DNA from: Patescibacteria group bacterium
GTDB lineage: Bacteria; Patescibacteriota; UBA1384; XYA2-FULL-43-10; 1-14-0-10-43-13
Assembly: GCA_038078835.1 (NCBI GenBank)
Contig: JBBTQI010000005.1
Location: 43,901 to 107,900, forward strand
Length of the DNA stretch: 64,000 bases
Direction of reading: 5' to 3'
Part shown: positions 1 through 64,000 of the stretch, one piece after another
Numbering within the stretch: position 1 is the stretch's first letter
Layout: each line of letters opens with the position of its first letter
The notes under the pieces: model-generated
Databases searched by the model: none
What the model saw: only the letters and a program-made list of their open reading frames with translations
What the model was told of the DNA's origin: nothing
Program-made: the position numbers and the translations under genes

Positions 1-1967
1 GATTGACTTTTTTCTTTGCTGTCCAGGGGAACAAGACGAAATCGTGTCCAGCTTCCCACCCCAACATAATCATGCCGCTCCAGAGAGTAGTGTTTCCCCT
101 TTATCTCAATTGCGATATTAAATTGAGTGTAATCATAAAAACCGCGAGCAAGTCTCTCGAGAATTTTCCCACCACCTGTCCGTGAGTCAAGTGGACGCCA
201 TCTCCAAAGGTAGCGCTCAAACCGCTCTCGATCATCCGGGAGCCGGCCAGCAAATTCATAATCATTTTTCTCCGCCCACTCCCTGGCCGCTCTCTCCCGT
301 TCTGCCGCCCGCTGATCTTCCCGATTGTCTGATACTTCTTTACCGTCATTATCTGCATCGGTTTTTTTCTTTCTCTCCGGCTTGACTCCTGTTGCAGGAG
401 AAATTAATTCTCCAGTATCAGCACCTGACGCCGAGCCGGCACCAGAGGGCGAAGTTGGTGGAAGCGGGGGGCCAGGATGATTGAGCAAACCGGAACCATC
501 CGAATCGCCACCAGATGAGACGGAAGCGTCTTGGGTCTGTTCGGCTGTCCTTCCTTTGTACGCACTAGCCGCTTCAGCCAATTCCTTCAACCCGCCAGAC
601 TCAATTCTCAAATCGTCCCGCGGAGACCGAACTGTTGTTATGTTATCAACTAATTCATTGGCAATGATTCCTGCCCCAACGCCAACCAAAGCTTCGGTTG
701 TATATCCATCAACCTGTGTTTCCGCAACTTCAGCCACACGGTGAAGAAATGCTTCCTTGGTCATCGATCCACCCATAGTATGCATTGCTTGCTGCCCTTG
801 CTCTACTTTATCAGCTAGGGCTCGCAATAATCTCTCCATCCCACCCTGCCCGAGCATATTAGACAAACCAAGCAGTTCTTGTGCCTGTTGTGTTGTGGCA
901 ATGTTGTTGGCAAGCTGAGGATACTCTTCCACTGCGTCAGCCAAACTATCAAGGTCAGGAGCTTTAACATCAAACACGACTTCACCTTCATGTAAATGCA
1001 CGTTGTGACCTTCATGGCCCCGGAGGTGTTCATAAATCCCGTTCCAAATTCTCGCATTTTCCGCGGTCATCCCCTCAACTCCCGGCTGATGCATCAGCCC
1101 CCCACCATGCATCTCGATGCCACGCTCAGAGAGAACTGATTGGGCTTTTTCCATAAGATCAGAGTGCTGAAAATGGGTCATTCCTTCGGCAGCGGCACCC
1201 CCAAAGAGCAATCCGCCAGCTAACGAGGCGCCAAACTTGGACCAACCCCATTTGCGCCGAATCCCTTTGAGCTCTTTGCTCTTGCTTTGAATATGTGCTT
1301 CCGAGGTTTGCTGTTGTACTTCCGTCAATTTATCAATAAAACCAAAAAGGGCGGACCGATCAATTTGCCCCAAACCCTCTTTCTTTATCCGCGTCGCCGC
1401 AGTTCGCATCTTTTTTGCGTCTAATGATTCTGGCCCGGCTTCACCGCTGTTTAATACCGAACTTAAACAATCTTTCGCGGCACTTTGAAGTTTGCCAACG
1501 GCTTGGCGGTTAAACTTTACAACATCGTCCTCGAGTGCATGTTCCCGCTCTACTACTGTCTGATCGCCAATTTTGGATTTATTTTTCCGCCAATCAACGA
1601 GTAATCGTCCAATGTTAGAGCCGATAATTCCTCCAGCAATGCCTGCCCCTGCCACCGGCGCGGCCGTGCCAAGCAAAAAGGCAACTGCCGCACCAACACC
1701 AGCACTGATGCCGGCACGCTTCAAAAATTGAATGATCTCTTCCCTTCGTTCGGCTTTTTTGTCACCGGCAAATCGCTCTGTGTGGCTGTGCCGGTTTAAT
1801 TGTTTCTCGGAAACTGCCGCCATACGCAAAATAAGCTTTTGCAACTCTCTTTGTCGACGTTTTGACTCTTTTTCAAGTTTCCCCTGCTCGGGCGCCGGAA
1901 CTCTCTCGCTCAAATCAGTCGGAGAATTCAGGCTCGCCTCAACGGGGACACTGCCGCCTTCTGCCAT
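1..1967 (-). CDS. Large hypothetical protein, N-terminal ~655 aa in window (C-terminus continues past position 1); two Gly-zipper hydrophobic segments (AGISAGVGAAVAFLLGTAAPVAGAGIAGGIIG; GASLAGGLLFGGAAAEG), His-rich patch HEGHNVHLHEGE
   Basis: Reverse strand has no stop from ATG at 1967..1965 (preceded by GGAGGGG) down to base 1; missing from ORF track only because no stop lies inside the window; TAATG stop/start overlap with upstream gene. Confidence 0.6.
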   Translation of the reverse strand, partial: MAEGGSVPVEASLNSPTDLSERVPAPEQGKLEKESKRRQRELQKLILRMAAVSEKQLNRHSHTERFAGDKKAERREEIIQFLKRAGISAGVGAAVAFLLGTAAPVAGAGIAGGIIGSNIGRLLVDWRKNKSKIGDQTVVEREHALEDDVVKFNRQAVGKLQSAAKDCLSSVLNSGEAGPESLDAKKMRTAATRIKKEGLGQIDRSALFGFIDKLTEVQQQTSEAHIQSKSKELKGIRRKWGWSKFGASLAGGLLFGGAAAEGMTHFQHSDLMEKAQSVLSERGIEMHGGGLMHQPGVEGMTAENARIWNGIYEHLRGHEGHNVHLHEGEVVFDVKAPDLDSLADAVEEYPQLANNIATTQQAQELLGLSNMLGQGGMERLLRALADKVEQGQQAMHTMGGSMTKEAFLHRVAEVAETQVDGYTTEALVGVGAGIIANELVDNITTVRSPRDDLRIESGGLKELAEAASAYKGRTAEQTQDASVSSGGDSDGSGLLNHPGPPLPPTSPSGAGSASGADTGELISPATGVKPERKKKTDADNDGKEVSDNREDQRAAERERAAREWAEKNDYEFAGRLPDDRERFERYLWRWRPLDSRTGGGKILERLARGFYDYTQFNIAIEIKGKHYSLERHDYVGVGSWTRFRLVPLDSKEKSQ

Positions 1968-2326
1968 TACCCCTCCGGGTTATCATCATCCTTTATTGTT
2001 AAACCCATTGAAACCATATCCGCCGCAGTTTTTAACTCTGCTTTATACCTGACTGCTTCTTCGATAATTATCGCTTCAACGGGAATTGCGTGCTCGCTGA
2101 AAAATTTTACAGCTGCTTCCTCGTCGGCAGCATCGCTAACCGCTTCTAAAAGCTGCTTTTGTTCCAACTCCTCGAGTAATCTCAGATTAACGCGATTCTC
2201 GATGGTTTGGAGCATTTTTGCTTTCAATGCACTCTTCTCCTCGTCGGACAGACCGCTTAACCCGATCAAGGTAAAAATATCACTATCGACAAATTTCTCA
2301 ACATCAACAATCTTACTTGAGTTCAT
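1967..2326 (-). CDS. Hypothetical acidic 119-aa protein, first gene of a two-gene operon
   Basis: Track ORF 1967..2386 trimmed to internal ATG at 2326 that is preceded by AAGGAG; stop overlaps next start (TAATG). Confidence 0.5.
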   Translation of the reverse strand: MNSSKIVDVEKFVDSDIFTLIGLSGLSDEEKSALKAKMLQTIENRVNLRLLEELEQKQLLEAVSDAADEEAAVKFFSEHAIPVEAIIIEEAVRYKAELKTAADMVSMGLTIKDDDNPEG

Positions 2327-2357
2327 ATCCCGCTCCTTATTACCTTTTATCACCATT

Positions 2358-2386
2358 AGTATACAAAAGATCCTTATGAAAAGCAA
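2358..2386 (-). promoter_or_regulatory. Sigma70-like promoter for the 2326..1 operon (-35 TTGCTT, 17-nt spacer, -10 TATACT on minus strand)
   Basis: Read on reverse strand: TTGCTTttcataaggatcttttgTATACT, about 30 nt upstream of the AAGGAG/ATG. Confidence 0.45.
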
Positions 2387-2433
2387 AAAGGCTTTCGCTA
2401 GTTAGATACAGTCTAACCTCAGCGAAAGCCTTT
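2387..2433 (-). terminator. Strong rho-independent terminator ending the GC-rich operon (13-bp stem aaaggctttcgct/agcgaaagccttt with nested 6-bp inner hairpin)
   Basis: Perfect 13-bp inverted repeat; on the minus strand it is followed by UUUUUGCUUUUC; sits exactly at the GC-content boundary. Confidence 0.6.
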
Positions 2434-2596
2434 AGCGGTACTTGCCCCGCGGCGGCCTCATCCGCCCGGGAAGGTTGGTCCAGGGAAACTCCTTGTCGTT
2501 GTTCCCGAACTGCTCCTCCCCGAGCTTCTGCCGCCACGAGGCGATCTCGTCAGAGAGAAGGTGGAGATTGCGCTCCACCTCCTCGGGTTGGCCCAG

Positions 2597-3157
2597 TCAA
2601 CTGCCCTCTTTGCCGCGCTTCTCGCGCAGGGCGGCCAGACCGGTCTTGGGCTTGGAGGCCGGCGGTGCCGAGGTTGCCATCTCCGGCGATGCCGGCTCCT
2701 TGCTCTCCTTGAGCGGGGACTCCGGCTCCGAAGACTTCTTCTCCTCCTTCTCCGCGGCCGGTTTGGGCGCAACGATCGGCTTGGGAAGCTCCGAGTTGTG
2801 ACCTTCCCGGGGACCAATCGCCAACGCTTCCCGGCCGGCCTTGACGGCCAGCCAGAGATCGAGGATGTATCCGCCCGCCAGGGTGTAGTTGAACCCCTGG
2901 GGACTCACCTCGACCGAGCCGGCCGGCTCGTCCAGCCGAACCTGCTTCTCCTCGCCGGCCTTCTGAAGGAAGACGCCCTTTGCCTTGGTCGCCACCGTGT
3001 TAGTGGGACCCTGGAAAAGGACATGGCCTTCGGCCGGGTCGGCGCCCTCGTTCTCAACGCGGATGCAAAGGAGATAGATATTCCCTTCTGGCACCCCGGC
3101 CTGGTTGATCGGCTGCTTTATCTCCGCGTCCCACGCGAAAGCAGTCACCTCTGTCAT
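2597..3157 (-). CDS. Hypothetical protein (GC-rich island 1), Lys/Pro/Glu-rich C-terminus
   Basis: 186-aa ORF, about 65% GC; start ATG 1 nt after upstream stop with GGAGGAGG inside the upstream gene end. Confidence 0.5.
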   Translation of the reverse strand: MTEVTAFAWDAEIKQPINQAGVPEGNIYLLCIRVENEGADPAEGHVLFQGPTNTVATKAKGVFLQKAGEEKQVRLDEPAGSVEVSPQGFNYTLAGGYILDLWLAVKAGREALAIGPREGHNSELPKPIVAPKPAAEKEEKKSSEPESPLKESKEPASPEMATSAPPASKPKTGLAALREKRGKEGS

Positions 3158-3158
3158 A

Positions 3159-3683
3159 TCACTCCTCCTCCTTCTCCGCCTCGGCCTCGGCGACCTTGCG
3201 GACCGCTCGTGCCAACGGATCCGGCAAAACCTTCTCCCCTCGCAGGATCGAGAGCATAGCGGGCATTGTCACGTAGGCCTCGCCGCTCATGATGTACGGG
3301 GAGTAGTCCTGCCCAGCGTCGCCGACAACCTCGTAGGTCCAGCGGCCGCTCTGGCGGGAGCGCTTGATGACGACCTCGGCGCCGTCACCATCAACCCAGG
3401 CCGGCTTACTGCCGCGCTCGACACCGTGAGGGTAATCGGCCTCCACAGCGATCGGAGCGATCAGCGCTTCCTCGCCACTTGACCGCTTCGCCTTAACAGC
3501 GAAATCAGGAAAGTAGTTGAGGAAGAGATCGGCCGCGATGTCGCCGAGATTCTTGCCCCCATACCGTCGCTGGTTGTTGGGCTGAGCAATCTCGGCGATC
3601 TCCGAGAGCCTGAAGTAGAGCCAACCAAGCGGGCCGCGAACAGCCGGCGGCTGAACTCTTGGGAAAACCGTACTCTTGGCCAT
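3159..3683 (-). CDS. Hypothetical protein (GC-rich island 1)
   Basis: Track ORF 3159..3728 trimmed to ATG (MAKSTVF...) preceded by GGAGGAGGG. Confidence 0.5.
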   Translation of the reverse strand: MAKSTVFPRVQPPAVRGPLGWLYFRLSEIAEIAQPNNQRRYGGKNLGDIAADLFLNYFPDFAVKAKRSSGEEALIAPIAVEADYPHGVERGSKPAWVDGDGAEVVIKRSRQSGRWTYEVVGDAGQDYSPYIMSGEAYVTMPAMLSILRGEKVLPDPLARAVRKVAEAEAEKEEE

Positions 3684-3899
3684 TTCTGTAAACCCTCCTC
3701 CGGTTTTAGAGGACCGGAAACCTGTCACGCGTTTCAGATTTGACAGCGTAATGGAAAGAAGCTACTCACATTCTATGAGTAATTTTTTTTCATTAATAGG
3801 TCGGATGAGACCGAGCCGCTTGGCGGCTCGGTCTCCAAATCCCCTGATTAGAAGTACGAGTTGCTTGGACAGGGATAAGTCCCCAAGCAACTCTTGGCG

Positions 3900-4448
3900 C
3901 TAAAAAGCCGGTCCGCCGGCCGGCGGTCCGGCCGGACCGCCCAGGGGTGCGGCGGAAACGGCCACGGTGCCGGCCAGCAACGGACCTGGATTCATCTGCT
4001 GCTGCCAGTCGTTGCCCTGAAGGGGCAACAAAGCCGGTGCTGCCGGATTGTGGCCGACGCTCCAGCCAATACTGATCGGCTGGCCGTTGGCGTCCGCCCG
4101 AATCGAGACGGTCACCTCGATCAGTGTCCGGGGCGGCAAGGTGAAGTTGAAGCCCCACCCCGCTGGATCGATCATCCCGGTCTTGTTCTGTGGCACCTGG
4201 CCACGGGGCTCACCGCTCGGCCCACACTCACAGGAGACATACGTTGCCGTCGCATTGGCAACATTGCTGACTCCCGCTGGGTGGATGAAGGCGATGTTAC
4301 CCTTGCCCCTGCCAGTAGAGACAGGATTGGCAATCCGGATCACGACCTTGTAGTCGCAATCCGGAGGTACTACCGCGCCGATCAGGCTGTACAGCGCGGG
4401 CTGGTTAGCGTCGTTCAGCCCGAGCAGACTGGCTTGAACGTGAAACAT
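3900..4448 (-). CDS. Hypothetical protein (GC-rich island 1), Gly/Pro-rich C-terminus
   Basis: 182-aa ORF with AAGGAGGGG RBS; stop region carries a GC palindrome. Confidence 0.5.
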   Translation of the reverse strand: MFHVQASLLGLNDANQPALYSLIGAVVPPDCDYKVVIRIANPVSTGRGKGNIAFIHPAGVSNVANATATYVSCECGPSGEPRGQVPQNKTGMIDPAGWGFNFTLPPRTLIEVTVSIRADANGQPISIGWSVGHNPAAPALLPLQGNDWQQQMNPGPLLAGTVAVSAAPLGGPAGPPAGGPAF

Positions 4449-4461
4449 TTACCCCTCCTTC

Positions 4462-4995
4462 TCATGGGTGGTGGCCAATGAAGTGTCCCGTGTTTGGCGA
4501 TGGAACCCGGTGAGTGTTGGCCACCGTGGTTGTTACCTGGGCACCCGCGACGGTCGTGCCGGGAGCCAGCGGCTGGGTAGTCGCTGGAGCGCCCGGCTGG
4601 TTGACGGTTGGTGCCATCGGTTGAACGACGACCCCCTGCGTCACCAACTGATGACGGTTCCTGATCGCCCAAGCTACTGCGAGAGCGATGGCGGCAAGCA
4701 CCACGATACCAGCGATGATCCACATATCCGTGTGGGAGGGACCATCATCCGGCATGGCGATGTAAGTCGGAGCCGGAACCGCTACGGTTGGAGCAGGTGC
4801 CGAACTGGGGGGTGCAAGTGCAACCCTAGCCGGCGACAGTGCCTTACTGGGCTCTGCCGAGTGTGCGACCGCAGCCGGCGTTGTCTGCTGGCGACGCGCC
4901 GCCATCTCCCTCAAACTCCACCAGGAGACGAGGAGGACGGTGAGCGCCATGGAAGCCAGCAAAGCCGTCCTTCTTGATATCCTTGGTATCCTCAT
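4462..4995 (-). CDS. Hypothetical membrane protein (GC-rich island 1), two predicted TM segments
   Basis: Track ORF 4462..5070 trimmed to ATG (MRIPRISRRTALLASMALTVLLV...) preceded by GAGGGG. Confidence 0.5.
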   Translation of the reverse strand: MRIPRISRRTALLASMALTVLLVSWWSLREMAARRQQTTPAAVAHSAEPSKALSPARVALAPPSSAPAPTVAVPAPTYIAMPDDGPSHTDMWIIAGIVVLAAIALAVAWAIRNRHQLVTQGVVVQPMAPTVNQPGAPATTQPLAPGTTVAGAQVTTTVANTHRVPSPNTGHFIGHHP

Positions 4996-5011
4996 CTTAC
5001 CCCTCGTTTCC

Positions 5012-5716
5012 CTAGCGTGAGACCAGCAAGAGGGTGAGAAAGACCAGAATGGCCATAATGCCCGCGGCAATGAACGCCTTGGGCCATGTCATTCCGAGTT
5101 CTCGCCAAATCTGCTGATGCTCGACGCTGTTTTGGAGCTCGCGGCGATCCTCCCGTCGATCCTGGGCCTCGTCCCGCACATCGCTGTGCAGGTTGGCCCG
5201 CTCAATCGAGCGGTTAACGGCAGTCGCCAGCTCCTCGCGAGTTGTAAACGACTGCCATTCCCGGCTTCGCCAAGTGGTGTAGGGGCGGCGGCCCACCAGG
5301 CGGTTGTTGGCAAGCGCCCGCTGAACCTCACCCATCGCCCACTCGCTCGCCGCACCGGATGGCAGTTTGGCCGGGACAATTCTGATGAATGTCCGGCCTT
5401 GTACTATCCGCCGCTCCACGACCTTCATGTGGCGACCATGTCCGACCACTGTCGTGGTAACACGGCCGCCGTGGTTGGCGGTGCCGGCTTGGCCGGCGGT
5501 CGGCACAGTGGGCTGGTCGGCGGACGAACCAACGGGCGGGTTTTGATGCCCCTCGCTGTCCTCCAGCCGCACTCTCGGCTCGCCCTTCTCTTCGGGCGAA
5601 CCGAGTGACGACGGGCCACCACGATGGGTCGTCATCACCTCTGCTCGCGCCCAGACGGGCGCGGCGTTGCTGGCAAACAGGGCTGCCAGCAGGCCCGCGA
5701 TGAGAACTCCTCTCAT
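5012..5716 (-). CDS. Hypothetical secreted protein with N-terminal signal peptide and C-terminal TM anchor (GC-rich island 1, first gene)
   Basis: 234-aa ORF; GGAGGAAGGAG RBS; signal peptide MRGVLIAGLLAALFASNAAPVWA; C-terminal hydrophobic segment. Confidence 0.55.
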   Translation of the reverse strand: MRGVLIAGLLAALFASNAAPVWARAEVMTTHRGGPSSLGSPEEKGEPRVRLEDSEGHQNPPVGSSADQPTVPTAGQAGTANHGGRVTTTVVGHGRHMKVVERRIVQGRTFIRIVPAKLPSGAASEWAMGEVQRALANNRLVGRRPYTTWRSREWQSFTTREELATAVNRSIERANLHSDVRDEAQDRREDRRELQNSVEHQQIWRELGMTWPKAFIAAGIMAILVFLTLLLVSR

Positions 5717-5937
5717 AGAGTTCTCCTTCCTCCGCTTAAGAATTATCCCCGCCTTTCGTTGTGGGATCCTTGGAGCGGATGGAGGGAGCCGATGCTGGCG
5801 TGCCCTCCCGTCAAATAGATACTAAGGCCAAAGGCATTAAGCCTCCATTTGATGAAAGGGCACTATTTTCTTGTCAAGGTGCTAATTCGCGCCAGAACGA
5901 ACCCAGTTTTTGATGGCGTGAATTCGGTGTCTGACGC

Positions 5938-6025
5938 AAAAGTGTGCTGCACGGTATAAATACGGGCGGAGGGGGAACCCGTATTCCTTCGGCTTGCGCC
6001 AAAGGAGTACCGCACAGCACACTTT
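5938..6025. repeat. Structured palindromic element A (about 88 nt): 18-bp outer stem, inner hairpin with loop CGGAGGGGGAA, second hairpin; core GGCGGAGGGGGAACC at 5965..5979
   Basis: aaagtgtgctgcacggta...taccgcacagcacacttt outer stem; atacggg/cccgtat inner stem; homologous to element B at 6628..6722. Confidence 0.55.
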
Positions 6026-6083
6026 CGCCTCCAGACAATTCGTCATCTGCTAGCTCTATATTTAGAGCCCAAAGTCATACTAC

Positions 6084-6113
6084 TGGATCCCCGATCGAGT
6101 CGGGGATGACAAC
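6084..6113. repeat. Hairpin repeat family H1, copy 1 (tggATCCCCGAtcgagTCGGGGATgacaac)
   Basis: 8-bp perfect stem; related copies at 15837, 19746-19855 and 42552. Confidence 0.5.
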
Positions 6114-6204
6114 ATTTCATTGTTCATTCCCGGTTGGTCAGTGTAACAGCGCATTATAGCATAGCAAGTGGTCGCTGTCAAGGTTTTATCCACAGAAAAC
6201 TTTG

Positions 6205-6233
6205 TTGACAGTAACATCCTGAAGGCTTAATAT
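6205..6233 (+). promoter_or_regulatory. Near-consensus sigma70 promoter (TTGACA, 17 nt, TAATAT) for the coiled-coil gene; perfect DnaA-box 9-mer TTATCCACA lies at 6186..6194 just upstream
   Basis: TTGACAgtaacatcctgaaggctTAATAT followed by AAGGAG and ATG at 6252. Confidence 0.6.
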
Positions 6234-6251
6234 CTTATCATAAGGAGAAAA

Positions 6252-6527
6252 ATGGCACTCGACAAAAACGACATTAAAATTATCAACGATCTCTTAATGA
6301 AGTCGGAAGATCGAATAATCTCCAAGGTTGATTCGAAGATTGATTTTGCTGTTGAAAAACTTGAACTTCGACTCGAGAATGTCGAACATCGATTGGAGAA
6401 TGTTGAGCTTCGACTCAAGAACGTCGAAAGAAGCATCGACGATCTAATTGAAACAAATCAAGCCTTTCTTGAGCTCTTCAATGACCACGAAAAAAGAATT
6501 ACCCGCCTTGAAACAAAAGTACTCTAG
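6252..6527 (+). CDS. Small coiled-coil protein (91 aa) with imperfect ENVE.RL heptad-like repeats
   Basis: ORF with strong promoter and AAGGAG RBS; sequence ...LELRLENVEHRLENVELRLKNVERSIDDL... Confidence 0.6.
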   Translation: MALDKNDIKIINDLLMKSEDRIISKVDSKIDFAVEKLELRLENVEHRLENVELRLKNVERSIDDLIETNQAFLELFNDHEKRITRLETKVL

Positions 6528-6627
6528 TTGACAATCCTCCTTCTCTTGGGTTCGTCTCAAAACCTGCGGGGTTGCCGGCGAATCTGCGCTATGGAGGGTT
6601 GTTTTATCTCTCTGACGGGAGAAAACA

Positions 6628-6722
6628 AAAAGTGCGGCAAGGCGCTGTATAGTCAAACGCAGGCGGAGGGGGAACCTACGACTCGCCGAAGCGAGTAAGA
6701 CTACACAGCGCGCTACCGCACT
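6628..6722. repeat. Structured palindromic element B (about 95 nt), homolog of element A; identical core GGCGGAGGGGGAACC at 6662..6676 in the same orientation
   Basis: agtgcgg..gcgctgtatagtc / gactacacagcgc..ccgcact outer stems; inner hairpin loop CGGAGGGGGAA; hairpin actcgc-cgaa-gcgagt. Confidence 0.55.
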
Positions 6723-6784
6723 GATTTGCTCTAATTGCTCAGAACATCTGATGTTATCATACCTAAATTTTTTTGTCAAGAGGA

Positions 6785-7993
6785 TTATTCTTGGCGCAAC
6801 TCCCGCATCAGGTTTAGATATTGCCAGAGGTTGTGGAGCGTGGCCAGACGCAAACCCAAAATCTCATTGGATCGCAGAAGATGGGAGATGTAAGCACGAG
6901 AGAAACCGGCGGTGCAAGCGGGACAGGCGCAATTTTCATCAATCACTTTTGGATCCTCGCGATATCGGGAGTTTAGGAGATTAATTAACTCGTAGCCCTC
7001 ACCCCCACCCTCTCCCCGGAGGGGCGAGGGGATTTGTTGTTGGTCGTTGGAACGTTCGTCGTCCATTTCTGATTTGCAAACATAGACAGAACCGTGCCTC
7101 GCTAAACGTGTCGGCAGGACGCAGTCAAACATATCCATACCCAAACGGGTTGCCTGAATAATATCATCGGGGGTTCCCACACCCATAAGATAGCGCGGTT
7201 TGTCTTGGGGTAGAATCTCCCCCATTAATTTAACTATGTCCCACATATCGCGCGTCTCCAGATCAACCGCCAAACCGCCCACGGCATAACCGTCAAAGCC
7301 GATCTCCGCCAGTGCTGCGGCGCACTCTTGCCGCAAAGTAAGATCCAACCCACCCTGGACAATAGCAAACAGCAGCGGCCGGAGGCTGGAGGCCTGTCCG
7401 TTGAGCCTTGGGCCTTGGGCGCGGGCAAGAAAATGTTTTTTTGCCCGCTTCGCCCATTCGATCGTTAGTTGTGTCGCGCGCTTGATCTCCTCCGGCGTCG
7501 CCTTGCCGCTCGGGCACACGTCAAGCGGCATTAAGATGTCCACGCCCAGATCGAGCTGAATATCGATAACCCTTTCCGGTGTGAAAAAATGCTTCGAGCC
7601 GTCAAGGTGAGAAGTGAACTCGACGCCATCATCACAAATTTGCACCAACCCATCCGCCTGAGGCCTGAGGCCTGAGGCCTGAGACGAGTTTTTAGCCAGG
7701 CTAAAAACCTGGTAGCCGCCGGAGTCCGTAAGAATCGGTTTATCCCAGCGCATAAAGGAGTGCAGACCACCCAATTTTTTAATAAGCCTCTCGCCCGGCC
7801 GGAGATAGAGATGATAAGTGTTGGCCAAAATAATTTCGGCCCCAAGTTCTTTGAGCTCCCGCGGCGCCACCCCCTTGACACTGCCCGCTGTCCCCACCGG
7901 CATAAAAAAGGGAGTGCGAATAAGACCGTGGGGAATAGTCAACTCGCCAACGCGAACAGCGCTTTCTAGTTTTTTAATCAGTGAAAATGGCAT
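6785..7993 (-). CDS. tgt: Queuine tRNA-ribosyltransferase (tRNA-guanine transglycosylase)
   Basis: Tgt-like N-terminus (...FFMPVGT...), Zn motif CACPACTAG...H, catalytic region LTDSGGYQVFSL. Confidence 0.9.
   Translation of the reverse strand: MPFSLIKKLESAVRVGELTIPHGLIRTPFFMPVGTAGSVKGVAPRELKELGAEIILANTYHLYLRPGERLIKKLGGLHSFMRWDKPILTDSGGYQVFSLAKNSSQASGLRPQADGLVQICDDGVEFTSHLDGSKHFFTPERVIDIQLDLGVDILMPLDVCPSGKATPEEIKRATQLTIEWAKRAKKHFLARAQGPRLNGQASSLRPLLFAIVQGGLDLTLRQECAAALAEIGFDGYAVGGLAVDLETRDMWDIVKLMGEILPQDKPRYLMGVGTPDDIIQATRLGMDMFDCVLPTRLARHGSVYVCKSEMDDERSNDQQQIPSPLRGEGGGEGYELINLLNSRYREDPKVIDENCACPACTAGFSRAYISHLLRSNEILGLRLATLHNLWQYLNLMRELRQE
7656..7683. repeat. Tandem heptanucleotide repeat (gcctgag x4, 28 nt) inside tgt coding sequence
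   Basis: Four perfect 7-nt units; encodes SQASGLRPQA in the Tgt frame. Confidence 0.8.
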
Positions 7994-8002
7994 AGGTTAA
8001 TA

Positions 8003-8029
8003 TTACCAAAAAAGCCCTTCTGCGGCTTT
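8003..8029 (-). terminator. Rho-independent terminator downstream of rplL (aaagcc-gcagaag-ggcttt + U-run on minus strand)
   Basis: 6-bp stem plus T-tract; two further hairpins with GCTTGC loops at about 8120-8170. Confidence 0.5.
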
Positions 8030-8206
8030 CTTGGTTTTAATTCGTTTATTACAAGATACGATAATGCCCGAAGGGCGACAGAGCGTAAAAAAAGGTATGG
8101 CTCTGGTTCAATACCGCGGAGCTTGCTCCGCTACAAGGTGAGTCCAGAGCTTGCTCTGGGGTTAATACCTTTTATATTCGTGCGCACTATCTGTGTCATC
8201 TGTGTC

Positions 8207-8683
8207 TTACTTAAGTTCGACTGTGGCGCCGGCGGCTTCAAGCTTAGCCTTGGCGGCTTCGGCCTCTTCCTTCTTGGCACCCTTTAAAACCTCTTTGGGT
8301 GCACTCTCCACCAAAGTCTTGGCCTCAACCAAACCAAGATCGGGCTTAACTTCGCGAACTGCCTTGATCACTTGGATCTTCTGGGCACCGGCGTTAGTCA
8401 GAACAACATCAAAGATCGTCTTCTCCTCAACTTCGGGCGCGGAGACGCCAGCGGCGGGAGCACCCGCCATAGCAACGGGCGCGGCGGCGGAGACACCGAA
8501 CCGATCCTCAAGCGCCTTGACCAGCTCAGACAACTCCAAAACCGACAAGCCCTCGATCTGCTTGATGAGATCGGCGAATTTACCCGAGAGTTCCCTCGAC
8601 TCCGCTCGGGATGAATCCTCCGGATTCACCTTCTTTTCTTCAACTACCTTAGTGGCAGTCTTAGTTTTTTCTTCCTCAGCCAT
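8207..8683 (-). CDS. rplL: 50S ribosomal protein L7/L12 with about 30-aa N-terminal Lys/Glu-rich extension
   Basis: [32 protein letters not shown] and ...[32 protein letters not shown]. Confidence 0.9.
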
Positions 8684-8775
8684 AATACTTCCTTTCCGTC
8701 TAGCAATCTAGTATTTAGTAGGCTAGCTAATTAGCTAACTTGCTAGCACGCTAACTTGCTGAATAACTATTTACT
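8684..8775 (-). promoter_or_regulatory. TAGC-rich promoter/leader module upstream of rplL, near-identical to the module upstream of rpmG
   Basis: Reverse complement matches 60055..60157 over about 90 nt including ...gattgctagacggaaaggaagtattATG. Confidence 0.5.
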
Positions 8776-9285
8776 TTCCCGATAATTACTTAAAACATTA
8801 ACCAACCCCCGAATGTTCCCGGCCAGGACATTAACCAGACCCGACATTGGCGCGGCAACTGTTCCCACGACTCGAGCATAAAGCTCTTCGCGCGACGGCA
8901 AAGCCGCCAGACGCCCTACTCCCTCAACATCAATAAAGCGGCGCCCCAAGAGACCGCCCAGAATCTCAAGAAATTCGTGGCTCTTGGTATAAGTATTTAT
9001 CTCTTTAGCCGGCGCAACCTCGTCGGCGTGGGCAAAAGCAATGGCGATCGGTTTATCAAAAATATCCTCCGGCATCTCGATGCCCTCTTCTCTTAAGGCA
9101 ATCCGAGCCAGAGAAGCCTTAACAACATGAAAATCAATCTGCTGCTGATGCAATTTGCGGCGCAACTCCTCGGTCTCGCTAACCTTTAATCCCTTGTAAT
9201 CAACAACAACAGCCGACTTGGCACCGGAAAATTCACTCTTAAGTCGCCGAAGCTCATCTGCTTTTTGTTCCTTTGTCTTTGCCAT
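8767..9285 (-). CDS. rplJ: 50S ribosomal protein L10
   Basis: Track ORF trimmed to MAKTKEQKADEL...; L10 fold motifs; lies upstream of rplL. Confidence 0.9.
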   Translation of the reverse strand: MAKTKEQKADELRRLKSEFSGAKSAVVVDYKGLKVSETEELRRKLHQQQIDFHVVKASLARIALREEGIEMPEDIFDKPIAIAFAHADEVAPAKEINTYTKSHEFLEILGGLLGRRFIDVEGVGRLAALPSREELYARVVGTVAAPMSGLVNVLAGNIRGLVNVLSNYRESK

Positions 9286-9442
9286 ACAGTTCCTTAAACA
9301 AAAAATCCTGCCGGTGCAGGAAACATAAGCAAAAACACTTATATTGTCTCCTGCACAAGGTTGAAAGTTTAATTCGCCACAGCGAACCTTGTGGTCTTGG
9401 GAATTCAATTGCTAATTTACCAAAACCGGGGGCAATTGTCAA

Positions 9443-10258
9443 TTATTTCTTGGTGCTCTTGATATCCATCTTTATACTCGGACCCATCGAAGTCGTCAGA
9501 AAGAGCGAATCGATTCGGCGCGGCAAATGACCAAGAAGAGCGTCGATGTTCTGTTTGATTCTCTCGGGACCAAAGGAGATTTTGCCGACCGGCATATGAA
9601 CAATATTAAATTTATCTGCCCGGTACTCAACCTTGCCGCCCTTGAGTTCGGAGATGGCCGCCGGAACATCGGCGGCGGCGGTTCCGGCTTTGAGCGAGGG
9701 CATCAACCCCTTTGGACCGAGCGTTTTGGCGACAGCCGCCAACTTGGGCATAACTTTTAAATCAGCCACCAAAAGATCGAAATCAATCTCGCCGCGCTTG
9801 ACTTTGGCGACTAGCTCATCAATATTTTTTTCAGTCGCACCAAAAATCCTCTTCTCTTTGGCCACGCCGCCCGGAAATGTGACTGTGCCGCGGATATTTT
9901 TTTCCTTTTCGTTAACCTTGGCGTGCAGTTCGACTGTGGCATCGAATTTGGCCGGTGAGGTTTGGAGAGCAAGATCGATTGCCTCTGCGACCAGATACTC
10001 TCTCTCCGCCTCAATCCGGCCGGCCAGGGTCCGATAGCGCTTGCCGTGGAGCAACCGCTTGGGCTGTTCGGTTGCCGTTGGTTCTGCCGCCTTCTCCGCC
10101 TTCTCCGCCTTCTCCTCTTTTTCGGCTTTCTTAATTTCTTCCCTCTTAACTTCTTCGGTTTCTTTGCGCTCCCTTTCCCGCTCCTCCGCCTCCTTGAGAA
10201 TCTTCTTTTCGTCGCCAACCTCATCCGGGACAATTTCCTTAACCTTTTTGCGAGCCAT
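9443..10258 (-). CDS. rplA: 50S ribosomal protein L1 with about 70-aa Lys/Glu-rich N-terminal extension
   Basis: L1 core (...GTVTFPGG...KFNIVHMPVGKISF...); 9-nt tandem repeat gccttctcc x3 at 10087..10113 encodes EKAEKAEKA. Confidence 0.9.
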   Translation of the reverse strand: MARKKVKEIVPDEVGDEKKILKEAEERERERKETEEVKREEIKKAEKEEKAEKAEKAAEPTATEQPKRLLHGKRYRTLAGRIEAEREYLVAEAIDLALQTSPAKFDATVELHAKVNEKEKNIRGTVTFPGGVAKEKRIFGATEKNIDELVAKVKRGEIDFDLLVADLKVMPKLAAVAKTLGPKGLMPSLKAGTAAADVPAAISELKGGKVEYRADKFNIVHMPVGKISFGPERIKQNIDALLGHLPRRIDSLFLTTSMGPSIKMDIKSTKK

Positions 10259-10355
10259 CTTATCTCCCTGTGGTACCAGCGATCACTCTTGCGATCTCCC
10301 ACATTAATTTGTGATACTCAAGTCTAACATATCTAGAACAACGAATCAAGATGGA

Positions 10356-10982
10356 CTAGACAACTTGAACGGTATGAGCTGGTATCTCGCTCTCCTTCTG
10401 CCCCAAAAAGGGCACGATGTATTCAATAACTTCATCCGTGATTCGCGCCAAAATGGGCGTCTCCCGATCCGAAAACGGCTGAAGAACAAAGCTGGCCGTA
10501 TCAATTTGAGTGTCGGGGCTCTGATCTTTCGCAACATTACCCCTGAGCTCAGAGATCCCCAGGCGGATCCGGGTAAACTCATCCGTACCCAACAGGTCGA
10601 TAATATTCTGCAGACCTTTGTGTCCGCCGCTTCCGCCGCCGTGGCGGACGCGGGCGTAACCCAGCGGCAGATCAACATCGTCGCTGACAACAATGATGTC
10701 CGCCGGAGCGATTTTGTAAAAGTTAATAATTTTTCTCACGGCCTCGCCGGAGAGATTCATAAAAGTTTGCGGTTTGACCAGCAGCACATCCTCGCCGTCA
10801 GCACTTGTTTTAATAATCTCGGCCCTAAAATCTTTTTTAAGCTCAAATAAGCAGGGTCCCGTTGCCGGTGCCAATTCGGGATGTTTGGCCAGTTTAGTCA
10901 CAAAGTAAAATCCGGCATTATGGCGCGTGCCGTCGTACTGCTCCCCCGAGTTTCCCAATCCGACTATTATTTTCATTATCAC
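10356..10982 (-). CDS. pth: Peptidyl-tRNA hydrolase
   Basis: MKIIVGLGN...YDGTRHNAGF... Pth signature. Confidence 0.9.
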   Translation of the reverse strand: MIMKIIVGLGNSGEQYDGTRHNAGFYFVTKLAKHPELAPATGPCLFELKKDFRAEIIKTSADGEDVLLVKPQTFMNLSGEAVRKIINFYKIAPADIIVVSDDVDLPLGYARVRHGGGSGGHKGLQNIIDLLGTDEFTRIRLGISELRGNVAKDQSPDTQIDTASFVLQPFSDRETPILARITDEVIEYIVPFLGQKESEIPAHTVQVV

Positions 10983-11284
10983 AATCCGGGGATGTTGAGG
11001 TTGCCCATCACGCCCTTCATCTTCTCGGCGGCGTGAGCTTGGGCGCGGGCAACAGCCTGCGAAACGGTGTTTTTAATCTCCTTCTCCAACTCTCTTTTAT
11101 TTTCCGGCCGAAGCGCGTTCTCGTCAATATCAATCTCCGTCATATGCTGTTCGCCATTAAAAATAACGGTGACCCAACCGCTATTGCTCTTTGCCTCGAT
11201 CTCGGTCTCTTTTAGTTCCTTCTGAATCTGGCGCGCTTTCTTTTGCAGCTCATACAGATCCTTCATCTTGCCAAAATCAACCAT
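10979..11284 (-). CDS. ybaB: Nucleoid-associated protein YbaB/EbfC
   Basis: 101 aa, ...MKDLYELQKKARQIQKELKETEIEAKSNSGWVTV... Confidence 0.85.
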   Translation of the reverse strand: MVDFGKMKDLYELQKKARQIQKELKETEIEAKSNSGWVTVIFNGEQHMTEIDIDENALRPENKRELEKEIKNTVSQAVARAQAHAAEKMKGVMGNLNIPGL

Positions 11285-11294
11285 AAAACTCCTT

Positions 11295-11975
11295 TTATAT
11301 CGGTTTAATAATTTTTGAAACAGCGAATATGATTATACTTAAACCGAGACTTAAAATCAACAAAATGACAACAGTCGAGAGAACGAGAGCGAGTTGATCG
11401 GGAATGTAGGGGGTGATATCGGGGCGAATGCTGGTGTAACGATAGAGACCATAACCGATCAGGCCAAGTAATCCGACCGTAAAAGCAATGTTCATTAAAT
11501 CCTGGGCGCTCGGATTCATTGTCACTGTAATTGAGAGCAAAAGGTAGACCAGAATTAGCGTCTTCTTGCTCTCCATATCGAGACTGCGGGCTAAATCAAT
11601 GATATGATTAAGTATGCTCTGGTATGAAAAGTTCACAACATCAAACTCAACCTGCCTAAAACCGATAAATTTGGAGAGGACATAGATTGCCGCCACCCCC
11701 ACAACCAGCGGTGCCAGCGAGATAATAATCTGGCCGAAGATCGGGACCTTGGGCCGCTTGTGCTCGACACTGCCGCCCTTAGGATCAAAAAGATTAACGG
11801 CGTGGAGCTTGGCCCCGGTCAGCAGGCAGGCAGTGGTATGAGCCATCTCGTGAAGTATGACGCCGGGCGCGACAAACCAGCGGTAACGGCCGCCCAAAAG
11901 AGAACGCGACAAGAAGAAGTCGATCATTATAGCAATGACCGGTATCGCTCCCAATAATATCGCTATTTCCTTCAT
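11295..11975 (-). CDS. Polytopic membrane zinc-metalloprotease-like protein (HEMAH motif)
   Basis: Track ORF trimmed to MKEIAILL with AGGAGG RBS; HExxH plus multiple TM helices. Confidence 0.55.
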   Translation of the reverse strand: MKEIAILLGAIPVIAIMIDFFLSRSLLGGRYRWFVAPGVILHEMAHTTACLLTGAKLHAVNLFDPKGGSVEHKRPKVPIFGQIIISLAPLVVGVAAIYVLSKFIGFRQVEFDVVNFSYQSILNHIIDLARSLDMESKKTLILVYLLLSITVTMNPSAQDLMNIAFTVGLLGLIGYGLYRYTSIRPDITPYIPDQLALVLSTVVILLILSLGLSIIIFAVSKIIKPI

Positions 11976-12117
11976 CACCCCTCCTAAGCACACAAACTAG
12001 GTAGCCCAAACCCAGCTTACCAAATATTAACCAGGGAGGCAATTTTACTTTAAAGGTGTGTGCAGATAAGCAATGAGGCAATGAGAATGAGTGTGAGGGG
12101 AGAGTGAGGCAAGAGTG

Positions 12118-12853
12118 AGGGGACGGTTCTCTTTTAGATACAGTTTTACACTTTTTAAGTCTTTATCTTCCGATCTATCTTGTCTTGTTCTCTATAACGT
12201 TGAATGTCGCTACCCCAGATGGGTTTCCGATATGATTCCTCGATTATTTGAGCAACGAGCAATCCTTGGTAGTTGGTTTGTCGCTCCGCTTCGTTCTTTC
12301 CCATTGCCTCGTACATGAAATCAGGTGTGATAAGAGGATTTTTCTCACCCATAGAATAAAATCGATAACTGGAGTAAAGATACTCCTCTGGACTTTTTGC
12401 CAGATCGGCTCTGATTGGATTGAGTTCAATATATTTTCCGCACTGGATAAAGTAAGCATCTTTGCCAATAGTTTGGCTTTTAAAACGATCCTGCCAAAAG
12501 TGGCCCACCCAATTATATTTTTGTTGGTAATGGTGAAAATATGCCAAGTTTATTTTTTTCATAAAGACAGAGAACTCGCTGGCATGCTTTGTCTGAATCT
12601 GAAAATGGGTATGCGTTGGCATAAGACAATAATGATAGAGGTCAAAAGGGTGTTCTATCTTGTATTTCGCAAGTAATTCCAAATAGTACAAGTAGTCATC
12701 GGGCGACCTAAAGACAACACTGCGGTTATTGCCTCGCGTCATAATATGATAGTAACTTTGTGACAAGAGAAGCCTTTTTGCCCTGGGCATATAGCAATAA
12801 TACCAAGATTGACAAAAAAGTGTAATTTTGTAATCAAAAGAGAACCGTCCCCT
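12118..12853 (-). mobile_element. REP-associated (RAYT-like) / IS200-like Y1 transposase unit bounded by perfect 18-bp inverted repeats (aggggacggttctctttt / aaaagagaaccgtcccct)
   Basis: 18-bp perfect inverted repeat at 12118..12135 and 12836..12853 flanking the Y1 transposase gene; short repeat clusters outside each inverted repeat. Confidence 0.55.
12155..12790 (-). CDS. IS200/IS605-family Y1 (HuH) tyrosine transposase, RAYT-like
   Basis: Track ORF trimmed to MPRAKRLL; HuH motif LYHYCLMPTHTHF and ...WQDRFKS... catalytic Tyr region. Confidence 0.75.
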   Translation of the reverse strand: MPRAKRLLLSQSYYHIMTRGNNRSVVFRSPDDYLYYLELLAKYKIEHPFDLYHYCLMPTHTHFQIQTKHASEFSVFMKKINLAYFHHYQQKYNWVGHFWQDRFKSQTIGKDAYFIQCGKYIELNPIRADLAKSPEEYLYSSYRFYSMGEKNPLITPDFMYEAMGKNEAERQTNYQGLLVAQIIEESYRKPIWGSDIQRYREQDKIDRKIKT

Positions 12854-12892
12854 TTCCGCAGTCCCCTTTCCGCAAGCGTCCCCTTTCCGCAA
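12847..12892. repeat. Three tandem copies of gtcccctttccgca(a) just outside the right inverted repeat
   Basis: cgtcccctttccgca gtcccctttccgcaa gcgtcccctttccgcaa; gagtgagg-type repeats at the left end (12070-12120). Confidence 0.7.
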
Positions 12893-12951
12893 GCTTCCTG
12901 AGGCAGAATCAGTGATTGCTTTGTAGTTTAAAATTCTAAATTTGTTGAGCT

Positions 12952-13752
12952 TCATAGAATTATAGTTTGCTTTTCATATAATATTGGCAAAGCGTCCTGC
13001 CTCATACGAAATTTTGTGCCGTGGTTATGGCCGGTGCGGGCGTCGAAATCCACAAGAATTTTTCCTTCTTCCAGCGCTTTCAAAAATCCTTCAAAACTGA
13101 ATTTCTGCAACATCATCACTTTTGTGTAATGATAAAATTCTTTTTTCCGAACGATTTTGACTTCGGCTTGAACATAAAAACAGTTCAGCAATTTTGTTCC
13201 CGCTTTGTGTTTCAAGTCATCAAAACCCCAATACGGTTGTGGATTTAATTCACTTAGACCGACCCTCTTTTTGACTAATTTTTTCCAACCGGAATGTTTT
13301 TCAGCTATTTTTTTGCTGTTGAAAGAAATTAAAACCTTCTGCTCCTTTTTGTCTATCTTCACAAAAAACCCTCGGTCGGAAACCGATGAACCACAGATTG
13401 TTTGCCTAAAACTCATTTCTTCAGATTTATATTTTGTCCCGGCTTCTTGGTGCCCCCAGCCATAAAGGGGTAAAAGAATTTTTGGGACAAATCCTACTGC
13501 TCGAGGTGATGGCTCCATATGAAAAAGTGTTGTGAGAGAACAGGTATTTATCCTCTGGGTCTTGAGTTCCCACTCTGCTGCGTTTGGAATTGGTAAATTA
13601 TTTTCCTGTATCCCGAGTAAATCCTCAAGCGTATTACCAATTCCACCGCTATTACCATGTCTCGCATTTGGAATCCAACCCTTTTTAACAATTTCCTTGA
13701 ACTTTTCAATGAGTGATTCTTTGGAAAATAGTACCGGTTTCTTTATCATCAC
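12952..13752 (-). CDS. Type II restriction endonuclease, MvaI/BcnI-like
   Basis: Pattern matches recalled BcnI/MvaI blocks (GNTLEDLLGIQENN...EWELK..., LTTLFHMEP); about 40% GC versus about 50% genome; adjacent MTase. Confidence 0.65.
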   Translation of the reverse strand: MMIKKPVLFSKESLIEKFKEIVKKGWIPNARHGNSGGIGNTLEDLLGIQENNLPIPNAAEWELKTQRINTCSLTTLFHMEPSPRAVGFVPKILLPLYGWGHQEAGTKYKSEEMSFRQTICGSSVSDRGFFVKIDKKEQKVLISFNSKKIAEKHSGWKKLVKKRVGLSELNPQPYWGFDDLKHKAGTKLLNCFYVQAEVKIVRKKEFYHYTKVMMLQKFSFEGFLKALEEGKILVDFDARTGHNHGTKFRMRQDALPILYEKQTIIL

Positions 13753-13757
13753 GCTCC

Positions 13758-14510
13758 TTATATTAGCTTACCCTGAGCAGTATGTTTTTTTATTCTCTCT
13801 TCTGCCATTTTGCAGTACTCTGGCGATACATCTATTCCGATATAGTTCCGATTAAAATTAATCGCAGACAGAGCAGTCGTACCTGAACCCATAAATGGAT
13901 CGAGGACTACATTTGCATTTGTTGAGGAAATTATGCGGTTGATTAGCTTTACAGGAAAAGGTGCGGGGTGGCCATTTTTCATTTCTTGGGTAAATTCCCA
14001 AATATCACCATAAGCATTAGCCTTAGGAGACAGTTTAAATTTGGGCTTAGCAATCAAATAGATAACTTCGTAAGTCGGTAAAAAATATCCGGCGTTGAAG
14101 TTGAGCCCGCCTTTTCTTTTCCAAATGATAATTTGCCTTACAGGAAAGCCGCTAACTATATCTTGACGATCTTGCAAAAGTCCTGCTTGCACCCTCCATT
14201 TATGGTTATAAAAAATGGCTCCATTCTCGGGAATAATACGCATTGCCTCATTCAGAAATTCTCTTTGCCATTGAGCGTATAACTCGTGGGGCATATTGTC
14301 ATCATAATTTGCGTATCCTTTTTGCAAAGCAGCATTTGCCCATTTGCCGCCACGCCCATCTTTCATACCATTACCGGTTGAATTCTTTAAATTATATGGC
14401 GGTGAAGTGATTACCAAGTCAACTACTCCATTAGGAATCTGCTTCATCACTTCAACGACATCACCACAGATTATTTTGTTGATAAAATCATCCGGATATT
14501 TCATTTTCAC
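13758..14510 (-). CDS. Beta-class DNA N4-cytosine/N6-adenine methyltransferase (motif IV DLVITSPPY before motif I DPFMGSGTT)
   Basis: SPPY and FxGxG motifs in beta-class order; cognate MTase of the adjacent REase. Confidence 0.8.
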   Translation of the reverse strand: MKMKYPDDFINKIICGDVVEVMKQIPNGVVDLVITSPPYNLKNSTGNGMKDGRGGKWANAALQKGYANYDDNMPHELYAQWQREFLNEAMRIIPENGAIFYNHKWRVQAGLLQDRQDIVSGFPVRQIIIWKRKGGLNFNAGYFLPTYEVIYLIAKPKFKLSPKANAYGDIWEFTQEMKNGHPAPFPVKLINRIISSTNANVVLDPFMGSGTTALSAINFNRNYIGIDVSPEYCKMAEERIKKHTAQGKLI

Positions 14511-14571
14511 TCTACCCTCACTAAACTGACCTGACCGATACCGAGGCGGCTAAATTAGAAACAGATTAATT

Positions 14572-14627
14572 TGGTGGACTGGGAGGGACTCGGACCCTCT
14601 ACCTCCGCAATGCGCCCCGTACCACAT
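14572..14627 (-). pseudogene. Degenerate partial tRNA copy (D-loop to CCA end, about 56 nt) immediately 3' of tRNA-Ala
   Basis: TGTGGTACGGGGCGCATTGCGGAGGTAGAGGGTCCGAGTCCCTCCCAGTCCACCA aligns to tRNA-Ala from GTGGTACG to AGTCCACCA but lacks the 5' acceptor and D-stem. Confidence 0.5.
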
Positions 14628-14701
14628 TGGTGGACTTAGCGAGAATCGGACTCGCGTCTCCACAATGCGAATGTGGCGTCGTACCACTAGACCATAAGCC
14701 C
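14628..14701 (-). tRNA. tRNA-Ala (anticodon CGC)
   Basis: 74 nt cloverleaf, G3:U70, anticodon loop TTCGCAT, encoded CCA. Confidence 0.8.
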
Positions 14702-14743
14702 AAGTGGGTACGGGGTAAAAATGCAGCGTTCTAAATTTAAATA

Positions 14744-15796
14744 TTAATTACCAGCCCCTAACTTTGCTTGCCACTTGAGCTCGGCTTCGATGAAGGGATC
14801 GATCTCGCCGAGTAAAACCTTATCGGGATCTTTGGATTCATAATTCGTCCGATGGTCCTTAACCAATTTATAGGGATGCAGGACGTAGGAGCGAATCTGA
14901 TTCCCCCACTCCGGCGCCGCAAATTCACCCCGGATCTCCTCGATCTTCTCCCGCCGCTGATCAAGCATCAGTTTGGCCAGACGGGAACGCAAAACCTTGA
15001 GGGCATTCTCCTTATTTTGGAGCTGACTTCGCTCGTTTTGGCAAGTGACAACAATGCCGGTCGGCAGGTGGGTCAGCCGCACCGCCGAATCAGTCGTGTT
15101 AACGGATTGGCCGCCGTGACCGCTGGCCCGAAAGACATCAACCCGCAGATCCTTGGGGTCAATACTTATCTCCCTGTCTGTTTCGATCTCGGGCAAAACC
15201 TCAACCAGCGCGAAGGAGGTTTGACGCAGGGCCTTGGCGTTAAAGGGCGACTGCCGCACCAGGCGATGGACACCGGACTCGCCCTTGAGCTTGCCAAAAA
15301 CGTAAGAGCCGGCAATCTCCAAGGTGGCACTTTTAATACCCGCCTCGCCGCCGCTTGACCGGTCAAGGATTTGGGCCGCCAGATTGTTCTGCTCGGCCCA
15401 GCGCAGATACATCTCAAAAAGCATCTCCGTCCAGTCCTGAGCATCAACGCCACCCGCGCCGGCATAGAAGTTAAGGAGGGCATTGTGATCGTCGTACTTG
15501 CCGCCAAGATAAGTATAAATCTCAAGCTCGGCGATCTCAGCGTGAAGCGCCGCCAGCTCCTCTGGCGAGGCAATTTGGGCAATCTCATAAATATCGTCAA
15601 ACTTTCTGATCTCTTCCCCGAGTTTCTTGAGTTCCTGCGACTTGGCCTGGGCCGTTTTTTCGTCCAACCAAAAATCAGACGATTGCATCTCTGCCTCGAT
15701 CGCCGCAACCATGGATTTCTTTTCATCAATTTTCAAAATGTCTCGCAACTCCTCGAGACGATTTTTGATGTCGGTCATACGATCACATTCTATCAA
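14744..15796 (-). CDS. prfB: Peptide chain release factor 2 (no frameshift site present)
   Basis: GGQ and SPF motifs; single uninterrupted frame (alternative start at 15778). Confidence 0.85.
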   Translation of the reverse strand: MIECDRMTDIKNRLEELRDILKIDEKKSMVAAIEAEMQSSDFWLDEKTAQAKSQELKKLGEEIRKFDDIYEIAQIASPEELAALHAEIAELEIYTYLGGKYDDHNALLNFYAGAGGVDAQDWTEMLFEMYLRWAEQNNLAAQILDRSSGGEAGIKSATLEIAGSYVFGKLKGESGVHRLVRQSPFNAKALRQTSFALVEVLPEIETDREISIDPKDLRVDVFRASGHGGQSVNTTDSAVRLTHLPTGIVVTCQNERSQLQNKENALKVLRSRLAKLMLDQRREKIEEIRGEFAAPEWGNQIRSYVLHPYKLVKDHRTNYESKDPDKVLLGEIDPFIEAELKWQAKLGAGN

Positions 15797-15836
15797 ATCT
15801 GAAACAAAAAATCACCCTTCGACTGCTTGCTATTGT

Positions 15837-15866
15837 TGGATCCCGCATCAAGTGCGGGATAACAAA
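15837..15866. repeat. Hairpin repeat family H1, copy 2 (ggATCCCGCAtcaagTGCGGGATaacaaaa)
   Basis: 8-bp stem; in prfB-DUF11 intergenic region. Confidence 0.5.
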
Positions 15867-15897
15867 AGGGTAAATCAGGGTGACTTTTATCGTTATT

Positions 15898-15935
15898 CAC
15901 CTCCGAGGTGTTTGGGCACATTCATCTCGGAGGTG
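15898..15935. repeat. 38-nt palindromic element, intergenic copy (CACCTCCGAGGTG-TTTGGGCACATTCAT-CTCGGAGGTG)
   Basis: 10-13 bp arms; homologous copy inside cysS at 23249..23286. Confidence 0.6.
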
Positions 15936-15941
15936 TTTTAA

Positions 15942-18017
15942 CTACATTCCCAGGATGTCGTTGGCGGCGCCGAGAACTTCGAGTTGGCCGCTAATAAGGC
16001 GGCGATACTTGACGTAAGTTCCGGCAATACCGGCCATCATCGTTGCCAGAAAGCTGGCCCCGGCGGCGGCGCCGCTTGGCGGCAAAACGGGTGTCGGCGG
16101 AGCAGGCGGCGCCAACGCGGCCTTAACTTTAGTTTTGGCAATACTGGTCAGCGTGATCTTGTCAAAAGTCAGGGTGACAGTGTTAACCAGGACTTCGTCG
16201 GGGGCTAGAGTGGGAGCAAGAACAGCTCGAAACTTAATGTAGCCCGACTCATCCGGCCCAATCATATCCAGCTTAAAGCCGACACCGGTAATACCGTTGA
16301 TAATGGTCTTCTCCGCGCCGCCGGCAATCGACAAAACGGTTGTGCCCTCAAGGTATTGAACATTTGGCGGCAGAGTGTCGACAAACTTGACGAGATCGGC
16401 AAAAGCATTGCCCCTGTTGCTAAAATCAATCTTATATTCCAGAATATCACCGGGGAAAGCCTCGTTCTCTTTAGCAAAATCACTTTGGCTCGCCGTCACA
16501 TTCCGAACCGTTTTATCCAGCGCCAGCTCAACTTTCTTGGCCGGCCGCACCAGTGTGATCAGAATCTCGTCGCCGTATTTGTTGTAGAGCTTGTCGTCGA
16601 AGCTAAAACCGCGCGCCGGGTTAGCCGGCAGAGGATCCTTAACTTTAACGGTAAATTTCCGCTCGATTGTCGCGCCGGGATCTAACGTCACGGTCGGATA
16701 TTTGACCGCTCCGCCAGCGACCGTACCGCCATCCGAAACAGATACAACATTGGCATATTCCAGAATATCGGCAATATTATCTTCGACTTGATATTCCAGC
16801 GGCGCAACGCCGTTATTTTTGGTAATCAGCGCATATTCAATCTCATCACCGGCCTTGGCCGTTGCCGTAGAGACGTTCCCGTCTCGAGGCGCCGCCTGCT
16901 CACCCGAAGTCAAATTCACAGCCCGTTTGTGCTGTTCAACATTTGCCGCCGCCGGCAAAATCTTAACCTGCGCCGTGTCGGTAAGCGTAATCGCACCGGC
17001 AATCAGCTGGGCCGTATTGGTAACGATCGTCGGGGCGGAGACGTTGGCGACAACTTTGGCTTGAAAGCGAAGAGAGTGGGTCTCGCCGGGATTTAAGGGA
17101 TGCCCCATCGGCCAGCCGCCCCAAAAAAACTGGCCGGCATTCGGATCGTCGGGCAATGGCGTAACCGTTGTGCCGGCAATATGAGCCAGCGTACCGGGAA
17201 CGTATTGAAGTTCCGGCGGCAGAAGATCGCTCAGCAGAATATTATCAACCGGAGCCGAGCCGGGGTTAGTCGCAGCCACATCGAACTCGACAACCTCGCC
17301 AAAGAGGGCGGCAGTGAGCTCGGAGAAATTTGTCTCTGCCTTGACGGGAGCAATATTGCGAACGGTCTTGTTGAGATCGAGATTAATCGCCTGCGGCATC
17401 GCCCTAAACTTAAAGGTGATAAAACCGGCAAAGTCCCAACAGCCATTGATATCACCAATGTTAGCGGAAAAACCATCAAGAGTTGGCGCGACTATAATCG
17501 GCTGGGGATTAGTCGAACCCAAATCGGTTGAATTAGGAAACCAGTTTACGGAGTTAAGATCAAGACCAATATCGGCATTTGCGTTTAGCGCCACCGTCAA
17601 GCCCGGCCGGCCGACAACGGTACCGTCAGGCAGAATTGTATCAGTAACGGTCTCCGCGTTATCGGCCGAAATTGCCGCCTCAAAGAAAGCGACTTTGTTT
17701 GTCGTCTGCTTTGGCGCCGCCACGGTGATAGTGGTGTTGCGGGCCACCGTGCCCTCAATAATATTATGATAATAGATGACACCAAGAAACTCATCGCCGA
17801 CAGTGCCAACTACCGGATCGCGCGGCACAACTTGCGGCGGCACGGCCGAGATGTTGCGGCCAGTAAAGAGCTCGTGATCGCCAACAAGGCCGTTAAAGCG
17901 CGGTGTGTCAGCCCGGCTTGAAAGTGCCGGCCAGACCGCAAGAGAGAGAAGCGACAACAGTACAGAGGCGCCAACAATCTTTTTTAGCTTTGTCGCAAGA
18001 TATTGACCGTAACTCAT
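15942..18017 (-). CDS. Large surface protein with DUF11-type conserved repeat domains, signal peptide and LPXTG-like C-terminal sorting signal (LPPSG + hydrophobic + KYRR)
   Basis: 691 aa; LDKTVRN... repeat starts; C-terminus ...VLPPSGAAAGASFLATMMAGIAGTYVKYRRL... Confidence 0.7.
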   Translation of the reverse strand: MSYGQYLATKLKKIVGASVLLSLLSLAVWPALSSRADTPRFNGLVGDHELFTGRNISAVPPQVVPRDPVVGTVGDEFLGVIYYHNIIEGTVARNTTITVAAPKQTTNKVAFFEAAISADNAETVTDTILPDGTVVGRPGLTVALNANADIGLDLNSVNWFPNSTDLGSTNPQPIIVAPTLDGFSANIGDINGCWDFAGFITFKFRAMPQAINLDLNKTVRNIAPVKAETNFSELTAALFGEVVEFDVAATNPGSAPVDNILLSDLLPPELQYVPGTLAHIAGTTVTPLPDDPNAGQFFWGGWPMGHPLNPGETHSLRFQAKVVANVSAPTIVTNTAQLIAGAITLTDTAQVKILPAAANVEQHKRAVNLTSGEQAAPRDGNVSTATAKAGDEIEYALITKNNGVAPLEYQVEDNIADILEYANVVSVSDGGTVAGGAVKYPTVTLDPGATIERKFTVKVKDPLPANPARGFSFDDKLYNKYGDEILITLVRPAKKVELALDKTVRNVTASQSDFAKENEAFPGDILEYKIDFSNRGNAFADLVKFVDTLPPNVQYLEGTTVLSIAGGAEKTIINGITGVGFKLDMIGPDESGYIKFRAVLAPTLAPDEVLVNTVTLTFDKITLTSIAKTKVKAALAPPAPPTPVLPPSGAAAGASFLATMMAGIAGTYVKYRRLISGQLEVLGAANDILGM

Positions 18018-18033
18018 CTTACCTCACGTAGTA

Positions 18034-19593
18034 TTAATTAATGATATCGGGAAAAGCTGGAAGCGGCACAATAACCGAAATCGCCGCACTGCTCGAAATC
18101 GGTGCGATTCCCTGGGCGCTGGCGTAAGCGGTGTTAATTAGCTCCTCGCCATTATTGGGACAGCCGATAATCTTAACTTGAAGGGTAATATCGGCGCTGG
18201 TGCCGACCGGAATGGTGCCCAAGGCCAAACCGGCGGGGGTAAAGATATCGTCTCCACTGGGAACAATCTGGCCGCCAAGACGAACGCTGCCGAGCCCCGG
18301 AATAGTGTTTTTGGGGATAATATCGCGCACGACCAGACCGGGCAGATCGGCACTGCCGGTGTTGGCAATGGTGATTTTATAGGTAACAATATCATTTAGC
18401 CGGAAAGTCGGTCCGCCGATAACCGTCTTATCGATCTTTAAGTTCGGCACCCCGACAAAAACATGAATGGTCGCCTGATCGCGATCCTGTTCGATATTGT
18501 TCACATAAAGGATGGCCAGATTAACCAAGTGAGACCAGCCCGCCGGAAAGCTCGGGGATAACTTAACCCGGTAGGTAATCGTCAAGAGGCCAGCCGGTCC
18601 GGGTAGAACATCGGGCAGAGCCAGGCCGCCGGTAAATATAGTCTCGCCGCCGCCAAGCAGATTGCCATTAATATCTTTGATTTGCAGCGAACCGGGAACA
18701 TAAGCCGAGAGCGGCGGCAGATGGTCAACGACCGCAACATTTGTCGCCACGGTCTGGCCGTCATTGCGAACCCGAAGCCGGTAGATTGCCTCCCCGCCCG
18801 GAGCAGCCTCTGTTTCTTTGAGTGAAAAATCGGGATTGGCCGCGGCCGGCGAAACAAATTTATCCATCACCAGCTGGGCCGGCGCCAGAACCTTTACTTT
18901 AAAGTAAACAAAACCGGAGTACTGCCAGCAGCCGGCAATATCACCAATGCTGATGCCGTAAGAGTTGGTGGCGATGCCGTCGGGCAGGTCGGAAATAATC
19001 AAATTATCAAGATTGTTCAGATCACGGGTCATAAGTTTGGTGGAACCCGGCATGTACTCAACCCGGGCCGGCGTATTTAAATTAATCGTACCGCCGGAGA
19101 GACCAATGGTGCCCAATCCGGGCACGACGGTGTCGGTAATATAGGGAGTCTCCTGCGACCAGAGATAGCTGGCGGCGACAATCTGATTGGAAACGCCGGA
19201 GGGAATGTCGACGCGAACCGAGGTCTGGTGAGCAACCGTGCCGGGGACACCGTTATGAAAATAAAGCAAAAAAGCAACTTCGTCACCGATATCGGCCGAG
19301 ACCGGATCAACCCAGTCCGTCCGCTTGGTCACGTTGCTCACCCGCAGCATCTCCAGATCGCCCTGGTTGGAACCATCGGGCGCCGGACCAAGGAAGTTAA
19401 AACGAGGACTTGTTCCCAGGCTGGGGGCACTCTGAGTGTTGGCCTGAACACCCTGATCAATCGAGCGCGGTGCGGCAACAGCCAGTAAGAGGGCCGAAAT
19501 TGCCACCGAACCCAAAATGATCCGCTTGACCTTCGTCCAGAGAATCAGTGATTCGATTGAGGGTCGCTTTCGTTTAAATATTCGACTAAGCAT
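18034..19593 (-). CDS. DUF11-repeat surface protein, paralog of the upstream gene
   Basis: 519 aa; signal peptide; shared blocks (IAGCWQYSGFVYFKVKV versus INGCWDFAGFITFKFRA). Confidence 0.7.
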   Translation of the reverse strand: MLSRIFKRKRPSIESLILWTKVKRIILGSVAISALLLAVAAPRSIDQGVQANTQSAPSLGTSPRFNFLGPAPDGSNQGDLEMLRVSNVTKRTDWVDPVSADIGDEVAFLLYFHNGVPGTVAHQTSVRVDIPSGVSNQIVAASYLWSQETPYITDTVVPGLGTIGLSGGTINLNTPARVEYMPGSTKLMTRDLNNLDNLIISDLPDGIATNSYGISIGDIAGCWQYSGFVYFKVKVLAPAQLVMDKFVSPAAANPDFSLKETEAAPGGEAIYRLRVRNDGQTVATNVAVVDHLPPLSAYVPGSLQIKDINGNLLGGGETIFTGGLALPDVLPGPAGLLTITYRVKLSPSFPAGWSHLVNLAILYVNNIEQDRDQATIHVFVGVPNLKIDKTVIGGPTFRLNDIVTYKITIANTGSADLPGLVVRDIIPKNTIPGLGSVRLGGQIVPSGDDIFTPAGLALGTIPVGTSADITLQVKIIGCPNNGEELINTAYASAQGIAPISSSAAISVIVPLPAFPDIIN

Positions 19594-19745
19594 TCTATCC
19601 TTTCCTTGGCGCCAATGGTGTTTGTGCTTTGGCGCTCTAAATTATCATAAGCAAGTAATAATTGTAAAGCGAGAACTCCATATTTTATTCGCTCTATAAT
19701 TTAATTCTATTCCCAAGCAATAATTTTTCAATTATTACTGCTGTC

Positions 19746-19855
19746 GTGCAGTTGTCATCCTCAACCTGATTCAGAAATCACTGTATGGATCCTACATCCC
19801 ATTCGACTGCGCTCAGGGTCTGAGTGAAATCGAAGACAAGTGCGGGATGACAGAG
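19746..19855. repeat. Extended/split H1-family element (gtgcagttgtcatcc ... about 75 nt ... aagtgcgggatgacagag)
   Basis: Termini match the compact copy at 42552..42580; internal tggatcctacatcc also matches the family consensus. Confidence 0.4.
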
Positions 19856-19898
19856 AAGGAGAATGACACAACGTGGGTAATTATTGCCTCGGAATAGT

Positions 19899-19930
19899 CC
19901 AGCACCACTCGCCGCAGCGAGTGGTGCTGG
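19899..19930. other. Perfect 14-bp stem / tetraloop hairpin (ccagcaccactcgc-cgca-gcgagtggtgctgg) 28 nt downstream of the GC-island-2 gene; no U-tract
   Basis: Perfect inverted repeat seen directly. Confidence 0.5.
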
Positions 19931-19957
19931 GAAACGGATCTTCCCTCCTTTCTCCTA

Positions 19958-20752
19958 TTACTGGATGCCGCCGTTGAGGTTGCTCGGCGGCGGCAGAGGC
20001 GGAGCAGTTGGTCCGTCATAACCTGGTAGGGTGGTGCCGCCTACACCACTCCAACTACCCGGCACGTTCAGCGCCGGATCCCAGGACAGCGGCGGCGGCC
20101 CGATCCCGGACTTAAACGTCCCCGCTTGCTTGGGATTGATGATCTTCGTCTGGGACGGCACCCGCCGTCCCAGAATAGCCGCCGTCCGGATGAGCGGACG
20201 GGTTGTGACCGTCCGCGTTCCGACAGCCACGGTTCGAGCTGGGGCAGAGGGCTTCCAACCAACCATCGGCACCCGAGCGCGTTCCTGCGGCGATATCACC
20301 GTCACCTGTGCCGGCGGCGCAGTGACATTCACTACCGGTGCTGGACAGGGTTGTAGCGACGGCGCTGGAGCGGGTTGAACTCCCGGCGTCAGCGTAGCCG
20401 ACACCGAGAGAAACGTCTCTGCCTTCTTGGTCTCGCCCCAGCAGCCCCAAGAGGGGTTGCCGCAGTCGAGCCGGCGGACGATGCTGTACTTGCCGGCGGC
20501 GCAGGTGTACTCCACCCACGTTCCGGCCAAGTGCACGGCGTTGTGTGGTTTGGGCCGACCCCTCTCCCAGCGCCAAACTCCACCGACAACCGCCGCCGGC
20601 AGGCGGCCGTAGAAGTGGCCGGCCGGGGGCTGCCGCGCCGGCCCTGACCAACCCGGCCAGGGATCCCAGCAATAGATGGCGGCATCGGGCAGGGCCGCTT
20701 GTGCCACCCCACCGATGCCGACGATTAACGCCGCAAGCACTATCACTCTCAC
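19958..20752 (-). CDS. Secreted Cys- and Pro-rich hypothetical protein (GC-rich island 2), GTG start
   Basis: Track ORF trimmed to GTG (VRVIVLAALIVGIGGVAQA signal peptide) preceded by AAGGAGGTGGG; about 65% GC. Confidence 0.5.
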   Translation of the reverse strand: MRVIVLAALIVGIGGVAQAALPDAAIYCWDPWPGWSGPARQPPAGHFYGRLPAAVVGGVWRWERGRPKPHNAVHLAGTWVEYTCAAGKYSIVRRLDCGNPSWGCWGETKKAETFLSVSATLTPGVQPAPAPSLQPCPAPVVNVTAPPAQVTVISPQERARVPMVGWKPSAPARTVAVGTRTVTTRPLIRTAAILGRRVPSQTKIINPKQAGTFKSGIGPPPLSWDPALNVPGSWSGVGGTTLPGYDGPTAPPLPPPSNLNGGIQ

Positions 20753-20763
20753 TGCCCACCTCC

Positions 20764-22110
20764 TTATCGCCCAACCCAACCTGTGGCCGTGATGGTCAGG
20801 GTTGGCGTCGGGCTTGATGCTGAAAGCTCGAACCAGCCGGAACAGGTCCGGCCGGTGCCGACGATGGAGTGCCGCCACTTGTACTTGCCTGGCGGCAGTT
20901 CGATTGGCGGCGCGTTGGGATTGGCACAGGAGCGCGCCGGACAGACCGGCTGACCCATCACGCTCAGGATCTCGATCGTCTGCACCGACAGGGCGCAGTT
21001 CATCTGGTTAATGATCCTGATTGTAAGGCGGATACTCCCGGTCGGAACGTTTGGCACATCCGATGACGGCTGGCCGGCCTCGACCCGAGACACTCTAGTC
21101 TTGAGGTTGGCAATGTCGCCCTCAACCTGCTCCAACCTGGTGCCGATGCCGTCGACCTTGACGTTCAACGCACCAAACCCGTTCTGTATCTGCTGGGAGA
21201 GATCTCCCGCCGGCAGATGGTCGGCCGGATGGGCGGACGCGCCTTCCGGTAATGGCAGCTCGGTTAGCCCGGCTGTTGCTGTTCCCTCAGCAAGCAACGC
21301 CTCGAGGCGTTGCGCTTCCTGCTCCTGCGTCATGAAGCCGCCCCGGGCAAACTTGGCATTACTGAGGTGTTCTCGCATGGCCGACGTAACGGCCACTCTC
21401 CATGCCTGCTTCCAGAGCCTAAACCTCGGGTCACAGTCAGCCTGGTCCTCGTCGATCAAGTACGGGTCGGTCAGGCCGGGCGGGAGCGGACAGATACCGC
21501 TAATGTATCGCTTACTGCTCGCGGTTTGGTCGATCACGTCAAACCCGGACCCGCTGACGTTGGCCGTCCTTCCCCGGTCAACGAAACGAAACAGTAACAG
21601 GTATCTCCTTTCTCTCCGCACGACCGAGAAAGACCGGACCAGGAAGTCACAGTTGACGCCGGCTGTGATCGACTCGGTTTCGATCACATACCGGTTTCGG
21701 TCAATCTTCTGCCACTTGTCGTCAGCGGATGCTCCGCGGATCACGACCTCCGGCCGGGTATCAACGACATCACCCCTCGAGTTAACGATGGTGAGGTCGG
21801 CCCGCAGATAGCGGAACATTGGCCAGAAGACAGGGTCATACTTGATGACCGTGATCGCCCCCGGGTCCCACAGCACATCGGCACCATCTCCGACCGCGGA
21901 ACGGCTCGCGCTTAACTTGACGGCGATGCCGAAAGTCTCGGCAGTGACCTTCTCTCTCGCGATCAGCTTACTGACCTCTTCGCTCTCGACAACCAGTTCA
22001 GTGGTGCCGAGAAAACGAGCCTGCACGGGCATGATGCTGACCGGCACTACGAGGGCCGTCAGCACCAACACAGAAAGCCAGATGGCTCTTGTGCCTCTCA
22101 TTTTACCCAT
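20764..22110 (-). CDS. Secreted hypothetical protein, 448 aa (GC-rich island 2)
   Basis: Signal peptide MRGTRAIWLSVLVLTALVVPVSIMPVQA; about 65% GC. Confidence 0.55.
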   Translation of the reverse strand: MGKMRGTRAIWLSVLVLTALVVPVSIMPVQARFLGTTELVVESEEVSKLIAREKVTAETFGIAVKLSASRSAVGDGADVLWDPGAITVIKYDPVFWPMFRYLRADLTIVNSRGDVVDTRPEVVIRGASADDKWQKIDRNRYVIETESITAGVNCDFLVRSFSVVRRERRYLLLFRFVDRGRTANVSGSGFDVIDQTASSKRYISGICPLPPGLTDPYLIDEDQADCDPRFRLWKQAWRVAVTSAMREHLSNAKFARGGFMTQEQEAQRLEALLAEGTATAGLTELPLPEGASAHPADHLPAGDLSQQIQNGFGALNVKVDGIGTRLEQVEGDIANLKTRVSRVEAGQPSSDVPNVPTGSIRLTIRIINQMNCALSVQTIEILSVMGQPVCPARSCANPNAPPIELPPGKYKWRHSIVGTGRTCSGWFELSASSPTPTLTITATGWVGR

Positions 22111-22198
22111 CCCTCCCTTCCCCTTGCGGGGCGAATATCACGCCTGAAACCTCGCCCCGCTGGGGATAGGGCGGATCGAGCGTGAAATATCTTCTGCC

Positions 22199-22236
22199 CA
22201 CCTGGAAGATGAATGTGACCAAACATCTTCCAGGTG
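22199..22236. other. 13-bp stem hairpin (cacctggaagatg-13 nt-catcttccaggtg) in the 5' region of island 2; a second hairpin gcggggcga/tcgccccgc lies at 22126-22160
   Basis: Inverted repeats seen directly. Confidence 0.45.
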
Positions 22237-22699
22237 AGATTCATATGTAAGGTACCCCCGCCAAACCTGACCCCAGATCGGCCGGGCGGGAGAATTCGCT
22301 TTGGCAAGCGACGGGTACCCTCGCACTTCATCCCCCGCCAAAGATAATTAGGACAGAGCAAGTAAATTTATTTCATTATGATAAGCTTGTCAAGCTGTCA
22401 CTGATCTGCCGGAAACAGATAGCAGGTACCCCGGATGATCAGACAGAGAATTTATGATGGCAGGTGCAGTAAAAAACAGTACACCCGGCCTTTGGCTTGA
22501 TTTTGACCTTTGACATTTGAGATTTGCGATAACACCTGCTATTATGCTTTGCCGCCCTTTAATTCAGCCAGGAAGATGGCGAGGAATAATAGAGGCCGGC
22601 TAGGCCAAGCCCAGGCAATTTGTGGGGCTATCAATGCCAACCGACCCGTAAAACCTATCATCCTAATTTCCCAGTCTTCCCAGCCGAGTTAGAAAACGG

Positions 22700-22795
22700 C
22701 AAGAACCTTATAATTTAGCAAGTTAGCATTTTAGCAATTTAGCTAACTAGCTAGCGTGCTAATCTGCTAGCAAGCTACTTGTATCTTGGTTGTTG
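22700..22795. repeat. TAGC-rich module, looser copy (gcaagttagc...tagctagcgtgctaa...gctagcaagc)
   Basis: Shares vocabulary with the rplL/rpmG upstream modules. Confidence 0.35.
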
Positions 22796-22898
22796 AAATG
22801 GTCCTGGCAGTAAAAAAACAAAAGACGAACCACCTGTTGTGGGCTATTTCTGAGTCCTCTCCCGCCACTCTCAAAAACAAAGCTACCTTAGCATTAAT

Positions 22899-24272
22899 TT
22901 AGATTTTTGTCAATAAGTAGCCCGTTTTTTTGTCCTCGATCCGCCACCCCTTCCCTTCGAGTTCTTGGCGGATTTTATCAGATAGAGCATAGTCTTTTTG
23001 CCGGCGAGCCTCTTCTCTCTTGGCGGCTAATTTTTTGATCTCGGGCGGGATGGCAAGTTCTTCTTTTTCTCCTAATTTGAGCCCTAAAACCTCATCCATT
23101 TTTTGCGCCGTCGCAGTCCTAATTTCGGCCGAAACGGATTCGTCTCGCGCCATCTCCCAAAGAGTCGCCAGCCCGCCGGGCGTGTCCAGGTCGTCTGAGA
23201 TACGATCGTAAAATTTATTGAGGTAATCCTGGTTAACCTCTGCGCCACCACCTCGGAGGTGTTTAGGCACATTCACCTCCGAGGTGATCTCCGGCATCAA
23301 CCGATTCAACCGCTCGCGGGCATTTTTGGCCGCTTCGAGACCAGCCCAGGTAAAGTTCAGCTTGGTTCGATAGTGCGCTCCAAGCACGAGATAGCGAAAA
23401 TCCAGCGGCGAAAAGCCGCGCTCCGTCAAATCCTTAAGATTATAGACATTGCCCAAACTTTTGGCCATCTTCTGGCTGTCAACCAATAAATGTTCGCCAT
23501 GGACCCAAAAACGGACAAAGTCTTTGCTGCTCAGCGCCTCCGATTGAGCAATTTCATTTTCGTGATGAGGAAAGATCAGATCAACCGCGCCGGTGTGAAT
23601 ATCAATCGTCTGACCCAGAGTCTCCCCGGCCATAACAGAACACTCAATGTGCCAACCGGGCCGGCCCCGGCCAATCTTTGTCTCCCAATAAATATCGCCG
23701 TCATCTTTATCCCAAGCCTTCCAGAGAACAAAGTCGGCGGGGTTTTCCTTGGTATATTCATCCTGGCTAACACGCGCCCCCGCCCTAATCCCGGCCCGAT
23801 CCAGTTTGGCAAGCTTGCCGTAATCCTTGAACTTATCAATAGAGAAGTAAACAGAACCGTCTTCGCCCCGATAAGCAAAACCGCGCCGCAGAAGTTCAGC
23901 AACAAAGTCAGCCATCCTCTCAACATACGCTGTTGCCCGGGTAACGAGATCGGGGAGGAGAATATTAAGCGCGGAGAGATCCTCAAAAAAAATCTTCTCA
24001 TAGCGCCGGGTGAGCTCCCGCAGCCTGGTCTTGTCGCCGCCGCTCTTTTTAATCGTCTTGTCATCAACGTCGGTCACATTCATAACGTGCTTAACGCGAA
24101 AATCGTTAGCCAAGAGGGTTCGCTTCAAGACATCATTAAAAAGATAGGTCCTAAGGTTCCCGATATGGGCAACATCGTAGACGGTCGGGCCGCAGCTGTA
24201 TAAGGTGGCAAGGCGATTATGGAGCGGCGCAAACTCCTCCAAGCGATTGGTCAGGGTGTTGTAAAACTTCAT
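22899..24272 (-). CDS. cysS: Cysteinyl-tRNA synthetase
   Basis: HIGN and KMAKSLGN class I motifs; CysS-like throughout. Confidence 0.9.
   Translation of the reverse strand: MKFYNTLTNRLEEFAPLHNRLATLYSCGPTVYDVAHIGNLRTYLFNDVLKRTLLANDFRVKHVMNVTDVDDKTIKKSGGDKTRLRELTRRYEKIFFEDLSALNILLPDLVTRATAYVERMADFVAELLRRGFAYRGEDGSVYFSIDKFKDYGKLAKLDRAGIRAGARVSQDEYTKENPADFVLWKAWDKDDGDIYWETKIGRGRPGWHIECSVMAGETLGQTIDIHTGAVDLIFPHHENEIAQSEALSSKDFVRFWVHGEHLLVDSQKMAKSLGNVYNLKDLTERGFSPLDFRYLVLGAHYRTKLNFTWAGLEAAKNARERLNRLMPEITSEVNVPKHLRGGGAEVNQDYLNKFYDRISDDLDTPGGLATLWEMARDESVSAEIRTATAQKMDEVLGLKLGEKEELAIPPEIKKLAAKREEARRQKDYALSDKIRQELEGKGWRIEDKKTGYLLTKI
23249..23286. repeat. 38-nt palindromic element embedded in-frame in cysS (13-bp perfect arms cacctcggaggtg/cacctccgaggtg, loop tttaggcacatt), encoding TSEVNVPKHLRGG
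   Basis: Perfect 13-bp inverted repeat; homolog of intergenic copy at 15898..15935. Confidence 0.6.
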
Positions 24273-24290
24273 ATCTAGAACTTAACAGGA

Positions 24291-24602
24291 TTAGACCGTG
24301 GCGGCAAGGTTTTCATCCTCCAACCCGAAGCTCTCCATCTCAAAGGAGTCAATGAGGTCAAGATCGTCGTCATCCAAATCATCAAACTTTTTAAAGAGAC
24401 GCTTCCCCGACCGAGACCGCGGCAGACTCCCCGCTTCATCCTCTCCCTCGTCATCCAAATCATCAGCCGAATCATCATCGCTCGCCGCCTCGATAATGCC
24501 TCTGTCCAGAGCCGGATAACCGCAAATCTCGCAAACCGGCCCGGGCGCATCGATCCCGCAATTCTCGCAAAAGTACTGTTCCATCTCTTCTTTCTCCGTC
24601 AC
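24291..24602 (-). CDS. Small acidic zinc-ribbon protein (CxxC...CxxC)
   Basis: 103 aa; AAGGAGG RBS; promoter TTGACA-17-ATAAAAT with AT-rich TGGGATTT repeats upstream. Confidence 0.5.
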   Translation of the reverse strand: MTEKEEMEQYFCENCGIDAPGPVCEICGYPALDRGIIEAASDDDSADDLDDEGEDEAGSLPRSRSGKRLFKKFDDLDDDDLDLIDSFEMESFGLEDENLAATV

Positions 24603-24823
24603 ACTCCTCCTTTTTTAGCTTTTGTTTTTGGCAATCCCTCAGATTTTATCCAGCAGCGCTTGCATATGTCAAGAAGAAGTTATCCACCACCAAAAATATC
24701 AAAAATCAAGCATCAAATCACAAATAAGTTCCAAATTACAAATACCGGATAATAAGCGTTTAAAGATTGATTATTGGAAACTGGGATTTATTTGGGATTT
24801 GTTATTTGGATTTTGGAATTTAC

Positions 24824-25426
24824 CTAGTATTCTCTTCTTCCCTCGAGCGATCTTTTGATCGTCACCTCGTCGGCATACTCCAGATCGCCGCCGACCGGTA
24901 AACCGCGAGCAATGCGTGTTGTCTTGATGTTTATTGCGGCGGAACGCATCTTGTCCCGGATGTAGGCGGCCGTGGCCTCGCCCTCAAAGTCAGGATCGGT
25001 CGCCAGGACAACCTCGCTGATACCGTCGCCATGGAGGCGATCAAGCAACTGGTTAATGCGCAACTGTTCCGGTCCAATGCCCTCAATCGGCGAGATTGCT
25101 CCACCCAACACGTGGTAGAGGCCGGTAAAGCCGCCGGCTCTCTCCAGGGCGATAACATCAAGCGGCTCCTCAACCACTGCCAGGAGGTGGCGATCACGCC
25201 GCTCGTCGGAGCAGATCGGGCACACCTCCGCCTCGGCAATGTTAAAACAGTGCCGGCAGAATTTAAGGTTCTCTCGCAAACCAAGAACTGCCCGGCCCAA
25301 GCTTGCAATATCATCCTTGGGCTTGGTCAGCAAATAAAAAACCAGCCGGGCGGCTGTTTTGGGTCCGATTCCCGGAAACCTGGAGAATTCATCAATTAAA
25401 TTTTGAACCGCTTTGGGTAGCATCAC
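24824..25426 (-). CDS. recR: Recombination protein RecR
   Basis: HhH N-terminus, C4 zinc finger, Toprim. Confidence 0.9.
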   Translation of the reverse strand: MMLPKAVQNLIDEFSRFPGIGPKTAARLVFYLLTKPKDDIASLGRAVLGLRENLKFCRHCFNIAEAEVCPICSDERRDRHLLAVVEEPLDVIALERAGGFTGLYHVLGGAISPIEGIGPEQLRINQLLDRLHGDGISEVVLATDPDFEGEATAAYIRDKMRSAAINIKTTRIARGLPVGGDLEYADEVTIKRSLEGRREY

Positions 25427-25435
25427 TTAAGTACT

Positions 25436-25484
25436 AAGTGTGAAAGAAATTCCTTATTAACTCAGTACTTGGAACTTTCACACT
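25436..25484. repeat. AAGTGTGAAAG...CTTTCACACT hairpin, copy 1 (topA-recR spacer)
   Basis: 10-11 bp terminal inverted repeats; second copy at 60324..60404. Confidence 0.45.
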
Positions 25485-27639
25485 ATTTTGCGGGGTCTTC
25501 CCAGGTCGCGTATTTGCACTTGGGATAGCGGGAACAGCCCCAAAAAACCCGGCCCTTCTTCGTCCGGCGCTGAATAACCTCGCCCTCTTGGCACTCTGGA
25601 CACTTCTGACCGAATTTCTCAACAATTGATTTTGTGTTCTTGCACTTGGGGTAATTCTCGCAAGCCAAAAATTTACCAAAGCGCCCCTCCTTAATAATCA
25701 TCCGGCTGGAGCATTTCTCGCACTTCTCACCCTCGGCCTCGGAGAGTTTTTGAACTTCGCCGTCATCAACCACCAGAGAAGATTTCTTTTCCGCTTTTGA
25801 TTCGAGGGGCTTGGAAAACTTACACTCCGGATAGCCGGAACAAGCCATAAATTTGCCGAAGCGCCCCAGACGAATGACAATCGGCTTGCCGCACTCCGGG
25901 CACTTCTCCTTCGTCTCCTCCACCGGCACAATATCGCTCTTGTCGATCTCCTTGTTTTTCGCGCTGAGATTTTTAGCAAAGGGCTCGTAAAAATCGCGGA
26001 TAACCGGCACCCACTCCCGCTTGCCCTCGGCCACATCATCCAGTTCATCCTCCATCTTGGCCGTAAATTGATAGTCGACGATATCGGCAAAGTGTTTGAT
26101 CAAAAGATCGGTCACAATCTCGGCAATCTCGGTGGGCAGCAACCTTTTTTGCTCGGAGACGACATAACCGCGATCCTGAATGGTGGAGATCGTCGGGGCG
26201 TAGGTGGAGGGTCGGCCAATACCCAGACTCTCCAGCTTTTTGACCAGGGTCGCCTCGGTGTAGCGCTTGGACGGCTCGGTGAATTTTTGATCGGCAATCA
26301 AATTATGGCATTCCAGCTTTTCGTTATTGGCTAGTTGCGGCAATTCACCGCCCGAGGCTTCAATTTCGTCATCCTTGCCCTCGGTATAGAGCCTGATAAA
26401 ACCATCAAAAAACAAACGCTCCCCCTTGGCGAGAAAAACGAATTTTTCTTTAGTCTCGGGGGATATTCTGGCGTCAATTACCTCAAAGACGGCCGGTCTC
26501 ATCTGCGAGGCAAGGGTTCTCCGCCAGATAATATCATAAAGTTTCTGTTCCCTGGCATCGCTCGAGACCTTCTCTCCGCCAGCCGGCGGATCAAAATGGG
26601 TTGGTCGGATCGCCTCGTGCGCTTCCTGCGCCCGCTTGGTTTTAGTGTGGTATGTTTGAGATACGGCCGGCAGGTATGCGGCGCCAAAGCGACTGCTTAT
26701 AATACCGCGAATTGCTTTCACGGCTTCAGTTGAGAGATTGGTGGAGTCGGTACGCATATAGGTAATGTGACCGTTTTCGTAGAGTTTCTGGGCCAGCATC
26801 ATTGTCTGTTTGGCGGAAAACCCGAGCTTGCGCGAGGCCTCCATCTGTAGAGTTGAGGTGATAAAAGGGGCCGCCGGCCGACGCTCCGCCTCCCGCTTCT
26901 CCACCGCCAGAACTTTATAGTTTGCATCCTTAAGGGCACGTTTGATTTCCTCAGCCGTTTTCTTGTCTTTGATGTCGAGCTTGCCGACCGATTTGCCGTC
27001 CCACTCAATTAAAAACGCCCGAAAGATTTGATCGTCATTGATTTTAGAGAGGTCGACAGCCAAAACCCAGTACTCCCTGGGCTTAAAACCTCTGATCTCC
27101 CGCTCCCGCTCAACAATCAATCGAACGGCGACCGACTGGACCCGGCCGGCTGACAAGCCCGATTTCACCTTTCGCCACAACAGGGGTGAGAGCTTGTAGC
27201 CAACCAGGCGGTCCAAGACGCGGCGGGCCTGCTGGGCATCAACCAAACGAAGATCAATCCCCCGCGGCTGTGCCACCGCCCGCTCGATAGCCGACTTGGT
27301 TATCTCCGAAAAAACGATGCGCTTCACCCGCGAGTCATCCGGTTTAATTTTAAGCGCATAAAGCAAATGCCAAGAGATGGCTTCACCTTCGCGGTCTAAA
27401 TCAGTGGCTAGATATATCGAGCCGGCATTGTTGGCAGCTTTTTTTAACTCCGATATAACTTTCTTAACCTTGGGCACGATTTGGTAATCAGGGACAAAAT
27501 CATTCTTGATATCAACACCGAGTTCTTTCTGCGGCAAATCGCGCACATGACCAAAAGAGGCCAGAACCTTAAAATCCTTGCCCAAGTATTTTTCGATTGT
27601 CTTCGCCTTCGCCGGCGATTCTACAATAACAAGATTCAT
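25483..27639 (-). CDS. topA: DNA topoisomerase I with C-terminal zinc ribbons
   Basis: Toprim and TopoIA core; three Cx2C...Cx2C ribbons at the C-terminus. Confidence 0.9.
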   Translation of the reverse strand: MNLVIVESPAKAKTIEKYLGKDFKVLASFGHVRDLPQKELGVDIKNDFVPDYQIVPKVKKVISELKKAANNAGSIYLATDLDREGEAISWHLLYALKIKPDDSRVKRIVFSEITKSAIERAVAQPRGIDLRLVDAQQARRVLDRLVGYKLSPLLWRKVKSGLSAGRVQSVAVRLIVEREREIRGFKPREYWVLAVDLSKINDDQIFRAFLIEWDGKSVGKLDIKDKKTAEEIKRALKDANYKVLAVEKREAERRPAAPFITSTLQMEASRKLGFSAKQTMMLAQKLYENGHITYMRTDSTNLSTEAVKAIRGIISSRFGAAYLPAVSQTYHTKTKRAQEAHEAIRPTHFDPPAGGEKVSSDAREQKLYDIIWRRTLASQMRPAVFEVIDARISPETKEKFVFLAKGERLFFDGFIRLYTEGKDDEIEASGGELPQLANNEKLECHNLIADQKFTEPSKRYTEATLVKKLESLGIGRPSTYAPTISTIQDRGYVVSEQKRLLPTEIAEIVTDLLIKHFADIVDYQFTAKMEDELDDVAEGKREWVPVIRDFYEPFAKNLSAKNKEIDKSDIVPVEETKEKCPECGKPIVIRLGRFGKFMACSGYPECKFSKPLESKAEKKSSLVVDDGEVQKLSEAEGEKCEKCSSRMIIKEGRFGKFLACENYPKCKNTKSIVEKFGQKCPECQEGEVIQRRTKKGRVFWGCSRYPKCKYATWEDPAK

Positions 27640-27677
27640 AGATTTAATTGTCCCAGAATTCTTATATCACCATTTGC

Positions 27678-28766
27678 TTAACTGATTTTTCTGTAACGAC
27701 CGCCGCCAATATTTTCAATCATACCTTTCATCTCCAACATTGTCAAAGCGGTGTTGATGGCAATGATGTTTAATTTGCTCTCTAAAACCAAGTTATCAAC
27801 CGCCTGTTCGCCTGAGCTCAATAGGGCTAATATTACGCTCTCCTCCGCCGTTTCCGGCAAAATTTCCCTGGCCTTAACCTGCGCCTCTTTAAGCTGAACC
27901 GGCAGCTCCTCCAAAATGTCCTCGATCGACATAACCAGCTTGGCGCCTTTCTGAATTAGTAAGTTTGTACCCTTGGAATAAGGCGAATCAATCGGTCCGG
28001 GCACGGCAAAGACCTCGCGGTTGTACTCCAGGGCCGCCAGCGCGGTGATAAGCGACCCCGACTCCTCCCCCGCTTCGATAACGAGAGTGCCGAGAGTTAA
28101 GCCGGCGATGATGCGATTACGAGCCGGGAAATTGGAGGGATAAGCAGGCGTGCCGGGTGGAAATTCCGAGACAACTGCCCCGCCCGAATCGATAATTTCG
28201 CGGGCCAAAGAAAGGTGGCTTCCGGGATAAACCCGATCCAGGCCGCAACCCAGCACTGCAACGGTAGTGCCGGCCGATTTGAGAGCAACCCGATGGGCCT
28301 CGCCATCGATTCCCAGGGCCAAGCCAGACACAATAGAGAGATCGGCCCCAACGCACTGGCGGGTCAACTCCCCCACGACCCTCCGGCCATAGTGAGTGTA
28401 TTTGCGGCTGCCCACAATGGAGATTCCGGTCGCCTTGAGAGCCGCAGCATCGCCCCGGAGGTAGAGAATCGCCGGAGCGTCGGGAATTTCGGCCAAAAGC
28501 GGCGGATAAACCTTATCATACAAAGTAAGATAACCGATATTTAGCTTTTGTAGGCGCTCAATCTCCTGAGCCGGGGAAAACCTGGATCGAGCCTCCAGAA
28601 ACAGACCGGCGATTTTGGGCCCAAGACTCTGACTGATTGCCGTCTCGCCTAACCGCCAAGCTTTTTCCAGATCAGAAAAAACCGCCAGGATCTTCTTGAT
28701 TGTCTGACCACCGATCTTTTCGTGAGCGCTTAGAGCTAAAATAAAAGGAGTATTTTTTTCTTTCAT
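27678..28766 (-). CDS. dprA: DNA processing protein DprA/Smf
   Basis: Rossmann-like DprA core (GSRKYTHYGRRV...LALGIDGEAHRVAL...). Confidence 0.85.
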   Translation of the reverse strand: MKEKNTPFILALSAHEKIGGQTIKKILAVFSDLEKAWRLGETAISQSLGPKIAGLFLEARSRFSPAQEIERLQKLNIGYLTLYDKVYPPLLAEIPDAPAILYLRGDAAALKATGISIVGSRKYTHYGRRVVGELTRQCVGADLSIVSGLALGIDGEAHRVALKSAGTTVAVLGCGLDRVYPGSHLSLAREIIDSGGAVVSEFPPGTPAYPSNFPARNRIIAGLTLGTLVIEAGEESGSLITALAALEYNREVFAVPGPIDSPYSKGTNLLIQKGAKLVMSIEDILEELPVQLKEAQVKAREILPETAEESVILALLSSGEQAVDNLVLESKLNIIAINTALTMLEMKGMIENIGGGRYRKIS

Positions 28767-28900
28767 CCGTGTTTCATAATATCAATTTTTACCCAAGAGA
28801 GTAAGTCAGGGGGTTGGCTATTTTTTCGTTCTCATATATCACTTTGGGTGAAAATGTGGTAATATTTTCTTCGAAGTCCACAAGAAGGGAGGTAGCGAAC

Positions 28901-29284
28901 GTGGCCTATGTTGCTGTTTTCGTGGTTGATGGGCAAAACCGGATTCTGGCAATTCAGTCACCGCCCCAAACCAACTGGAATGTTCCATTAATGGAAAAAT
29001 CCGGCAGTGGGACACCAATAAGTCAGGCTCGGTTCCTGCTTAGACAACTAGGCGTACCCAACCAACCCAATCTCATTCTGGGCGGTAAATGTGATCCGAG
29101 TAAGAGAACACCTGATCACTTTTGTCTGGTGTCGGTCCGGGATGGTCAACCCATTTCTCTGCCCCGGGGAACACAACATCGCTGGGTAACATTGAGGGAA
29201 TTCTACCAGCTGCATCCCGAGTCCCAGACATGGGAGGGACTCAGTCGAATGGCGGTCCCCCTGACAGCGGGGGGTATTTCGTGA
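28901..29284 (+). CDS. Hypothetical protein (plus strand)
   Basis: GTG preceded by AAGGGAGG; track ORF from TTG at 28814; hairpin plus T-run after the stop. Confidence 0.4.
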   Translation: MAYVAVFVVDGQNRILAIQSPPQTNWNVPLMEKSGSGTPISQARFLLRQLGVPNQPNLILGGKCDPSKRTPDHFCLVSVRDGQPISLPRGTQHRWVTLREFYQLHPESQTWEGLSRMAVPLTAGGIS

Positions 29285-29341
29285 GTATGCACTTCTCGCT
29301 CCGCACTGACCATTGGTCGGTCCGGAGCAAGACCGGAGAAA

Positions 29342-31204
29342 TTAATCAGAATTTGATTGATGGTTCCGGTCTTTTTTGATGCGATCGACCGCCATTTTTA
29401 AGAGTTTCGAGTAAAGAACGAGTCCGACCGCTTCCATGCTGCCGTGCTGTTCACGCCCCAGGATGTTGCCGCCGCCGCGGATTTCCAAATCAGAAAGGGC
29501 GATATTAAAACCGGAACCCAGTTCGGTGTTTTCCGCCAGGGACTTGAGTCGCTTCACCGCATTATCGGTGATTTTTTTATTGCCGTAAGTTAGAAGAGCG
29601 TAAGCTTGGCGAGCACTCCGGCCGATCCGGCCGCGAATCTGATAGAGTTGAGCCAAACCAAAATGATCGGCCTCCTCTACAATTAAAGTGTTGACATTCG
29701 ATAAATCAAGACCGTTCTCAATAATGGTCGAGCAAACAAGAAGCTGAATCTGACCGGCGGTAAACCGGCTCATCACCCGGGCCAACCTCTCCTCCGGCAA
29801 TTGACCGTGCGCCACCTCGATGGCAACTCCCGGAAAAAGTTTTTTGAGTTGAATTTTTTTGCCCTCAATTGTCGCCACCTCGTTGTGGAGGTAATAAATC
29901 TGCCCGCCCCGGGCAACTTCGCGGTTGATATAGCCCCTGATCTTGTCCTCGTTCCAACGCGTAATCTCCGTCGTAATTGCCTTGCGGCCGCCGGGCGGTG
30001 TGTTGATTTGCGAGATGTCGCGAATACCCGCAAGAGACATAAAGAGTGTCCGGGGAATTGGCGTGGCAGAGAGCGTCAAGACATTCACCTCGGCACGCAT
30101 CCTTTTAAGCCTCTCCTTCTGCTTGACTCCGAAACGCTGCTCTTCATCAATAATGAAGAGGCCGAGATTTTTAAGATTGATATCCTTGCCCAGCAATCGA
30201 TGAGTACCGATTAGAATATCGATTCGACCCGCCGCTAATAATTCGGTAATTTTCTGCTGTTCCGCCGATTGAACAAAACGGCTTAAATGTTCAATCACCG
30301 CCGGTAAGTTCGAAAATCGCTGGCGAAAATTGACGAGGTGCTGCTCGACTAAAATTGTCGTTGGTACCAGCATCACCACCTGATAACCGTTAGCCGCCGC
30401 TTGAGCCGCGGCGCGAATTGCTACTTCGGTCTTGCCAAAACCGACATCGCCGGAGATGAGTCGATCCATCGGAACATTTTTGACCAGGTCGCCGAATGTC
30501 GCCGCGACCGCTTCGGCCTGATCCGGCGTATCGATATAGGGAAAGGTCCCGATTATCTCCTCATTCCAATGCTTGTCGATTTTCCACCTCTCCCGCTGAG
30601 ATATTTCCCGCGCGGCATATAAATCAAGCAGTTCTCGTGCCAACTTTATGACATTTTCATACGTTTTTTTGTAGGTCTTCTGCCAGCTCTGACTGCCAAG
30701 GCGACTCAATTTTGGCTTGCGCCGCCCAACACCGATATAGGAGGAGAGTTTTTCTGCCATCTCCGGCGGCACGTAGAGCATATCGCCATTTAGATATTCA
30801 AGGAAAAGATAGGCCCTATCCTGCCTGTCAACCTGCTTGGTACCAATGCAGCGAAAGCGGCCGACGCCATGGTCTTCGTGAACAATGAATTCGCCCGGAC
30901 GGATTCGGCTGCCATCCGGCAAGATCAGAACATTGGCCGCAATCTCCGCCTCCTCCGTCTGAGAGATTTTCTTGCCCGTGCTTCCATCAAAACTTGCGAT
31001 GGATTCAAGCTCCGGACCAAAAAACTCTAACCGAAGCGGGACAGCGGCAGAAGCGGCGAAAATCGAGAGTGTCCCGCCAAGAAGACTAAACTGCCCCGGA
31101 AACTCGATTGTCTCGACCCGTTCATAACCAAAATCGATCAGTTTGCCTGCTAAATCACCGGGGTTGTATTTTTCGCCAACTTTTAGCTTAAAGTCCTTAG
31201 CCAT
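29342..31204 (-). CDS. mfd: Transcription-repair coupling factor, short form lacking the N-terminal UvrB-homology module
   Basis: RNAP-interacting block IVHEDHGVGRF, SF2 helicase motifs (GDVGFGKTE, DEEQRFG), TRG region; 620 aa. Confidence 0.8.
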   Translation of the reverse strand: MAKDFKLKVGEKYNPGDLAGKLIDFGYERVETIEFPGQFSLLGGTLSIFAASAAVPLRLEFFGPELESIASFDGSTGKKISQTEEAEIAANVLILPDGSRIRPGEFIVHEDHGVGRFRCIGTKQVDRQDRAYLFLEYLNGDMLYVPPEMAEKLSSYIGVGRRKPKLSRLGSQSWQKTYKKTYENVIKLARELLDLYAAREISQRERWKIDKHWNEEIIGTFPYIDTPDQAEAVAATFGDLVKNVPMDRLISGDVGFGKTEVAIRAAAQAAANGYQVVMLVPTTILVEQHLVNFRQRFSNLPAVIEHLSRFVQSAEQQKITELLAAGRIDILIGTHRLLGKDINLKNLGLFIIDEEQRFGVKQKERLKRMRAEVNVLTLSATPIPRTLFMSLAGIRDISQINTPPGGRKAITTEITRWNEDKIRGYINREVARGGQIYYLHNEVATIEGKKIQLKKLFPGVAIEVAHGQLPEERLARVMSRFTAGQIQLLVCSTIIENGLDLSNVNTLIVEEADHFGLAQLYQIRGRIGRSARQAYALLTYGNKKITDNAVKRLKSLAENTELGSGFNIALSDLEIRGGGNILGREQHGSMEAVGLVLYSKLLKMAVDRIKKDRNHQSNSD

Positions 31205-31379
31205 CGTTCGATTTTAACACATCTTGCCGTACCCTGTCAGGCGCCGCCACAAGACCCTTGGCTGTACGGTATCATCTTATAGATACAAAAAATACTCACT
31301 TGCTCACGATCGGAAACAAAATGAGTAATTTTTATCGAAGTTGTTTTGTTATAATGACTTGTTTAAATTGGCGCCAACT

Positions 31380-31811
31380 TTAACCTTTTTCAACTTCAAC
31401 GCCCATACTGCGGGCGGTGCCGGCAACTATCTTCATCGCCGCCTCAACATCGTTGGCATTAAGATCAGTCATTTTCGTTTCGGCAATCTCTCTCAGTTGA
31501 GCCTGTGTCAACTTCTTGGCCAATTTATTTTTTTTGGAGTTGTCGGCCCCCTTTGGCACACCAAGCGCCTTTTTAATCAGCACTGCCGCCGGAGGTGTCT
31601 TTAGGCGAAAAGCATAGGTGCGATCCTCGTAAACCGTGATCTCAACCGGAATAATAGTATCACCCAGTCCCCTCGTCTGCTCGTTAAACGCCTGAGTAAA
31701 CTCCATAATATTCAAACCATGCTGGCCCAAGGCCGGGCCAACCGGCGGTGCCGGAGTTGCTTTGCCCGCCGGAATCTGAAGTTTTAAAATTGTTTTAACT
31801 GTCTTCGCCAT
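31380..31811 (-). CDS. rplK: 50S ribosomal protein L11
   Basis: [32 protein letters not shown]... Confidence 0.9.
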
Positions 31812-31918
31812 CGTTACTCCGTAACCGCACAAATGGATAACTAATAACCTAAATGACTAATGACGAATGAATTTATTAGTTATTCGTCATTAGGACTAAT
31901 TTGTCATCCGTTTCTGCT
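31812..31918 (-). promoter_or_regulatory. nusG-rplK intergenic leader, homologous to the pilT-pilC intergenic region
   Basis: Shared blocks aaatggatRactaata, ttattcgYcatt, taattYgtYatccgtttYtgYttt; contains a 12-bp stem hairpin. Confidence 0.4.
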
Positions 31919-32557
31919 TTAAACTTTTTTAACTTGCAAAAAATCTAATGCCACTGGTGTCTCGCGGCCGAACATACTAACCAAAACCTTAATCTTGCCG
32001 CGATCCTGATCAATCTCTTCAACCTTGCCCTCAAAACCCTTGAGTGCCCCGTCGGTAATCTTGACTAAATCTCCCTCACGGAAATCAATTTTGAACTTCG
32101 GCTCCTCAACACCCATTCTCTTTCGAATCCGGTCAATCTCCTCTTTAGACATCGGTGTCGGCCGAACGCCAAAACCGATAAATCCGGTCACATTGGGCGT
32201 GTTTCGGACAACGTACCAGGAGTCATCAGTCACCACCATATCAACCAAGACATAGCCCGGGAAAATCCTCTTTTCGACCACGCGGCGCTTACCGTTTTTT
32301 ATCTCAATCTGTTTCTCCTTGGGCACAATAACATTGAAAATCTTGTCTTGCATTCCCATTGAGTCTATTCTCTGCCGCAACGAGTCCTTAACCTGATCTT
32401 CGTAGCCGGAATAGGTATGAATAACATACCAGTTGCGCTCCCCTGATTGCTTTAGGGTTAGAAACTTCTTCTGGGGCGGCTTAGCTATCCCGTCGGCCCC
32501 ATTCGGTAACTCGGCAATTTTAACCTCTTGGTCTTTTTCTTGATCTTTTTTACTCAC
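31919..32557 (-). CDS. nusG: Transcription antitermination factor NusG
   Basis: NGN domain (WYVIHTYSGYE) and KOW. Confidence 0.9.
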   Translation of the reverse strand: MSKKDQEKDQEVKIAELPNGADGIAKPPQKKFLTLKQSGERNWYVIHTYSGYEDQVKDSLRQRIDSMGMQDKIFNVIVPKEKQIEIKNGKRRVVEKRIFPGYVLVDMVVTDDSWYVVRNTPNVTGFIGFGVRPTPMSKEEIDRIRKRMGVEEPKFKIDFREGDLVKITDGALKGFEGKVEEIDQDRGKIKVLVSMFGRETPVALDFLQVKKV

Positions 32558-32558
32558 G

Positions 32559-32753
32559 CTATCCCCTTTCTACAAGGTATTCAACCACTTGAGCCAGGCC
32601 GTAATCAACGGCGGCAGTGGTTGCTGTTGCGGTAACAACCGCCAAAATAACAATGACGGTGTTGTTGATCACCTCGGTTCGCGAGGGCCACTTAACCTTT
32701 TTTAACTCGCCCCAAGAATCAACAAAATATCGGGTTAGACGATTATTTTTCAT
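32559..32753 (-). CDS. secE: Preprotein translocase subunit SecE
   Basis: 64 aa, ...ELKKVKWPSRTEV... plus a single TM helix. Confidence 0.8.
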   Translation of the reverse strand: MKNNRLTRYFVDSWGELKKVKWPSRTEVINNTVIVILAVVTATATTAAVDYGLAQVVEYLVERG

Positions 32754-33069
32754 CTTTTCTTATTTCCAAAACTTTAATGCGAGTCAAATCTTCACGCTGG
32801 CCCAGAGTCCGCTTGTAGCGCTTTTTGGCGTGAAACTTAAAAACCCTGAGTTTTTTGCCGTGAAAATCACCCAGAACTTCGGCTGCCACTTTGGCTTGAC
32901 CCAGAGAGGGTTGACCGATGTTAACGTTTTTTTCATCGGCAATCAACAAAACATTATCAAAAATGATTTGATTGCCGCTTCTGTCAGCAGGCGCAACGAG
33001 ATCGATCTCGCACTCCCTGCCCGGTGTCAGTTTGTATTGGTTTCCTTTATATGAAACTATGGCGAACAT
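32743..33069 (-). CDS. rplU: 50S ribosomal protein L21
   Basis: Track ORF trimmed to MFAIVSYKGNQYKL... Confidence 0.8.
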   Translation of the reverse strand: MFAIVSYKGNQYKLTPGRECEIDLVAPADRSGNQIIFDNVLLIADEKNVNIGQPSLGQAKVAAEVLGDFHGKKLRVFKFHAKKRYKRTLGQREDLTRIKVLEIRKDEK

Positions 33070-33180
33070 TATTACCCTGTTTCCTGTAAACTTACAAGGG
33101 CACAAAGCCCGGTTCAAACTAAAAAAGCCTGCTGGCCTATCTAGTAGATAGTTTAACAGAGACGCTCAAAAAGTCAAGGG

Positions 33181-34296
33181 CTAAAAGGTGAGTTTGTTGT
33201 GACGGATAAAAACACTCTGGACCAGGCCGATAAGAAAGAGGGTCATAATTAAAGACGTTCCGCCGGCCGAGAGGAGAGGCAGGGGTATGCCCGTCACCGG
33301 TGCAATGCCCAAATTCATACCAACGTTAATCGCAACCTGGAAGAAAAGCATGCCGGCACTCCCCAGAGAAAGCAGGACACCAAAATTATCCCGGGCAAAG
33401 CGAGCCAGACTAATCAACTTGCTAATAAGCGAAAGATACAAGAGAAGAAAAACGCTCGAACCGAGAAAGCCAAGGGACTCCGCCAAGCCGGCGAAGATAA
33501 AATCCGTGTGCGGTTCCGGCAAGAACCGCAACTGGCTCTGGCTCCCCCGCCCCAAACCCCTCCCCCACAGTTCACCCGCACCGGCAGAGATTTGAGCTTG
33601 GCGCACATTGTATCCGCTCCCGTAAGGATCAGAGTTGGGAAAAATAAAAGTTAAAATCCGGTTTCGCTGATAATCTTTAAGGATATCCTCAAAGGGTCCA
33701 ATACGAAAAGCGGAAAGGAAAAAGGTGCTTGATATCAGAATAATAAGACAAGCAAATGTGGCAATCTGCCAACGTGTTGGCCGAGAGGCCAAAAGGATAA
33801 CAAAATAGACAAAACAAATCACGATCGCCGTACCCAAGTCGGGTTCGCGCAGAATCAGGACGAGAGGCAAAGCCAGAATGATAATCGAGAGCAAGATATC
33901 AAACCATTTTATCTTTTTGATTCGCCTGGAAAAAAACGCGGAGAGATAAACCACCATAAAAACTTTTGCCACCTCGGATGGCTGAATTTGAAAAAACCCG
34001 AGATAGAGCCAGTTTCTGGCACCATTGACCGTTTTGCCGAAAAGCTCGACAGCGATCAAGAGAATAATCGAACAAAGATAAAAAACCCAACTTGTTCCGC
34101 GGAAAAAGCGATAATCAACAAAACCAATCGCTATCATCACAAACACGCCAATCAGCGCGTAAATCAACTGGCGAGTTGCCACCACGATCTCGTCGCTGCC
34201 AAAGACAAGACTATAGATCATTGAAACGCTGGTAGTGACAAAAATAAGAGGAATAAGATAGAGGGCAATATCAAATGTTTTAATTTTCTTCGGCAC
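33181..34296 (-). CDS. SEDS-family peptidoglycan polymerase (FtsW/RodA)
   Basis: 10-TM SEDS protein with conserved PEPHTDFIF block. Confidence 0.85.
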   Translation of the reverse strand: MPKKIKTFDIALYLIPLIFVTTSVSMIYSLVFGSDEIVVATRQLIYALIGVFVMIAIGFVDYRFFRGTSWVFYLCSIILLIAVELFGKTVNGARNWLYLGFFQIQPSEVAKVFMVVYLSAFFSRRIKKIKWFDILLSIIILALPLVLILREPDLGTAIVICFVYFVILLASRPTRWQIATFACLIILISSTFFLSAFRIGPFEDILKDYQRNRILTFIFPNSDPYGSGYNVRQAQISAGAGELWGRGLGRGSQSQLRFLPEPHTDFIFAGLAESLGFLGSSVFLLLYLSLISKLISLARFARDNFGVLLSLGSAGMLFFQVAINVGMNLGIAPVTGIPLPLLSAGGTSLIMTLFLIGLVQSVFIRHNKLTF

Positions 34297-34305
34297 TCTA
34301 CCTCC

Positions 34306-37284
34306 CTACCGAAATTTTTGGCTAGTGCGGGAGAGACCGACCCAGATCTTCTCGCCATCAATATCGTACTCCTTTTCGCCCTCCACTCGAAACTTGCCCC
34401 GATTGATGCCCTTGGCCAATATCTCCGAGGCAATCAGCTCTCCTTTCTTCTCCAAGACCTGAGTAAGCGGAGACGAACTCGTTTCGTAAAACATCATAAT
34501 CCGATCTTCTACCTCAAAACCACTCTCCTTGCGAAGAGATTGAATGTTTCGAATCAGCTCGCGCATCAAACCCTCCTGCTTTAATTCGGGAGTGATGGTA
34601 AAATCCAACTCGACATCGCCGCTCTCCTGCCAAATGACCGCCTTGACATTAACCTCTTCTTTAATTATCTCCTCTAAGTTGGCATCGAGTTTCTTGCCGC
34701 TGTAAGTTAATGACTTTAGGGGCTGGCGAATCTTAATGTTTTGTTCCGCCCGTCGGCTCAAGCCCCGCTCAACAACCTGCCGGACATTCGCCATTTCGGC
34801 CAGAATCGTGCTGTCGTAGCTTCTCTTCTTGGGAAAGTCGGTCAGATGGACCGACTCCGGATCGCTCTCTTGGCGCAAACCAAGATAAACTTTCTCGGCA
34901 AACATCGGTGTGAATGGTGCTGACAATTTCATAAATTCGCTTAAGACGTAATACAATGTCTCATAAGCAGACTTTTTATCCTCGTCATCTTCCGTTTTCC
35001 AGAAACGGCGCCGTGAACGGCGAACATACCACGTCGACAACTCGGCGACAAAATCACTCATCGCCCTTGCCGGACGATATGTTTCAAACCTGTTGAGATC
35101 CTCCGTCACCTCGCTTGCCAGTAACCGGAACCTCGCCGTTATCCAGCGATCAAGAACATTTTTGGAAACCGTTTTTCCGGCTGGGCTAAATTTATCAATC
35201 GAGGCGTACGTCACAAAAAATGAATATACGTTCCAGAGCGTCAAAAAGAAATTCCGCGACAGCGCCACCATCTCTTTGTCGGAGTAGAGCTTGGAATCAC
35301 CGGGCTGATTAACGGAGTAGAAAAACATTCTGGCCGCATCGGCGCCATACTTGTCAAAAACCTCACGCGGAAAAACAATATTCCCCTTTGACTTGGACAT
35401 CTTTTTACCATGCTCGTCGAGGAGATGCCCCAAGGAAATAACATTTTTGTAGGCAGGCTCATCACTTATAGCGGTCGAGACGGCCAGTAGAGTATAGAAC
35501 CAGCCTCTGGTCTGATCAACCGCCTCGGCGATAAAATCGGCCGGAAACTGACACGTCCTTGGCGTGTCATCCCGAGCGGTGCTGCCTGAAGTCAAGGGAT
35601 CTTTACAATCAATAAGCTCCTTGTTTTCAAAAGGATAGTGCCACTGGGCATAGGGCATCACCCCGGAATCCAGCCAAACATCCATCACCTCGGCCACCCG
35701 CTTCATTTGGCCGCCGCAGCTGCAATCAAAAACCACTTCGTCAATTTGGGGTTTGTGCGGATCAATATCGCCAACATCGCCCAAGGATGTTACAACTCTA
35801 TGTGCCTTGCACTTGCCGCACTCCCAAATCGGCAGAGGCGTTCCCCAGTAGCGGTCGCGAGAGATGGCCCAATCATTAATATTCTCCAGCCAGTTACCGA
35901 AACGACCCTCTTTGAGATGGCCGGGGATCCAGTTTATCTTTTTGTTGTTAGCCAAGAGCCTGTCGCGCAACTTGCTCATAGCAATATACCAGGAGTCGCG
36001 AGCAAAATAGAGAAGGGGCGAGTCGCAGCGCCAGCAAAAAGGATAGTCGTGAGCAATCTCTTCCCGCTTAAACAAAAGGTTTCGCTCGGTTAAATCAACT
36101 TTAATTTCGGAGTCAGCGTCCTTAACAAAACTTCCCTGCCCCGCTCCGGCCAGAAGCGTACCCTTCTCGTCAACGGTTTTTAAAACTTTTATATTATTTT
36201 TTTGATGGCCCCAAATATAGTCGTCCTCGCCAAAAGCGGGAGCGGTATGGACAACACCGGTGCCATCAGTGTCGGAGACAAAATCAGCCAAAATTAATTT
36301 GTAAATTTTCTCGCCGGCCTCGGCAAATTCCTCTCCTTCGGGATAAAGCGGTTTATAATCACGCTGATCATCTCTAGAATATTTTTCGATAACTTCCCGA
36401 CCGGAATAAGAACCAAGAATTTTTGCGCTATCTTTATCGCCCTTTAGCGCCCCGCTCAATACCTCCCCTACCCGATTCCGAGCAATGACTAATTTATCCC
36501 CCCGATATTCAACAATTTGATAGTCAATGTTCGGCCCCAAAGAGAGGGCGGCATTGCCGGGCAGTGTCCAGGGTGTTGTTGTCCAAACCAGAAAATATGT
36601 TCCGGGCTCCTTCTCTGATTCAAGTTTAACATAGACGGACTCTTCGACTACCTCTTTGTAGCCAAGCGCAACCTCGTGCGAGGAGAGAGCGGTGCCGCAA
36701 CGCGGGCAGTAAGGCACAACTTTGTGGCCCCGATACAACAGGCCCCTTTTGTCGATCTCGCCGATCGCCCACCAGACCGTCTCGATATATTTTGGGTCAT
36801 AGGTAATATAGGGGTCGGAGAGATCGAGCCAGTAGCCCATCCTCTGCGTTAGCCACTCCCACTCCGATTTGTACTTCCAAACCGATTCCCGGCAAAGCTG
36901 ATTAAATTTGGCGATTGAGGCCTTTTTGTCGCCCGGCACCAGGTTTTCGATCTCACCCTTGCCGGAGATGCCGAGTGACTTTTCAACCTCAAGCTCAACC
37001 GGCAATCCGTGCGTATCCCAGCCGGCCTTGCGCCAAACCATATAGCCTTGCATGGTTTTGTAACGGGGGAAAAGGTCCTTAAAGGAGCGCGCCTCAACAT
37101 GATGCAAGCCCGGCCGGCCGTTAGCCGTTGGCGGGCCCTCATAGAAAACAAAGTTCTTTTTGCCCTTGTTTTTGGCTAAAGATTTTTTAAAGATATCGTT
37201 CTTTTGCCAAAACTCCAGAACATCTTCCTCGGCTTTGGGCAAATCCAATTTTGGGTTAACTTTCTTGAACATCACAATCATCAA
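34306..37284 (-). CDS. ileS: Isoleucyl-tRNA synthetase
   Basis: HIGH-class motifs (PPTANGRPGLHH, KMSKS), zinc-binding C-terminal domain. Confidence 0.9.
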   Translation of the reverse strand: MMIVMFKKVNPKLDLPKAEEDVLEFWQKNDIFKKSLAKNKGKKNFVFYEGPPTANGRPGLHHVEARSFKDLFPRYKTMQGYMVWRKAGWDTHGLPVELEVEKSLGISGKGEIENLVPGDKKASIAKFNQLCRESVWKYKSEWEWLTQRMGYWLDLSDPYITYDPKYIETVWWAIGEIDKRGLLYRGHKVVPYCPRCGTALSSHEVALGYKEVVEESVYVKLESEKEPGTYFLVWTTTPWTLPGNAALSLGPNIDYQIVEYRGDKLVIARNRVGEVLSGALKGDKDSAKILGSYSGREVIEKYSRDDQRDYKPLYPEGEEFAEAGEKIYKLILADFVSDTDGTGVVHTAPAFGEDDYIWGHQKNNIKVLKTVDEKGTLLAGAGQGSFVKDADSEIKVDLTERNLLFKREEIAHDYPFCWRCDSPLLYFARDSWYIAMSKLRDRLLANNKKINWIPGHLKEGRFGNWLENINDWAISRDRYWGTPLPIWECGKCKAHRVVTSLGDVGDIDPHKPQIDEVVFDCSCGGQMKRVAEVMDVWLDSGVMPYAQWHYPFENKELIDCKDPLTSGSTARDDTPRTCQFPADFIAEAVDQTRGWFYTLLAVSTAISDEPAYKNVISLGHLLDEHGKKMSKSKGNIVFPREVFDKYGADAARMFFYSVNQPGDSKLYSDKEMVALSRNFFLTLWNVYSFFVTYASIDKFSPAGKTVSKNVLDRWITARFRLLASEVTEDLNRFETYRPARAMSDFVAELSTWYVRRSRRRFWKTEDDEDKKSAYETLYYVLSEFMKLSAPFTPMFAEKVYLGLRQESDPESVHLTDFPKKRSYDSTILAEMANVRQVVERGLSRRAEQNIKIRQPLKSLTYSGKKLDANLEEIIKEEVNVKAVIWQESGDVELDFTITPELKQEGLMRELIRNIQSLRKESGFEVEDRIMMFYETSSSPLTQVLEKKGELIASEILAKGINRGKFRVEGEKEYDIDGEKIWVGLSRTSQKFR

Positions 37285-37639
37285 AAATCCACAAAAAAAC
37301 GCTTGCTTGTGTTTTTATCATACTCGAATCAGCCCTCTATTTCAACAGTCTTGCTCCGTGATTTCAGTCCGGAGACTATTCTTATCGAGCTTTTGGGTAC
37401 TTGATAATATTCCGATAGGGCATCGGTCACCGCTCGGTTGGCCTCTCCCTCCACCGGCTTGGCTCGCACCCACAGTTTGGCATGCCATCCAGCCCCATCT
37501 GCAACTGCTCAACCTTCGCCCCCGGCACCACTTTTATATTTATTCTCGGCATAACTACAACAACTTTGACCACTTATGGTGCGACCGCATCACAAGTGAT
37601 CATTTTGGGCCGAAAACCTTCAATAGTATTCATTTATCT

Positions 37640-38083
37640 TTACTTTCGGGTCCTAGCGGCTTCGTCCAGGGCCTCGTTGACGAGTTTGTCGGCGAGTTTG
37701 TTTTGCTCACGCGGAACGTGAATAAAAGAGATCCTTATTTTATGCGTTTGAACAAAGTTCTTAATTTTATCAATGAGTTCGCGCAAATGATCCTGCTTGA
37801 TCTTATAATTACCGCCGAGCTGTTCAACGACAAGCTTGCTGTCCAGGCGGCAGACAACCTCACCGCCATTACCGTCATTTTCCTTGAGCCACTTGCTTTT
37901 ACCCAAAATTTCACAAGCTCTAATAAGGGCTTGGTACTCCGCCTCGTTATTAGTGGCCTTGCCAATATACTCCTTGTGAGTGTGAATAATATTGCCGGCC
38001 TCATCACTAAAAACAACCCCGATCGCCGCCGGACCGGGATTGCCTCTTGAACCGCCATCTGTATTGATAAAAATAGTTTTCAT
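37640..38083 (-). CDS. rnhA: Ribonuclease HI
   Basis: Track ORF trimmed to MKTIFINTDGGSRGNPGPAAIGVV... Confidence 0.8.
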   Translation of the reverse strand: MKTIFINTDGGSRGNPGPAAIGVVFSDEAGNIIHTHKEYIGKATNNEAEYQALIRACEILGKSKWLKENDGNGGEVVCRLDSKLVVEQLGGNYKIKQDHLRELIDKIKNFVQTHKIRISFIHVPREQNKLADKLVNEALDEAARTRK

Positions 38084-38169
38084 GCCGCAATGAGAATACT
38101 CCCTTTCGATTATTATTCTACCTCCCCTAACCCCTCCTGCTCCAGGAGGGGAACTAAAATCCACGAAAA

Positions 38170-39186
38170 TTATAGGCCGAGGCCGACTTTATTCTTGACG
38201 TCTTCGAGGGTGCGCTGAGCCACGAGGGCAACCTCCTCGGCGCCGCGGTTTAAAATCTCCAGCAAACTGCTGTAATTCTCAATATACTTGTAGTAGCGCA
38301 CCTGAATCGGACGCAGGAATTCAATCACCGCTTCGGCTAGCGCCTCCTTGAACTCGGCGTAGCTTTTGCCGCTAAATTTCTTCTCAAGTTCACTGATGCT
38401 CCGACCGCTTACTTCACTGTAGATATTCAACAGGTTAGTCAGGGCCGGCTTGTCTGCATCCGCCCGCACCTCTGTGCCAGAATCGGTGACAGCTCGCTTA
38501 ATTTTATTGCGGATGGTGTCAACATCGTCGGTCAGAGCAATATAGTTGCTGGGCGAAGCGGACTTGCTCATCTTCTTTACCGGATCATCAAGACCCATTA
38601 TCCGGGCGGATTCTTTTTTAATCATCGGCTCGGGAACCGCAAAGGTCTGGCCATAGCGACTATTAAACCGTGTTGCCAGATCGCGCGTCAGCTCGACGTG
38701 CTGTTTCTGATCTTCTCCTACCGGCACGTGAGTCGTCTGATATAAAAGGATATCTGCCGCCATCAGCACCGGATAATCAAAGAGGCCGACCAAGGCGCCC
38801 TGCCGGGAAAATTGCCCGGTCTTATCCTTAAACTGCGTCATACGGCTAAGTTCGCCCATTGAGGTGAAGGTTTTTAATATCCAGGCCAGTTCGGTATGTT
38901 CGGGACGGGTTGATTGAACAAAGATATGAGACCTCTTGGGGTCGATTCCCGCTGCCAAATATATTGCCGCCACCGCCAAAATATTTTTTTTGAGCTCTTT
39001 GGGGTCTTGGGGCACAGTGATAGCATGAAGGTCGACAACACAAAATACGCACTCTGTGCGTCCCGAACTTGATTCGGGATCCATTCCGTACTTGTCCTGG
39101 AGTTCGACCCACTGCTTAATCGCTCCAAGATAGTTGCCCAGATGCAAAATCCCTGACGGCTGAATACCGGAAAAAATTCTTCTCAT
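38170..39186 (-). CDS. trpS: Tryptophanyl-tRNA synthetase
   Basis: SGIQPSG..HLGNY and KMSKS motifs (start trimmed to MRRIF). Confidence 0.9.
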   Translation of the reverse strand: MRRIFSGIQPSGILHLGNYLGAIKQWVELQDKYGMDPESSSGRTECVFCVVDLHAITVPQDPKELKKNILAVAAIYLAAGIDPKRSHIFVQSTRPEHTELAWILKTFTSMGELSRMTQFKDKTGQFSRQGALVGLFDYPVLMAADILLYQTTHVPVGEDQKQHVELTRDLATRFNSRYGQTFAVPEPMIKKESARIMGLDDPVKKMSKSASPSNYIALTDDVDTIRNKIKRAVTDSGTEVRADADKPALTNLLNIYSEVSGRSISELEKKFSGKSYAEFKEALAEAVIEFLRPIQVRYYKYIENYSSLLEILNRGAEEVALVAQRTLEDVKNKVGLGL

Positions 39187-39263
39187 AGAATATTCCTCTT
39201 TGTCCAAAAACATAAATCGAAGATTTCTCTCGCCGACGGCGAATCGAAATGACTGTTATAATC

Positions 39264-39902
39264 TTAATCGTAATTTCGCGAAGTGGCAAGAGATTTGATC
39301 GTAACGGCGGCATTATCGGCAATATTTTCGCCCCTCCGAATGACCTCAACCGAAAATCCGACGAAGGGCTGGCGGGTTGCCGGCATAACCGAGGGCGCAA
39401 AACCGGACAGCCGCAATGTTGTCTCAAACTCCTCGTCAACAATCGCCGGAGTGCTGGCTACCTCGCTAATTATCGCCTGGTTAATCTGGTTTAGGGAGGA
39501 ATATTTTTTATAGCGAAGGCGGCCGGCGGAGTTTAGGTAAAAACCAACACCGTCTGAGAGCCCGACAACGAGCGCGTTGGCCTCGGTCGTCTCCGGCGCC
39601 GTATTGCCAACCGCCTGGCAACTGTTGTCGCTGCAATTTAAAATCGCCAAACCCCGAAACTCCAGCGAATGAAGGCTGAATCTTCGACTGTCGTCAGCCT
39701 GGCGAATATCGCGCGTCAGCATATCGGTAATGCGCCGAGCATTTTCCGATACTCCCCGCATTGCTTTGAGCTTGCGCTGATAGGTGATCGCCTGAGTTGT
39801 TGTCGCCGTTACCAAAACCATCATCACGGCAAAAATCGTGGCGGCAATTAATATCTCCATTAGAGTAAAGCCGGGGGTCTTTTTATGGATTTTTTGCGTC
39901 AT
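39264..39902 (-). CDS. Prepilin-type N-terminal cleavage/methylation protein (pseudopilin)
   Basis: GFTLMEILIA class III signal. Confidence 0.7.
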   Translation of the reverse strand: MTQKIHKKTPGFTLMEILIAATIFAVMMVLVTATTTQAITYQRKLKAMRGVSENARRITDMLTRDIRQADDSRRFSLHSLEFRGLAILNCSDNSCQAVGNTAPETTEANALVVGLSDGVGFYLNSAGRLRYKKYSSLNQINQAIISEVASTPAIVDEEFETTLRLSGFAPSVMPATRQPFVGFSVEVIRRGENIADNAAVTIKSLATSRNYD

Positions 39903-39926
39903 CTTTTTTTATGGATTTTTTGCGTC

Positions 39927-40499
39927 CTAATAGTTTGGCCGCCAGTTAGTCAAAATCTCGCTGAGACGATATGAATCACTCCGCCAGCGCACCTCGATAT
40001 CAACCCGGAGAGCATTACTGTCGCGATTTGTAATCCCCCGGGCCAAAAGGTCGCCGGCGGGTCGGCTGATTCTAACCGAACGGATAAACTCCAAGCCGTC
40101 TACTGTTGTTGCGTCCTGGTTGGCCGAACCATCGGCAATTAGATAATAGCGGTCGCCCGATAAGCGCAGATAACCGGCAATATCGCCGTCCGTTGTAATC
40201 CGGGAGAGGGCAGAGGCCTTGTCCGGCGTCAGCGAGTCCCAGCCAGTGGCGTTGTCGCCATCGATCCAGTTAGTATCTCTAATCTGCCGGACAATCTCAA
40301 TCCCCTCCCCCGCCAGGTAGGCGGCTTGAGCCCGTTCGGTCAGATGGTCGCTGGTATCCATCGCCGCCCGGCCAACTGTTACCAGTGCGCCCAGCAAAGT
40401 CATAATGATAACGGCCGAGATTAGAACTTCGAGCAGACCAAAACCGGATTTTGTCTTTAGGGGGAGGAAACTCCTTACTTTTGAATGATGATTCGCCAT
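39927..40499 (-). CDS. Pseudopilin
   Basis: GFGLLEVLIS prepilin motif. Confidence 0.7.
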   Translation of the reverse strand: MANHHSKVRSFLPLKTKSGFGLLEVLISAVIIMTLLGALVTVGRAAMDTSDHLTERAQAAYLAGEGIEIVRQIRDTNWIDGDNATGWDSLTPDKASALSRITTDGDIAGYLRLSGDRYYLIADGSANQDATTVDGLEFIRSVRISRPAGDLLARGITNRDSNALRVDIEVRWRSDSYRLSEILTNWRPNY

Positions 40500-40960
40500 G
40501 GGTCGGGCACTATTGAATAAGAAACGTTTTTATTAATCTTGGTGTCGGAGTAAATAAAGATCACTGTGCTCTCCGTTGGGCGCACGACATTGTCGAGCGC
40601 GTCTCTCAGTTGGCAAATTTGACCCGGCGAAAGACACTCCAGGCGATAATTTCCAGCCACCGACTCATTTTCGCCCAGATTTATCGCGCCCACAACCTGA
40701 GACAGATTATTGGTTAACTCGATTGTCCCGCCGGCCGCATCCGGCACCAAACGATAACTCTCGACATCTTTTTCCGGATTTTTCGCCCGCGTAATTGCCT
40801 GGGCGGCAAGCGACTCGATTTCGGCCGCGCGGTTATCGAAGCGATTCTTCTGGCCGTAATCCTCCATCGCCGGAATCGCCGCCAGGGCCATCATCACAAT
40901 AATGGCAGTTGTGATTGCCACCTCAATAAAGGTAAACCCCCTTTTCCGAACTGGACTCAT
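40475..40960 (-). CDS. Pseudopilin
   Basis: RGFTFIEVAIT prepilin motif. Confidence 0.7.
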   Translation of the reverse strand: MSPVRKRGFTFIEVAITTAIIVMMALAAIPAMEDYGQKNRFDNRAAEIESLAAQAITRAKNPEKDVESYRLVPDAAGGTIELTNNLSQVVGAINLGENESVAGNYRLECLSPGQICQLRDALDNVVRPTESTVIFIYSDTKINKNVSYSIVPDPWRIIIQK

Positions 40961-40961
40961 A

Positions 40962-41723
40962 TTAATAACCGAACAAATTATTGAAGTACCAATTAATAAT
41001 ACTCCGGCCGGAGACTAAAGCCAGAAGCATAGCAACAATCAGAAAGGGAGCAAAGGGCAGGGCATCCTTGAGCTTTTTCCCGCCAAAGGCGATTAAGCCG
41101 ACGCCAAGGACTGAGCCGAGAACAAAGGAGAGAAAGAGGCCCAAAATAACCAGGGGGTAACCCAGCAGTAAACCAAGTATGGCGCCGATCTTGATATCGC
41201 CCGACCCCATCCATCTTTCTCGGGAAACAAGTACTAAAAGACCGGGAACGCCGCCGCCAATCAAACCGCCGGCAAGAGACTGGCCAAAACCCATATTGCC
41301 AAAGTACCAGCCAAAGAGAAGTGTCAGACCAAGCGTTGCCCAAGCAAACTCCTCCGGAATAAGCTGGCGGAGAAGATCGTAGACAAAGACCACGGCCAAG
41401 AGGGCGAAGACGGCACCATAAAAAAGAAGGTGCCAGGAAAAGCCGAACTCCAGATAAAGCAGGGTGACCACCAGCGCAAAACCGGCCTCAACCAGAGGAT
41501 ATTGCCAGGAGATCGGCTGACTGCAGTGCCGGCAACGCGCTTTCAGCAAAGCAAAGGAGAGAAGCGGCACAAGATCATACCACGCCAGATTCTTTTTGCA
41601 GTTGGGGCAATGAGACCGGCCGCGCCAAATTGAATGCAGATCATCGATGCGGGCAATAACCACATTTAAAAAACTGCCGGCCGCCAAACCAAGCAAAACC
41701 GATAAAATCAAGCCGTTGTACAT
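40962..41723 (-). CDS. pilD: Prepilin peptidase (A24 family)
   Basis: N-terminal CxxC...CxxC zinc motif and the usual A24 TM core. Confidence 0.85.
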   Translation of the reverse strand: MYNGLILSVLLGLAAGSFLNVVIARIDDLHSIWRGRSHCPNCKKNLAWYDLVPLLSFALLKARCRHCSQPISWQYPLVEAGFALVVTLLYLEFGFSWHLLFYGAVFALLAVVFVYDLLRQLIPEEFAWATLGLTLLFGWYFGNMGFGQSLAGGLIGGGVPGLLVLVSRERWMGSGDIKIGAILGLLLGYPLVILGLFLSFVLGSVLGVGLIAFGGKKLKDALPFAPFLIVAMLLALVSGRSIINWYFNNLFGY

Positions 41724-41784
41724 TATTTATCCTCAATTCAAAACCTGCTCAACCCCCCAGCCCCGAGGGCAATAATCAAGATAC

Positions 41785-41870
41785 AAGCTCTAGTCTAGCA
41801 GCACATTAGCAAGCTAGCATATTAGCTGATTAGCTATCTTACTAACACGCTAACCACTGATTGGTTATTG
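41785..41870. repeat. TAGC-rich module, looser copy between pilA and pilD
   Basis: Reverse complement carries ttagcgtgYtag...tagctaatYagcta...gctagc. Confidence 0.35.
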
Positions 41871-41933
41871 CATCCTGGTCGTTGCCCATAGGGCTAGGGA
41901 GTCTTAGCAGGGCCTAAAATTCCGGCCTAACCT

Positions 41934-42395
41934 CTAATCGTTGCCGACATAGTAATCGGCGGTATAGCCGGTTGCGGCACCGTAGCCGGTTGGCGGAGTG
42001 GTCAACCTGTCCGGATCATTATTGTTTTCCAGGTCGGCCATAAGATAATAGTTGACCGCCGGATTGGCATCCGACTGATACGAATAGGCGGTGTCAGCAT
42101 CGGCCTGGGGATCATTCGGGATCGTCTTAATATACGGCGAGGAACCACCCGAAAGCGGAGTCGTCAGGGTAGCGGCAACAGTCGCGGCAGTCGTACTCGC
42201 AACATAGGTGCCGTTAGCCTGATCGGCAGCGTAAACCTCCAAGGCGGTTTTAAGCTGGCGCAGATCGCTCTTTCGGGTCGCGTCCCGGGCTTTAGCGCGG
42301 GCGCCGCCCAGAGCAACCAGAACCATCGACGCCAGGATGCCGATAATAGCAATAACAACCAAAAGCTCAATTAAGGTAAAACCCTTTTTGTTCAT
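41934..42395 (-). CDS. pilA: Type IV major pilin
   Basis: [22 protein letters not shown]... then a variable C-terminal domain. Confidence 0.85.
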
Positions 42396-42551
42396 TGTCT
42401 CCTCCTTTTCATTCTAAATTCCAGGACTGTATCGACCTACCCTCCTGCCAGCCGCGTTTGACGCGGCACTCAGGAGAACAATCCTCGATACTTAATAAAA
42501 CACGATTTGTATTTGGTAGTTTGTATTTAGTAATTACGCTTGATGTGCAAT

Positions 42552-42580
42552 TGTCATCCCCGACCCGATCGGGGATGACA
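42552..42580. repeat. Hairpin family H1, compact copy (tgtcatccccga-cccga-tcggggatgaca), between pilC and pilA
   Basis: 12-bp perfect stem; on minus strand reads cgGGgatgacaaTTGCAc (weak sigma54-like GG/TTGCA spacing). Confidence 0.5.
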
Positions 42581-42624
42581 GATTAAGGGAGAGGTTTGGT
42601 ATTTTGTATTCAGGTGATACGTGA

Positions 42625-43821
42625 TCACTGTATCTGAGCCAGGTTATAGATGGGCACAAGAATAGCAAAGACCAGGAAAGCAACACCAATACCTATTATA
42701 ACTAAAACAACCGGTTCAATCAAAGTGGATATCGTCTTAATGCGGTTAGACGTGTCCTCCTCAAAGTAATCGGCCACTCGCCCGAGCACCTTGTCGAGCT
42801 GGCCCGTCTCCTCGCCAACCGCAACCATCTGGCCGAGCATTTGAGGAAAAACGGGATTTTTGATCAGTTCGGTCGAAAGCGGCACCCCCCGCTCAATCCG
42901 GGTAATCATATTAAGAATGCTCTCTTCGTAGATCTCATTATTCACAATTGTAGCACTAGTCCGCAAAGAGTCCAAGAGGGAAACGCCAGCGCCAATAAGC
43001 ATCTCCAAGACACGAGAAAAACGACCGATATAGATGCCCTCAATAAATTTTCCCAGGACAGGCACCTCGATTTTGGCCAAATTGACGGTTCTCGATCCTG
43101 ACTCCGAAGCAAGCCAAAGCCGCAAAACCAGGCCGATGATCAGCAAAACAATCAACAGGGCCCACCAGTAAACAACAAAGAAATCCGAAATCGCCAAGAG
43201 CATCCGGGTCGCCAGCGGCAGTGTTGCCTGCGCCTGCTCAAACATCTGTTTTAGCTGCGGCACAATCGTCATAAGCATATAAACAGCGACACCAATCATT
43301 GCCAGGAGTAAAAAGACGGGATAATACAAAACGCTCTTTATGCAATTGGTAAAGGAGTGCTGCTTCTCCAGCTGATTCGCCAACTGATTCAAAACCACAT
43401 CCAACCGGCCGGTTGTTTCGCCGGAGTTAATAACGCTGACAAAAACACGGTCAAAAGCCTCGGGGTGCTTGGCAAGAGCGCGCGAGAAACTCGCCCCCTC
43501 CTCAAGATCACGGTAGAGGTCGTGATAGATGCGACGCAAACGCTCGTTTTGGGCTTGAGCCGCCACAATCGTAAGCGCCTTGGTCAGCGGCAATCCGGCC
43601 GATATCATCGTGGAGAGCAAGCGGGCAAAAATCGCTTTGTCGCGCAAAGTGATGCGCCGGCCAAACGGCAAAATAAAGCGGTGCCTCTCTGCCGCCACAA
43701 CCTCCAGGGGGACAAGGCTATGATGAAGCAGGATTTGCTCCGCGTCGGATTGACCGGGAGCCTTAACGGTCCCGGTAACGACTTCTCCCTTGCTGTCTTT
43801 TGCTTTATATAAAAATCTCAT
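42625..43821 (-). CDS. pilC: Type IV pilus inner-membrane platform protein PilC/GspF
   Basis: Two GspF repeats. Confidence 0.85.
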   Translation of the reverse strand: MRFLYKAKDSKGEVVTGTVKAPGQSDAEQILLHHSLVPLEVVAAERHRFILPFGRRITLRDKAIFARLLSTMISAGLPLTKALTIVAAQAQNERLRRIYHDLYRDLEEGASFSRALAKHPEAFDRVFVSVINSGETTGRLDVVLNQLANQLEKQHSFTNCIKSVLYYPVFLLLAMIGVAVYMLMTIVPQLKQMFEQAQATLPLATRMLLAISDFFVVYWWALLIVLLIIGLVLRLWLASESGSRTVNLAKIEVPVLGKFIEGIYIGRFSRVLEMLIGAGVSLLDSLRTSATIVNNEIYEESILNMITRIERGVPLSTELIKNPVFPQMLGQMVAVGEETGQLDKVLGRVADYFEEDTSNRIKTISTLIEPVVLVIIGIGVAFLVFAILVPIYNLAQIQ

Positions 43822-43939
43822 CGCACTACGTGCTCCAGAAATGGATGACTAATATTCATACCCCATCCAACTTCCCCTATCTCAGGGGGAAGAGCCATTC
43901 GTTATTCGCCATTTGGTTAATTCGTTATCCGTTTTTGTT
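43822..43939 (-). promoter_or_regulatory. pilT-pilC intergenic leader, homologous to the nusG-rplK leader
   Basis: See 31812..31918; has an extra cttcccc-tatctca-ggggaag hairpin. Confidence 0.4.
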
Positions 43940-45043
43940 TTAATAAACCATCATCTTAAAACTCTTGGTGTCTAGGGACCATCCCAATGCATCCTCGAGA
44001 CTAATATCGCCCCGAGAGACAAATTCAGCCAAAACCTTGTCCAGACTTATCATACCCTCTGAGGCAGATGTCTGGATGACATTGGGAATCTGGTAATTTT
44101 TGCCCTCGCGAATCAAGCTCTTGATCGCCGAGTTGGCCATCATAATCTCCGCCGCCAAGACCCGGCCGCCGCCGATTCGCGGAATAAGGCGCTGCGAGAC
44201 AACACCAAGCAGAACCGAGGCGAGCTGGCTTGAGATTTGCTGTTGGAGGTGGGGCGGAAAGACGGAGACAACACGATCGGCCGTCTGAGCCGCCGAATTG
44301 GTATGAGCCGTTGTAAAAACCAGGTGGCCGGTTTCAGCAATAGTTAAAACCGCCTCGATCGTCTCAAGATCGCGCATTTCACCGACAAGCACAACATCGG
44401 GATCTTCGCGCAAAGCGGCTCGAAGCGCTCGAGCAAAGGTGTTGGTGTCATTGCCGACTTCCCGCTGTGAGATAATACTCTTTTTGTGCTCAAAGACGTA
44501 CTCGATCGGATCCTCGATCGCAATAATATGTTTGCGTTGTTCCTGGTTGATCTTGTCAACAATGGCGGCGAGCGTCGTTGATTTACCCGAACCGGTCGGG
44601 CCGGCCACAACAACCAGGCCTTGGCTGTGTTCGGAGAATCGCTCCAGTATCGGCGGCAAACCCAGATCCCCGAAACCGCGAATTTCTTTAGGAATAAGAC
44701 GAAGCGAGGCGGACAAACTGCCCCGCTGGTAGTAGATATTTGCCCGGAAACGAATCTCTTTGTAGCCGAAGGAAAAATCAACCTCCTTCTTTTGCTTGAC
44801 GGTATTGAGCATCTCAGCTGTTGCAAAGGAAGAGATAATATCTAAAACTTTCTCGGCGGTTAAGACCGGCACGTCCGGAATATCGAGCAGTTTTCCATCA
44901 ATCCGAACCGCCACCGGCACACCGACATTAAAGTGAATGTCTGAGGCACCCTTCTCCAGGGCATAGTTAAGATAGCTGGCAATCTCGGACGCGGCTTTTT
45001 CACTCACATTCCCTCCTAGTTCCTTGTTTTTATCTTTCCCCAT
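43940..45043 (-). CDS. pilT: Twitching-motility ATPase PilT
   Basis: Walker A GPTGSGKST, Asp/His boxes. Confidence 0.85.
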   Translation of the reverse strand: MGKDKNKELGGNVSEKAASEIASYLNYALEKGASDIHFNVGVPVAVRIDGKLLDIPDVPVLTAEKVLDIISSFATAEMLNTVKQKKEVDFSFGYKEIRFRANIYYQRGSLSASLRLIPKEIRGFGDLGLPPILERFSEHSQGLVVVAGPTGSGKSTTLAAIVDKINQEQRKHIIAIEDPIEYVFEHKKSIISQREVGNDTNTFARALRAALREDPDVVLVGEMRDLETIEAVLTIAETGHLVFTTAHTNSAAQTADRVVSVFPPHLQQQISSQLASVLLGVVSQRLIPRIGGGRVLAAEIMMANSAIKSLIREGKNYQIPNVIQTSASEGMISLDKVLAEFVSRGDISLEDALGWSLDTKSFKMMVY

Positions 45044-45091
45044 TATAACACATTACCAATGTATCTCAGCCTCCGCACGTGTTCTTTGTGT

Positions 45092-47533
45092 TTATGTATT
45101 ATTCAATGTTGCCTGCAAAACCTCATCGATCGTGGTTAATCCCTGCAGGGCCTTTAATATTCCATCCTGGCGCATAGTAATCATCCCCGACCTGATTGCC
45201 GCCTCCTTTATTTCGTTGGCCGATCGCCGGGAAATGGCCAGCTCCTCAATCTCGGGGGTTATTCCCATAACTTCAAAAACCCCAACCCTCCCCCGAAAAC
45301 CCTGCGAACAATTCTCGCAACCCCGACCGTAGTAAAAGTGAATATCGCCGCTAAAGCGACTCCGGTCAGCATAATTCCGGGGCGGTATCTTTTGCAATTC
45401 GGCCGCAACCTCTTCCTTTAGCTTCTCCGGCACCTTCATCTCCTCTTTGCATTTAACGCAGATGCGCCGGACCAGACGCTGGGCAACAACAACATTAATC
45501 GATGAGGTAATCAGAAACGGCTCAACACCCATATTAATCAAACGCGGCAGGGTTCCGGCCGTGTCGTTGGTGTGCAAGGTTGTCAGTACCAGGTGGCCGG
45601 TTAGGGCGGCGTGCGTGGCCATTCCCGCCGTCTCGACATCTCTCACCTCTCCCACCATAATAACGTTTGGATCCTGGCGCAAAACGCTTCTTAAGCCCGT
45701 CGCAAAATTAAATCCGATCTCCGGCTTAACCTGACACTGGCTTACACCCGGCACTTCATATTCGACAGGATCCTCAAGCGTCACAATATTGATTCCGGGA
45801 ATGCTTAAGCGGCTAAGCAGAGCATAGAGAGTCGTCGACTTGCCGGAGCCGGTCGGGCCGGTGGCTAGAATAATCCCATAAGGCTGACCGATTGCCTGAA
45901 TGGTCAAATTAAAGGCGCTACCCTGCATACCCAAGTCTTCGAGCGAGAGAATAGTCTGGTCTTTGTCCAGTATCCTCAGCACAACCTTCTCGCCGTGAAT
46001 GGTCGGCAAGGTCGAAACCCGAACATCAACGTTTCTGCTCTTAAAGATCAGACCGAATCGTCCGTCTTGGGGGATTCGGGTTTCATCAATTTTGAGGCGC
46101 GACATAATTTTTATCCGGCTGATAATTGGAGGATGGAGCTTGAGTGGAACCTTAACGATGTCGCGCAAGATCCCGTCTACCCGGCAGCGTACGCGCAAGT
46201 GCTTGCTCCCCGGCTCAAGGTGAACATCGGATGCTTTATTAACGAGAGCATAATCAATCACCCCGGCCACAATCTTGGGTACATATGCCTCGCTTACGAT
46301 CTCTCCCAGGTCTTTATCGGTGGAGATCTCGCGGCCGTCCAGTAAAACATCCAGTTTGTTCTCCTCGAGTGCCTGCTGGTCGCGCTTTTCCTTAACAGAA
46401 ACCTCCTCTGCCGCCGCCGGAACCTTTAGTCGGTCCCCCTCCGCACCTGCCGGCAACTCTGCCGCTTGAATCGGCTCATTCTCAATCTTCACCTCTTTTT
46501 CTGTCTCCCCTCCGGGTGATTTGGCTGATTCTTCGGCCTTCGGCCTTTGGCCTTCGGCTATTTGCCTTTCCCCCTCCTTGGGTTCGCCCTCCTCAAAAGC
46601 ACGGAGTTGGGGCACCTCGTCAATGGTAATGGCGGGATCGTCTTTGGGCACAAAAAGAGACTCAAGAAAAGATGCGGACCATGCCTTATTTCCCCCCTCC
46701 CGGACCGGCTCCTCTTCAACCTGAGATTCCGTCTCCTCTTGGCTGCCCTGATCGTATTTTTTTAAGACGTAGTCAATATCCTCACGGGAAGTTGCAAAGA
46801 GTTCAATCGCAACCCCGTTTTCCTTAACAATATAATCAATAATCTTTTTGGTCAAAACAGAATCAGGCTCCTCGCAGGCAATCATTAAGCCGCCCGTCTG
46901 TTTTTCAGCAAAGACCACCAGACGATATTTGGCAATAAAATCCTTGGGCATCTTGTGCAAAAGATGAACGGAAATATTTTGGTTGCGCAAATAAACAACC
47001 GGCAGACTTCCCCTCTTCATCAGCAAAGCGCTTTTGTTTTGGCTGCCGTATTGTTTTAGGGCGCTGATAAAATCATTTTCGCCGGTAATATACAATTCAA
47101 CCGTCAATTCCCTTTTTTCCAACAAATTAGCCAAGCCCACGGCATATTGAGCCAAAAGATCCGCCGGACGAGCAACGGCAAGCCTTAAAATGTTGTCATT
47201 TAGACCAAAGGGCACAACACCGTATTTTCGGGCAAATTTTTCCGGTACTGCCGCCAAAGCCTCCTTGGAGATCTCAAAATTTTGCAGGGAGACAAAGGGG
47301 AGTTTTAAGAGAATGCCGTAAGCTTTATTTATGGTGTCGCGAGTAACCAGGCGGTTTTTGGTTAAAAAGTTTTCAATCTCGCGATTAGTCCGAAAGTGTT
47401 TTTTAAGTTTGTCGGCATCGCTTAGATCCAAGGTATTCTGCACGACAAAAACATCCAGGATCGATTGACCGGAGGCATTGTAACCGTTAAGCAACCGAAG
47501 GGCGTTTTGCGGCTTTTGGGTAATTTGAGACAT
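45092..47533 (-). CDS. pilB: Type IV pilus assembly ATPase PilB/GspE with long acidic N-terminal region
   Basis: GPTGSGKST Walker A, C4 zinc motif, GspE core. Confidence 0.85.
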   Translation of the reverse strand: MSQITQKPQNALRLLNGYNASGQSILDVFVVQNTLDLSDADKLKKHFRTNREIENFLTKNRLVTRDTINKAYGILLKLPFVSLQNFEISKEALAAVPEKFARKYGVVPFGLNDNILRLAVARPADLLAQYAVGLANLLEKRELTVELYITGENDFISALKQYGSQNKSALLMKRGSLPVVYLRNQNISVHLLHKMPKDFIAKYRLVVFAEKQTGGLMIACEEPDSVLTKKIIDYIVKENGVAIELFATSREDIDYVLKKYDQGSQEETESQVEEEPVREGGNKAWSASFLESLFVPKDDPAITIDEVPQLRAFEEGEPKEGERQIAEGQRPKAEESAKSPGGETEKEVKIENEPIQAAELPAGAEGDRLKVPAAAEEVSVKEKRDQQALEENKLDVLLDGREISTDKDLGEIVSEAYVPKIVAGVIDYALVNKASDVHLEPGSKHLRVRCRVDGILRDIVKVPLKLHPPIISRIKIMSRLKIDETRIPQDGRFGLIFKSRNVDVRVSTLPTIHGEKVVLRILDKDQTILSLEDLGMQGSAFNLTIQAIGQPYGIILATGPTGSGKSTTLYALLSRLSIPGINIVTLEDPVEYEVPGVSQCQVKPEIGFNFATGLRSVLRQDPNVIMVGEVRDVETAGMATHAALTGHLVLTTLHTNDTAGTLPRLINMGVEPFLITSSINVVVAQRLVRRICVKCKEEMKVPEKLKEEVAAELQKIPPRNYADRSRFSGDIHFYYGRGCENCSQGFRGRVGVFEVMGITPEIEELAISRRSANEIKEAAIRSGMITMRQDGILKALQGLTTIDEVLQATLNNT

Positions 47534-47656
47534 CGTGTTTCTAAAATCAAAACACTAACCGAGTAATAATCAATGAAAGAGATGAGGTATAAACAATAAC
47601 CAAACAGTTTGGTAATTGCCGCTTAGTGATTGGTTATTGTTTTTTGATTATTGGAT

Positions 47657-47917
47657 TTAGGGTTGTTCAAACGGATTTTCGCGCCCCATTTTATTGATCG
47701 GCACCGCCAGCGGCAAATTGCTGAGATTCTCCCGGCCGTCCAAGAGCCCCTTGGCCTTAATCTTTATCGTTTCGATCTCCACCGGCTGAAGATCAAGCGA
47801 AACGGCATAACTCTCCAGCGAGGCCCGAGAAAGCGTCCAGAGCCAGAAAAAAACCGCCAATGTACCGGCCAGAATAATCATTCCGCCAAACAAACCCAAA
47901 GTTCTGATCATATTCAT
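47657..47917 (-). CDS. Small single-TM protein of the pilus operon
   Basis: 86-aa ORF in pilus cluster. Confidence 0.4.
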   Translation of the reverse strand: MNMIRTLGLFGGMIILAGTLAVFFWLWTLSRASLESYAVSLDLQPVEIETIKIKAKGLLDGRENLSNLPLAVPINKMGRENPFEQP

Positions 47918-47923
47918 CTCCCG

Positions 47924-48505
47924 CTAAACTCCCCCCTCGGAAACGCCGCTAGCAGAGACACTCGGCGATACGCCAGCCCGGCGATATGCTTCGATCTGAA
48001 GCGACAAGGATAAGCCGTTGTCGCCCTCAGACAGGCTCAGGGATTTAATATTCATAAAGCGAATACTTTTCTCAAGAGAGGTAATAAATTGATTCAGCTC
48101 CGTAAAACTACCCTTAACACTAAATGAAATCTGAATTGCTCCGGGCGTTGCCGCTGCGGTACTGCTTGAAGCGGCAGTGTTGTCGCTAATTTGAATTGAG
48201 GGAATGTAGGTATTATGCTTGGCCGCGATTGCCTCCAGCTCAACTATTAAATCCTCCTTGCCGGTGCCTTCGGGAACCGCCACCAGCATTTGATCAACGA
48301 TCGCGCCCAGGTCGCTCATGCTTTGCTTGGCTGTCTTGAGCGACTCCAGCTTTGCCCGGGCTGACTCTATCTCGCTTTTGGCTAAATAGTAGTCGCGCCG
48401 GTTCTGCTTATACCCGGGAATAATTAAACTAAAGGAGAGATAAAAACAGACACCAACGGCAAAGATAGTCAAAGCCAGAAAAGACGTCTTGTTGTCCCGC
48501 CTCAT
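47924..48505 (-). CDS. PilO-like pilus assembly protein (by topology and context)
   Basis: N-terminal TM then coiled-coil and periplasmic domain. Confidence 0.5.
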   Translation of the reverse strand: MRRDNKTSFLALTIFAVGVCFYLSFSLIIPGYKQNRRDYYLAKSEIESARAKLESLKTAKQSMSDLGAIVDQMLVAVPEGTGKEDLIVELEAIAAKHNTYIPSIQISDNTAASSSTAAATPGAIQISFSVKGSFTELNQFITSLEKSIRFMNIKSLSLSEGDNGLSLSLQIEAYRRAGVSPSVSASGVSEGGV

Positions 48506-49107
48506 TGGACCCCCTTTGTTGTGCTGGAAACAGCCTCCGGTGAGACCGATTTATCAATTTTAGCCGTAATTGAAAAGCTGGCCGTGGCCTTACCCTCGGT
48601 ACTAAGAGAGACGGCTGAGGTGCCAATGTCAACATCCTTGAGCGCCGACCAGCTCTTTAGCGCCAGGGAGAGATCGGCAATCGAGCGATAGGATGAGGTC
48701 TTGCCGTCAATCGCCAGGGTGCCATCGGATTTCATAGAAATAGCACTAACCTCAACATCCGATGTTACCCGCTTGTAAAGTTGAGTCAAAAAGGTTGAGG
48801 CGGGATAACTTTTCGTTTTGGCCTCGGAGAGTTTCTCCACCGCGGCCTTAAAACCGGCCGCCTTCTCCTCGACATCGGCATAAGTGGGACTGGCTATCTC
48901 GGAGATAATTTCGTTTCGCTCCTGTTGCTTCTCGGCCAATGTGCCGGCCAGATTGCGGCTGGCGAGCCAAAAATACGCTGTCGCGCCGATAGCGGCAAAA
49001 ATTGCCAGCCAACAAAAAAGAACACCGAAATCAAACCCCGGTCGCTCACCAAAAGTAACCAGATCGTCCTTACCCTTTGCCGCCTTGGTCGGCGAAGCAA
49101 ACTCCAT
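48502..49107 (-). CDS. PilN-like pilus assembly protein (by topology and context)
   Basis: N-terminal TM then coiled-coil; 4-nt overlap with downstream gene. Confidence 0.5.
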   Translation of the reverse strand: MEFASPTKAAKGKDDLVTFGERPGFDFGVLFCWLAIFAAIGATAYFWLASRNLAGTLAEKQQERNEIISEIASPTYADVEEKAAGFKAAVEKLSEAKTKSYPASTFLTQLYKRVTSDVEVSAISMKSDGTLAIDGKTSSYRSIADLSLALKSWSALKDVDIGTSAVSLSTEGKATASFSITAKIDKSVSPEAVSSTTKGVQ

Positions 49108-49212
49108 AAACCCTCCTAGACTCTAACCCAATGCAACGATACTATCAATATAATAAACCCTATCCGGCAACCGGTCAATGCTTTAGAGGAATTGTGCGAC
49201 ATTGGTGTTGTC

Positions 49213-50493
49213 TTAGAAACGCTTGGTTGCCCCCAAGAATAGCCCGGAGATTGTAAATTTGGGAGGTTTGCCGCTTCGCATTGACCTACCGTCCGGCGAG
49301 ACGGCAAACTGAAAGAAAACATGGGTACCCTCGCCGCCCTTTTTTAAATAAATCCTCGGCAACAGTAGAGTTTCATTTCCCGTATAGACCTTCATATTAT
49401 TCAAACAAGCGAATGCCTCCATCGCCAGATGAGCGCCGGTAATAAGGCGGCGAGTTGCGGCGCTCATATTGCCGCCCTCAACTTCTTCATTGAGAAGGTT
49501 GAAGATGTCTTTTGTGCCCTTAGTGTGTACTCGTTCTAGAACAGAAAACTCCTGGTCCGTTATTAAGCCTTTATCCTTCATCCTTTGCAACACTGCAATA
49601 TAAGGATTTAGTCCCTCGCGCCCTCGACCCTGATTGATGGCGAATTCGGTTGTAGCATAATCAACATTAGTAAAAAAGAAATCAAGCGCTTCTATAACGC
49701 TATCAAAATTGGTGTCTTTAACTTTGATCGCCATTTCTTCTTCCAGGGTGTTTGTGACATAGTCTTCAAGCTGGCGATATGCCCTGCTGGTTTCACCGGT
49801 TTTATTGGCATCAGCCAAGGTGTCAAGTATTACTTTCTGAAAGTTTTGATTAAATTCCTGATCTGGATTTCGGCCCGAATCCCGATTGTCTCGATTAAAT
49901 TGCTCGATAGTTTCCCTGACATATTGTTGGTATTCGGCCATTCTTGCGGCGGCAGTGGAGATGGTAGCGCTTTGCGTTTCAGGGCTGTTGATGGTTTCTG
50001 CAACCTCCCTTTCAAGAGTAGGCGCTATTGTTTCAATTGCGGTTGGATCCGGCGCGTCTTTGGCGAGTGTTTGTATTTGCTGTTCCGTTTTTTTGATTGC
50101 GCGCTCGGTGTGTCCCGGTGTTCCGATCTCAGTTAAATTTTCCTCTGTTTCATATAGATAATCGGCTAGCTTGTCATCAAGTGATTCAAGGGGGCAATCT
50201 GTTTTAGTGCAGCGGACACCGTTTACAGTCACTTCCTCGCTTTTGGCCCCGGTGAATCTTTCTGCGAGACTGGCTGTTGCTCTTGCTACTGCCGCTTCTG
50301 TGGCGACGTGTTCGTTTTCTGCTTTTACTCCAGAGACCGAGAGACTGAGTAGGAAGGGAACAAGAACCCTGACAAAGCGATTATTTTTATTATCCCTTAA
50401 CCACTGCATAAAACGGTTATTTCCGCTATCTCCTTCTCTGTTTTCTGTTTGCGATACAGGGCTGTCAATAGTGCTTGGACCAAATTCACTCAT
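49213..50493 (-). CDS. Hypothetical secreted protein (signal peptide at the internal Met, about 398 aa mature)
   Basis: ORF between the giant protease and pilN-like gene; RFVRVLVPFLLSLSVSG signal-like segment. Confidence 0.5.
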   Translation of the reverse strand: MSEFGPSTIDSPVSQTENREGDSGNNRFMQWLRDNKNNRFVRVLVPFLLSLSVSGVKAENEHVATEAAVARATASLAERFTGAKSEEVTVNGVRCTKTDCPLESLDDKLADYLYETEENLTEIGTPGHTERAIKKTEQQIQTLAKDAPDPTAIETIAPTLEREVAETINSPETQSATISTAAARMAEYQQYVRETIEQFNRDNRDSGRNPDQEFNQNFQKVILDTLADANKTGETSRAYRQLEDYVTNTLEEEMAIKVKDTNFDSVIEALDFFFTNVDYATTEFAINQGRGREGLNPYIAVLQRMKDKGLITDQEFSVLERVHTKGTKDIFNLLNEEVEGGNMSAATRRLITGAHLAMEAFACLNNMKVYTGNETLLLPRIYLKKGGEGTHVFFQFAVSPDGRSMRSGKPPKFTISGLFLGATKRF

Positions 50494-50541
50494 ATTTCCT
50501 CCATCCTTAATTTATTCTTTTGTTTAAATAAAAGGTATCAC

Positions 50542-53500
50542 CTATTTTTCCTTCGTCAGCGGAATATTTAAATACCTAAATCCCGGCGGCCAAAATTGGC
50601 TCAGCATATAATCATAAACGAAGCGGACATTGTTTATGCCGGCGATATCAAACTTATTGGCGACAAAAGAACCGCGAAACTCGACGTTGCCGGGATCATC
50701 AACAATGATATCGTCTTGGCAAAAGAGAGATGCTTCAATGGCGTTATTGCCGCCAAAATAACAATCTCCTGCTTCAAGGCTAACTATCATGATCGTGCTA
50801 ACTACAACTGAATCCTCAACCGTGCCGGCGGCGGAATTGCAACGTAAAACAAAACGCGTGTTGGTATTAACGGTTGTTGAATATATCCCGGTCAAATTCG
50901 TCGAAGAAATCAATTGCGCCCGCCAACCTGAATCACCGCTTAGAGGAGTACAGGTTGTAACGGAGGTTAAGTTCCAGGAAATGTTCACTGCCGATCCCCG
51001 CTCCACTGTAATTTGATTATCCTGACCATTAGCCAGGAGGCTCACCGCCGCCGGAGGCGGGGGCGGCAACGTGCTGGTTAACACAAAATCATCAGATGCA
51101 CTATTGTTGGCCTTGTCGACAGCTGCTAGTCTCAGTGTATATCTCCCAGGGCCATCGGTTTGAACTGCCGTGACCGGAGAGTTCGGCTGGCCGAATGACA
51201 CATTCCCCGGCCCCGACACTTTCGACCACGAGTAGCTGGCGATACCAGACCCCGGCGCCGGATCAGTAGCACTCCCCTCTTGGGTAAAAGCACCGCTTAC
51301 GCTTTTATCTGCGCCAGCACTTACCACCGGAGCAACACTATCATAAAAAAGGGTAAGCTGACTGGAGGCAATATTGCCATTTCCTTCGCTATCATTTGCA
51401 GTATTAGCTAAAATATTCACCGAAACATTACCTTGATTTATCGGATATACAAAGAAAGAATATTCTTTGTTGTCGGCGGTTGTCAAACCGGATACCGTTC
51501 CATTAACAACCTGAATATCAGACAACTCAAACCCCGAGACGGCCCGATCAAAAACCGCTGTTACCGGAATCGGAACATCTCTATTGAACTCCCGTGAAAC
51601 AGACAGTGTCACCGAGGGATTGGTCTTTACCGGCACCTCAAAAGTATATTCCAGCAAATTGCCGCTCTCGTCAAAACCGCCGATTCTAAATGTGATAATA
51701 TCATTTGTCGTTAAGCCTACCGGTATTTCAGCCTTATACCCCCCAAGATCTGCCAGCACAAGAGCCATGTCATTAAAATTGGTTCCGTCAGTCGAGTAAG
51801 CGGAATTAACATTGGCAACAGCTTTATACTCACCTAATCCGCCATCGTCCAGCTCGAATTCAAGAGAGTTGCTCTTTTGGGGGTAGTAAAATTCGCTATA
51901 TTTCCCCGCCGTAAAGAAATTAAGCCGAGCTATACTGGGAGGATTCGGATCAGTTTTCCCTGAATCAAATTTGGCATAAACCTTGGCATGAAACTCTTTC
52001 CCGTCGACGTGACTAATCAAAGAATCATGATAGAACTCATAAACTGAACCGGGAATATTAGAAAACTGGGAAAACTCCTCGATGATTTTTGGATAATCAC
52101 CAATCATAAATCCTGACAAATTCTTATTAACAACTTCAGTGCCCTCTTTAACCAACCTAATTTTTGAAGCATCAGAATCAGTAACCGAATAATCCTGACC
52201 AATAAAATAACTACTATCAGCCGGCCAATATGTCCAAACATTTAAACGGTAAAAGTTATCAACAAACATTCCGTTCCAGTGCTTTGGTGTAAAGCCGCTT
52301 TGAAACCTGCCACCAACTAGGGTACGGATGCGACTTTCATCTGCAAAATAATATGAAGTGATTTTGTTACTAGATGGATTAAACTGGTATGAATGCTGAA
52401 CAGGCATACCACGATCTTTCGATAGAATACTATGTTGGCCCACCATATCCTCAAAAGGAAGCGCGTATATTCTTACAGTATTCCAAACCCTGGATGATTT
52501 CCTGGAAATAAAAGCTGTAAACGCACTCCCTCCACCCAGTGGGGCATAAATAACTGACAACACAGAATTTAGTATATCTGTAGGATACTTGCTCTGATAA
52601 TAATCAGTATTTCTAACATCTATTTCCCTTGTAATAAAATCACTCGGTTCATTTTTAATAAGAATATCATCATTAATGCCGTTAAAAGACAGGGAAAATA
52701 AGTGGGCAACTTGTGTCGGCTGAGGTTCTCGAACGCTAACCAATCCAAATGAATAATCAGAACTCATGTCGCTAAAATAAAAATCATTAAAAAAGGAATC
52801 GTTGGGCTCGTTCCAACTCCAAGTCCCGTACAATCTTATCCCCCTTCCATGAGGGCGATAAAATGCCCCCATGGAATAACTGCCCAGATCGTTTATCCTA
52901 TTTCCGTTTATATCTTTGAACTCTTTTTTTACCTTATGATTAGCCGAATTAAAGTCAACCGTAAACTCGATACTTCCATCACCATCATTCTGCTTAAGTG
53001 ATTCATTAAAGATAAAATAGGTAGACGATCCAACAAAGTTAGGGTCATAATGCAACACCGATACCCTTGTTATCACATCATAAGGACCGCTTCCGTCTGT
53101 AAAAATATCGTTATCTCCCTCGGTTACAAATTTTTCAACTATATCATTTGCCCAGTCGTTCTGCTGGTTGCTTCTATCATAAAAAAAGGATTCTGCTCTA
53201 ACAACGAGTTGGTTACTGCTAGCGGGCAGATTGATCATTTTGGCCACAGCTTTAAAGTATTTGGTAAATTTAACGTGAATTTTATAGTCGCCGGCAATCA
53301 TAATACCCTTGTATTGGCCGTTTGCCAGATTCCCGTTGGCAACCGAGATTGCAACCGGAACCTCTCTGGTTTCAGACGGTAAGAGTGTTACAGCGCTCGC
53401 CGCTTCTCCAGTAATCGCTACAGCAGAAGGAAACTGAGAAAGAGAAAAGGGCACTTCTTTGCTAATATCTGTCCTAAAATTTTTTAGAGTAAAATTCCTG

Positions 53501-55602
53501 CTTGAAGTCCACTGCGTCTGCGAGGGGGGATCAATACCATAATCCATCTCCAGAGAGGGCGATATTTCTATGGTAGGCAAGATATGTATTTTAACCGGAA
53601 TGGAATATTTTACCGCTCCGTCAAGCCGAAGCAGTATTGATGCACTATAGTATCCGGCCCGGACAATATCATTATCAACATTTAGAGTAAGTGTAAAACT
53701 GTCAGATGGCGCCAAATTTAAAGTTTCTTTGTTGGCACTCAAAACAACGCCGGCAATATCCGCACTGACAATAAGATCCACCGGATTTGCGGCCTGCCCC
53801 GTCTTGCTAATAGTAAAGGCCTGACTTGAAGCTGAGTATCTGTTTTGTGGGTTGCTGTCAACGCTCCAGTTTGAAGGAGAAGCGCTTAAATCTGATGTCT
53901 TCTGAAGCAACGAAGCAACATTAACCAGGCCGGCACCCTGAGCTTCATACTCCAAGCCCAGACTAATAGCAGAATCCTTTATTCTTTGCTTAATCTGTGC
54001 CGGTGTAAGTGTCGGCTCGGATTGTTTTAACAGCGCCGCCGCGCCGGCAAGGTGAGGTGTCGCCATACTGGTGCCGGAGAGTCTTACGTGAGTATCATTT
54101 AAGCAGGTATCCGCTTCTCCGGCAAAGGCTGTTCCCTGACGAGCGGCACAAATGCTTACTCCGGGCGCTGAAATATCAGGCTTTGGGATATCCTCCCCGT
54201 TATAATTTAGCGGCCCTCGAGAGCTAAATTCAGCGACCGCTTGAATACAGTAGCCATCTCCAATTTGTGACGGCTGGCAAGACGCCGCTACGGTTATGGC
54301 CGTTCTGGCCGTGCCGGGCGACTCTATTGTTGAATCTCTTGGGCCTGAATTTCCGGCAGCGACTACTACCACAACCCCCAAAGCAGAGATTTTATCAACC
54401 GCTTTGCTTGTCAGGTCGTCAGGGTTGCCGCGACCCCCCAAGCTTAAATTAACAACATCGAGACGATCCGAACTGTCGCCATTCTGATCAGGATCCCCCG
54501 ACCGTTCGATTGCCGCAATTACATCAGATATGAGGCCCGACCCATTAGTGTCTAGAACCTTATAGGCGACTACCGAGGCGTCCGGGGCAACGCCATCCAG
54601 CATCCCGCTGCCTGCCGCTATTGCCGCAACATGAGTTCCATGACCATGGTCATCTATCGGATCGTTATCACGTCCGACAAAATCATATCCGCCGATAACC
54701 TTACACCCTTCTCCCAGACAGCCACCTAAATCAGAATGAGAATAATCGACACCCGTGTCTATTATCCCTATTTTAATTCCCCTGCCCCTAATTGGATTGC
54801 TGTTATTATCAATAAAGTTATATACCTCGCCAGCATGGATTTCGGAAACCGAAGTATTAAGTGTCGCTCTCACCTGGCGGTCAAGCCAAACTCTTCTTAT
54901 ATCGGGACTCTGCCTAAGATCATCAACAGCATCTGCATTAATTTCAGCCGAAACAGCATTCGCAATCAACAGATCGTCCTTAATTAATCCGTTCGCTTTT
55001 CTTCTTAGAAAACCGTCCTCAAAAAGCCGTTTTGTTCTTCTTTTGTCTCGCTCCAATTCCTTCTCTATTTCTTTCTTTTCAGACAAGTCAGGCTCTTCGT
55101 AATAAGTTTTTCCTTTTTTTTCGTATTCGATAATCACCGGAACGGTTGTCTTGGGATCTTTTGCAAATCGATTCTCAATTGCCGGCTCGATTTTTTCTTC
55201 GCCCGTCCCGGCATCCTCTTCTAGATCTATAATAGTTGTGTCTGGCCCCTTGGGCACCAAATCGCCCCCGCCAAACAGCTGAGCATCAACATCGCCGGCC
55301 GCCTCGATGGTGTAGGTCGATCCCTCCGGCAGCAATATGTTTTCGCTTTTTTTCTCTCCGGTTTCATGAGGTTGTTTTTTTTGAACAATTGCCGCCTGCC
55401 CCGTCTCAAGATAAGATGAATTATTTGCGTTAGCCAGCGAGATTTTCTCCTTTCGAATCTGCTCCCGGGTTAAAACAAATGGCTCTGTTTTAAAATATCC
55501 TTGTGAATAAAAATAATACGCTGCTCCGACAACAAGAAGCGCAATAATTAGGATGCCAGCAACCAAGCGTTTTTTTTCTTTTACCTGCTTCAACAACCTC
55601 AT
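50542..55602 (-). CDS. Giant (1686 aa) membrane-anchored S8 subtilisin-like serine peptidase with extensive C-terminal beta-rich domains
   Basis: N-terminal TM; catalytic triad blocks IIDTGVDYSHSDL, HGTHVAAIAAG, GTSMATPHLAGAAALL. Confidence 0.85.
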   Translation of the reverse strand: MRLLKQVKEKKRLVAGILIIALLVVGAAYYFYSQGYFKTEPFVLTREQIRKEKISLANANNSSYLETGQAAIVQKKQPHETGEKKSENILLPEGSTYTIEAAGDVDAQLFGGGDLVPKGPDTTIIDLEEDAGTGEEKIEPAIENRFAKDPKTTVPVIIEYEKKGKTYYEEPDLSEKKEIEKELERDKRRTKRLFEDGFLRRKANGLIKDDLLIANAVSAEINADAVDDLRQSPDIRRVWLDRQVRATLNTSVSEIHAGEVYNFIDNNSNPIRGRGIKIGIIDTGVDYSHSDLGGCLGEGCKVIGGYDFVGRDNDPIDDHGHGTHVAAIAAGSGMLDGVAPDASVVAYKVLDTNGSGLISDVIAAIERSGDPDQNGDSSDRLDVVNLSLGGRGNPDDLTSKAVDKISALGVVVVVAAGNSGPRDSTIESPGTARTAITVAASCQPSQIGDGYCIQAVAEFSSRGPLNYNGEDIPKPDISAPGVSICAARQGTAFAGEADTCLNDTHVRLSGTSMATPHLAGAAALLKQSEPTLTPAQIKQRIKDSAISLGLEYEAQGAGLVNVASLLQKTSDLSASPSNWSVDSNPQNRYSASSQAFTISKTGQAANPVDLIVSADIAGVVLSANKETLNLAPSDSFTLTLNVDNDIVRAGYYSASILLRLDGAVKYSIPVKIHILPTIEISPSLEMDYGIDPPSQTQWTSSRNFTLKNFRTDISKEVPFSLSQFPSAVAITGEAASAVTLLPSETREVPVAISVANGNLANGQYKGIMIAGDYKIHVKFTKYFKAVAKMINLPASSNQLVVRAESFFYDRSNQQNDWANDIVEKFVTEGDNDIFTDGSGPYDVITRVSVLHYDPNFVGSSTYFIFNESLKQNDGDGSIEFTVDFNSANHKVKKEFKDINGNRINDLGSYSMGAFYRPHGRGIRLYGTWSWNEPNDSFFNDFYFSDMSSDYSFGLVSVREPQPTQVAHLFSLSFNGINDDILIKNEPSDFITREIDVRNTDYYQSKYPTDILNSVLSVIYAPLGGGSAFTAFISRKSSRVWNTVRIYALPFEDMVGQHSILSKDRGMPVQHSYQFNPSSNKITSYYFADESRIRTLVGGRFQSGFTPKHWNGMFVDNFYRLNVWTYWPADSSYFIGQDYSVTDSDASKIRLVKEGTEVVNKNLSGFMIGDYPKIIEEFSQFSNIPGSVYEFYHDSLISHVDGKEFHAKVYAKFDSGKTDPNPPSIARLNFFTAGKYSEFYYPQKSNSLEFELDDGGLGEYKAVANVNSAYSTDGTNFNDMALVLADLGGYKAEIPVGLTTNDIITFRIGGFDESGNLLEYTFEVPVKTNPSVTLSVSREFNRDVPIPVTAVFDRAVSGFELSDIQVVNGTVSGLTTADNKEYSFFVYPINQGNVSVNILANTANDSEGNGNIASSQLTLFYDSVAPVVSAGADKSVSGAFTQEGSATDPAPGSGIASYSWSKVSGPGNVSFGQPNSPVTAVQTDGPGRYTLRLAAVDKANNSASDDFVLTSTLPPPPPAAVSLLANGQDNQITVERGSAVNISWNLTSVTTCTPLSGDSGWRAQLISSTNLTGIYSTTVNTNTRFVLRCNSAAGTVEDSVVVSTIMIVSLEAGDCYFGGNNAIEASLFCQDDIIVDDPGNVEFRGSFVANKFDIAGINNVRFVYDYMLSQFWPPGFRYLNIPLTKEK

Positions 55603-55614
55603 TCTGGTTTCAGT

Positions 55615-56481
55615 TTAATTTTCTAAAGCAACAATCCCAAGCTGATCGCTTTCTTTGGCACGTTTTATTTTGGTCATAACAGGAACGGTTAATCTGCCCT
55701 TAATAATAATTGTGCCGCGGCCATGGTAGGTGTAGATCTGATTAGGATTTAATACTAAATCGCCGTTCACTATCCACGTCTTACCCTCGGGGTAATTGGC
55801 GGCATCGCTGTTATCCATATCGGCAATGCCGGAGATTCCCCCGTTATCCTTGCCCTGCAGATGCCACTCCGTTTGCGATGCCAGAATTGCGGCATTAACC
55901 GGCGGCGCCTCGGCGGCCAGAACTTTCATCTTCTTCTCAAATGACCGATAAGCCTCGCCGGAGATGGCGGATTGGGATTGGTTATTGAGTGAATAGTTCT
56001 CCACCTGCCAGGTGGCGTCGACAATCTCGGAGAGAGTGCGGCCGGATTGGGCCAAATTCTTGCCCCAGTATTTGAAGTTATCCGCGCCGTAAGTGTCGCC
56101 GATGACGGTCGTTTCCCTGGGATAAAACAGTGTTGCCAGTTCGGTTTTCGGTTTATCGTTAATGTAGCTCTTGCCGGTCATTGCCTTGAGGCCGACATTG
56201 AGGCCGGCCGGCACGGTCACGCCAGTAAAACAAGCCGGGGTTTCCAGGTTGCAACCGGCAATACTTTCATTAAAGCCAAAGAGAATATCGGGGTAAAAGT
56301 TAATCACCGCCTCATTCCCCTGCCACCCGCCGTAATAGGTCTTTTGGTTTGGCGTGCCGGGTTCCTGCACCAATGTAGTCTGACCGACCATCACCTCGGG
56401 TAAGCGATAAGACGCTGCCCTGACGGACGAGAAAGGCAAAATCAGGATTGTAAATAATGACAAAATACCAAAATATTTCAT
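55615..56481 (-). CDS. Hypothetical secreted protein
   Basis: Signal peptide MKYFGILSLFTILILPFSSVRA (track ORF trimmed). Confidence 0.55.
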   Translation of the reverse strand: MKYFGILSLFTILILPFSSVRAASYRLPEVMVGQTTLVQEPGTPNQKTYYGGWQGNEAVINFYPDILFGFNESIAGCNLETPACFTGVTVPAGLNVGLKAMTGKSYINDKPKTELATLFYPRETTVIGDTYGADNFKYWGKNLAQSGRTLSEIVDATWQVENYSLNNQSQSAISGEAYRSFEKKMKVLAAEAPPVNAAILASQTEWHLQGKDNGGISGIADMDNSDAANYPEGKTWIVNGDLVLNPNQIYTYHGRGTIIIKGRLTVPVMTKIKRAKESDQLGIVALEN

Positions 56482-58964
56482 TGCACCTTGCACTCATAAA
56501 CAAATTCTTCCGATGCCTGTACCGGCGTTCTTTGCCAAACATACGTGTCGCCTTCACGCACCCCGGCCGGATTAGCATAGGCGGTCGGCAAACATTTTTC
56601 CCCCGAAGATGATTTGAGGAGTTCGTCGGTAATTTTAACCGACAAGCCGGGCGTCAGTTGTTCGACTCGAAGATGAACATATATCGTGTCTCCAACCTGC
56701 AGAGCGTAGGGATTAAAATCGCCTCCTTGTCCCGGCCGATCCCTTGCTTCAAGCCATTTTTTGATAGCAATACCCTGATCGGCCTCGGTTTTATTAACCA
56801 GAGCGATCACACCCTTCTCCGCACCGGTGGCAGAGATCCCGCTATCCTGCTGACAGATCGTGTGAACATCGATCTTTGATTTGATTGTATCGTAACTTTG
56901 AGCGCTTTTACTGTAAACAATCGTGACATAGCCGCCGCTGCCGCCGGAGATCTTGCTGCAGAAATTAGGATCGGACCAGCTGATTTCCTCGGTTTGCTCG
57001 CTTTTAGCCGATATCGGCAAGTTCGCCGGAGTATTGGCAGTAATGCTTATTTCCCCGACCTTAATAACAATTTTTCCGGCCGCACCGTAGGCATGGTATT
57101 TATTCCGGGGCGCCGATTCCGGGTAATAGCCGACAAAACCGGCTGTGCTGTCCGCGCCGATAAAATCAAAGGCCGAAAAACCAACGATCTCCAGCTTGTT
57201 AGCCGTCAACTTTAGCGCGCCGCCGCCCGAGCCGCCGGTCATAAAATAACGTATGGGATCAATAAGTTCAGAAGAACCGCCGCCGCCCGAGCCGATATAA
57301 GGCTGGTTAATTGAAATAATCATCTCGCCGGCATCACTATAATGGGTGGGCTCGCCCTTTGCCGCGGCATCAGTACACACCAGCGCCCGACAGGAGGAAC
57401 CGCTCCGGCTGTGCCAGCCGCCGCCGCCCGGACCATTAAGGGGATTAACAAAGGGATTAATACTGGCACCGACTGATAGTCCGCCGCCCAATCCGGCTCC
57501 GCGCTCATTTTCGGTAAGGGCACTGCTGTGGCCGTAACCCCAGCCCGGGTAGCCGACACCGTTCAAGTCGATCAGCGGCTGGGACGGTCCGCCGCCGCCA
57601 TCAAGTGTGACGGTGCCGGCAACATTTAACGTCAAACCGGAGTAGATCCGCCGCTCAGCCGTCCCGCCGGGCAAGTCAAAGGCATGATAGTTTAGAGGCC
57701 AATTGCCGTGACGGGAGGAAACATAGCGCGTCGGAGCGTTTATCTCCGTCCGCGAGTCACCCAGGGGGGTAGCATCCTGCAGTGCGCCGGCGGCATTGTT
57801 GGCCCCATAGGTTAGGCGAAATTTATTTGATTCGTTCGGGTAATAAATTCCGTATCGAGCACCAGCCAGATCAACACCAACATCCATCTCCGCCTTTTCA
57901 GCCGTTTTCCGATAATCATCGTTAAAGTTAAGTGACTGGAGGTTGAACCCCCGATTTAAATAATAGGCAAATTTTAATTTACCATTCACATTGGAACTGT
58001 CAGTGGAATATTGAGAACTTAACAAGTAATCGTGGGAACGAATGTACCAATTGTTGGTGCCCGCGACGTTCCGGAGGTTGGTTTGGAAAAGGCTGAGATT
58101 GGCGGAACCGGTGGTATTAACAAACCTGGCCCGGAACTGCAAAACCTTCTGGCTCCCGCTGCTGTTGCACATATCAACCGGAGTACCCACCTGACCAAAG
58201 GTAGTGTTAACATTGGACCCGTACGCTGCCGGATTGTTGCTTCTCCGATAAACAGTCCACCAGCGGTCCTGGTAAACCTGAATCTGAACGGCGTCGTCAA
58301 CCGCCGGATCACTTGATTGTTCGCTAATTCGATCTGCCTCATACGGCATATTAGACGGAAGAATATTAGTCGGCGCAAAGTGCAGCCAAGCGCACTGGCT
58401 GTTCGAAGGAAGAAACAGGTAACCCTCAAATTCCGCCCCCCAGTAACCCTTGGTGTACATCGGGCGGTTTAGCTTGCCCTCGGCATCAGCGTAGGGTTGG
58501 GTAATGCGGCCATTATCCTTAACGGTGATGTTTCCGAAGTTTTGCTCGCCCTCCATAATAACGGTAGCGCCGGTGATTGTTAAATTCTTATCAAGGCCAG
58601 CTATATTACAAGGGGAAACCCTGCTGGGCGGCGTAGTACTGTAATCATCACAAACGATTGGTTGCGCCAAGTATGAATAATGGCGGATATCTACTCCGGA
58701 AATTATATCAGGATTGGGAATGGCATAAATCACGCCGTTCTTGTCAACAACATAATTTCGGTAATCCAATCTTGAATCAGAACCAAAGATTTCAACATTG
58801 CCGCTGCCCCCATAGTTCATCCTCACCGCCGCTTCTGTTACCTGCGGCTTATCCAGAACAACCAGTTGAACCAAAATGGCCGTGACAAAAAGACCGGCGA
58901 TGATGGTTGCCAGTCTGATCCGGCGGCGTTTGGCAAAACGTTCCGAGAGCGAAATCTGCGCCAT
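56478..58964 (-). CDS. Large (828 aa) TM-anchored extracellular protein with Gly-rich GGGG/GSGGG segments
   Basis: N-terminal TM anchor; beta-rich, Gly-rich repeats. Confidence 0.6.
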   Translation of the reverse strand: MAQISLSERFAKRRRIRLATIIAGLFVTAILVQLVVLDKPQVTEAAVRMNYGGSGNVEIFGSDSRLDYRNYVVDKNGVIYAIPNPDIISGVDIRHYSYLAQPIVCDDYSTTPPSRVSPCNIAGLDKNLTITGATVIMEGEQNFGNITVKDNGRITQPYADAEGKLNRPMYTKGYWGAEFEGYLFLPSNSQCAWLHFAPTNILPSNMPYEADRISEQSSDPAVDDAVQIQVYQDRWWTVYRRSNNPAAYGSNVNTTFGQVGTPVDMCNSSGSQKVLQFRARFVNTTGSANLSLFQTNLRNVAGTNNWYIRSHDYLLSSQYSTDSSNVNGKLKFAYYLNRGFNLQSLNFNDDYRKTAEKAEMDVGVDLAGARYGIYYPNESNKFRLTYGANNAAGALQDATPLGDSRTEINAPTRYVSSRHGNWPLNYHAFDLPGGTAERRIYSGLTLNVAGTVTLDGGGGPSQPLIDLNGVGYPGWGYGHSSALTENERGAGLGGGLSVGASINPFVNPLNGPGGGGWHSRSGSSCRALVCTDAAAKGEPTHYSDAGEMIISINQPYIGSGGGGSSELIDPIRYFMTGGSGGGALKLTANKLEIVGFSAFDFIGADSTAGFVGYYPESAPRNKYHAYGAAGKIVIKVGEISITANTPANLPISAKSEQTEEISWSDPNFCSKISGGSGGYVTIVYSKSAQSYDTIKSKIDVHTICQQDSGISATGAEKGVIALVNKTEADQGIAIKKWLEARDRPGQGGDFNPYALQVGDTIYVHLRVEQLTPGLSVKITDELLKSSSGEKCLPTAYANPAGVREGDTYVWQRTPVQASEEFVYECKVQ

Positions 58965-59102
58965 AAACCCCTCACTTTAAAAACCACAAGCACTAAATCC
59001 AAATTACTTACCATTATAGAACAAGCAGCAACTGTTGACAATAAGCCAAAGTAAAAGTATAAATGGTTGCTTATCTGATTATTTAAACCGAAAGGAGAAA
59101 TC

Positions 59103-59651
59103 GTGGTAATACGCACATACCTACACCGGATCATCCGCACCGGATTTTTGCTCTCTGCCGGGTTGGTTGTAGCGGCGGCGGCGGGCCAGTTTGCCAGGGG
59201 CGAGGAGATGCCAACCAAGCGGCCGATTGAGCAACCGCTGATGAAGAAATTTACGAAGAAGGCAAAGAGGAACCGGATTATCGTTCAGACAAACAAGGAG
59301 GTCTATGCCCCCGGCGAATCAGTCGTTTTCACGATTATAAACAAAAGCAAACAAACGGTCTTTCTTCGCAACTCCGCCCCCTGGCAAGTCGTTAACTTCC
59401 GCGCCGCCGCCGTCTTTACTCCGATTGCTGTCCAAGCCATTGTCCCGCTCTATCCCGGACAAGAAAAAAGCTGGGTCTGGCAACAGAATGGCAACCAAGC
59501 AAAACCGATTCTCCCCGAAAACTACCAAATAGTTTTCCCCCGTCTTGGCGCCGCCTCTCCCCCCTTTTCCATCACATCCGCCCTCAGACCGCCCTTCGTG
59601 CCTCTGCCGCTTGATCCCCCCTTCAAAATGCCCCAGATATTTCCTGGCTAA
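59103..59651 (+). CDS. Hypothetical secreted protein (GTG start)
   Basis: AAGGAG RBS; signal peptide; terminator after the stop. Confidence 0.55.
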   Translation: MVIRTYLHRIIRTGFLLSAGLVVAAAAGQFARGEEMPTKRPIEQPLMKKFTKKAKRNRIIVQTNKEVYAPGESVVFTIINKSKQTVFLRNSAPWQVVNFRAAAVFTPIAVQAIVPLYPGQEKSWVWQQNGNQAKPILPENYQIVFPRLGAASPPFSITSALRPPFVPLPLDPPFKMPQIFPG

Positions 59652-59675
59652 GACAAGAAATTTTCATCTTATAGC

Positions 59676-59706
59676 GACCCGGGTCGTTTTCCGGCCCGGG
59701 TTTTTT
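59676..59706 (+). terminator. Rho-independent terminator (cccggg stem + TTTTTT)
   Basis: gacccgggtcgttttccggcccgggtttttt. Confidence 0.5.
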
Positions 59707-59743
59707 CCTTGGGACCAGAAATGAGATTAATTTGTGCACCTCG

Positions 59744-59772
59744 TTGATTTATTCGGCGCAAAATGTTACAAT
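59744..59772 (+). promoter_or_regulatory. Sigma70-like promoter of the tRNA-rpmG-tRNA cluster (TTGATT, 17 nt, TACAAT)
   Basis: TTGATTtattcggcgcaaaatgtTACAAT about 30 nt upstream of tRNA-Thr. Confidence 0.55.
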
Positions 59773-59804
59773 TACAGACGTTGCGGGGATATTTTTTGGT
59801 TTCT

Positions 59805-59880
59805 GCCGATGTAGCTCAGCTGGTAGAGCACACCCTTGGTAAGGGTGAGGTCACGGATTCGAGCTCCGTCATCGGCTCCA
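59805..59880 (+). tRNA. tRNA-Thr (anticodon GGT)
   Basis: Cloverleaf, anticodon loop TTGGTAA, canonical TTCGAGC T-loop, encoded CCA. Confidence 0.85.
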
Positions 59881-59885
59881 TCCGT

Positions 59886-59971
59886 GCCGGGTTGGCGGAG
59901 TAGTCAATCGCACTTGACTGTAAATCAAGCGCCTTCGGGCTTCGGGAGTGCAAATCTCTCACCCGGCACCA
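59886..59971 (+). tRNA. tRNA-Tyr (anticodon GTA), long variable arm
   Basis: Anticodon loop CTGTAAA; variable hairpin gcc-ttcg-ggc; acceptor GCCGGGT/ACCCGGC; CCA. Confidence 0.8.
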
Positions 59972-59972
59972 C

Positions 59973-60047
59973 GCCGTCTTAGCTCAACGGTAGAGCAACT
60001 GTTTTGTAAACAGTAGGTTATCGGTTCAAATCCGATAGACGGCTCCA
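59973..60047 (+). tRNA. tRNA-Thr (anticodon TGT)
   Basis: Anticodon loop TTTGTAA; T-loop TTCAAAT; CCA. Confidence 0.85.
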
Positions 60048-60054
60048 CGAAATA

Positions 60055-60157
60055 AGTATTATGTATCAAGCAGTTATTCAGCAAGTTAGCGTGCTAGCAA
60101 GTTAGCTAATTAGCTAGCCTGCTAAGGTACTAGATTGCTAGGCGGAAAGGAAATATT
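60055..60157 (+). promoter_or_regulatory. TAGC-rich promoter/leader module upstream of rpmG (near-identical to rplL upstream module)
   Basis: ...cagcaagttagcgtgctagcaagttagctaattagctagcctgctaaggtactagattgctaggcggaaaggaaatattATG. Confidence 0.5.
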
Positions 60158-60325
60158 ATGGCCAAAGAAGCACGAAAATTAGTTACTCTTGAGTGTACTG
60201 AATGCAAATCAAGAAATTACCACACAGAGAAACGCCTTAAAGGACAGGGTGTGATTTCTCGTTTGGAGTTTGAAAAATACTGCCCGAAAGATCGCAAGAG
60301 AACTGTACATAAAGAGACAAAATAA
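60158..60325 (+). CDS. rpmG: 50S ribosomal protein L33 (55 aa; below the ORF-track length cutoff)
   Basis: [55 protein letters not shown]; zinc-ribbon CxxC...C; classic tRNA-rpmG-tRNA-Trp context. Confidence 0.85.
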
Positions 60326-60404
60326 GTGTGAAAGTTAATAGAGGAAGGGAATCTATTATATAAATCTGCTTCCATTAAACTTGGCACTTTCACACTTTCA
60401 CACT
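60324..60404. repeat. AAGTGTGAAAG...CTTTCACACT hairpin, copy 2 (rpmG / tRNA-Trp spacer)
   Basis: Shared termini with 25436..25484, including cttggNactttcacact. Confidence 0.45.
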
Positions 60405-60409
60405 CACTC

Positions 60410-60485
60410 AGGGGAGTAGCTCAATTGGTAGAGTAACGGTCTCCAAAACCGTCGGTTGTGGGTCCGAGTCCCGCCTCCCCTGCCA
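60410..60485 (+). tRNA. tRNA-Trp (anticodon CCA)
   Basis: Anticodon loop CTCCAAA; acceptor AGGGGAG/CTCCCCT; TCCGAGT T-loop as in tRNA-Ala. Confidence 0.85.
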
Positions 60486-60487
60486 AT

Positions 60488-60518
60488 AAAATCCCATTCT
60501 AAAAAATGGGATTTTATT
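60488..60518 (+). terminator. Rho-independent terminator (aaaatcccat-tctaaaaa-atgggatttt + T)
   Basis: 10-bp perfect stem then TTATTG. Confidence 0.6.
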
Positions 60519-60543
60519 GATTAATTAGCCGCATTTTAGTAGT

Positions 60544-60759
60544 ATGATGGTACTATGCAAGAAAAATTGGAAAAACTGGCGGGAGACTGGAAGTCGCGGC
60601 AATGGTTTAAAATTTGTCAGAGAAAACGTCAGTTTGAAAAATTATCATCTGGTGTTTATCTCCGGCCAGGCAGCAGCGTCATTGAATGATAAAATGGAGA
60701 TTGAAGGAACAGAAAGACCTGTCCATGGCACGCTAGCAATTATCGAGAAGACAATATGA
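60544..60759 (+). CDS. Uncertain small ORF upstream of the STAS-like gene (71-aa frame overlapping ATGA; a 44-aa alternative frame from 60556 is equally plausible)
   Basis: No SD for either frame. Confidence 0.25.
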   Translation: MMVLCKKNWKNWRETGSRGNGLKFVRENVSLKNYHLVFISGQAAASLNDKMEIEGTERPVHGTLAIIEKTI

Positions 60760-61037
60760 AAATTGAATTAAAAAAATTTGGCGAATTATTGATTTCCCGG
60801 CCGGCCGGCAGAGAGGCATTTTTAGCAATGTCTGCCTACCTAACTCGGGATCTTCGGGAAGACGAGACAATCGAGCTGGATTTCTCCGGCGTGAAGGTTT
60901 TGACTCCATCTTGGGCTGACGAAGTGATTACAAAACTGGCAGAAAAATTTCCGCATATTCAACTCGCAAATACCGACAATGCAACCGTCCAGGCAACTCT
61001 AAAAACCTTGAGGGAATATTCCGGTTTAAAACTCTGA
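60756..61037 (+). CDS. STAS-like (DUF4325 / anti-sigma-antagonist fold) small protein
   Basis: 93 aa, ...IELDFSGVKVLTPSWADEVITKL... typical STAS-like pattern. Confidence 0.55.
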   Translation: MKIELKKFGELLISRPAGREAFLAMSAYLTRDLREDETIELDFSGVKVLTPSWADEVITKLAEKFPHIQLANTDNATVQATLKTLREYSGLKL

Positions 61038-61320
61038 CTTGCTCAAAAATTAATTTTTCCCTTCGCTTATCACATCCTGCCAAAAATAACTCAGCAATTG
61101 CCGGGTTATTTTTGTGGTACTCAAATTTTAAACTCTTATCGTAAAATTGGCAGCTAATTGAGGAGTGTTCCCGGTTCCCCCGGTTCCGCAACTCTCGCAA
61201 CCCCCTGTTATAACCGAGGGGATCGCGATGTATGGCCGCGCTGATAACAACTCGCACTCTGGCAATATTTAGTGTTTTCTGCTAAATTAGCCTTGCCACT
61301 ACGGCGGAGGGAGAGAACCG

Positions 61321-61746
61321 ATGCTGATAATGCCGACGGGCGCAATGCACGCCCATATCACGTTAGGTCAGGATGAGACTGTGCGGATCAAGTTCACGGA
61401 CGACAACCGACCCAGTCTCTCGATTGCGGTCGGAAGGGATGGTAAGATCTCGCTCAATGGCGAGGGACTCACGCCTGACAACTTCTCGCTCACCGAAAGA
61501 ACTCCGCTCGACTGGAAGGAGACGAGAGATCCGGTCAGGGAGATAGCAGGACATAGTCTTGTCCTTTTGCTCGAGGGCAAGGATGAACAGGTCTCGGCCC
61601 GCGATCTGCAAACCGACCTCAGATACTTCGCCACCCGGGTGAGGCAGATCTGCACTGATGTGCCCAGTCGGATCCTGGACCACCAGCGCCGCCGGAAGAT
61701 TATCGAGATCCTCTGTCAGCTTGATAAAGCATTCCAGCAGTTCTGA
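61321..61746 (+). CDS. Hypothetical protein (141 aa)
   Basis: GGAGGG RBS; terminator follows. Confidence 0.5.
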   Translation: MLIMPTGAMHAHITLGQDETVRIKFTDDNRPSLSIAVGRDGKISLNGEGLTPDNFSLTERTPLDWKETRDPVREIAGHSLVLLLEGKDEQVSARDLQTDLRYFATRVRQICTDVPSRILDHQRRRKIIEILCQLDKAFQQF

Positions 61747-61762
61747 TCGTCTCCACCCACCC

Positions 61763-61797
61763 GGCCTCAGCCGCCGCGCGCTGAGGCCATTTTTTTA
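61763..61797 (+). terminator. Rho-independent terminator (ggcctcag-ccgccgcgcg-ctgaggcc + TTTTTTT)
   Basis: 8-bp stem and T-run. Confidence 0.65.
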
Positions 61798-61883
61798 TCA
61801 CAAAAATCCAGGCGCTTAGTCCTGGATTAGGTCGTCGCTTTTCGGTTCAACACTGCTCCCTGTTTATTATTCAATGCAAAAAA

Positions 61884-62258
61884 TCACCGCTTTCCCGCCA
61901 ACCACTCCGCCTCGTCTGAAATGTAAGATGGATAAAAATCAAGCTGTTCTGCTGAGATATTCATCTTGGCGGCGCCATACTCTGCCGCTTCTCTCCAAGC
62001 TGTTTGGTCGTTAGGATCCAAGCGAAAAACTCGATCTCGGAAAACCACGATCAGAGTTTTGCCCTCATCAAAGATGTGCCAATAGTACGGTTCATTACTA
62101 ACCATTGCCGGCTGAATCTTTTTTATCGCAGCTTCCGGTTCCGGTATCTTGATTATGTGCAGATGCCAATCATCATCAATCTTTGTGTTTAGAATATTAT
62201 AATTTTCCAGGACCGTTTTGTCTGCCAGCGACTCCTCAATAATAACAGCGTGATACAC
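61884..62258 (-). CDS. Hypothetical protein (124 aa, GTG start)
   Basis: AAGGAG 4 nt upstream of GTG. Confidence 0.45.
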   Translation of the reverse strand: MYHAVIIEESLADKTVLENYNILNTKIDDDWHLHIIKIPEPEAAIKKIQPAMVSNEPYYWHIFDEGKTLIVVFRDRVFRLDPNDQTAWREAAEYGAAKMNISAEQLDFYPSYISDEAEWLAGKR

Positions 62259-62287
62259 AACACTCCTTGCCTTGGTTGCCTATAAAT

Positions 62288-62476
62288 TTACTGGGCGAAA
62301 AATCCGAGCGCTTCGTAGACCAGAGTGGCTGGCCAGACGATGGCCTTGAGAACTCCGAGAATACCCACCCAAAACGATGTCGCCACGCTAATATAATAGA
62401 TAGCCGCCCCAATAAAACCCAAACCGTAAACAGCGTTGCTGCCTCCGCCGCAAGCACCGCACATCTTTTCCTTCAT
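62288..62476 (-). CDS. Small hydrophobic CxxC membrane protein (62 aa)
   Basis: GGAGG RBS; two TM-like segments. Confidence 0.5.
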   Translation of the reverse strand: MKEKMCGACGGGSNAVYGLGFIGAAIYYISVATSFWVGILGVLKAIVWPATLVYEALGFFAQ

Positions 62477-62544
62477 CTTTCCTCCAATCTGCTGCTCCCC
62501 TTACTTCTCGCTTCGCTCGAAGAATATTATCGAGCATGTTTAAC

Positions 62545-63276
62545 TTACCGCACCCTAAAAGCCTGAGAGTGGGAGCGCTGTTTGTCCTCGGCTTGAGAAG
62601 CCAGGACCCGATATTCCTTATTCTCCATATCCAGTGCGGCAGCGCGTTTGAGAGATTTAGCCGCCTTGGCAAACTGGCGCACCTCCATATAGGCCTTGCC
62701 GAGAGCGGCGTGCCAGTCGGCCCGGCCGCGATCCAGATTAACCGCCTTGTGAAAATTATCAATCGTCCCCGATTTATTCTCGTCTTTTAGGTCAAGTTGG
62801 CCTAGGCCAAAGTAGGCCTCACCGTTTTCCGGATTGCATTTGACGGCAGTTTTGTACGCCTCGCGAGCATCATCAAAAGCGCCGCGCAGTTGAGCAACCC
62901 GGCCGACAATGACATAGGCTTGAGAGCACTTTTTGTCGCGGACAATGGCTTGCAGGGCCAGACTCTCCGCCTCCCGCAGATCTTGTGCCTGCAGAGCCTT
63001 GTCGGATTCATACAGGAGCTGAGCGATCTCCGGGTCATTCTCAAGATAGCGCTGTCGGGCCAGATCGATCTCGCTTGGGGCAACAATCTTCTCCTGGCCG
63101 CGGATTATCTCCCGCTGGATCTCCTCGATATTATCTCGTTTCACCCGAAAAACCTTTTGCCACAAGCCAGCCACCCTCACTCCCGAATTTGGCCCGTCAA
63201 CTTTGGTCTGCGGAAAGTGCCGAAGCATCAAAAACAGTGCTAAGGCCAAACAAATTACGATTAGTATTTCGATCAA
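62545..63276 (-). CDS. TPR-repeat protein with N-terminal TM anchor
   Basis: Multiple TPR-like 34-aa repeats (..AYFGLGQL.., ..ALGKAYMEV..). Confidence 0.7.
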   Translation of the reverse strand: MIEILIVICLALALFLMLRHFPQTKVDGPNSGVRVAGLWQKVFRVKRDNIEEIQREIIRGQEKIVAPSEIDLARQRYLENDPEIAQLLYESDKALQAQDLREAESLALQAIVRDKKCSQAYVIVGRVAQLRGAFDDAREAYKTAVKCNPENGEAYFGLGQLDLKDENKSGTIDNFHKAVNLDRGRADWHAALGKAYMEVRQFAKAAKSLKRAAALDMENKEYRVLASQAEDKQRSHSQAFRVR

Positions 63277-63293
63277 CTAACCTCCAACCCCCG

Positions 63294-63998
63294 CTAATGC
63301 CGAATTGACAAGAGAAGGTTTTCTAAAACTAAGCGCATATTCGCATTGCCGCCGATCACTCGGCGTGCCCGTTCGACCTCTCTGATCGCCCAAACCAGAT
63401 GCACCTGCGGTGTCCGGCACAGCCGGGTCCGCAGAAAAGCCTCCAGTTGATCCAAAAACCGGTCAACCTGATTATCCTTGGCAATCTTTTCGACTTCGCG
63501 AAAAGCTTCCGAATTGTTAAGGTTAAGAATCATCTCTATCCTTCGCTCATCTTCTCCGGTGCAATCTTCCTCGCCGGTCACGCGAATCAGCCGGCAACGC
63601 GATCTGATTGTCACTAAGACCGCTTCCGTCCGCGCCACCAATATGAACATCGCGCCCCGCGGCGGCTCCTCCAGCGTCTTTAAAAGAATATTGCCCGAGG
63701 ACTGGTTTAGACGCTGACTTTCATAAATTACCGCCAAGCGCCCGCCTCCGGCCGAACTCAAATGGAGCCAGTGGAGCAAATTGCGAATCTCCTCAACCTT
63801 AATCTCGCCGGCCCGCCCCGACTCGCCGGCCGGCCGAAGCTCTTTGACATCAAAGCGGTCAAAGCCCCGAGCGCGGATGACGTAATCAAGCAAGCCTCGA
63901 ATTCTCCTCTCAGCCGAGCCGACAATAAGGTATGCATGAGACCAGGAATTTCGCGCCTGTTCAAGCTCTAAAAAATCTTGCGCTTTCATCATCACCAA
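63294..63998 (-). CDS. holB: DNA polymerase III delta-prime subunit
   Basis: AAA+-like clamp-loader with LKTLEEPP motif. Confidence 0.75.
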   Translation of the reverse strand: MVMMKAQDFLELEQARNSWSHAYLIVGSAERRIRGLLDYVIRARGFDRFDVKELRPAGESGRAGEIKVEEIRNLLHWLHLSSAGGGRLAVIYESQRLNQSSGNILLKTLEEPPRGAMFILVARTEAVLVTIRSRCRLIRVTGEEDCTGEDERRIEMILNLNNSEAFREVEKIAKDNQVDRFLDQLEAFLRTRLCRTPQVHLVWAIREVERARRVIGGNANMRLVLENLLLSIRH

Positions 63999-64000
63999 TC

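Follow-up and report, generated by a model that had tools for sequence, protein, structure and literature searches.

The GC-rich block of five genes described here does not go back to a recent transfer into this groundwater Patescibacteria (CPR) genome. It is a real operon and not a one-off foreign insert, and the GC-enriched genes of related genomes likewise sit behind a structured RNA. We read the block as the fast-evolving, variable and persistently GC-enriched head of a clade-conserved gene cluster involved in the cell envelope or in host contact, a proposal which we hold with middling confidence and whose functional part is deduced indirectly. The conserved order would lead from tgt via one or two copies of the structured RNA, with its exposed C-rich loop, to a g1-type gene, lineage-specific extras, a DUF5663 gene, a giant membrane protein and, later, a VirD4-like ATPase. 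Within this order, g1 would be the counterpart, by position and architecture, of the gene following the RNA in every relative, and g2–g5 (possibly also a sixth reading frame) would represent an expansion common only to one other known CPR genome. The coordinates in Table 1 refer to the window, i.e., the whole stretch of 64,000 nucleotides that was analysed.

Table 1. Features of the GC-rich operon, its surroundings and the second GC-rich block.
Feature	Position	Strand	Description
DUF5663-family gene	1967..2326	-	normal GC; Pfam E = 2.9e-4, just under curated cut-off
Intrinsic terminator closing the operon	2387..2433	-	fold -29 kcal/mol, z = -6.65
Candidate sixth ORF	2432..2578	-	GTG start, 48 codons, GC3 0.88; gene status uncertain
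g5	2597..3157	-	186 aa; beta-sandwich domain, 60-residue Pro/Lys/Glu-rich tail
g4	3159..3683	-	174 aa; mixed alpha/beta prediction, acidic tail, no export signal
g3-g4 spacer	3684..3899	-	216 nt, lower GC, three 9-13 bp hairpins and an AT-rich stretch
g3	3900..4448	-	182 aa; beta-sandwich domain, Pro/Gly tail, no export signal
g2	4462..4995	-	177 aa; two hydrophobic segments, Pro/Ala/Thr-rich linkers
g1	5012..5716	-	234 aa; signal peptide, low-complexity region, Trp-flanked C-terminal membrane anchor
g1 structured leader	5717..5933	-	long hairpin at GC boundary
Structured RNA copy 2	5934..6031	-	covariance model R1, 63.9 bits
Perfect sigma-70-type promoter	6153..6181	-	TTGACA, 17 nt, TATAAT, extended -10; 12/12 consensus
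Structured RNA copy 1	6626..6722	-	covariance model R1, 96.8 bits
Promoter-like site, RNA copy 1	6751..6779	-	TTGACA, 17 nt, TAACAT, with TG; consensus scan
Second GC-rich block	19958..22110	-	62.7% GC; codon shifts and signature as in the island

Composition and integrity of the GC-rich operon

Between positions 2432 and 5800 the GC content amounts to 62.4% (0.624), compared with 0.490 for the window minus its two rich blocks. In 400-nt windows, the values pass from 0.41–0.49 to 0.62–0.67 over about 2430–5800 and back to 0.41–0.49, with an abrupt lower edge at the terminator (0.34–0.42 to 0.66 inside 100 nt), and the GC contrast with the flanks described in an earlier note on this DNA was thus confirmed. 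The compositional break claimed there also held and reaches further, namely to synonymous sites, where the island has a GC3 of 0.746 vs 0.579 for the host, and to the GC-normalised dinucleotide signature, where the island's delta* of 116 vs the host lies outside the range of host segments (mean 43, maximum 79). Two-fold codon families are shifted strongly between island and host (Phe TTC 0.68 vs 0.18, Lys AAG 0.92 vs 0.49, Asn AAC 0.79 vs 0.45), and in four-fold families with G or C as first base the codon choice of the island is already host-like.

The GC excess could be seen as a mere by-product of Ala/Pro/Gly/Arg-rich disordered envelope proteins, requiring neither a special process nor a special origin. 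In fact, the proteins carry long Pro/Gly/Ala-rich tails, Ala, Pro, Gly and Arg are raised while Lys, Ile, Leu, Phe, Tyr and Asp are lowered, and re-coding the island proteins with host synonymous usage gives 59.5% GC vs 51.5% for host genes, assigning about 64% of the excess to amino-acid composition and the remainder to synonymous choice. We nevertheless judge this explanation very unlikely, as the GC3 exceeds the 0.621 expected from host codon choice for the same composition, the two-fold codon shifts are strong and absent from ribosomal-protein genes, and the dinucleotide signature is distinct even after GC normalisation. For the synonymous component, it is contradicted by the GC3 excess and the codon shifts.

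An artefact, be it a chimeric assembly, a join with contaminant DNA or ORFs arising by chance in a GC-rich stretch that codes for nothing, has next to no probability. The misassembly considered in the earlier note is excluded by two independent assemblies from other samples, which span both junctions with at least 99.96% identity; the five SNPs between assemblies all fall in the 3' end of g3. Three short-read assemblies do break within the block, at 3912–3926, but the break point is a GC-rich palindrome. Long ORFs occupy all six frames of the island because DNA of 65% GC yields such ORFs generally; the coding pattern GC3 > GC1 > GC2 (GC3 0.66–0.80) is, however, confined to the called frames and missing from the alternative ORFs. 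Together with the homologues of g3 and g5, a confident beta-sandwich model and a layout that was found again in relatives from unrelated studies, this coding periodicity establishes the island genes as real.

The five genes are co-directional on the minus strand, as the earlier note had stated. Its description of them as tightly coupled applies inside g1–g3 and inside g4–g5, where g5 starts 1 nt past the g4 stop, but not between the two groups, which are separated by the structured spacer. This spacer folds with z = -7.25, has a counterpart of about 200 nt with hairpins and lower GC in the related contig L086, and may serve as a processing site, attenuator or internal promoter.

The locus in related genomes and the question of foreign origin

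The composition of the block had previously been interpreted as the sign of a horizontally acquired cassette, i.e., a single recent event in which this genome gained DNA of a GC-rich bacterium or phage. The foreign-like character stands, since sharp GC boundaries, atypical codon and dinucleotide usage and orphan proteins all agree with it; the remainder of that interpretation was not supported. No integrase, transposase or recombinase gene was detected at the island or its edges. The genes called in the surroundings, considered as a possible integron cassette array, contained no visible recombinase either, and the nearest transposase-like gene (Y1_Tnp) lies about 6.4 kb away, past tgt and ribosomal protein genes. 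A self-comparison of positions 2301–6300 against the window gave no flanking direct repeats or att duplication, only short palindromes and chance matches. Relatives of the island were absent from IMG/VR, INPHARED phages and PLSDB plasmids, about 15 billion proteins yielded no donor lineage, and matches to island proteins occurred only in their own genome and in L086 (5.8 billion clusters, 1.84 billion representatives). The search of PHROGs for phage structural proteins gave nothing below E = 0.2, and the phage tube, sheath or encapsulin fold suggested earlier did not appear among the matches of the g3 model.

The comparison of GC content covered 11 related genomes, labelled Berkelbacteria or Saccharibacteria. 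In all 11 the first locus gene exceeds genome or locus GC by +0.05 to +0.30 (5–30 points), which makes the enrichment a trait of this locus throughout the clade. No empty site was found at the equivalent position, each of these genomes carrying one or more GC-enriched genes there. The GC3 of the first gene ranges from 0.40 to 0.77 vs 0.30–0.58 for tgt, and does not follow host GC3. Moreover, the gene located 70–450 nt downstream of the RNA always encodes a protein that combines a signal peptide with a helical or coiled-coil part and a Trp-flanked membrane anchor, and g1 corresponds to it in position and architecture in all relatives. Sequence similarity between g1-type proteins was detected in three weak pairs only (L008/L015, L013/L127 and L138/L147), so that their orthology is judged by position and layout only.

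The contig L086, from another CPR genome, carries the only homologous cassette, with the order g1', g2', g3', structured spacer, g4', g5', hairpin, terminator, promoter and DUF5663-like gene, and is thus placed upstream of a DUF5663 gene as in the window. Its block has 62–74% GC vs 45–50% in the flank and shares about 30% protein identity with the island. From the other relatives g2–g5 are absent, and neither the structured RNA nor GC-rich blocks occur at more distant CPR loci. A homologous cassette at the same site in another CPR genome, together with the enrichment in 11/11 relatives, largely refutes a single recent acquisition, which we regard as improbable also in view of the missing mobility machinery, repeats and donor and of the host-like codon choice in the four-fold families starting with G or C. 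The synteny comparison that the earlier note had proposed consequently speaks against a one-off foreign insert.

A foreign contribution of another kind would be an insertion hotspot, where an external pool, be it an unsampled mobile element, a virus or a GC-rich host, supplied GC-rich cassettes that repeatedly landed beside the RNA gene, as islands do at tRNA or tmRNA genes, with the five genes as one cargo. We consider this unlikely, though worth keeping in mind. The block lies directly downstream of a small RNA gene, its gene content varies by lineage between one and five genes, the synonymous shift and the foreign-like dinucleotide signature are common to the second GC-rich block, and the GC3 of locus genes clusters near 0.67–0.77 at any host GC (33–50%), independent of host GC3. 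The common occurrence of genomic islands in groundwater Patescibacteria (PMC12455944) also counts in its favor, as does the closest relative by tgt (L006, 68%), whose GC excess is almost nil (+0.05). Against a hotspot, neither integrase, transposase, att-like direct repeats nor RNA-gene duplication flank the block; both RNA copies lie on one side, upstream of it; searches of 1.8 billion representative proteins, of IMG/VR and of phage and plasmid collections gave neither a donor nor a vehicle; and the cassettes of the window and L086, which are homologous, keep the same gene order between the same flanks. The first-gene architecture is uniform even in genomes with a small GC excess and therefore resembles one gene evolving in place.

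The head of a conserved cluster, as favored here, would have been GC-enriched for long across the clade. The cause could be recombination in the conserved flanks, by which alleles are exchanged out of a GC-rich pool, or alternatively GC-biased conversion or selection. The patchiness of the trait, with L006 near zero, fits better with replacement than with steady vertical maintenance, and a GC3 independent of host GC3 combined with a foreign-like dinucleotide signature is compatible with an external GC-rich pool.

Structured RNA, expression signals and the downstream cluster

The structured RNA was found in 21 copies in 13 genomes. In the alignment of the 21 instances 96% of cells pair, compensatory changes occur in 24 of 27 pairs, and the loop UUCCCCCUCCGCC is invariant and unpaired. 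In copy 1, an outer helix of 21 bp is combined with a short hairpin bearing this loop, and a U-run follows; copy 2 is built in the same way around the same loop, but its U-run (UUUU) is weaker. An Rfam scan of the window returned only tRNAs above the gathering threshold and placed the RNA in no family, and the sole match of a permissive scan of 2300–6800 was a chance one to let-7 (E = 0.019); judged from these scans, the RNA appears to be previously undescribed.

At the position equivalent to the promoter-like site of copy 1, relatives have TTGACA/TATAAT-type sites. The perfect promoter is likely the start of the RNA copy 2 transcript, and transcription of the island would proceed from it (6181–6153) by reading through this copy. 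The leader containing copy 2 folds at -180 kcal/mol (z = -8.7). Closer to g1, a C-rich stretch (about 5783–5728) is predicted to pair with the Shine-Dalgarno sequence GCGGAGG, and the AUG lies in the loop of a predicted 9-bp hairpin (5725–5702), folds for which we infer a regulatory meaning.

All five island genes carry the strong GGAGG-type, G-rich ribosome-binding sites already described in the earlier note, from which most genes of the window differ. Translation of each gene would rely on these unusually strong Shine-Dalgarno sites, which would be partly sequestered in cis and complementary to the invariant RNA loop. The predicted pairing with the loop averages -20.6 kcal/mol for island genes vs -11.6 kcal/mol for other genes; it is generic to any GGAGG site, and no specific extension was seen in relatives. 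The RNA resembles sRNAs of the RsaE/RoxS type in its own promoter-like site, its terminator-like helix with U-run and a C-rich loop that is invariant, unpaired and complementary to GGAGG-type sites, but it lies outside that and every other Rfam family and has a fixed place upstream of one gene. It could equally be a cis-acting leader or a trans-acting sRNA with predicted targets.

At the other end of the operon, the candidate sixth ORF, which the earlier note had overlooked, has its Shine-Dalgarno sequence and start codon inside a 12-bp hairpin (2555–2584). Both this hairpin and an ERN(L/V)HLL coding stretch are kept in L086, where the ORF has 16 codons only. The terminator consists of a 13+7 bp stem followed by UUUUUGCUUU (U-run), marks the lower GC boundary and directly precedes the promoter of the DUF5663 operon, in agreement with the 13-bp-stem terminator of the earlier note; the same succession of terminator and promoter is present in L086. 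The DUF5663 gene has homologues in L008, L011, L006 and L015 and opens a conserved downstream cluster extending from a 953-aa membrane protein to an 852-aa VirD4-like/DUF8128 protein. The latter, about 8 kb downstream, matches DUF8128 and faintly T4SS-DNA_transf, and six proteins in between had no informative Pfam match. By this one faint Pfam match, the downstream cluster may be T4SS-like in character.

Gene products and comparison with known systems

None of the six island ORFs matched a family in Pfam, PHROG, NCBIfam or PADLOC, and the absence of any housekeeping function noted before was upheld. For g1, no homologue was found among 5.8 billion proteins; between its low-complexity region and its anchor, a charged helical segment was recognised by eye from the sequence. 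The gene g2, which has the lowest GC periodicity of the island genes, weakly matches a 68-aa protein at the equivalent L086 position (45% over 49 aa, E = 0.005). The genes g3 and g5 are paralogues (24% over 112 aa, E = 1e-4) with orthologues in L086, P0005 for g3 (31%) and P0008 for g5 (30% over 128 aa, E = 2e-7). An AlphaFold2 model of g3 (pLDDT 72.7) has nine strands and its fold matches are weak (TM-score 0.3–0.46), pointing to generic jelly-roll, PA14 or CBM-like domains, including tail-fibre tips. A homologue search with g4 found none: its alignment with the positional equivalent in L086 (22%) was not significant in BLAST, and its single-sequence model (pLDDT 45.7) is too poor to be used for a fold search.

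That the island encodes only secreted or membrane proteins is true of g1 and g2 at most, as g3, g4 and g5 have neither a signal peptide nor a hydrophobic segment, and an envelope location of these three is therefore a guess. A cell-envelope role is plausible given the signal peptide and anchor of g1, the two hydrophobic segments of g2 and the beta-sandwich models of g3 and g5. The products would comprise one helical protein with a membrane anchor, one membrane protein with two spans, a pair of jelly-roll beta-sandwich proteins whose tails are disordered, and one small acidic protein. Together with the downstream apparatus they may function at the cell envelope, where they would probably be in contact with a host cell or substrate.

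Like classical genomic islands, the block is sharply bounded in composition, is atypical in its codons and dinucleotides, carries envelope-type genes of unknown function and adjoins a small RNA gene. It differs from them in that integrase or transposase, flanking repeats and an identifiable donor are lacking, all related genomes examined are GC-enriched at this locus and the sole homologous cassette is syntenic in another CPR genome. O-antigen and capsule loci of Enterobacteria and pneumococci are variable surface loci exchanged between conserved flanks. They may be likened to the present locus in their conserved flanks, divergent content, clade-wide atypical composition and cell-surface products; they are, however, AT-shifted and encode sugar-pathway enzymes of known families, whereas here small orphan proteins are GC-shifted and exchange is only proposed. 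GC-enriched adhesin or surface families are also represented by the Mycoplasma P1/MgPa operons and mycobacterial PE_PGRS, a possible lead for its combination of a reduced genome and fast-evolving, Pro/Gly/Ala-rich envelope or adhesin genes above genomic GC. Those families vary via dispersed repeat copies and gene conversion, whereas the island has no repeat copies in the window and no sequence relationship to them.

As to whether GC-rich blocks are numerous, a point that the earlier note had set against its own reading, one second block of like composition was found in the window, and the objection thus applies in part. A Pfam search of it gave no match. It encodes a protein of 448 aa whose N-terminus includes a hydrophobic segment, and contains a 306-aa ORF, which, as read by eye, is membrane-spanning.

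Borders, assembly and genes of the GC-rich block

The sequence is part of a metagenome-assembled genome of Patescibacteria (CPR) recovered from groundwater at Hainich; ENA ERZ1292632 and several Logan assemblies contain near-identical contigs. The high-GC block described in the earlier note was recovered in 400-nt windows, with a GC content of 0.62–0.67 at about 2430–5800 vs. 0.41–0.49 on either side; the island has 62.4% GC and the window minus its two rich blocks 49.0%. Its lower GC edge is sharp and lies at the same position as the terminator proposed to close the operon, which was confirmed as well (-29 kcal/mol, z = -6.7, then a U-run). Chimeric assembly was checked, and both junctions proved to be spanned by two independent assemblies from other samples at an identity of at least 99.96%.

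Three further assemblies are broken at 3912–3926, where the 3′ end of g3 forms a GC-rich palindrome; this palindrome explains the breaks and also harbours all five SNPs found in 12 kb vs. other assemblies of the same population. These five differences alter the tail of g3 (…PLGGPAGPPAGGPAF vs. …PRGGPAGPPAGVPTF) and may represent either real micro-variation or an assembly effect induced by the palindrome. A diversity-generating retroelement, an idea raised by this SNP cluster, was rejected, as the site is the assembly-breaking palindrome and neither a reverse transcriptase nor a template repeat was found.

As originally described, five minus-strand genes fill the block, and a possible sixth one follows, whose Shine-Dalgarno site and GTG start are enclosed by a 12-bp hairpin in the predicted fold. 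Since DNA of 65% GC gives long ORFs in all frames, the periodicity of the called genes was checked: the order GC3 > GC1 > GC2 is seen in the called frames only (GC3 0.66–0.80) and is missing from alternative ORFs that overlap them. The view that the island encodes only secreted or membrane proteins holds for g1, which features a signal-like segment at its N-terminus and an anchor at its C-terminus, and for g2 with two hydrophobic segments, but not for g3, g4 and g5, which have none. Similarly, tight coupling applies inside g1–g3 and inside g4–g5, but a spacer of 216 nt, folding well beyond shuffled sequence (z = -7.3), parts both groups.

None of the six ORFs matched a family in Pfam, PHROGs, NCBIfam or PADLOC, a word-indexed search of 5.8 billion clustered proteins returned g1 and g4 themselves only, and scans of viral contigs with four single island proteins were negative. 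The proteins g3 and g5 are paralogous (24% identity over 112 residues, E = 1e-4), and their profile retrieved one more true member, P0005, from 1.84 billion representatives. Two other matches of this exhaustive search were dismissed as chance hits to repeat proteins; the resulting four-sequence profile found no further members, and PDB sequences gave no match to the g3/g5 profile at E < 0.07. The g3 domain was modelled with AlphaFold2 as a nine-strand beta-sandwich (pLDDT 72.7), which matches only weakly and to generic jelly-roll binding modules (TM-score 0.3–0.46), including the Eph ligand-binding domain, the RetS periplasmic domain, CBM and PA14 domains and phage fibre tips.

Features of the window discussed in this part
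Feature	Position	Strand	Remarks
g1	5716..5012	minus	234 aa
g2	4995..4462	minus	177 aa
g3	4448..3900	minus	182 aa
GC-rich palindrome	3908-3948		3′ end of g3
g4	3683..3159	minus	174 aa
g5	3157..2597	minus	186 aa
Candidate sixth ORF	2578..2432	minus	48 codons, GC3 0.88; possible gene
Terminator	2387-2433		closes the island
RNA copy 1	6626-6722	minus	covariance model
RNA copy 2	5934-6031	minus	covariance model
Promoter of the leader	6181-6153		perfect sigma-70 type
91-aa ORF	6252-6527	plus	38% GC
24-nt hairpin, first copy	6085-6108	minus	island leader
24-nt hairpin, second copy	42555-42578	plus	gap between type IV pilin gene and pilC
Block 2	19958-22110	minus	62.7% GC; between DUF11 surface protein and cysS
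Low-GC stretch	12155-14504	minus	about 39-40% GC
Type IV pilus cluster	39264-47533	minus	normal GC

A structured RNA and the leader of the island

Comparison with relatives revealed a non-coding conserved element upstream of the island, namely an undescribed family of structured RNAs, about 100 nt long, without a family match in Rfam. The element A mentioned in the earlier note is probably this RNA. In an 11-sequence alignment, the consensus comprised 27 pairs, 19 of them with compensatory changes. Besides the two copies in the window, 19 were found in relatives and in metagenome contigs, the latter fetched by the invariant loop motif; across all 21 copies, 96.1% of cells are paired and 24 of the 27 pairs show both-side changes (at most 12 pairs in slid controls). 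The RNA consists of a 21-bp outer helix followed by a U-run and, inside, a variable hairpin plus a stem of 5 bp that exposes the invariant loop UUCCCCCUCCGCC.

A perfect promoter precedes a 430-nt leader, which folds strongly (z = -8.7) and contains the second RNA copy. The g1 Shine-Dalgarno site GCGGAGG is predicted to pair with a C-rich stretch upstream, and the g1 AUG lies in a hairpin loop of the predicted fold. The strong ribosome binding sites claimed for the island were found as well: all of its genes carry G-rich Shine-Dalgarno sites, as do the first gene of block 2 and a few others, e.g., 11295–11975 and 48502–49107. In most window genes the site is weak or absent, a contrast that may be somewhat overstated because the host starts were chosen automatically. 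The RNA loop is predicted to form duplexes at a mean energy of -20.6 kcal/mol with island genes vs. -11.6 with others, which is generic to GGAGG sites; in the window, no specific extended loop target was found besides both RNA genes, nor was extended complementarity to the loop detected in relatives. The leader, the folds and the RNA pairing are putative regulatory features.

Two further elements were observed close to the RNA. Between its two copies, the opposite strand carries a 91-aa ORF with the heptad-like repeat LELRLENVEHRLENVELRLKNVERS, for which a gene call is present in the ENA record. A 24-nt hairpin, CATCCCCGAC(T/C)CGATCGGGGAT, occurs twice in the window at a chance expectation of zero.

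The locus in related genomes

P0005, the g3 orthologue, is encoded on L086, a contig of 3.3 kb that carries a homologous cassette in the same order as in the window. It starts with a C-terminal anchor resembling that of g1 and a short membrane protein similar to g2 (45% over 49 aa, E = 0.005). Next come the g3 orthologue (31%), an approximately 200-nt spacer that has hairpins and a lower GC, a protein of 149 aa at the g4 position (22% in global alignment, not significant by BLAST), the g5 orthologue (30%, E = 2e-7), a GAGGAGGTG...CACCTCCTC hairpin as in the window, and finally a terminator and a DUF5663-like gene with a perfect promoter between them. The block reaches 62–74% GC and its flank 45–50%. 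The cassette has thus existed long enough to diverge to about 30% identity, and it is still GC-rich and syntenic in both genomes.

Relatives were fetched from species-representative genomes via tgt, the conserved gene upstream of the RNA (top match 68% identical). Apart from the window, the RNA is carried by L006, L008–L013, L015, L115, L118, L127, L138 and L147, often as a tandem pair and always between tgt and a GC-enriched gene, which starts 70–450 nt downstream of the RNA in every RNA-bearing genome. The encoded protein combines a signal peptide with a helical or coiled-coil region and a membrane anchor, at whose start Trp is usually found; sequence similarity among these g1-type proteins is mostly undetectable across relatives. 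In 11 of 11 genomes the gene lies above the GC of its locus, with an excess over the locus median of +0.05 (L006), +0.10 (L010), +0.11 (L012), +0.14 (g1 of the window), +0.18 (L138), +0.19 (L011 and L015), +0.21 (L013), +0.22 (L147), +0.23 (L127) and +0.30 (L008), and its GC3 ranges from 0.40 to 0.77 (tgt: 0.30–0.58). GC-rich blocks directly downstream of tgt were found in L008, L011, L013, L014 and L015, and none at more distant CPR loci. In L008 (39% GC), the gene at the island position (12952–14163) reaches 69% GC; its product starts with a prepilin-type motif in a pilin-like signal peptide and continues with a coiled coil, then a membrane segment and finally a tail rich in Pro and Gln.

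Behind the block, the DUF5663 gene is found in the window, L086, L008 and L011; in L006 and L015 it is located a few kb farther away. Beyond it, the genome of the window encodes a 953-aa protein, five more unknown proteins and one of 852 aa carrying DUF8128 and a faint VirD4-type match, all at normal GC. A literature search on DUF5663 returned no papers, and a paper on hypervariable genes of Gracilibacteria turned out to be unrelated to the island.

Nature and origin of the GC excess

Coding GC is 0.640 in the island and 0.515 in the host. Re-coding the island proteins with host synonymous frequencies gave a GC of 0.595, and amino-acid composition therefore accounts for about 64% of the excess. 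The rest is synonymous (GC3 0.746 observed vs. 0.621 expected) and resides mainly in codons with AT-rich prefixes, e.g., Phe TTC (0.68 in the island vs. 0.18 in the host), Lys AAG (0.92 vs. 0.49), Asn AAC (0.79 vs. 0.45) and Ile ATC (0.70 vs. 0.40); codon choice in the Ala, Gly, Pro, Thr and Arg families is already host-like. High-expression codon bias was discarded as the cause of the high GC3, as ribosomal-protein genes lack these shifts.

The presence of many such GC-rich blocks had been named as evidence against the island reading, and a second one, block 2, agrees with this in part. Its genes are a 306-aa ORF that appears membrane-spanning as read by eye and one for a protein of 448 aa whose N-terminus has a hydrophobic segment. 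Block 2 shares the codon shifts and dinucleotide signature of the island, and showed neither a Pfam match nor an RNA copy. With GC normalised, the dinucleotide distance from the host amounts to 116 in the island and 151 in block 2 (host segments: averages of 43–53, peaks of 79–104), and the distance of 79 between both blocks is within the normal range.

The composition is thus foreign-like, as expected for the horizontally acquired cassette suggested earlier, but a recent acquisition is unsupported, since no mobility genes or flanking repeats were found at the island, no phage or plasmid relatives in the collections searched and no donor, and since the cassette is syntenic in another CPR genome and the GC enrichment clade-wide. 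A role at the cell envelope or surface, as also proposed, is plausible. We favour the island as an envelope or host-contact module that is conserved in the clade, evolves fast and has long been GC-enriched. The main rival is repeated replacement, from a GC-rich gene pool, at a hotspot next to the RNA gene; the patchy distribution and a GC3 of about 0.7 whatever the host speak for it. Genomic islands are reportedly common in groundwater Patescibacteria (PMC12455944), and the distinction between these readings consequently matters for such surveys.

A more specific form of the favoured module is considered rather unlikely: a family-level Patescibacteria clade would maintain one envelope or host-contact locus at a GC 10–30 points higher than elsewhere in the genome by a locus-specific process, and the invariant, anti-Shine-Dalgarno-like RNA loop would gate translation of its genes, which depend unusually on Shine-Dalgarno sites. 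The process could be GC-biased conversion via frequent allele exchange or selection tied to the control by the adjacent RNA. If true, this would constitute a new RNA-regulon pair and a marker of host-contact determinants in uncultured ultra-small bacteria. Its extreme version, in which the codon usage of the genes would suit a GC-rich host and the neighbouring VirD4-like system would deliver them, appears very improbable.

Patescibacteria are thought to be attached to other cells, and to our knowledge their contact proteins are almost entirely unknown and poorly found by homology. The analysis offers a homology-free handle on a candidate contact locus that is searchable in any metagenome, with the strongly covarying RNA and its invariant loop, the GC-enriched gene for signal peptide, helical or coiled-coil region and membrane anchor, and the DUF5663 cluster as markers in this order. 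Moreover, where a metagenome-assembled genome contains a sharp GC island, this does not necessarily reflect recent transfer or contamination, which bears on bin curation and on island-based estimates of gene transfer in Patescibacteria. One locus that stays GC-enriched across genomes of 33–50% GC also represents a natural test case for GC-biased conversion vs. gene-pool exchange in bacteria.

Elsewhere in the window, the low-GC stretch matches by position genes called in L001 for an IS200-like Y1 transposase and an MvaI/BcnI-type restriction enzyme, behind which lies an ORF resembling a methyltransferase (SPPY motif); it has the appearance of a mobile or defence insertion of a more conventional kind. 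Sequence motifs also point to a type IV pilus cluster with several pilin-like genes (GFTLIELL signature) and with prepilin-peptidase-like, PilC-like and PilB/PilT-like genes.

Follow-up and report, generated by a model that had tools for sequence, protein, structure and literature searches.

RsaE/RoxS and LhrC of Bacillota carry C-rich UCCC or CCCC loop motifs that pair with G-rich Shine-Dalgarno (SD) regions, and several such motifs are found in simple hairpins and single-stranded linkers with no long basal helix. The genes of LhrC are moreover tandem and multicopy, and its targets are the mRNAs of surface proteins. The 6C RNA of Actinobacteria is described as a small, strongly transcribed and phylum-wide RNA in which, as the conserved feature, a hairpin loop exposes consecutive cytosines (PMC6486639, PMC5014011), and the M. 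tuberculosis representative is reported to bind several mRNAs via its C-rich loops with no chaperone (PMC6486639). In the 64,000-nucleotide stretch analysed here (hereafter the window), we detected two copies, A and B, of an element that has a conserved cytosine-rich hairpin loop in common with 6C, likewise in a probable small RNA with consensus-like promoters. However, the C-rich loops of 6C number two and sit on separate simple hairpins, each with at least 6 C-rich loop positions, whereas the element is predicted to have one C-rich loop, on hairpin 2, in a three-way junction with a 20-bp basal stem. When set against the 6C loops, the loop of the element, CCCCCUCC, stands out by including the anti-SD core CCUCC, which is complementary to SD-type sequences. 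The Rfam model of 6C gave no match to the element (E ≤ 10 in the region and E ≤ 1 in five related loci), and the phylum differs. With RsaE/RoxS and LhrC the element has a C-rich loop in common, and with LhrC also the tandem gene copies, but no similarity in sequence or model.

The two copies are very probably paralogues, each the gene of a small, structured and conserved RNA that measures about 95 nt without its leader and is encoded on the minus strand, which is also the strand of tgt. This family had been uncatalogued until now and is without a matching Rfam family. At the gathering threshold only tRNAs passed in a search of the window with Rfam 15, while a permissive cmscan of the region (E ≤ 10) drew in only spurious miRNA-precursor models, which match any long hairpin, and five related loci yielded nothing relevant (E ≤ 1). 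In the preliminary description of the locus, none of the families considered had appeared to match. Among the candidates tried, SRP RNA, 6S, Y RNA, hammerhead-type ribozymes, retron msr, TIGR arrays and phi29-type pRNA were rejected: Rfam gave no match where models exist, the alignment shows no conserved junction nucleotides, and the genes annotated with Pfam in the fetched loci include no RT, Ro or Tas domain. The genomes of Patescibacteria (CPR) are tiny, with few recognisable regulators, and no conserved small RNA was found for them in Rfam 15 or in the literature searched.

Copy B, which is proximal to tgt (6631..6722, minus strand), and the distal copy A (5933..6031, minus strand) were delineated with a covariance model (CM R1), which scored them at 80.3 and 73.7 bits, respectively, on the minus strand versus 31.2 and 23.7 bits on the plus strand; over all copies the forward scores span 69–90 bits and those of the reverse strand 23–37 bits. 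Both copies fold far below shuffled energy (-59.6 kcal/mol for B and -65.0 kcal/mol for A), with z-scores against dinucleotide shuffles of -9.5 (A) and -10.4 (B) on the minus strand and -4.8 and -5.7 on the plus strand. The presence of two highly structured elements with identical cores in direct orientation, 697 bp apart, had already been noticed in the preliminary description, and the cores correspond to an exact 15-mer, GGCGGAGGGGGAACC, at 5965-5979 and 6662-6676, with no further exact copy in the 64-kb window. The hairpins had then been described on the plus strand, whereas the strand that folds is the minus one; on it the loop reads UCCCCCUCC and the small hairpin precedes the hairpin with the conserved loop. 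Mismatches in the stems comprise 50 G·U/U·G cells versus 3 A·C/C·A cells on the minus strand (15 aligned copies), and these G-U mismatches, the stronger fold z-scores and the copies' own promoters together identify the minus strand as the informative one.

The predicted fold is a three-way junction. Its basal stem of ~20 bp is interrupted by a small internal loop and includes a GUNCUG/CAGNAC box that is conserved in sequence. Hairpin 1 varies, with loops such as UUCG, GCAA, UUUA and similar sequences, and is capped by a UUCG or GNRA tetraloop in 7 of 13 copies, while hairpin 2 has a stem of 7–8 bp and bears the invariant CCCCCUCC within a 9-nt loop. Within the window, hairpin 1 has a UUCG loop in copy B and a GCAA loop in copy A, and hairpin 2 has the loop UCCCCCUCC in both; the helix of copy B can be extended to 6622-6732. 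The invariant segment lies at 6665..6672 in copy B, where the plus strand reads GGAGGGGG, and at 5968..5975 in copy A (both on the minus strand). It is unchanged in 17/17 aligned copies while the pair closing the loop covaries (U-G, C-G, U-A), and the mutant form of it that we propose is GGGGGAGG. Across the alignment 97.3% of the cells are paired and double changes are seen at 20 of the 28 pairs, a level that none of 500 shuffles reached and for which slid controls gave a maximum of 7. Building a covariance model and looking for compensatory changes and further copies had been suggested at the outset, and such changes, as well as copies in related loci, were indeed found.

Each copy in the window has a consensus-like promoter of its own. 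P1 of copy B (6751..6779, minus strand), recovered in a promoter scan with 10/12 matches, has the form TTGACA-17-TAACAT with a TG before the -10 box and begins 6 nt past the tgt stop. P2 of copy A (6153..6181, minus strand) is a perfect 12/12 match, TTGACA-17-TATAAT with an extended -10 TG, and stands back to back with the promoter of a 91-aa ORF on the plus strand (TTGACA-17-TAATAT, 6205..6233). The latter is the sigma70 promoter reported earlier, which the scan recovered as well; the two minus-strand promoters had been overlooked. A DnaA box, TTATCCACA (6186-6194), had also been reported between the copies, but it is a single occurrence at chance level, at least one such box being present in 30 of 100 shuffles. 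Between P2 and the CM match lies a putative leader of copy A of ~115 nt (6032..6146, minus strand, with the start site inferred), which holds a hairpin previously labelled H1 (6088-6113). Counting consensus matches only, a TTGACA-17-TAnnnT promoter with at least 10/12 matches precedes the first copy in 11/11 loci, and among 9 two-copy loci, 5 have a 12/12 promoter separating the copies; like the window, L232, L235, L237 and L239 show this arrangement.

Directly 3' of the basal stem of copy B there is a terminator-like U-run, UUUUUGUUUUCU (6620..6630, minus strand), where 8 of the 10 nt past the match are U, and in 8 of 11 loci the distal or sole copy is followed by 5 or more consecutive U. U-runs were counted by script. 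The terminator scan covers loops of up to 8 nt, and the larger loop of the element escapes it. Given that a U-run ends the distal or sole copy in most genomes, the basal stem could double as an intrinsic terminator in most of them. Copy B lies 60 nt past the stop codon of tgt with convergent genes on its two sides, and probably serves as a terminator for transcription arriving from either direction as well. The U-run is weak or absent after copy A, where only UUUUG is seen inside the stem end, and after the distal copy of L240 and the copy of L426. Large intrinsic terminators and small RNAs derived from 3' ends resemble the element in having a GC-containing stem followed by a U-run. However, ordinary terminators are not known to have an invariant 8-nt loop, a three-way junction or a dedicated consensus promoter, or to be conserved, as the element is, over distances of 53–69% protein identity.

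The conserved upstream neighbour, tgt (tRNA-guanine transglycosylase; 6785..7993, minus strand; Pfam PF01702, E 3.9e-132), served as the synteny anchor. Through tgt homologues we fetched 12 related loci from Patescibacteria/Berkelbacteria with tgt proteins 53–69% identical, and 11 of these contain a single copy or a pair in the equivalent syntenic position, on the tgt strand. The twelfth is without a copy, and its contig stops ~700 nt past tgt; empty versions of the site, which the preliminary description had proposed to look for, were not seen among these relatives. The copies of L426 and L427, which are outside the seed alignment, score 75–78 bits with the CM. With filters off, the CM recovers exactly two copies in the 64 kb of the window, and the relatives have one or two copies per 13–21 kb, each at a single locus. 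The family was mostly recovered through tgt synteny, as exact-pattern scans gave mainly chance matches: only one of 65 matches in the genome scan was true (L130), and the 92 matches in the metagenome scan included a sole true full copy (L150) and two matches to the phage hairpin described below. The related copies always precede a fast-evolving gene for a secreted (signal-peptide) protein, and the upstream neighbours differ between loci (none, PaaX_M-like, DUF5663 or small acidic proteins). In these comparisons the single gene or pair is a fixed feature of Berkelbacteria-like Patescibacteria, situated between tgt and a fast-evolving cluster that encodes secreted or surface proteins. The RNA family is well supported by its strong covariation, its consensus promoters and its unchanging synteny, and it supplies metatranscriptomics with a defined target and annotation pipelines with a covariance model. 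It directly precedes the fastest-evolving secreted and surface-protein genes, which are plausible players in host attachment. We also noted that the strict linkage to the downstream gene cluster might mean a role in cis.

This fixed position bears on the possibility that the structures act as single-stranded DNA, either as an oriT or ssi for a nearby T4SS-like cluster or as IS200/IS605-type or att cassette termini that carry the 91-aa ORF, two mobile-element readings of which had been offered in the preliminary description. Strand-biased hairpins that tolerate G·T pairs are found in ssDNA elements too; moreover, a Y1_Tnp gene is situated 6 kb away in the window, a faint VirD4-like gene (PF02534) lies ~8 kb downstream in L234, and the two window copies flank an ORF. 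However, the syntenic position is fixed across genera with no empty sites seen, no additional copies occur in the 64 kb or adjoin the Y1_Tnp gene, and the structures, which are flanked by conserved -35/-10 promoters and U-runs, contain tetraloops of the RNA type (UUCG and GNRA) and no RYYYAAC/GTTRRRY boxes. Together with the RNA-type covariation, these features contradict both the miniature IS200/IS605-like termini and the att-like repeats of an excisable cassette, and we regard an ssDNA function as exceedingly unlikely. The 91-aa coiled-coil ORF itself (6252..6527, plus strand) is present as originally noted and belongs to an uncharacterised family of ~85–105-aa proteins. The elements do not bracket it in a functional sense, as had been supposed: in the nine two-copy relatives the copies are 12–180 nt apart with no ORF between them, and the ORF is a lineage-specific insert and not cargo.

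REPIN/REP and MITE-like repeats typically occur in tens to hundreds of dispersed copies, with locations that vary between strains. The element resembles these repeats and the ends of IS200/IS605 elements as an imperfect intergenic palindrome of ~90–110 nt with strand-biased G·T pairs and a Y1 transposase gene in the window, but differs from them in its one or two copies at a single conserved locus, own promoters, invariant loop and covarying stems. Several mobile candidates were rejected individually. For an IS200/IS605 element or a miniature derivative, a variable location would be expected, whereas the same slot and strand were found in 11/12 loci, and copies are neither placed around the Y1_Tnp gene (12952-13752) nor dispersed. 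REP/REPIN sequences with a RAYT would likewise be expected in many dispersed copies. For an integron attC, the stem starts AAAGTGTGC.../...GCACACTTT and AGTGCGG.../...CCGCACT carry no AAC/GTT boxes, and for a gene cassette, in addition to the ORF-less relatives, no integrase was found among the Pfam-annotated neighbours.

The gene downstream in the window encodes a 234-aa orphan protein with a signal peptide and a C-terminal membrane anchor (5012..5716, minus strand), which is the first of a GC-rich island and recovered only itself in a homologue search. The loop can pair with the SD region of this gene, GCGGAGGAAGGAG, the SD GCGGAGG being a perfect 7-mer complement of CCUCCGC. This complementarity would be in keeping with a cis-acting leader or attenuator of the downstream surface-protein operon, in which the stem and U-run would constitute a regulated terminator and the loop would sequester the SD of the operon or bind an antiterminator. 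Such a role would also fit the invariant site just 5' of a signal-peptide gene while the upstream neighbour changes, the lack, in the 9 loci scanned, of a promoter with at least 10/12 matches on the way from the last copy to the gene that follows, and the missing strong U-run at copy A and the distal copy of L240, which would allow read-through. However, across loci 92–440 nt separate the element from the downstream start codon, and this stretch is without conserved sequence; no conserved 9-mers occur in the interval from the last copy to the downstream gene, and upstream only the -35 box is common. The downstream proteins of nine loci are neither alignable nor homologous, which leaves no obvious ligand or regulatory logic that they would share. 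Nor is the complementarity to the downstream SD kept, as the immediately downstream gene ranks only weakly for loop pairing in L232 (7/19), L235 (10/16) and L239 (6/12). Furthermore, two separately promoted tandem copies and a strong U-run in 8/11 loci fit free-standing RNAs better, and we consider a cis-acting leader improbable.

As the best explanation of the whole, to which we give somewhat better than an even chance, the locus would consist of tandem small-RNA genes with a C-rich, anti-SD-like loop that regulates mRNAs. The evidence supports a third reading offered in the preliminary description, namely paired structured noncoding RNAs with a loop that is anti-SD-like on the other strand. 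The exposed loop would be the active part, pairing with G-rich GGAGG(G) ribosome-binding regions and thereby altering translation or stability of the target mRNAs, in a manner that may be likened to the action of the C-rich-loop RNAs 6C, RsaE/RoxS and LhrC of Gram-positive bacteria. That the loop acts by base-pairing with mRNAs is itself a tentative proposal, for which we would put the chance somewhat below even. In the window, genes of the downstream island rank 1, 2, 3, 5 and 6 of 23 by predicted duplex energy, a ranking that is confounded by the G-rich SDs of this GC-rich island and is weaker in other loci; the SD at 61305 is also predicted to form a good duplex. Being complementary to GGAGG is a generic property, as every SD pairs with CCUCC, and no conserved target site emerged downstream of the copies. 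A preference of the SDs in these genomes for GGAGGG would hint at an extended anti-SD; a G follows GGAGG in 13 of 31 cases, a proportion that points neither way. Translation control via the loop offers a concrete hypothesis for organisms that are not yet genetically tractable.

An alternative, which we view as rather unlikely, is that the RNA binds a protein as a scaffold, decoy or RNP component, and titrates or guides it instead of pairing with mRNAs. The recognition sites would be the invariant loop and the GUNCUG/CAGNAC box, and the candidate partners KH or poly(C)-binding proteins, dsRNA-binding proteins, or a factor whose usual ligand is the 3' end of 16S rRNA. Such binding would account for the conservation of the basal stem in sequence too (G12-C92, U13-A91 and C15-G89 are each identical in 16/17 copies and A9-U95 in 17/17) and for a loop that is invariant over deep divergence. 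The near-consensus promoters hint at high abundance, as in housekeeping or decoy RNAs, and tandem copies are typical of titrating RNAs such as CsrB and RsmY/Z. However, no candidate RNA-binding protein is consistently encoded next to the element, the loop is kept in three proximal copies whose stems diverge and in which hairpin 1 is missing, and a phage version retains the loop hairpin only.

This phage unit, which stood out among the 70, 116, 27 and 40 matches of four viral pattern scans, is a compact promoter-hairpin-terminator arrangement with an identical 15-nt loop region; copy A itself, compared by blastn with 50,697 phage records, matched none of them. Given that it keeps the loop region without the long basal stem, the phage unit suggests that the loop might be the functional module of the small RNA. 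We also entertained the quite unlikely alternative that the RNA, rather than pairing through a seed like an ordinary small RNA, is an abundant lineage-specific mimic of the anti-SD tail of 16S rRNA or the scaffold of a novel ribonucleoprotein. If true, translation initiation in these episymbionts with reduced genomes would be tuned globally by the RNA, or the RNA would sequester a factor directed to the ribosome, and the phage would carry a stripped-down loop hairpin to hijack that function. As a separate observation, the near-perfect 20-bp basal stem with its conserved sequence is odd for a small RNA that pairs through a seed, and would better fit recognition by a protein or RNase III.

The region 5400-7300 contains both of the ~90-nt structured palindromic elements with an identical core that the preliminary description had reported, and this part of it was borne out: in a search of the window, exact copies of the 15-mer GGCGGAGGGGGAACC occur only at 5965-5979 and 6662-6676, within elements A (5933-6031) and B (6631-6722), and both elements fold strongly. 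The folds on the minus strand (-65.0 and -59.6 kcal/mol for A and B; z -9.5 and -10.4) are better than those on the plus strand (-48.1 and -46.4 kcal/mol; z -4.8 and -5.7), because all imperfections of the long stem are G-U pairs on the former and A·C mismatches on the latter. On the minus strand each element forms a three-way junction, with a basal stem of ~20 bp and two hairpins, namely a small one (hairpin 1; loop GCAA for A, UUCG for B) and a loop hairpin with a stem of 7-8 bp and the 9-nt loop UCCCCCUCC. Among related tgt loci, chosen at 53-69% tgt identity, one or two copies were found in every locus with sequence past tgt (L232, L234, L235/236, L237/238, L239, L240, L241, L426, L427 and L150), on the tgt strand and in the intergenic gap ahead of a gene for a signal-peptide protein; L425, the sole locus without a copy, lies on a contig that stops ~700 nt past tgt. 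A covariance model (R1) built from 13 copies gave 75-78 bits to the copies of L426 and L427, which had been left out of its building, and with filters off it detected no copies in the whole 64-kb window besides A and B.

An alignment of 17 model-aligned copies (A7) has standard pairs in 97.3% of cells and changes on both sides in 20 of the 28 pairs. None of 500 column shuffles reached any observed measure, and when partners were slid by 1-3 columns pairing fell to 21-46% and no more than 7 double changes were counted. In 15 copies G·U/U·G cells number 50 and A·C/C·A cells 3, and model scores are 69-90 bits forward versus 23-37 bits on the reverse strand; it is therefore the tgt-sense strand that folds. 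The earlier suggestion of structured ncRNAs, whose loop on the other strand is anti-SD-like, stands, with the folding strand corrected to minus. Rfam 15 recovered only tRNAs from the window; at E <= 10 the elements drew only spurious miRNA-precursor matches, which any long hairpin attracts, and five related loci gave no match at E <= 1. GTDB genomes and JGI metagenomes scanned for the pattern returned matches in numbers at chance level, among them two real homologues, a contig of Candidatus Berkelbacteria (L130 and L232 being one contig) and the metagenome contig L150, where tgt is also present, each with two tandem copies. Matches to the Tgt protein came from an ENA Hainich groundwater contig and from NCBI MAGs labelled Patescibacteria. 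We consider that the RNA represents a small-RNA family of Berkelbacteria-like Patescibacteria which is new and well supported. Tgt itself (6785-7993) has, near its C-terminal third, an insertion that varies between lineages (DDERSNDQQQIPSPLRGEGGGEGYE), and its homologues span 353-527 aa.

A promoter scan placed the predicted promoters P1 (TTGACA-17-TAACAT, 6779..6751, minus) 6 nt past the tgt stop and 28 nt ahead of B, and P2, a perfect TTGACA-17-TATAAT that also has the extended -10 TG (6181..6153, minus), 121 nt ahead of A. B is directly followed by UUUUUGUUUU; for A there is only UUUUG, located within the stem end. A scripted scan of the window and its relatives found the first copy to be preceded by a TTGACA-17-TAnnnT promoter (at least 10/12) in all 11 loci, and a 12/12 consensus promoter between the copies in five of nine two-copy loci (the window, L232, L235, L237 and L239); the remaining ones have spacings of 12-72 nt between copies, which are probably co-transcribed. 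In 8 of 11 loci a U-run of at least 5 comes after the only copy or, where there are two, the distal one; proximal copies are usually without it. The leader GUUCUGAGGG... after P1 is common to several loci and forms a G-rich/C-rich hairpin, the C-rich arm of which is similar to the invariant loop of the RNA; sites of the form GUUCUGAGGG(U/A)G are seen at L150:1180-1225(-), L239:7262-7300, L240:7690-7745, L235:7790-7825 and L234:10360-10410, and the window retains only GUUCUGAGC (6733-6741, minus strand). A motif GGCGYGAAT / ATTCRCGCC, which may be an operator, also recurs near the RNA genes (window 5888-5930, L239:7150-7235, L235:8400-8460, L241:9040-9090), and its window form, gaattcacgcc ... 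ggcgcgaatt, lies just ahead of a TTGACA. The palindrome ATGAACGATCGTTCAT occurs twice in L235, adjoining a PaaX_M-like gene.

The two copies are 600 nt apart in the window versus 12-180 nt in relatives, and the gap holds the 91-aa ORF (6252-6527) on the strand opposite to the RNA genes; its plus-strand promoter (6205-6233) and P2 stand back to back. Between these promoters, the noted 'DnaA box' amounts to one 9-mer, no more than expected by chance. The ORF does belong to a conserved family of ~85-105-aa coiled-coil proteins (consensus MxLDKNDLKxIK...DFAIEKSE...DLIETNQxFL...HEKRITxLE) and is 40-51% identical to its nearest representatives. It was not found between the copies in any relative, and is therefore a lineage-specific insertion rather than cargo of a bracketed element. 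DNA-level readings (IS ends, att sites, oriT), including the IS200/IS605-like element and att-cassette proposed earlier, are contradicted by the fixed synteny, the copy number (two in 64 kb), the promoters and the RNA-type tetraloops. Between prfA and the M50B peptidase gene lies an inserted low-GC block (12155-14510; 0.39-0.40), which encodes an N6/N4 methyltransferase, an MvaI/BcnI-type restriction enzyme and a 266-aa Y1_Tnp protein; it is missing there in L234, L239, L241 and L426.

Conservation is uneven across the RNA. Hairpin 1 is free to vary in sequence and length, has a UUCG or GNRA cap in 7 of 13 copies, and is absent in three proximal copies (L150-1, L235-1, L239-1), which retain the long stem and loop. 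Within the basal stem, the GUNCUG/CAGNAC segment and an A-U pair are kept in sequence as well as in pairing; this conserved box would suit a protein-binding or decoy RNA, an alternative we regard as rather unlikely. CCCCCUCC is invariant among the aligned copies and is the only invariant single-stranded feature, while variation and covariation are seen at the position preceding it and at the loop-closing pair (UU, CU, AC, UA, CC; U-G, C-G, U-A). It contains the anti-SD core CCUCC, and we rank first, as the likeliest of the readings although at less than even odds for the pairing itself, that the RNA is a C-rich-loop, SD-pairing regulatory RNA, the mechanism being proposed by analogy: the loop CCCCCUCC would pair with the SD regions of mRNAs. 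RsaE/RoxS and LhrC are analogues of this kind. A further analogue is 6C (PMC6486639).

The upstream side of the RNA genes is variable: tgt may adjoin them, or a PaaX_M-like, DUF5663 or ABC-F gene or small acidic coiled-coil ORFs may come after tgt. On the downstream side there is in every case a signal-peptide protein, low-complexity or collagen-like and often membrane-anchored, which cannot be aligned between genomes, and next come a DUF5663 gene and one for a ~1000-1900-aa protein; in the window these genes are the GC-rich 'island'. This fixed linkage, and the lack of a strong promoter (at least 10/12) between RNA genes and operon in the nine loci scanned for one, would fit a cis-attenuator of the downstream operon, which we hold to be improbable. 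The immediately downstream gene is only weakly complementary to the loop in L232, L235 and L239, and no conserved site was found downstream of the RNA genes. With respect to SD pairing, island genes rank 1, 2, 3, 5 and 6 of 23 neighbouring genes of the window in predicted loop duplexes, and among starts of ORFs of at least 120 aa in the whole window the best predicted complement (-22.7 kcal/mol) is GGCGGAGGGAGAGAACC (61303-61323), which serves a 141-aa ORF (61321-61746, plus) as SD and ribosome-binding region. However, the loop would pair with any GGAGG. The island (2500-5750; GC 0.60-0.62) is made up of orphan genes whose products are Pro/Ala-rich and carry signal peptides; the first product had no homologue beyond this MAG in our search. 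The same slot in relatives holds non-homologous low-complexity or collagen-like secreted proteins.

The IMG/VR phage contig IMGVR_UViG_3300025087_000622 (L043) carries, adjoining a major head protein gene, a unit made up of TTGACA-17-TATAAT, a small hairpin, the hairpin AGCACAGG-UUCCCCCUCCG-CCUGUGCU and U7, and identical sequence is present in metagenome loci L211 (9985-10085) and L223. The loop region of this hairpin is identical to GGUUCCCCCUCCGCC and its stem runs 7 Watson-Crick pairs past the 15-mer; the longest such extension was 6 in a first set of chance matches (one ordinary terminator, L090) and 5 among 183 matches to other loop variants. This single phage case suggests that the loop hairpin is a functional module by itself, and the unit may be a phage-encoded mimic of the loop module of the host RNA. 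In the window, four GGAGGGGG octamers lie in coding sequence, at 46442-46700 and 43501 (minus strand); three of them are ~125-135 nt apart in an 813-aa ORF (45092-47533), a spacing that probably reflects a repeated protein motif.

Follow-up and report, generated by a model that had tools for sequence, protein, structure and literature searches.

Among the characterized members of the MvaI/BcnI family of restriction systems, MvaI cuts CC^WGG and BcnI/NciI cut CC^SGG, and M.MvaI and M.BcnIB are N4-cytosine enzymes. Williams in 2002 reportedly described integrase sublocation classes and tRNA-targeted genomic islands in which 3′ halves of the tRNA are displaced. In archaea and algae, disrupted tRNA genes occur in intron-containing, split and permuted forms, and other RNA genes can reside in tRNA introns. 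Among relatives of Y1 transposases, REP-RAYT systems are represented by E. coli TnpA-REP (PDB 4ER8) and the Pseudomonas REPINs. A variant flanked by terminal inverted repeats (TIRs) has been published as TIRYT/TIRtron (Di Nocera et al. 2013, PMC3733652), with TnpA-Y1 subclass 2.1 (Quentin et al. 2018, PMC6006769) and RAYT group 1 (Bertels et al. 2017, PMC5581495) as further counterparts. In the parts of these papers used here, the proteins are RAYT-like Y1 enzymes with HxH, WQ, an exact YIELNP and an SS tail, and TIRtrons have no REP hairpins, are low in copy number, carry TIRs at a fixed distance from the CDS with the 8-nt consensus GGGGWSAS, and have ends that occasionally occur as dimers or clusters.

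Here we compare with these systems a low-GC stretch of ~2.7 kb, bounded by prfB and an M50B-like gene, in a groundwater Patescibacteria genome. The window, that is, the whole stretch of DNA analysed, is 64,000 nt long. GC is 0.397 over 11,994–14,570 against 0.506 in the remainder, the lowest value of any 2.6-kb stretch of the window; another low-GC stretch (0.39) lies at 51.2–54 kb. All features listed in an earlier note on this DNA were found where it had placed them, and the locus reads as follows:

11,295–11,975, minus strand: M50B-like membrane peptidase gene, conserved flank (PF13398; synteny with YbaB, Pth and L1 in contigs L086, L087 and L088)
12,089–12,123, no strand assigned: beyond the downstream TIR, degenerate repeats that combine TIR tip and flank (of the CCCCTCAC type when read on the gene strand)
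12,118–12,156, no strand assigned: downstream TIR, overlapping the stop codon (inverted-repeat and motif searches)
12,155–12,790, minus strand: Y1 HUH tyrosine transposase-like gene, 211 aa, assigned to TIRYT/TnpA-Y1 subclass 2.1 (PF01797, E = 7e-15)
12,815–12,853, no strand assigned: upstream TIR, its tip AGGGGACGGTTCTCTTTT 63 nt before the start codon
12,846–12,898, no strand assigned: tandem copies of flank and TIR tip together, lying beyond the upstream TIR (TRF score 78; three exact copies)
12,952–13,752, minus strand: MvaI/BcnI-family Type II restriction endonuclease (PF15515 MvaI_BcnI, E = 2e-67)
13,758–14,510, minus strand: beta-class DNA methyltransferase, probably N4-cytosine, first gene of the cassette (PF01555, E = 3e-42)
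14,572–14,614, minus strand: 3′ part of an outer tRNA-Ala-like gene (local alignment to tRNA positions 32–74)
14,615–14,627, minus strand: trailer strand of the helix, ATGTGGTACGGGG, with its complement in the leader strand that precedes the tRNA
14,628–14,701, minus strand: intact inner tRNA-Ala(CGC) with G3:U70 and encoded CCA (ARAGORN, as the earlier note had read it; Rfam RF00005, 60.4 bits, E = 6e-12)
14,702–14,733, minus strand: 5′ remnant of the outer, older tRNA-Ala-like gene (aligns with the outer 5′ halves of L101, L092 and L098, which are intact)
14,744–15,796, minus strand: prfB (RF2), conserved flank (TIGR00020, 437 bits; adjoins the M50B-like gene in L086)

We suggest that these 2.7 kb are probably a mosaic of three independent modules rather than one integrase-borne island. 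The first would be a Type II restriction-modification (R-M) cassette, methylase then endonuclease, with activity predicted from homology; the second, a putative TIRtron of 736 bp, in which 39-nt TIRs enclose a gene for a Y1 HUH nuclease; and the third, a tRNA-Ala gene that would have replaced an older one through precise insertion. The R-M pair is of an ordinary, horizontally spread kind, and the Y1 gene with its inverted-repeat ends is likewise ordinary and of a known type. The interesting part of the locus is the nested tRNA, an unusual arrangement that recurs in related bacteria and of which we found no description in the literature searched.

At this locus, a complete tRNA-Ala(CGC) with complementary leader and trailer sits in the anticodon loop of an older tRNA-Ala gene. 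The 5′ remnant of the outer gene retains the 3′ strand of the D stem, the 5′ strand of the anticodon stem (CTGCA) and the loop TTTTTA, after which comes the leader helix strand CCCCGTACCCAC (14,715–14,704); because the prfB stop directly adjoins, the 5′ strands of the outer acceptor stem and D arm are absent. L093 contains a 19-nt string of this remnant, TGCATTTTTACCCCGTACC, without change. On the other side, the 3′ part consists of the anticodon CGC, AT, the anticodon-stem 3′ strand TGCGG, the variable region AGGTA, an intact T arm (GAGGG/CCCTC), the acceptor 3′ strand CCAGTCC and ACCA. The segment 14,572–14,627 had been taken for a degenerate tRNA fragment, and its derivation from a tRNA is sound: a 44-nt local alignment from anticodon to CCA scores 30, which none of 2000 shuffles reaches (best, 26). 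Leader and trailer form a 16-nt inverted repeat (81%). In the precursor RNA, this helix would stack on the old anticodon stem to give one long stem. The window's outer gene, surviving as two pieces, is clearly dead.

The same architecture is seen in nine further contigs, in which Ala-type tRNA halves (G3:U70) lie outside a 12–13-bp helix around tRNA-Ala(CGC); the helix is retained there with a different sequence (CCCCGTTAGACAT/ATGTCTAACGGGG). Outer 3′ halves homologous to that of the window are present in L092, L095, L098, L101, L108, L113 and L120. The outer structure is paired in 95% of cells, and sliding the partners lowers this to 32–52%. In nine pairs both sides vary, a count equalled in 1 of 500 shuffles, and the folding energy of the L098 unit is −78.5 kcal/mol (z = −4.7). 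Nesting also affects tRNA-Pro(CGG) in L104 and L122 and tRNA-Thr(UGU) in L012, where the loop is cleanly split, TTTG|TAA, with no duplication. Nested examples total only about 13. From one tRNA type to another, the junction helices have different sequences and therefore are not a recombinase site.

The earlier note had read the tRNA fragment as a sign of integrase-type insertion or decay at the tRNA 3′ end. In such a reading, a single island carrying the restriction genes and a REP-RAYT-REP unit entered the 3′ end of tRNA-Ala and left the fragment as an att scar, and GC is indeed low throughout the stretch, the fragment begins at the anticodon, a classic location of integrase crossover, and all modules are missing from L086, where prfB and the M50B-like gene are separated by a 130-nt spacer. 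The foreign character that the note ascribed to the stretch is thus supported by its composition and by L086. We nevertheless regard the single island as very unlikely. No integrase is seen among the called genes from prfB to the M50B-like gene, the far border holds no second copy of the tRNA end (best scores of 15–19, which equal background), and we found no evidence for the fragment as an integration scar. As in tRNA-targeted islands, a tRNA piece starting in the anticodon loop adjoins an intact tRNA near foreign DNA; here, however, the fragment separates the tRNA from the island instead of lying on the island's far side, a matching 5′ remnant lies on the opposite side, upstream of the tRNA, and the two pieces flank the tRNA alone, with the restriction genes outside the pair. 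The L012 junction, free of duplication, is a further difference. Moreover, nests recur in other genomes without restriction or Y1 genes: the Patescibacteria contigs with nests of Ala(CGC), Pro(CGG) or Thr(UGU) have no restriction genes nearby, relatives of the Y1 gene also occur without them, and the Y1 unit and the restriction cassette are separate in other genomes. The fragment is part of a nest that recurs apart from restriction genes. The att-scar and REP components of the single-island model are contradicted by this recurrence and by repeats that are neither hairpins nor dispersed in the 64 kb. It is possible that the L086 lineage lost the modules, because this sole relative with long synteny is a distant one (its flanking protein is 53% identical), and it is also possible that a single transfer brought the tRNA and the restriction genes together.

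A different question is whether the outer halves still function, the inner tRNA and helix being an intron-like insert released by RNase P/RNase Z and the halves being joined or acting as a split tRNA, as in some archaea. Direct reading of the L092, L098 and L101 sequences gives 7/7 pairs in the outer acceptor stem; the D arm, anticodon stem and T arm pair too, with compensatory differences between contigs; and one G-U pair in the helix fits pairing at the RNA level. The likeness to the disrupted tRNAs of archaea and algae includes the interruption of the anticodon loop (in L104 and L122 at 37/38, the canonical intron site), a long helix joining the halves and an RNA gene inside the interruption. 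Against this, the nests are bacterial and offer no bulge-helix-bulge motif, the inserted gene repeats the same tRNA in full, and the usually dead-looking outer copy is in many cases broken or palindrome-filled (the window, L012, L104, L122 and L095). In addition, the putative anticodon varies by contig (UUC/UCC/UUU or CAA/CGG/CGC, depending on the choice of junction), ARAGORN in intron mode calls none, and the outer acceptor identity is alanine, the same as that of the inner gene, so that functional halves would add no decoding capacity. We judge functional halves improbable; the outer copies could be neutral wreckage.

Turning to the first module, an MvaI/BcnI-like pair with an SPPY beta-class methylase had been proposed, and Pfam profiles and solved relatives agree. 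The endonuclease matches PF15515 over the entire profile (positions 1–227 of 227) and R.MvaI (2oa9) over its full length (E = 4e-18), while R.BcnI is matched at the N-terminus only (E = 1e-7). The adjoining methylase has SPPY towards its N-terminus and FMGSGTT towards its C-terminus, the beta-class order. Its best solved relatives are annotated “DNA cytosine-N4 methyltransferase” (8s9n/8s9m, E = 1e-37; CcrM, 1e-17), and on this basis it most likely makes N4-methylcytosine, so the predicted m4C modification is probable. The match to characterized MvaI and BcnI is weak, and therefore a central-base preference, CCWGG or CCSGG, is not readable from it; neither site is depleted in the window (ratios of 1.0 and 0.96, respectively). 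One source labels a 77% relative of the endonuclease “nciI,” an automatic, unverified name.

The endonuclease has 6837 relatives, the top ones, 74–82% identical, coming from many classes of Patescibacteria (Niyogi-, Sung-, Moran-, Gracili-, Peregrini- and Daviesbacteria) and from an Aenigmatarchaeote; for comparison, the best relative of the neighbouring M50B-like protein is merely 63% identical. Methylase and endonuclease are found as a pair in three unrelated contexts, with flanks that show no similarity, and cassette GC is below flank GC in 4/4 genomes examined. Ten IMG/VR contigs encode endonuclease relatives at 49–79% identity. These homology patterns indicate horizontal transfer of the R-M pair, as two genes and nothing else, between Patescibacteria, DPANN archaea and predicted viruses.

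For the Y1 gene, publicly annotated as “transposase,” the protein carries HTH (HuH), FWQ, YIELNP and SS motifs and has 856 relatives at E ≤ 0.001. Because of YIELNP, WQ and SS, together with the TIR motif GGGGACGG set against the published GGGGWSAS, which its tip fits at 7/8 positions, we assign it to subclass 2.1/TIRYT; by sequence, it fits the TIRYT/TIRtron kind (TnpA-Y1 subclass 2.1, RAYT group 1) and shares the traits given above for these systems. Some features differ. The window protein has 211 aa, assuming the start MPRAKR as in 13/13 aligned relatives, against a subclass median of 238, and Pfam detects no C-terminal domain of DnaA-C/HTH type. Its host belongs to Patescibacteria, which are named neither in the summary of Quentin et al. 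(epsilon-, beta- and deltaproteobacteria; PMC6006769) nor in the group description of Bertels et al. (PMC5581495), as far as these sections go. A public 266-aa call of the gene runs through the TIR and the tandem repeats.

The 18-nt inverted repeat (12,118–12,135 and 12,836–12,853) is perfect and extends to 39 nt with 85% complementarity. No further copy was found in the 64 kb with up to three mismatches (0.04 expected), nor did we see an identical second copy of the Y1 unit. A scan of species representatives, from which 80 loci were kept and among which the window's own genome is absent, yielded proteins 38–72% identical to the window's Y1 in Patescibacteria, Elusimicrobia, Omnitrophota, Nitrospirota, Deltaproteobacteria and Planctomycetes. 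The end motif AGGGGACGGTTCT is nearly invariant across several phyla (76 of ~79 related loci): the core GGGGACGGTTC, with at most one mismatch, is present upstream in 76/79 loci, about 53–63 nt from the start codon (median 61.5 nt), and inverted downstream in 76 of the 77 where the contig allows. The conserved end, AGGGGACGGTTCTCTTT, is 13–17 nt long and exceeds the published consensus of 8 nt both in length and, by far, in uniformity across phyla.

The note was right in placing the protein nearer RAYT than IS200: the NCBIfam RAYT model scores best, and TnpA-REP (4er8) is the best solved relative (E = 1e-3). Inverted repeats around a single-copy Y1 gene are a further likeness to REP-RAYT. The proposed REP-RAYT-REP arrangement itself did not hold, since the RAYT score is under the family cut-off (65.4 versus 80) and the repeats are not palindromic hairpins with a GTAG or CGTC tag (no hairpin folding, z between +0.4 and −1.4), form no dispersed population in the 64 kb and end in a motif common across phyla rather than species-specific; the published TIR-flanked variant, TIRYT/TIRtron, fits instead. 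An ordinary IS200/IS605-type insertion sequence, which the Pfam Y1_Tnp match and the public name would suggest, has hardly any likelihood and was rejected, the tested family features contradicting it: the NCBIfam IS200 model gives 16.7 bits where its cut-off is 55, YIELNP stands in place of the tyrosine motif Y---Q, there is no tnpB and there are no subterminal hairpins, and long TIRs are carried instead, in line with the note's view that the unit is not classical IS200. Unlikely, though a stronger rival, is a domesticated, vertically inherited host gene that no longer moves, the inverted motifs being operator/regulatory or host-useful processing sites. High protein conservation (60–72% across Patescibacteria), a mostly single copy per contig, a motif at a fixed ~53–63 nt from the start codon, like a promoter-linked site, and the general resemblance of RAYTs to housekeeping genes, as discussed in the consulted part of PMC5581495, all favour it. 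The gene is, however, missing at the corresponding site of L086, its neighbours differ in every locus examined, its GC is below that of the flanks in 60/65 loci, several genomes hold 2–3 diverged copies, and the same part of PMC5581495 credits RAYT group 1 with the most duplicates and with plasmid copies. Moreover, exact cores more than 400 nt from the gene number 18 in 1.06 Mb, against 0.5 expected, some as facing, gene-less end pairs and others as solo ends kilobases away.

Outside both TIRs lie tandem repeats. Upstream, GTCCCCTTTCCGCA occurs three times at 12,847–12,891, reading TGCGGAA-AGGGGAC(G), three times, on the gene strand; downstream, the repeat at 12,089–12,123 has a TRF period of 11, with 3.2 copies and 79% matches. 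These outer repeats are reiterations of the flank plus the first 6–8 nt of the end, and the pattern is family-wide: flank-plus-tip tandem architecture is seen in 19/76 upstream and 12/76 downstream flanks of relatives (control, 1/152), and 23 of 39 extra tip copies end after 6–8 nt and then pass into flank repeats. The consulted parts of Di Nocera et al. (2013), Quentin et al. (2018) and Bertels et al. (2017) hold no description of such copies. Replication slippage could give tandem repeats similar to those that we ascribe to a break point in the TIR. In the TIRtron model that we favour, the Y1 enzyme would recognize the tip AGGGGACGGTTCT and, judging from the repeat footprints, break and rejoin one DNA strand 6–8 nt inside it (GGGGAC/G/G), which would leave flank-plus-tip copies on both sides here and in about one-quarter of relatives, and occasional end pairs without a gene.

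The genome containing the window is a metagenome-assembled genome (Patescibacteria/CPR) from Hainich groundwater, and the same neighborhood, with a Y1 protein 100% identical, is present in ENA contig Hain_H43_01um_R2_139 and in other samples. The minus strand carries all genes of the low-GC region and its borders, which are laid out as follows:

14744-15796, minus strand: prfB
14702-14733, minus strand: 5' remnant of an outer tRNA gene
14628-14701, minus strand: tRNA-Ala(CGC)
14572-14627, minus strand: tRNA-like piece
14572-14614, minus strand: 3' piece of the outer tRNA gene
13758-14510, minus strand: methyltransferase gene
12952-13752, minus strand: endonuclease gene
12155-12790, minus strand: Y1 transposase-like gene
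11295-11975, minus strand: M50B-like peptidase gene

Every feature that the earlier note had listed here from sequence inspection (tRNA, tRNA fragment, restriction-modification genes, Y1 gene, repeats and low GC) was found in the window. GC content is 0.397 in the island stretch versus 0.506 elsewhere, the lowest value of any 2.6-kb stretch of the window. A second low-GC stretch (0.39, ~51250-54000) lies within a subtilase gene, a 1686-aa ORF (50542-55602, minus strand) with S8 subtilase, Ig-like and PKD-like domains. On the other side of the M50B-like gene, rplA (9443-10258) encodes an L1 protein with a Lys/Glu-rich N-terminal extension of ~60 aa, part of it specified by 3.7 tandem copies of the 9-nt unit TTCTCCGCC (10082-10115).

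The tRNA-like piece is indeed tRNA-derived, as had been proposed: it aligns to tRNA positions 32-74, from the anticodon to the CCA end, with a score that 0 of 2000 shuffles reached. Its T stem differs from that of the tRNA on both strands and still pairs. The intact tRNA gene lies inside the anticodon loop of an older, outer tRNA gene, together with a leader/trailer helix whose two strands (CCCCGTACCCAC and GTGGTACGGGG) are complementary and unlike in sequence those of other alanine loci of this kind; we refer to such an arrangement as a nest. The outer gene has lost its acceptor 5' strand and the 5' strand of its D arm, with the prfB stop codon abutting, and it is dead. The tRNA was the only Rfam family found at E<=10 over 11900-14800, weak matches to HPnc0260, tmRNA_permuted and Plastid-ycf2 being set aside as noise from tRNA-like sequence.

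Nests recur in other genomes. A metagenome scan with the tRNA core returned 31 contigs, and in 9 of these tRNA-Ala(CGC) is bracketed by a 12- to 13-nt inverted repeat (CCCCGTTAGACAT … ATGTCTAACGGGG). This repeat is in turn flanked by a second tRNA, present as two halves and bearing alanine identity (G3:U70, A73). With RNAalifold the outer acceptor stem, D arm, anticodon stem, helix and outer T arm are all recovered. In the outer structure 95% of cells pair, versus 32-52% with slid partners, and nine outer pairs change on both sides, which was matched by 1 of 500 shuffles; one nest unit folds at z = -4.7. Throughout 1.5 Mb of fetched DNA the Ala helix motif was found only beside tRNA-Ala(CGC), and this confinement led us to reject the helix as the end of a dispersed miniature transposon. 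Two or three layers are present at four of the comparator loci (L093, L095, L098 and L120). The same architecture surrounds other tRNAs in three comparators:

L104, 2806-2877, minus strand: tRNA-Pro(CGG) nest, helix GGAAATTTTTA, split after position 37
L122, 756-827: tRNA-Pro(CGG) nest, helix GTTAAGGACC, split after position 37
L012 (Saccharibacteria), 15980-16054: tRNA-Thr(UGU) nest, helix CCTGCCCGCC, split between positions 35 and 36

In these three nests the outer copy is of the same tRNA as the inner one, and the helix sequence is particular to each. The outer 5' half in L104 is nearly identical to the inner tRNA-Pro(CGG) and ends after G37, and the anticodon loop in L012 is split as TTTG|TAA, with zero duplication or loss. 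We found no description of such nests, or of intron-borne tRNAs, in Patescibacteria in the literature searched.

We tentatively suggest, with confidence just short of even, that Patescibacteria tRNA genes are renewed by the precise, duplication-free insertion of a whole tRNA gene, with its complementary leader and trailer, into the anticodon loop of a resident one, and that the fragment in the window is a decayed outer layer. Such an insertion would give an onion-like locus, in which two helix strands enclose the intact tRNA and the 5' and 3' halves lie outside them, at times in two or three layers; it may use a mechanism at the level of RNA or of single-stranded DNA, and the old anticodon stem and the helix may be re-used as a precursor stem. 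Both the origin by precise insertion and the re-use of the stem are what we infer. Disruption and replacement of tRNA genes in this manner would be of a type for which we found no account in bacteria.

The clean L012 junction argues against target-duplicating transposases and against recombinases with an overlap region; a crossover by a tyrosine or serine recombinase in particular was judged unlikely, the two L012 junctions having no common overlap sequence. GTTAGAC/GTCTAAC resembles an integron attC site in fitting GTTRRRY/RYYYAAC, but this reading was rejected by inspection, since its strands have the wrong polarity and the window-type, Pro and Thr nests lack the motif. An intron or split tRNA of the archaeal type would explain two halves that can pair around an insert; the junction, drawn as 5 bp, a 1x1 mismatch, 3 bp, a 2x1 loop and 13 bp, contains no bulge-helix-bulge. 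ARAGORN with introns allowed made zero calls of outer tRNAs, and the putative outer anticodon varies from contig to contig. When the halves were spliced by brute force and the threshold lowered, many calls were non-specific, and the exercise served solely as confirmation that pairing between the halves is possible. Nested loci are a recurrent way for tRNA genes to be disrupted and replaced among bacteria whose genomes are tiny; if nesting is active, it bears on the origin of fragmented tRNA genes, so far studied in archaea and algae.

Two further features were observed around these tRNA genes. Complementary leaders and trailers of 12-13 nt flank tRNA-Pro(CGG) at one comparator locus (L099, 943-1015) and tRNA-Ala(CGC) at another (L107, 940-1012) without outer halves, so that the leader-trailer helix may be general in some Patescibacteria tRNA genes, apart from nesting. 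The palindrome CCTGCCTGCCGGCAGGCAGG is inserted in tRNA pieces that are dead, on two contigs unrelated to each other: in the variable region of the outer 3' half of L101 and in the D loop of the outer 5' half of L122, and a related insert of ~32 nt (CCGCG.CC.TCC..AGCTT.AGCGA.GGA.GG) breaks up the T loop of the outer 3' halves of L095/L118 and L108. Small palindromic insertions look as if they gather in tRNA wreckage.

The earlier note had taken the fragment as a sign of integrase-type insertion at the tRNA, a reading that found no support. No integrase was seen among the ORFs of 11295-15796, and no direct repeats bounding the island were found. A search for a copy of the tRNA 3' end or of the fragment inside 11900-14560, far border included, gave best scores of 15-19, equal to background. 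Near the other nests there are no endonuclease or Y1 genes, and the only hits were two weak ones to the methylase, of which one lies 5 kb off; we therefore found nothing tying the fragment in the window to the island as an integration scar. In these genomes, tRNA fragments beside foreign DNA are not automatically scars of integration. The locus without the modules is seen in a long comparator contig (L086, flanking protein 53% identical), which keeps the order of CLIPPER-domain genes, prfB, M50B-like, YbaB, Pth, L1, L10, L12 and TGT and has only 130 nt, without a tRNA, from prfB to the M50B-like gene. The nest, the restriction-modification cassette and the Y1 unit are accordingly lineage-specific additions, or else losses in the other lineage. 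Each of these three modules occurs elsewhere without the others, and we read the region as a mosaic accumulated at a single intergenic site that is permissive. One transfer that brought the tRNA and the restriction genes together is conceivable, and we regard it as the less probable history.

The family assignment of the restriction genes in the earlier note is supported. The endonuclease matches PF15515 (MvaI_BcnI) end to end (profile positions 1-227 of 227; 228 bits, cut-off 25; E=2e-67) and gives a full-length alignment with R.MvaI (E=4e-18) and one with R.BcnI at the N-terminus only. The methylase belongs to PF01555, with SPPY ahead of FMGSGTT, the beta-class order. Among solved structures, two entries deposited under the name of DNA cytosine-N4 methyltransferase are its best relatives (E=1e-37), with adenine enzymes far behind. 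The two genes have the same orientation and are separated by a 5-nt gap. They constitute a predicted Type II restriction-modification system of the MvaI/BcnI family, which probably modifies a CCNGG-type site as m4C. Neither CCWGG nor CCSGG is depleted in the window, where both occur at expectation, so that site avoidance is uninformative on specificity, and W and S are both candidates for the central base. The most depleted palindromic-type pentamer of the whole window is GCWGC (83 observed versus 137 expected, ratio 0.61), which may reflect a further restriction system, whether of the genome or of its phages.

The distribution of the cassette is patchy and independent of context. Endonuclease relatives 74-82% identical come from many Patescibacteria classes and from one Aenigmatarchaeote, and the best relative of the neighboring M50B-like protein is only 63% identical. 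The methylase-endonuclease pair was found in three unrelated neighborhoods, with no flank similarity between cassettes of different genomes; its GC content is below that of the flanks in 4 of 4 genomes examined, and ten predicted viral contigs (IMG/VR) encode relatives of its proteins. Horizontal spread is well supported by these sequence comparisons. Cassettes that move horizontally in this way are very common, and the pair is one further example; the flagged items, this pair and the Y1 unit alike, are routine. A homologous pair in another comparator (L089, 2694-10473) sits between tRNA-Ser and tRNA-Arg, in the company of a large serine recombinase, a gene of the GmrSD type and an HTH gene, a more classical defense island.

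The Y1 gene encodes 211 aa from an MPRAKR start, and all 13 relatives in our alignment begin at or near the MPR position. The public call of 266 aa uses an ATG that overlaps the endonuclease stop and takes both the inverted and the tandem repeats as coding sequence (window 12791-12955). In the alignment the HuH histidines H60 and H62 are invariant (T-H-T-H in the window, N-H-T-H in most relatives), as are FWQ and YIELNP, and a 70-aa C-terminal tail with an SS motif is conserved, the SS tail being present in the window protein. At E<=0.001 the protein has 856 relatives; the closest have ~210 aa and 60-72% identity, and most of these are from Patescibacteria. Among solved proteins the best relative is E. 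coli TnpA-REP. There is one copy within the 64-kb window, and several other genomes have 2-3 copies, 51-64% identical to the query. Of 65 loci, 60 have a gene whose GC content falls below that of the flanks. IMG/VR holds only relatives 26-29% identical, and a viral origin of the clade was rejected on this basis.

A RAYT-like protein had been proposed, and the NCBIfam models agree in their ranking: the RAYT model NF047646 scores 65.4 bits (cut-off 80) versus 16.7 (cut-off 55) for the IS200 model NF033573, both below cut-off, placing the predicted protein nearer to RAYT than to IS200. Membership in IS200/IS605 was rejected on the sub-cut-off score, YIELNP in place of Y---Q, the absence of hairpins and the absence of a second ORF inside the repeats. 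RAYT proper was rejected as well, since NF047646 stays below cut-off, the end repeats are not hairpins and no GTAG tag is present in the sequence. A published group lies closer. Di Nocera et al. (PMC3733652) describe RAYT-like genes flanked by terminal inverted repeats (TIRs), not REPs, named TIRYT or TIRtron, whose TIRs have GGGGWSAS in common at a similar distance from the gene. Quentin et al. (PMC6006769) place 20 of 26 TIRYTs in TnpA-Y1 subclass 2.1, equal to Bertels group 1, with the motifs NH[VYF]H, W[EQ], YIELNP and an SS tail and no REPs (Table 1); the tyrosine motif is listed as YIELNP / Y[IV]HLNP, and sub-group 2.1.2 is said to have heterogeneous tails. The window protein likewise has YIELNP, WQ and SS, and its TIR tip, GGGGACGG, fits GGGGWSAS at 7 of 8 positions. 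It differs in that the C-terminal HTH similarity of the subclass was not detected by Pfam, no HTH family of the Bac_DnaA_C, HTH_23 or HTH_28 type matching the tail even at E<=10. On these motifs we assign the Y1 unit to the TIRYT kind, which extends TIR-flanked RAYT relatives into Patescibacteria, a group unnamed in the taxonomic summaries of Quentin 2018 (PMC6006769) and Bertels 2017 (PMC5581495).

The perfect 18-nt inverted repeat around the gene, noted previously, extends to 39 nt at 85%. It occurs at its two positions only in 64 kb (0.04 expected), and the search for further copies that had been recommended found none there. A REP-RAYT-REP arrangement, the reading favored before, predicts hairpins and dispersed repeats; folded as single-stranded DNA on both strands, the two ends do no better than shuffles (z +0.40, -0.59, -1.40 and -1.30), and we abandoned it. 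The first relative examined (L004, 71% identity, other neighborhood) has its gene flanked by the identical 18-mer, inverted. From a scan of species-representative genomes that gave at least 526 loci, 80 were kept and analyzed with L004 and the window. In 76 of 79 loci the core GGGGACGGTTC (<=1 mismatch) precedes the start, at a median distance of 61.5 nt, and in 76 of 77 its inverse lies downstream of the gene. It is shared across Patescibacteria, Elusimicrobia, Omnitrophota, Nitrospirota, Deltaproteobacteria and Planctomycetes, even in loci whose protein is as little as 38% identical, and the consensus of the element end is A-GGGGACGGTTCT-(C)TTT.

The threefold tandem repeat described before is also confirmed: GTCCCCTTTCCGCA is found three times in the window, borne in the repeat outside the upstream end. 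Each repeat joins flank sequence to the initial 6-7 nt of the TIR (TGCGGAA-AGGGGAC(G) on the gene strand), the third copy continuing into the full TIR. Such flank-plus-tip repeats are a family trait. Extra tips in the same orientation are present in 19 of 76 upstream and 12 of 76 downstream flanks, versus 1 of 152 for the opposite-orientation control, and 23 of 39 extra tips end after exactly 6, 7 or 8 nt, whereupon the preceding flank is repeated. Cleavage by the Y1 protein may fall 6-8 nt inside the tip, where an HUH enzyme would break and rejoin the strand at GGGGAC/G/G; an excised circle would show the junction …CCGTCCCCT|AGGGGACGG…. A 13- to 17-nt end motif that stays nearly constant even as protein identity between phyla falls to 40%, together with footprints that indicate the break site, offers a concrete and cheap biochemical test for this Y1 subclass. 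Our literature search on the end motif returned nothing relevant, and no such substrate definition was met in the portions of the literature searched.

For genome-wide copy counts, AGGGGACGGTTCT can be used as the end string of the element. More than 400 nt from the gene, exact cores number 18 in 1.06 Mb (0.5 expected), or about one extra per 60 kb across relatives, which fits occasional mobilization of the element and agrees with the modest repeat numbers reported for RAYT group 1 (PMC5581495). Some of these distant cores form gene-less facing pairs that resemble miniature derivatives of the element. Pairs of this kind, 25-125 nt apart, were seen at L004 (5760-5816) and at four other comparator loci (L058, L016, L045 and L068); that of L058 lies ~5.4 kb upstream of the gene and that of L016 ~7.3 kb downstream.
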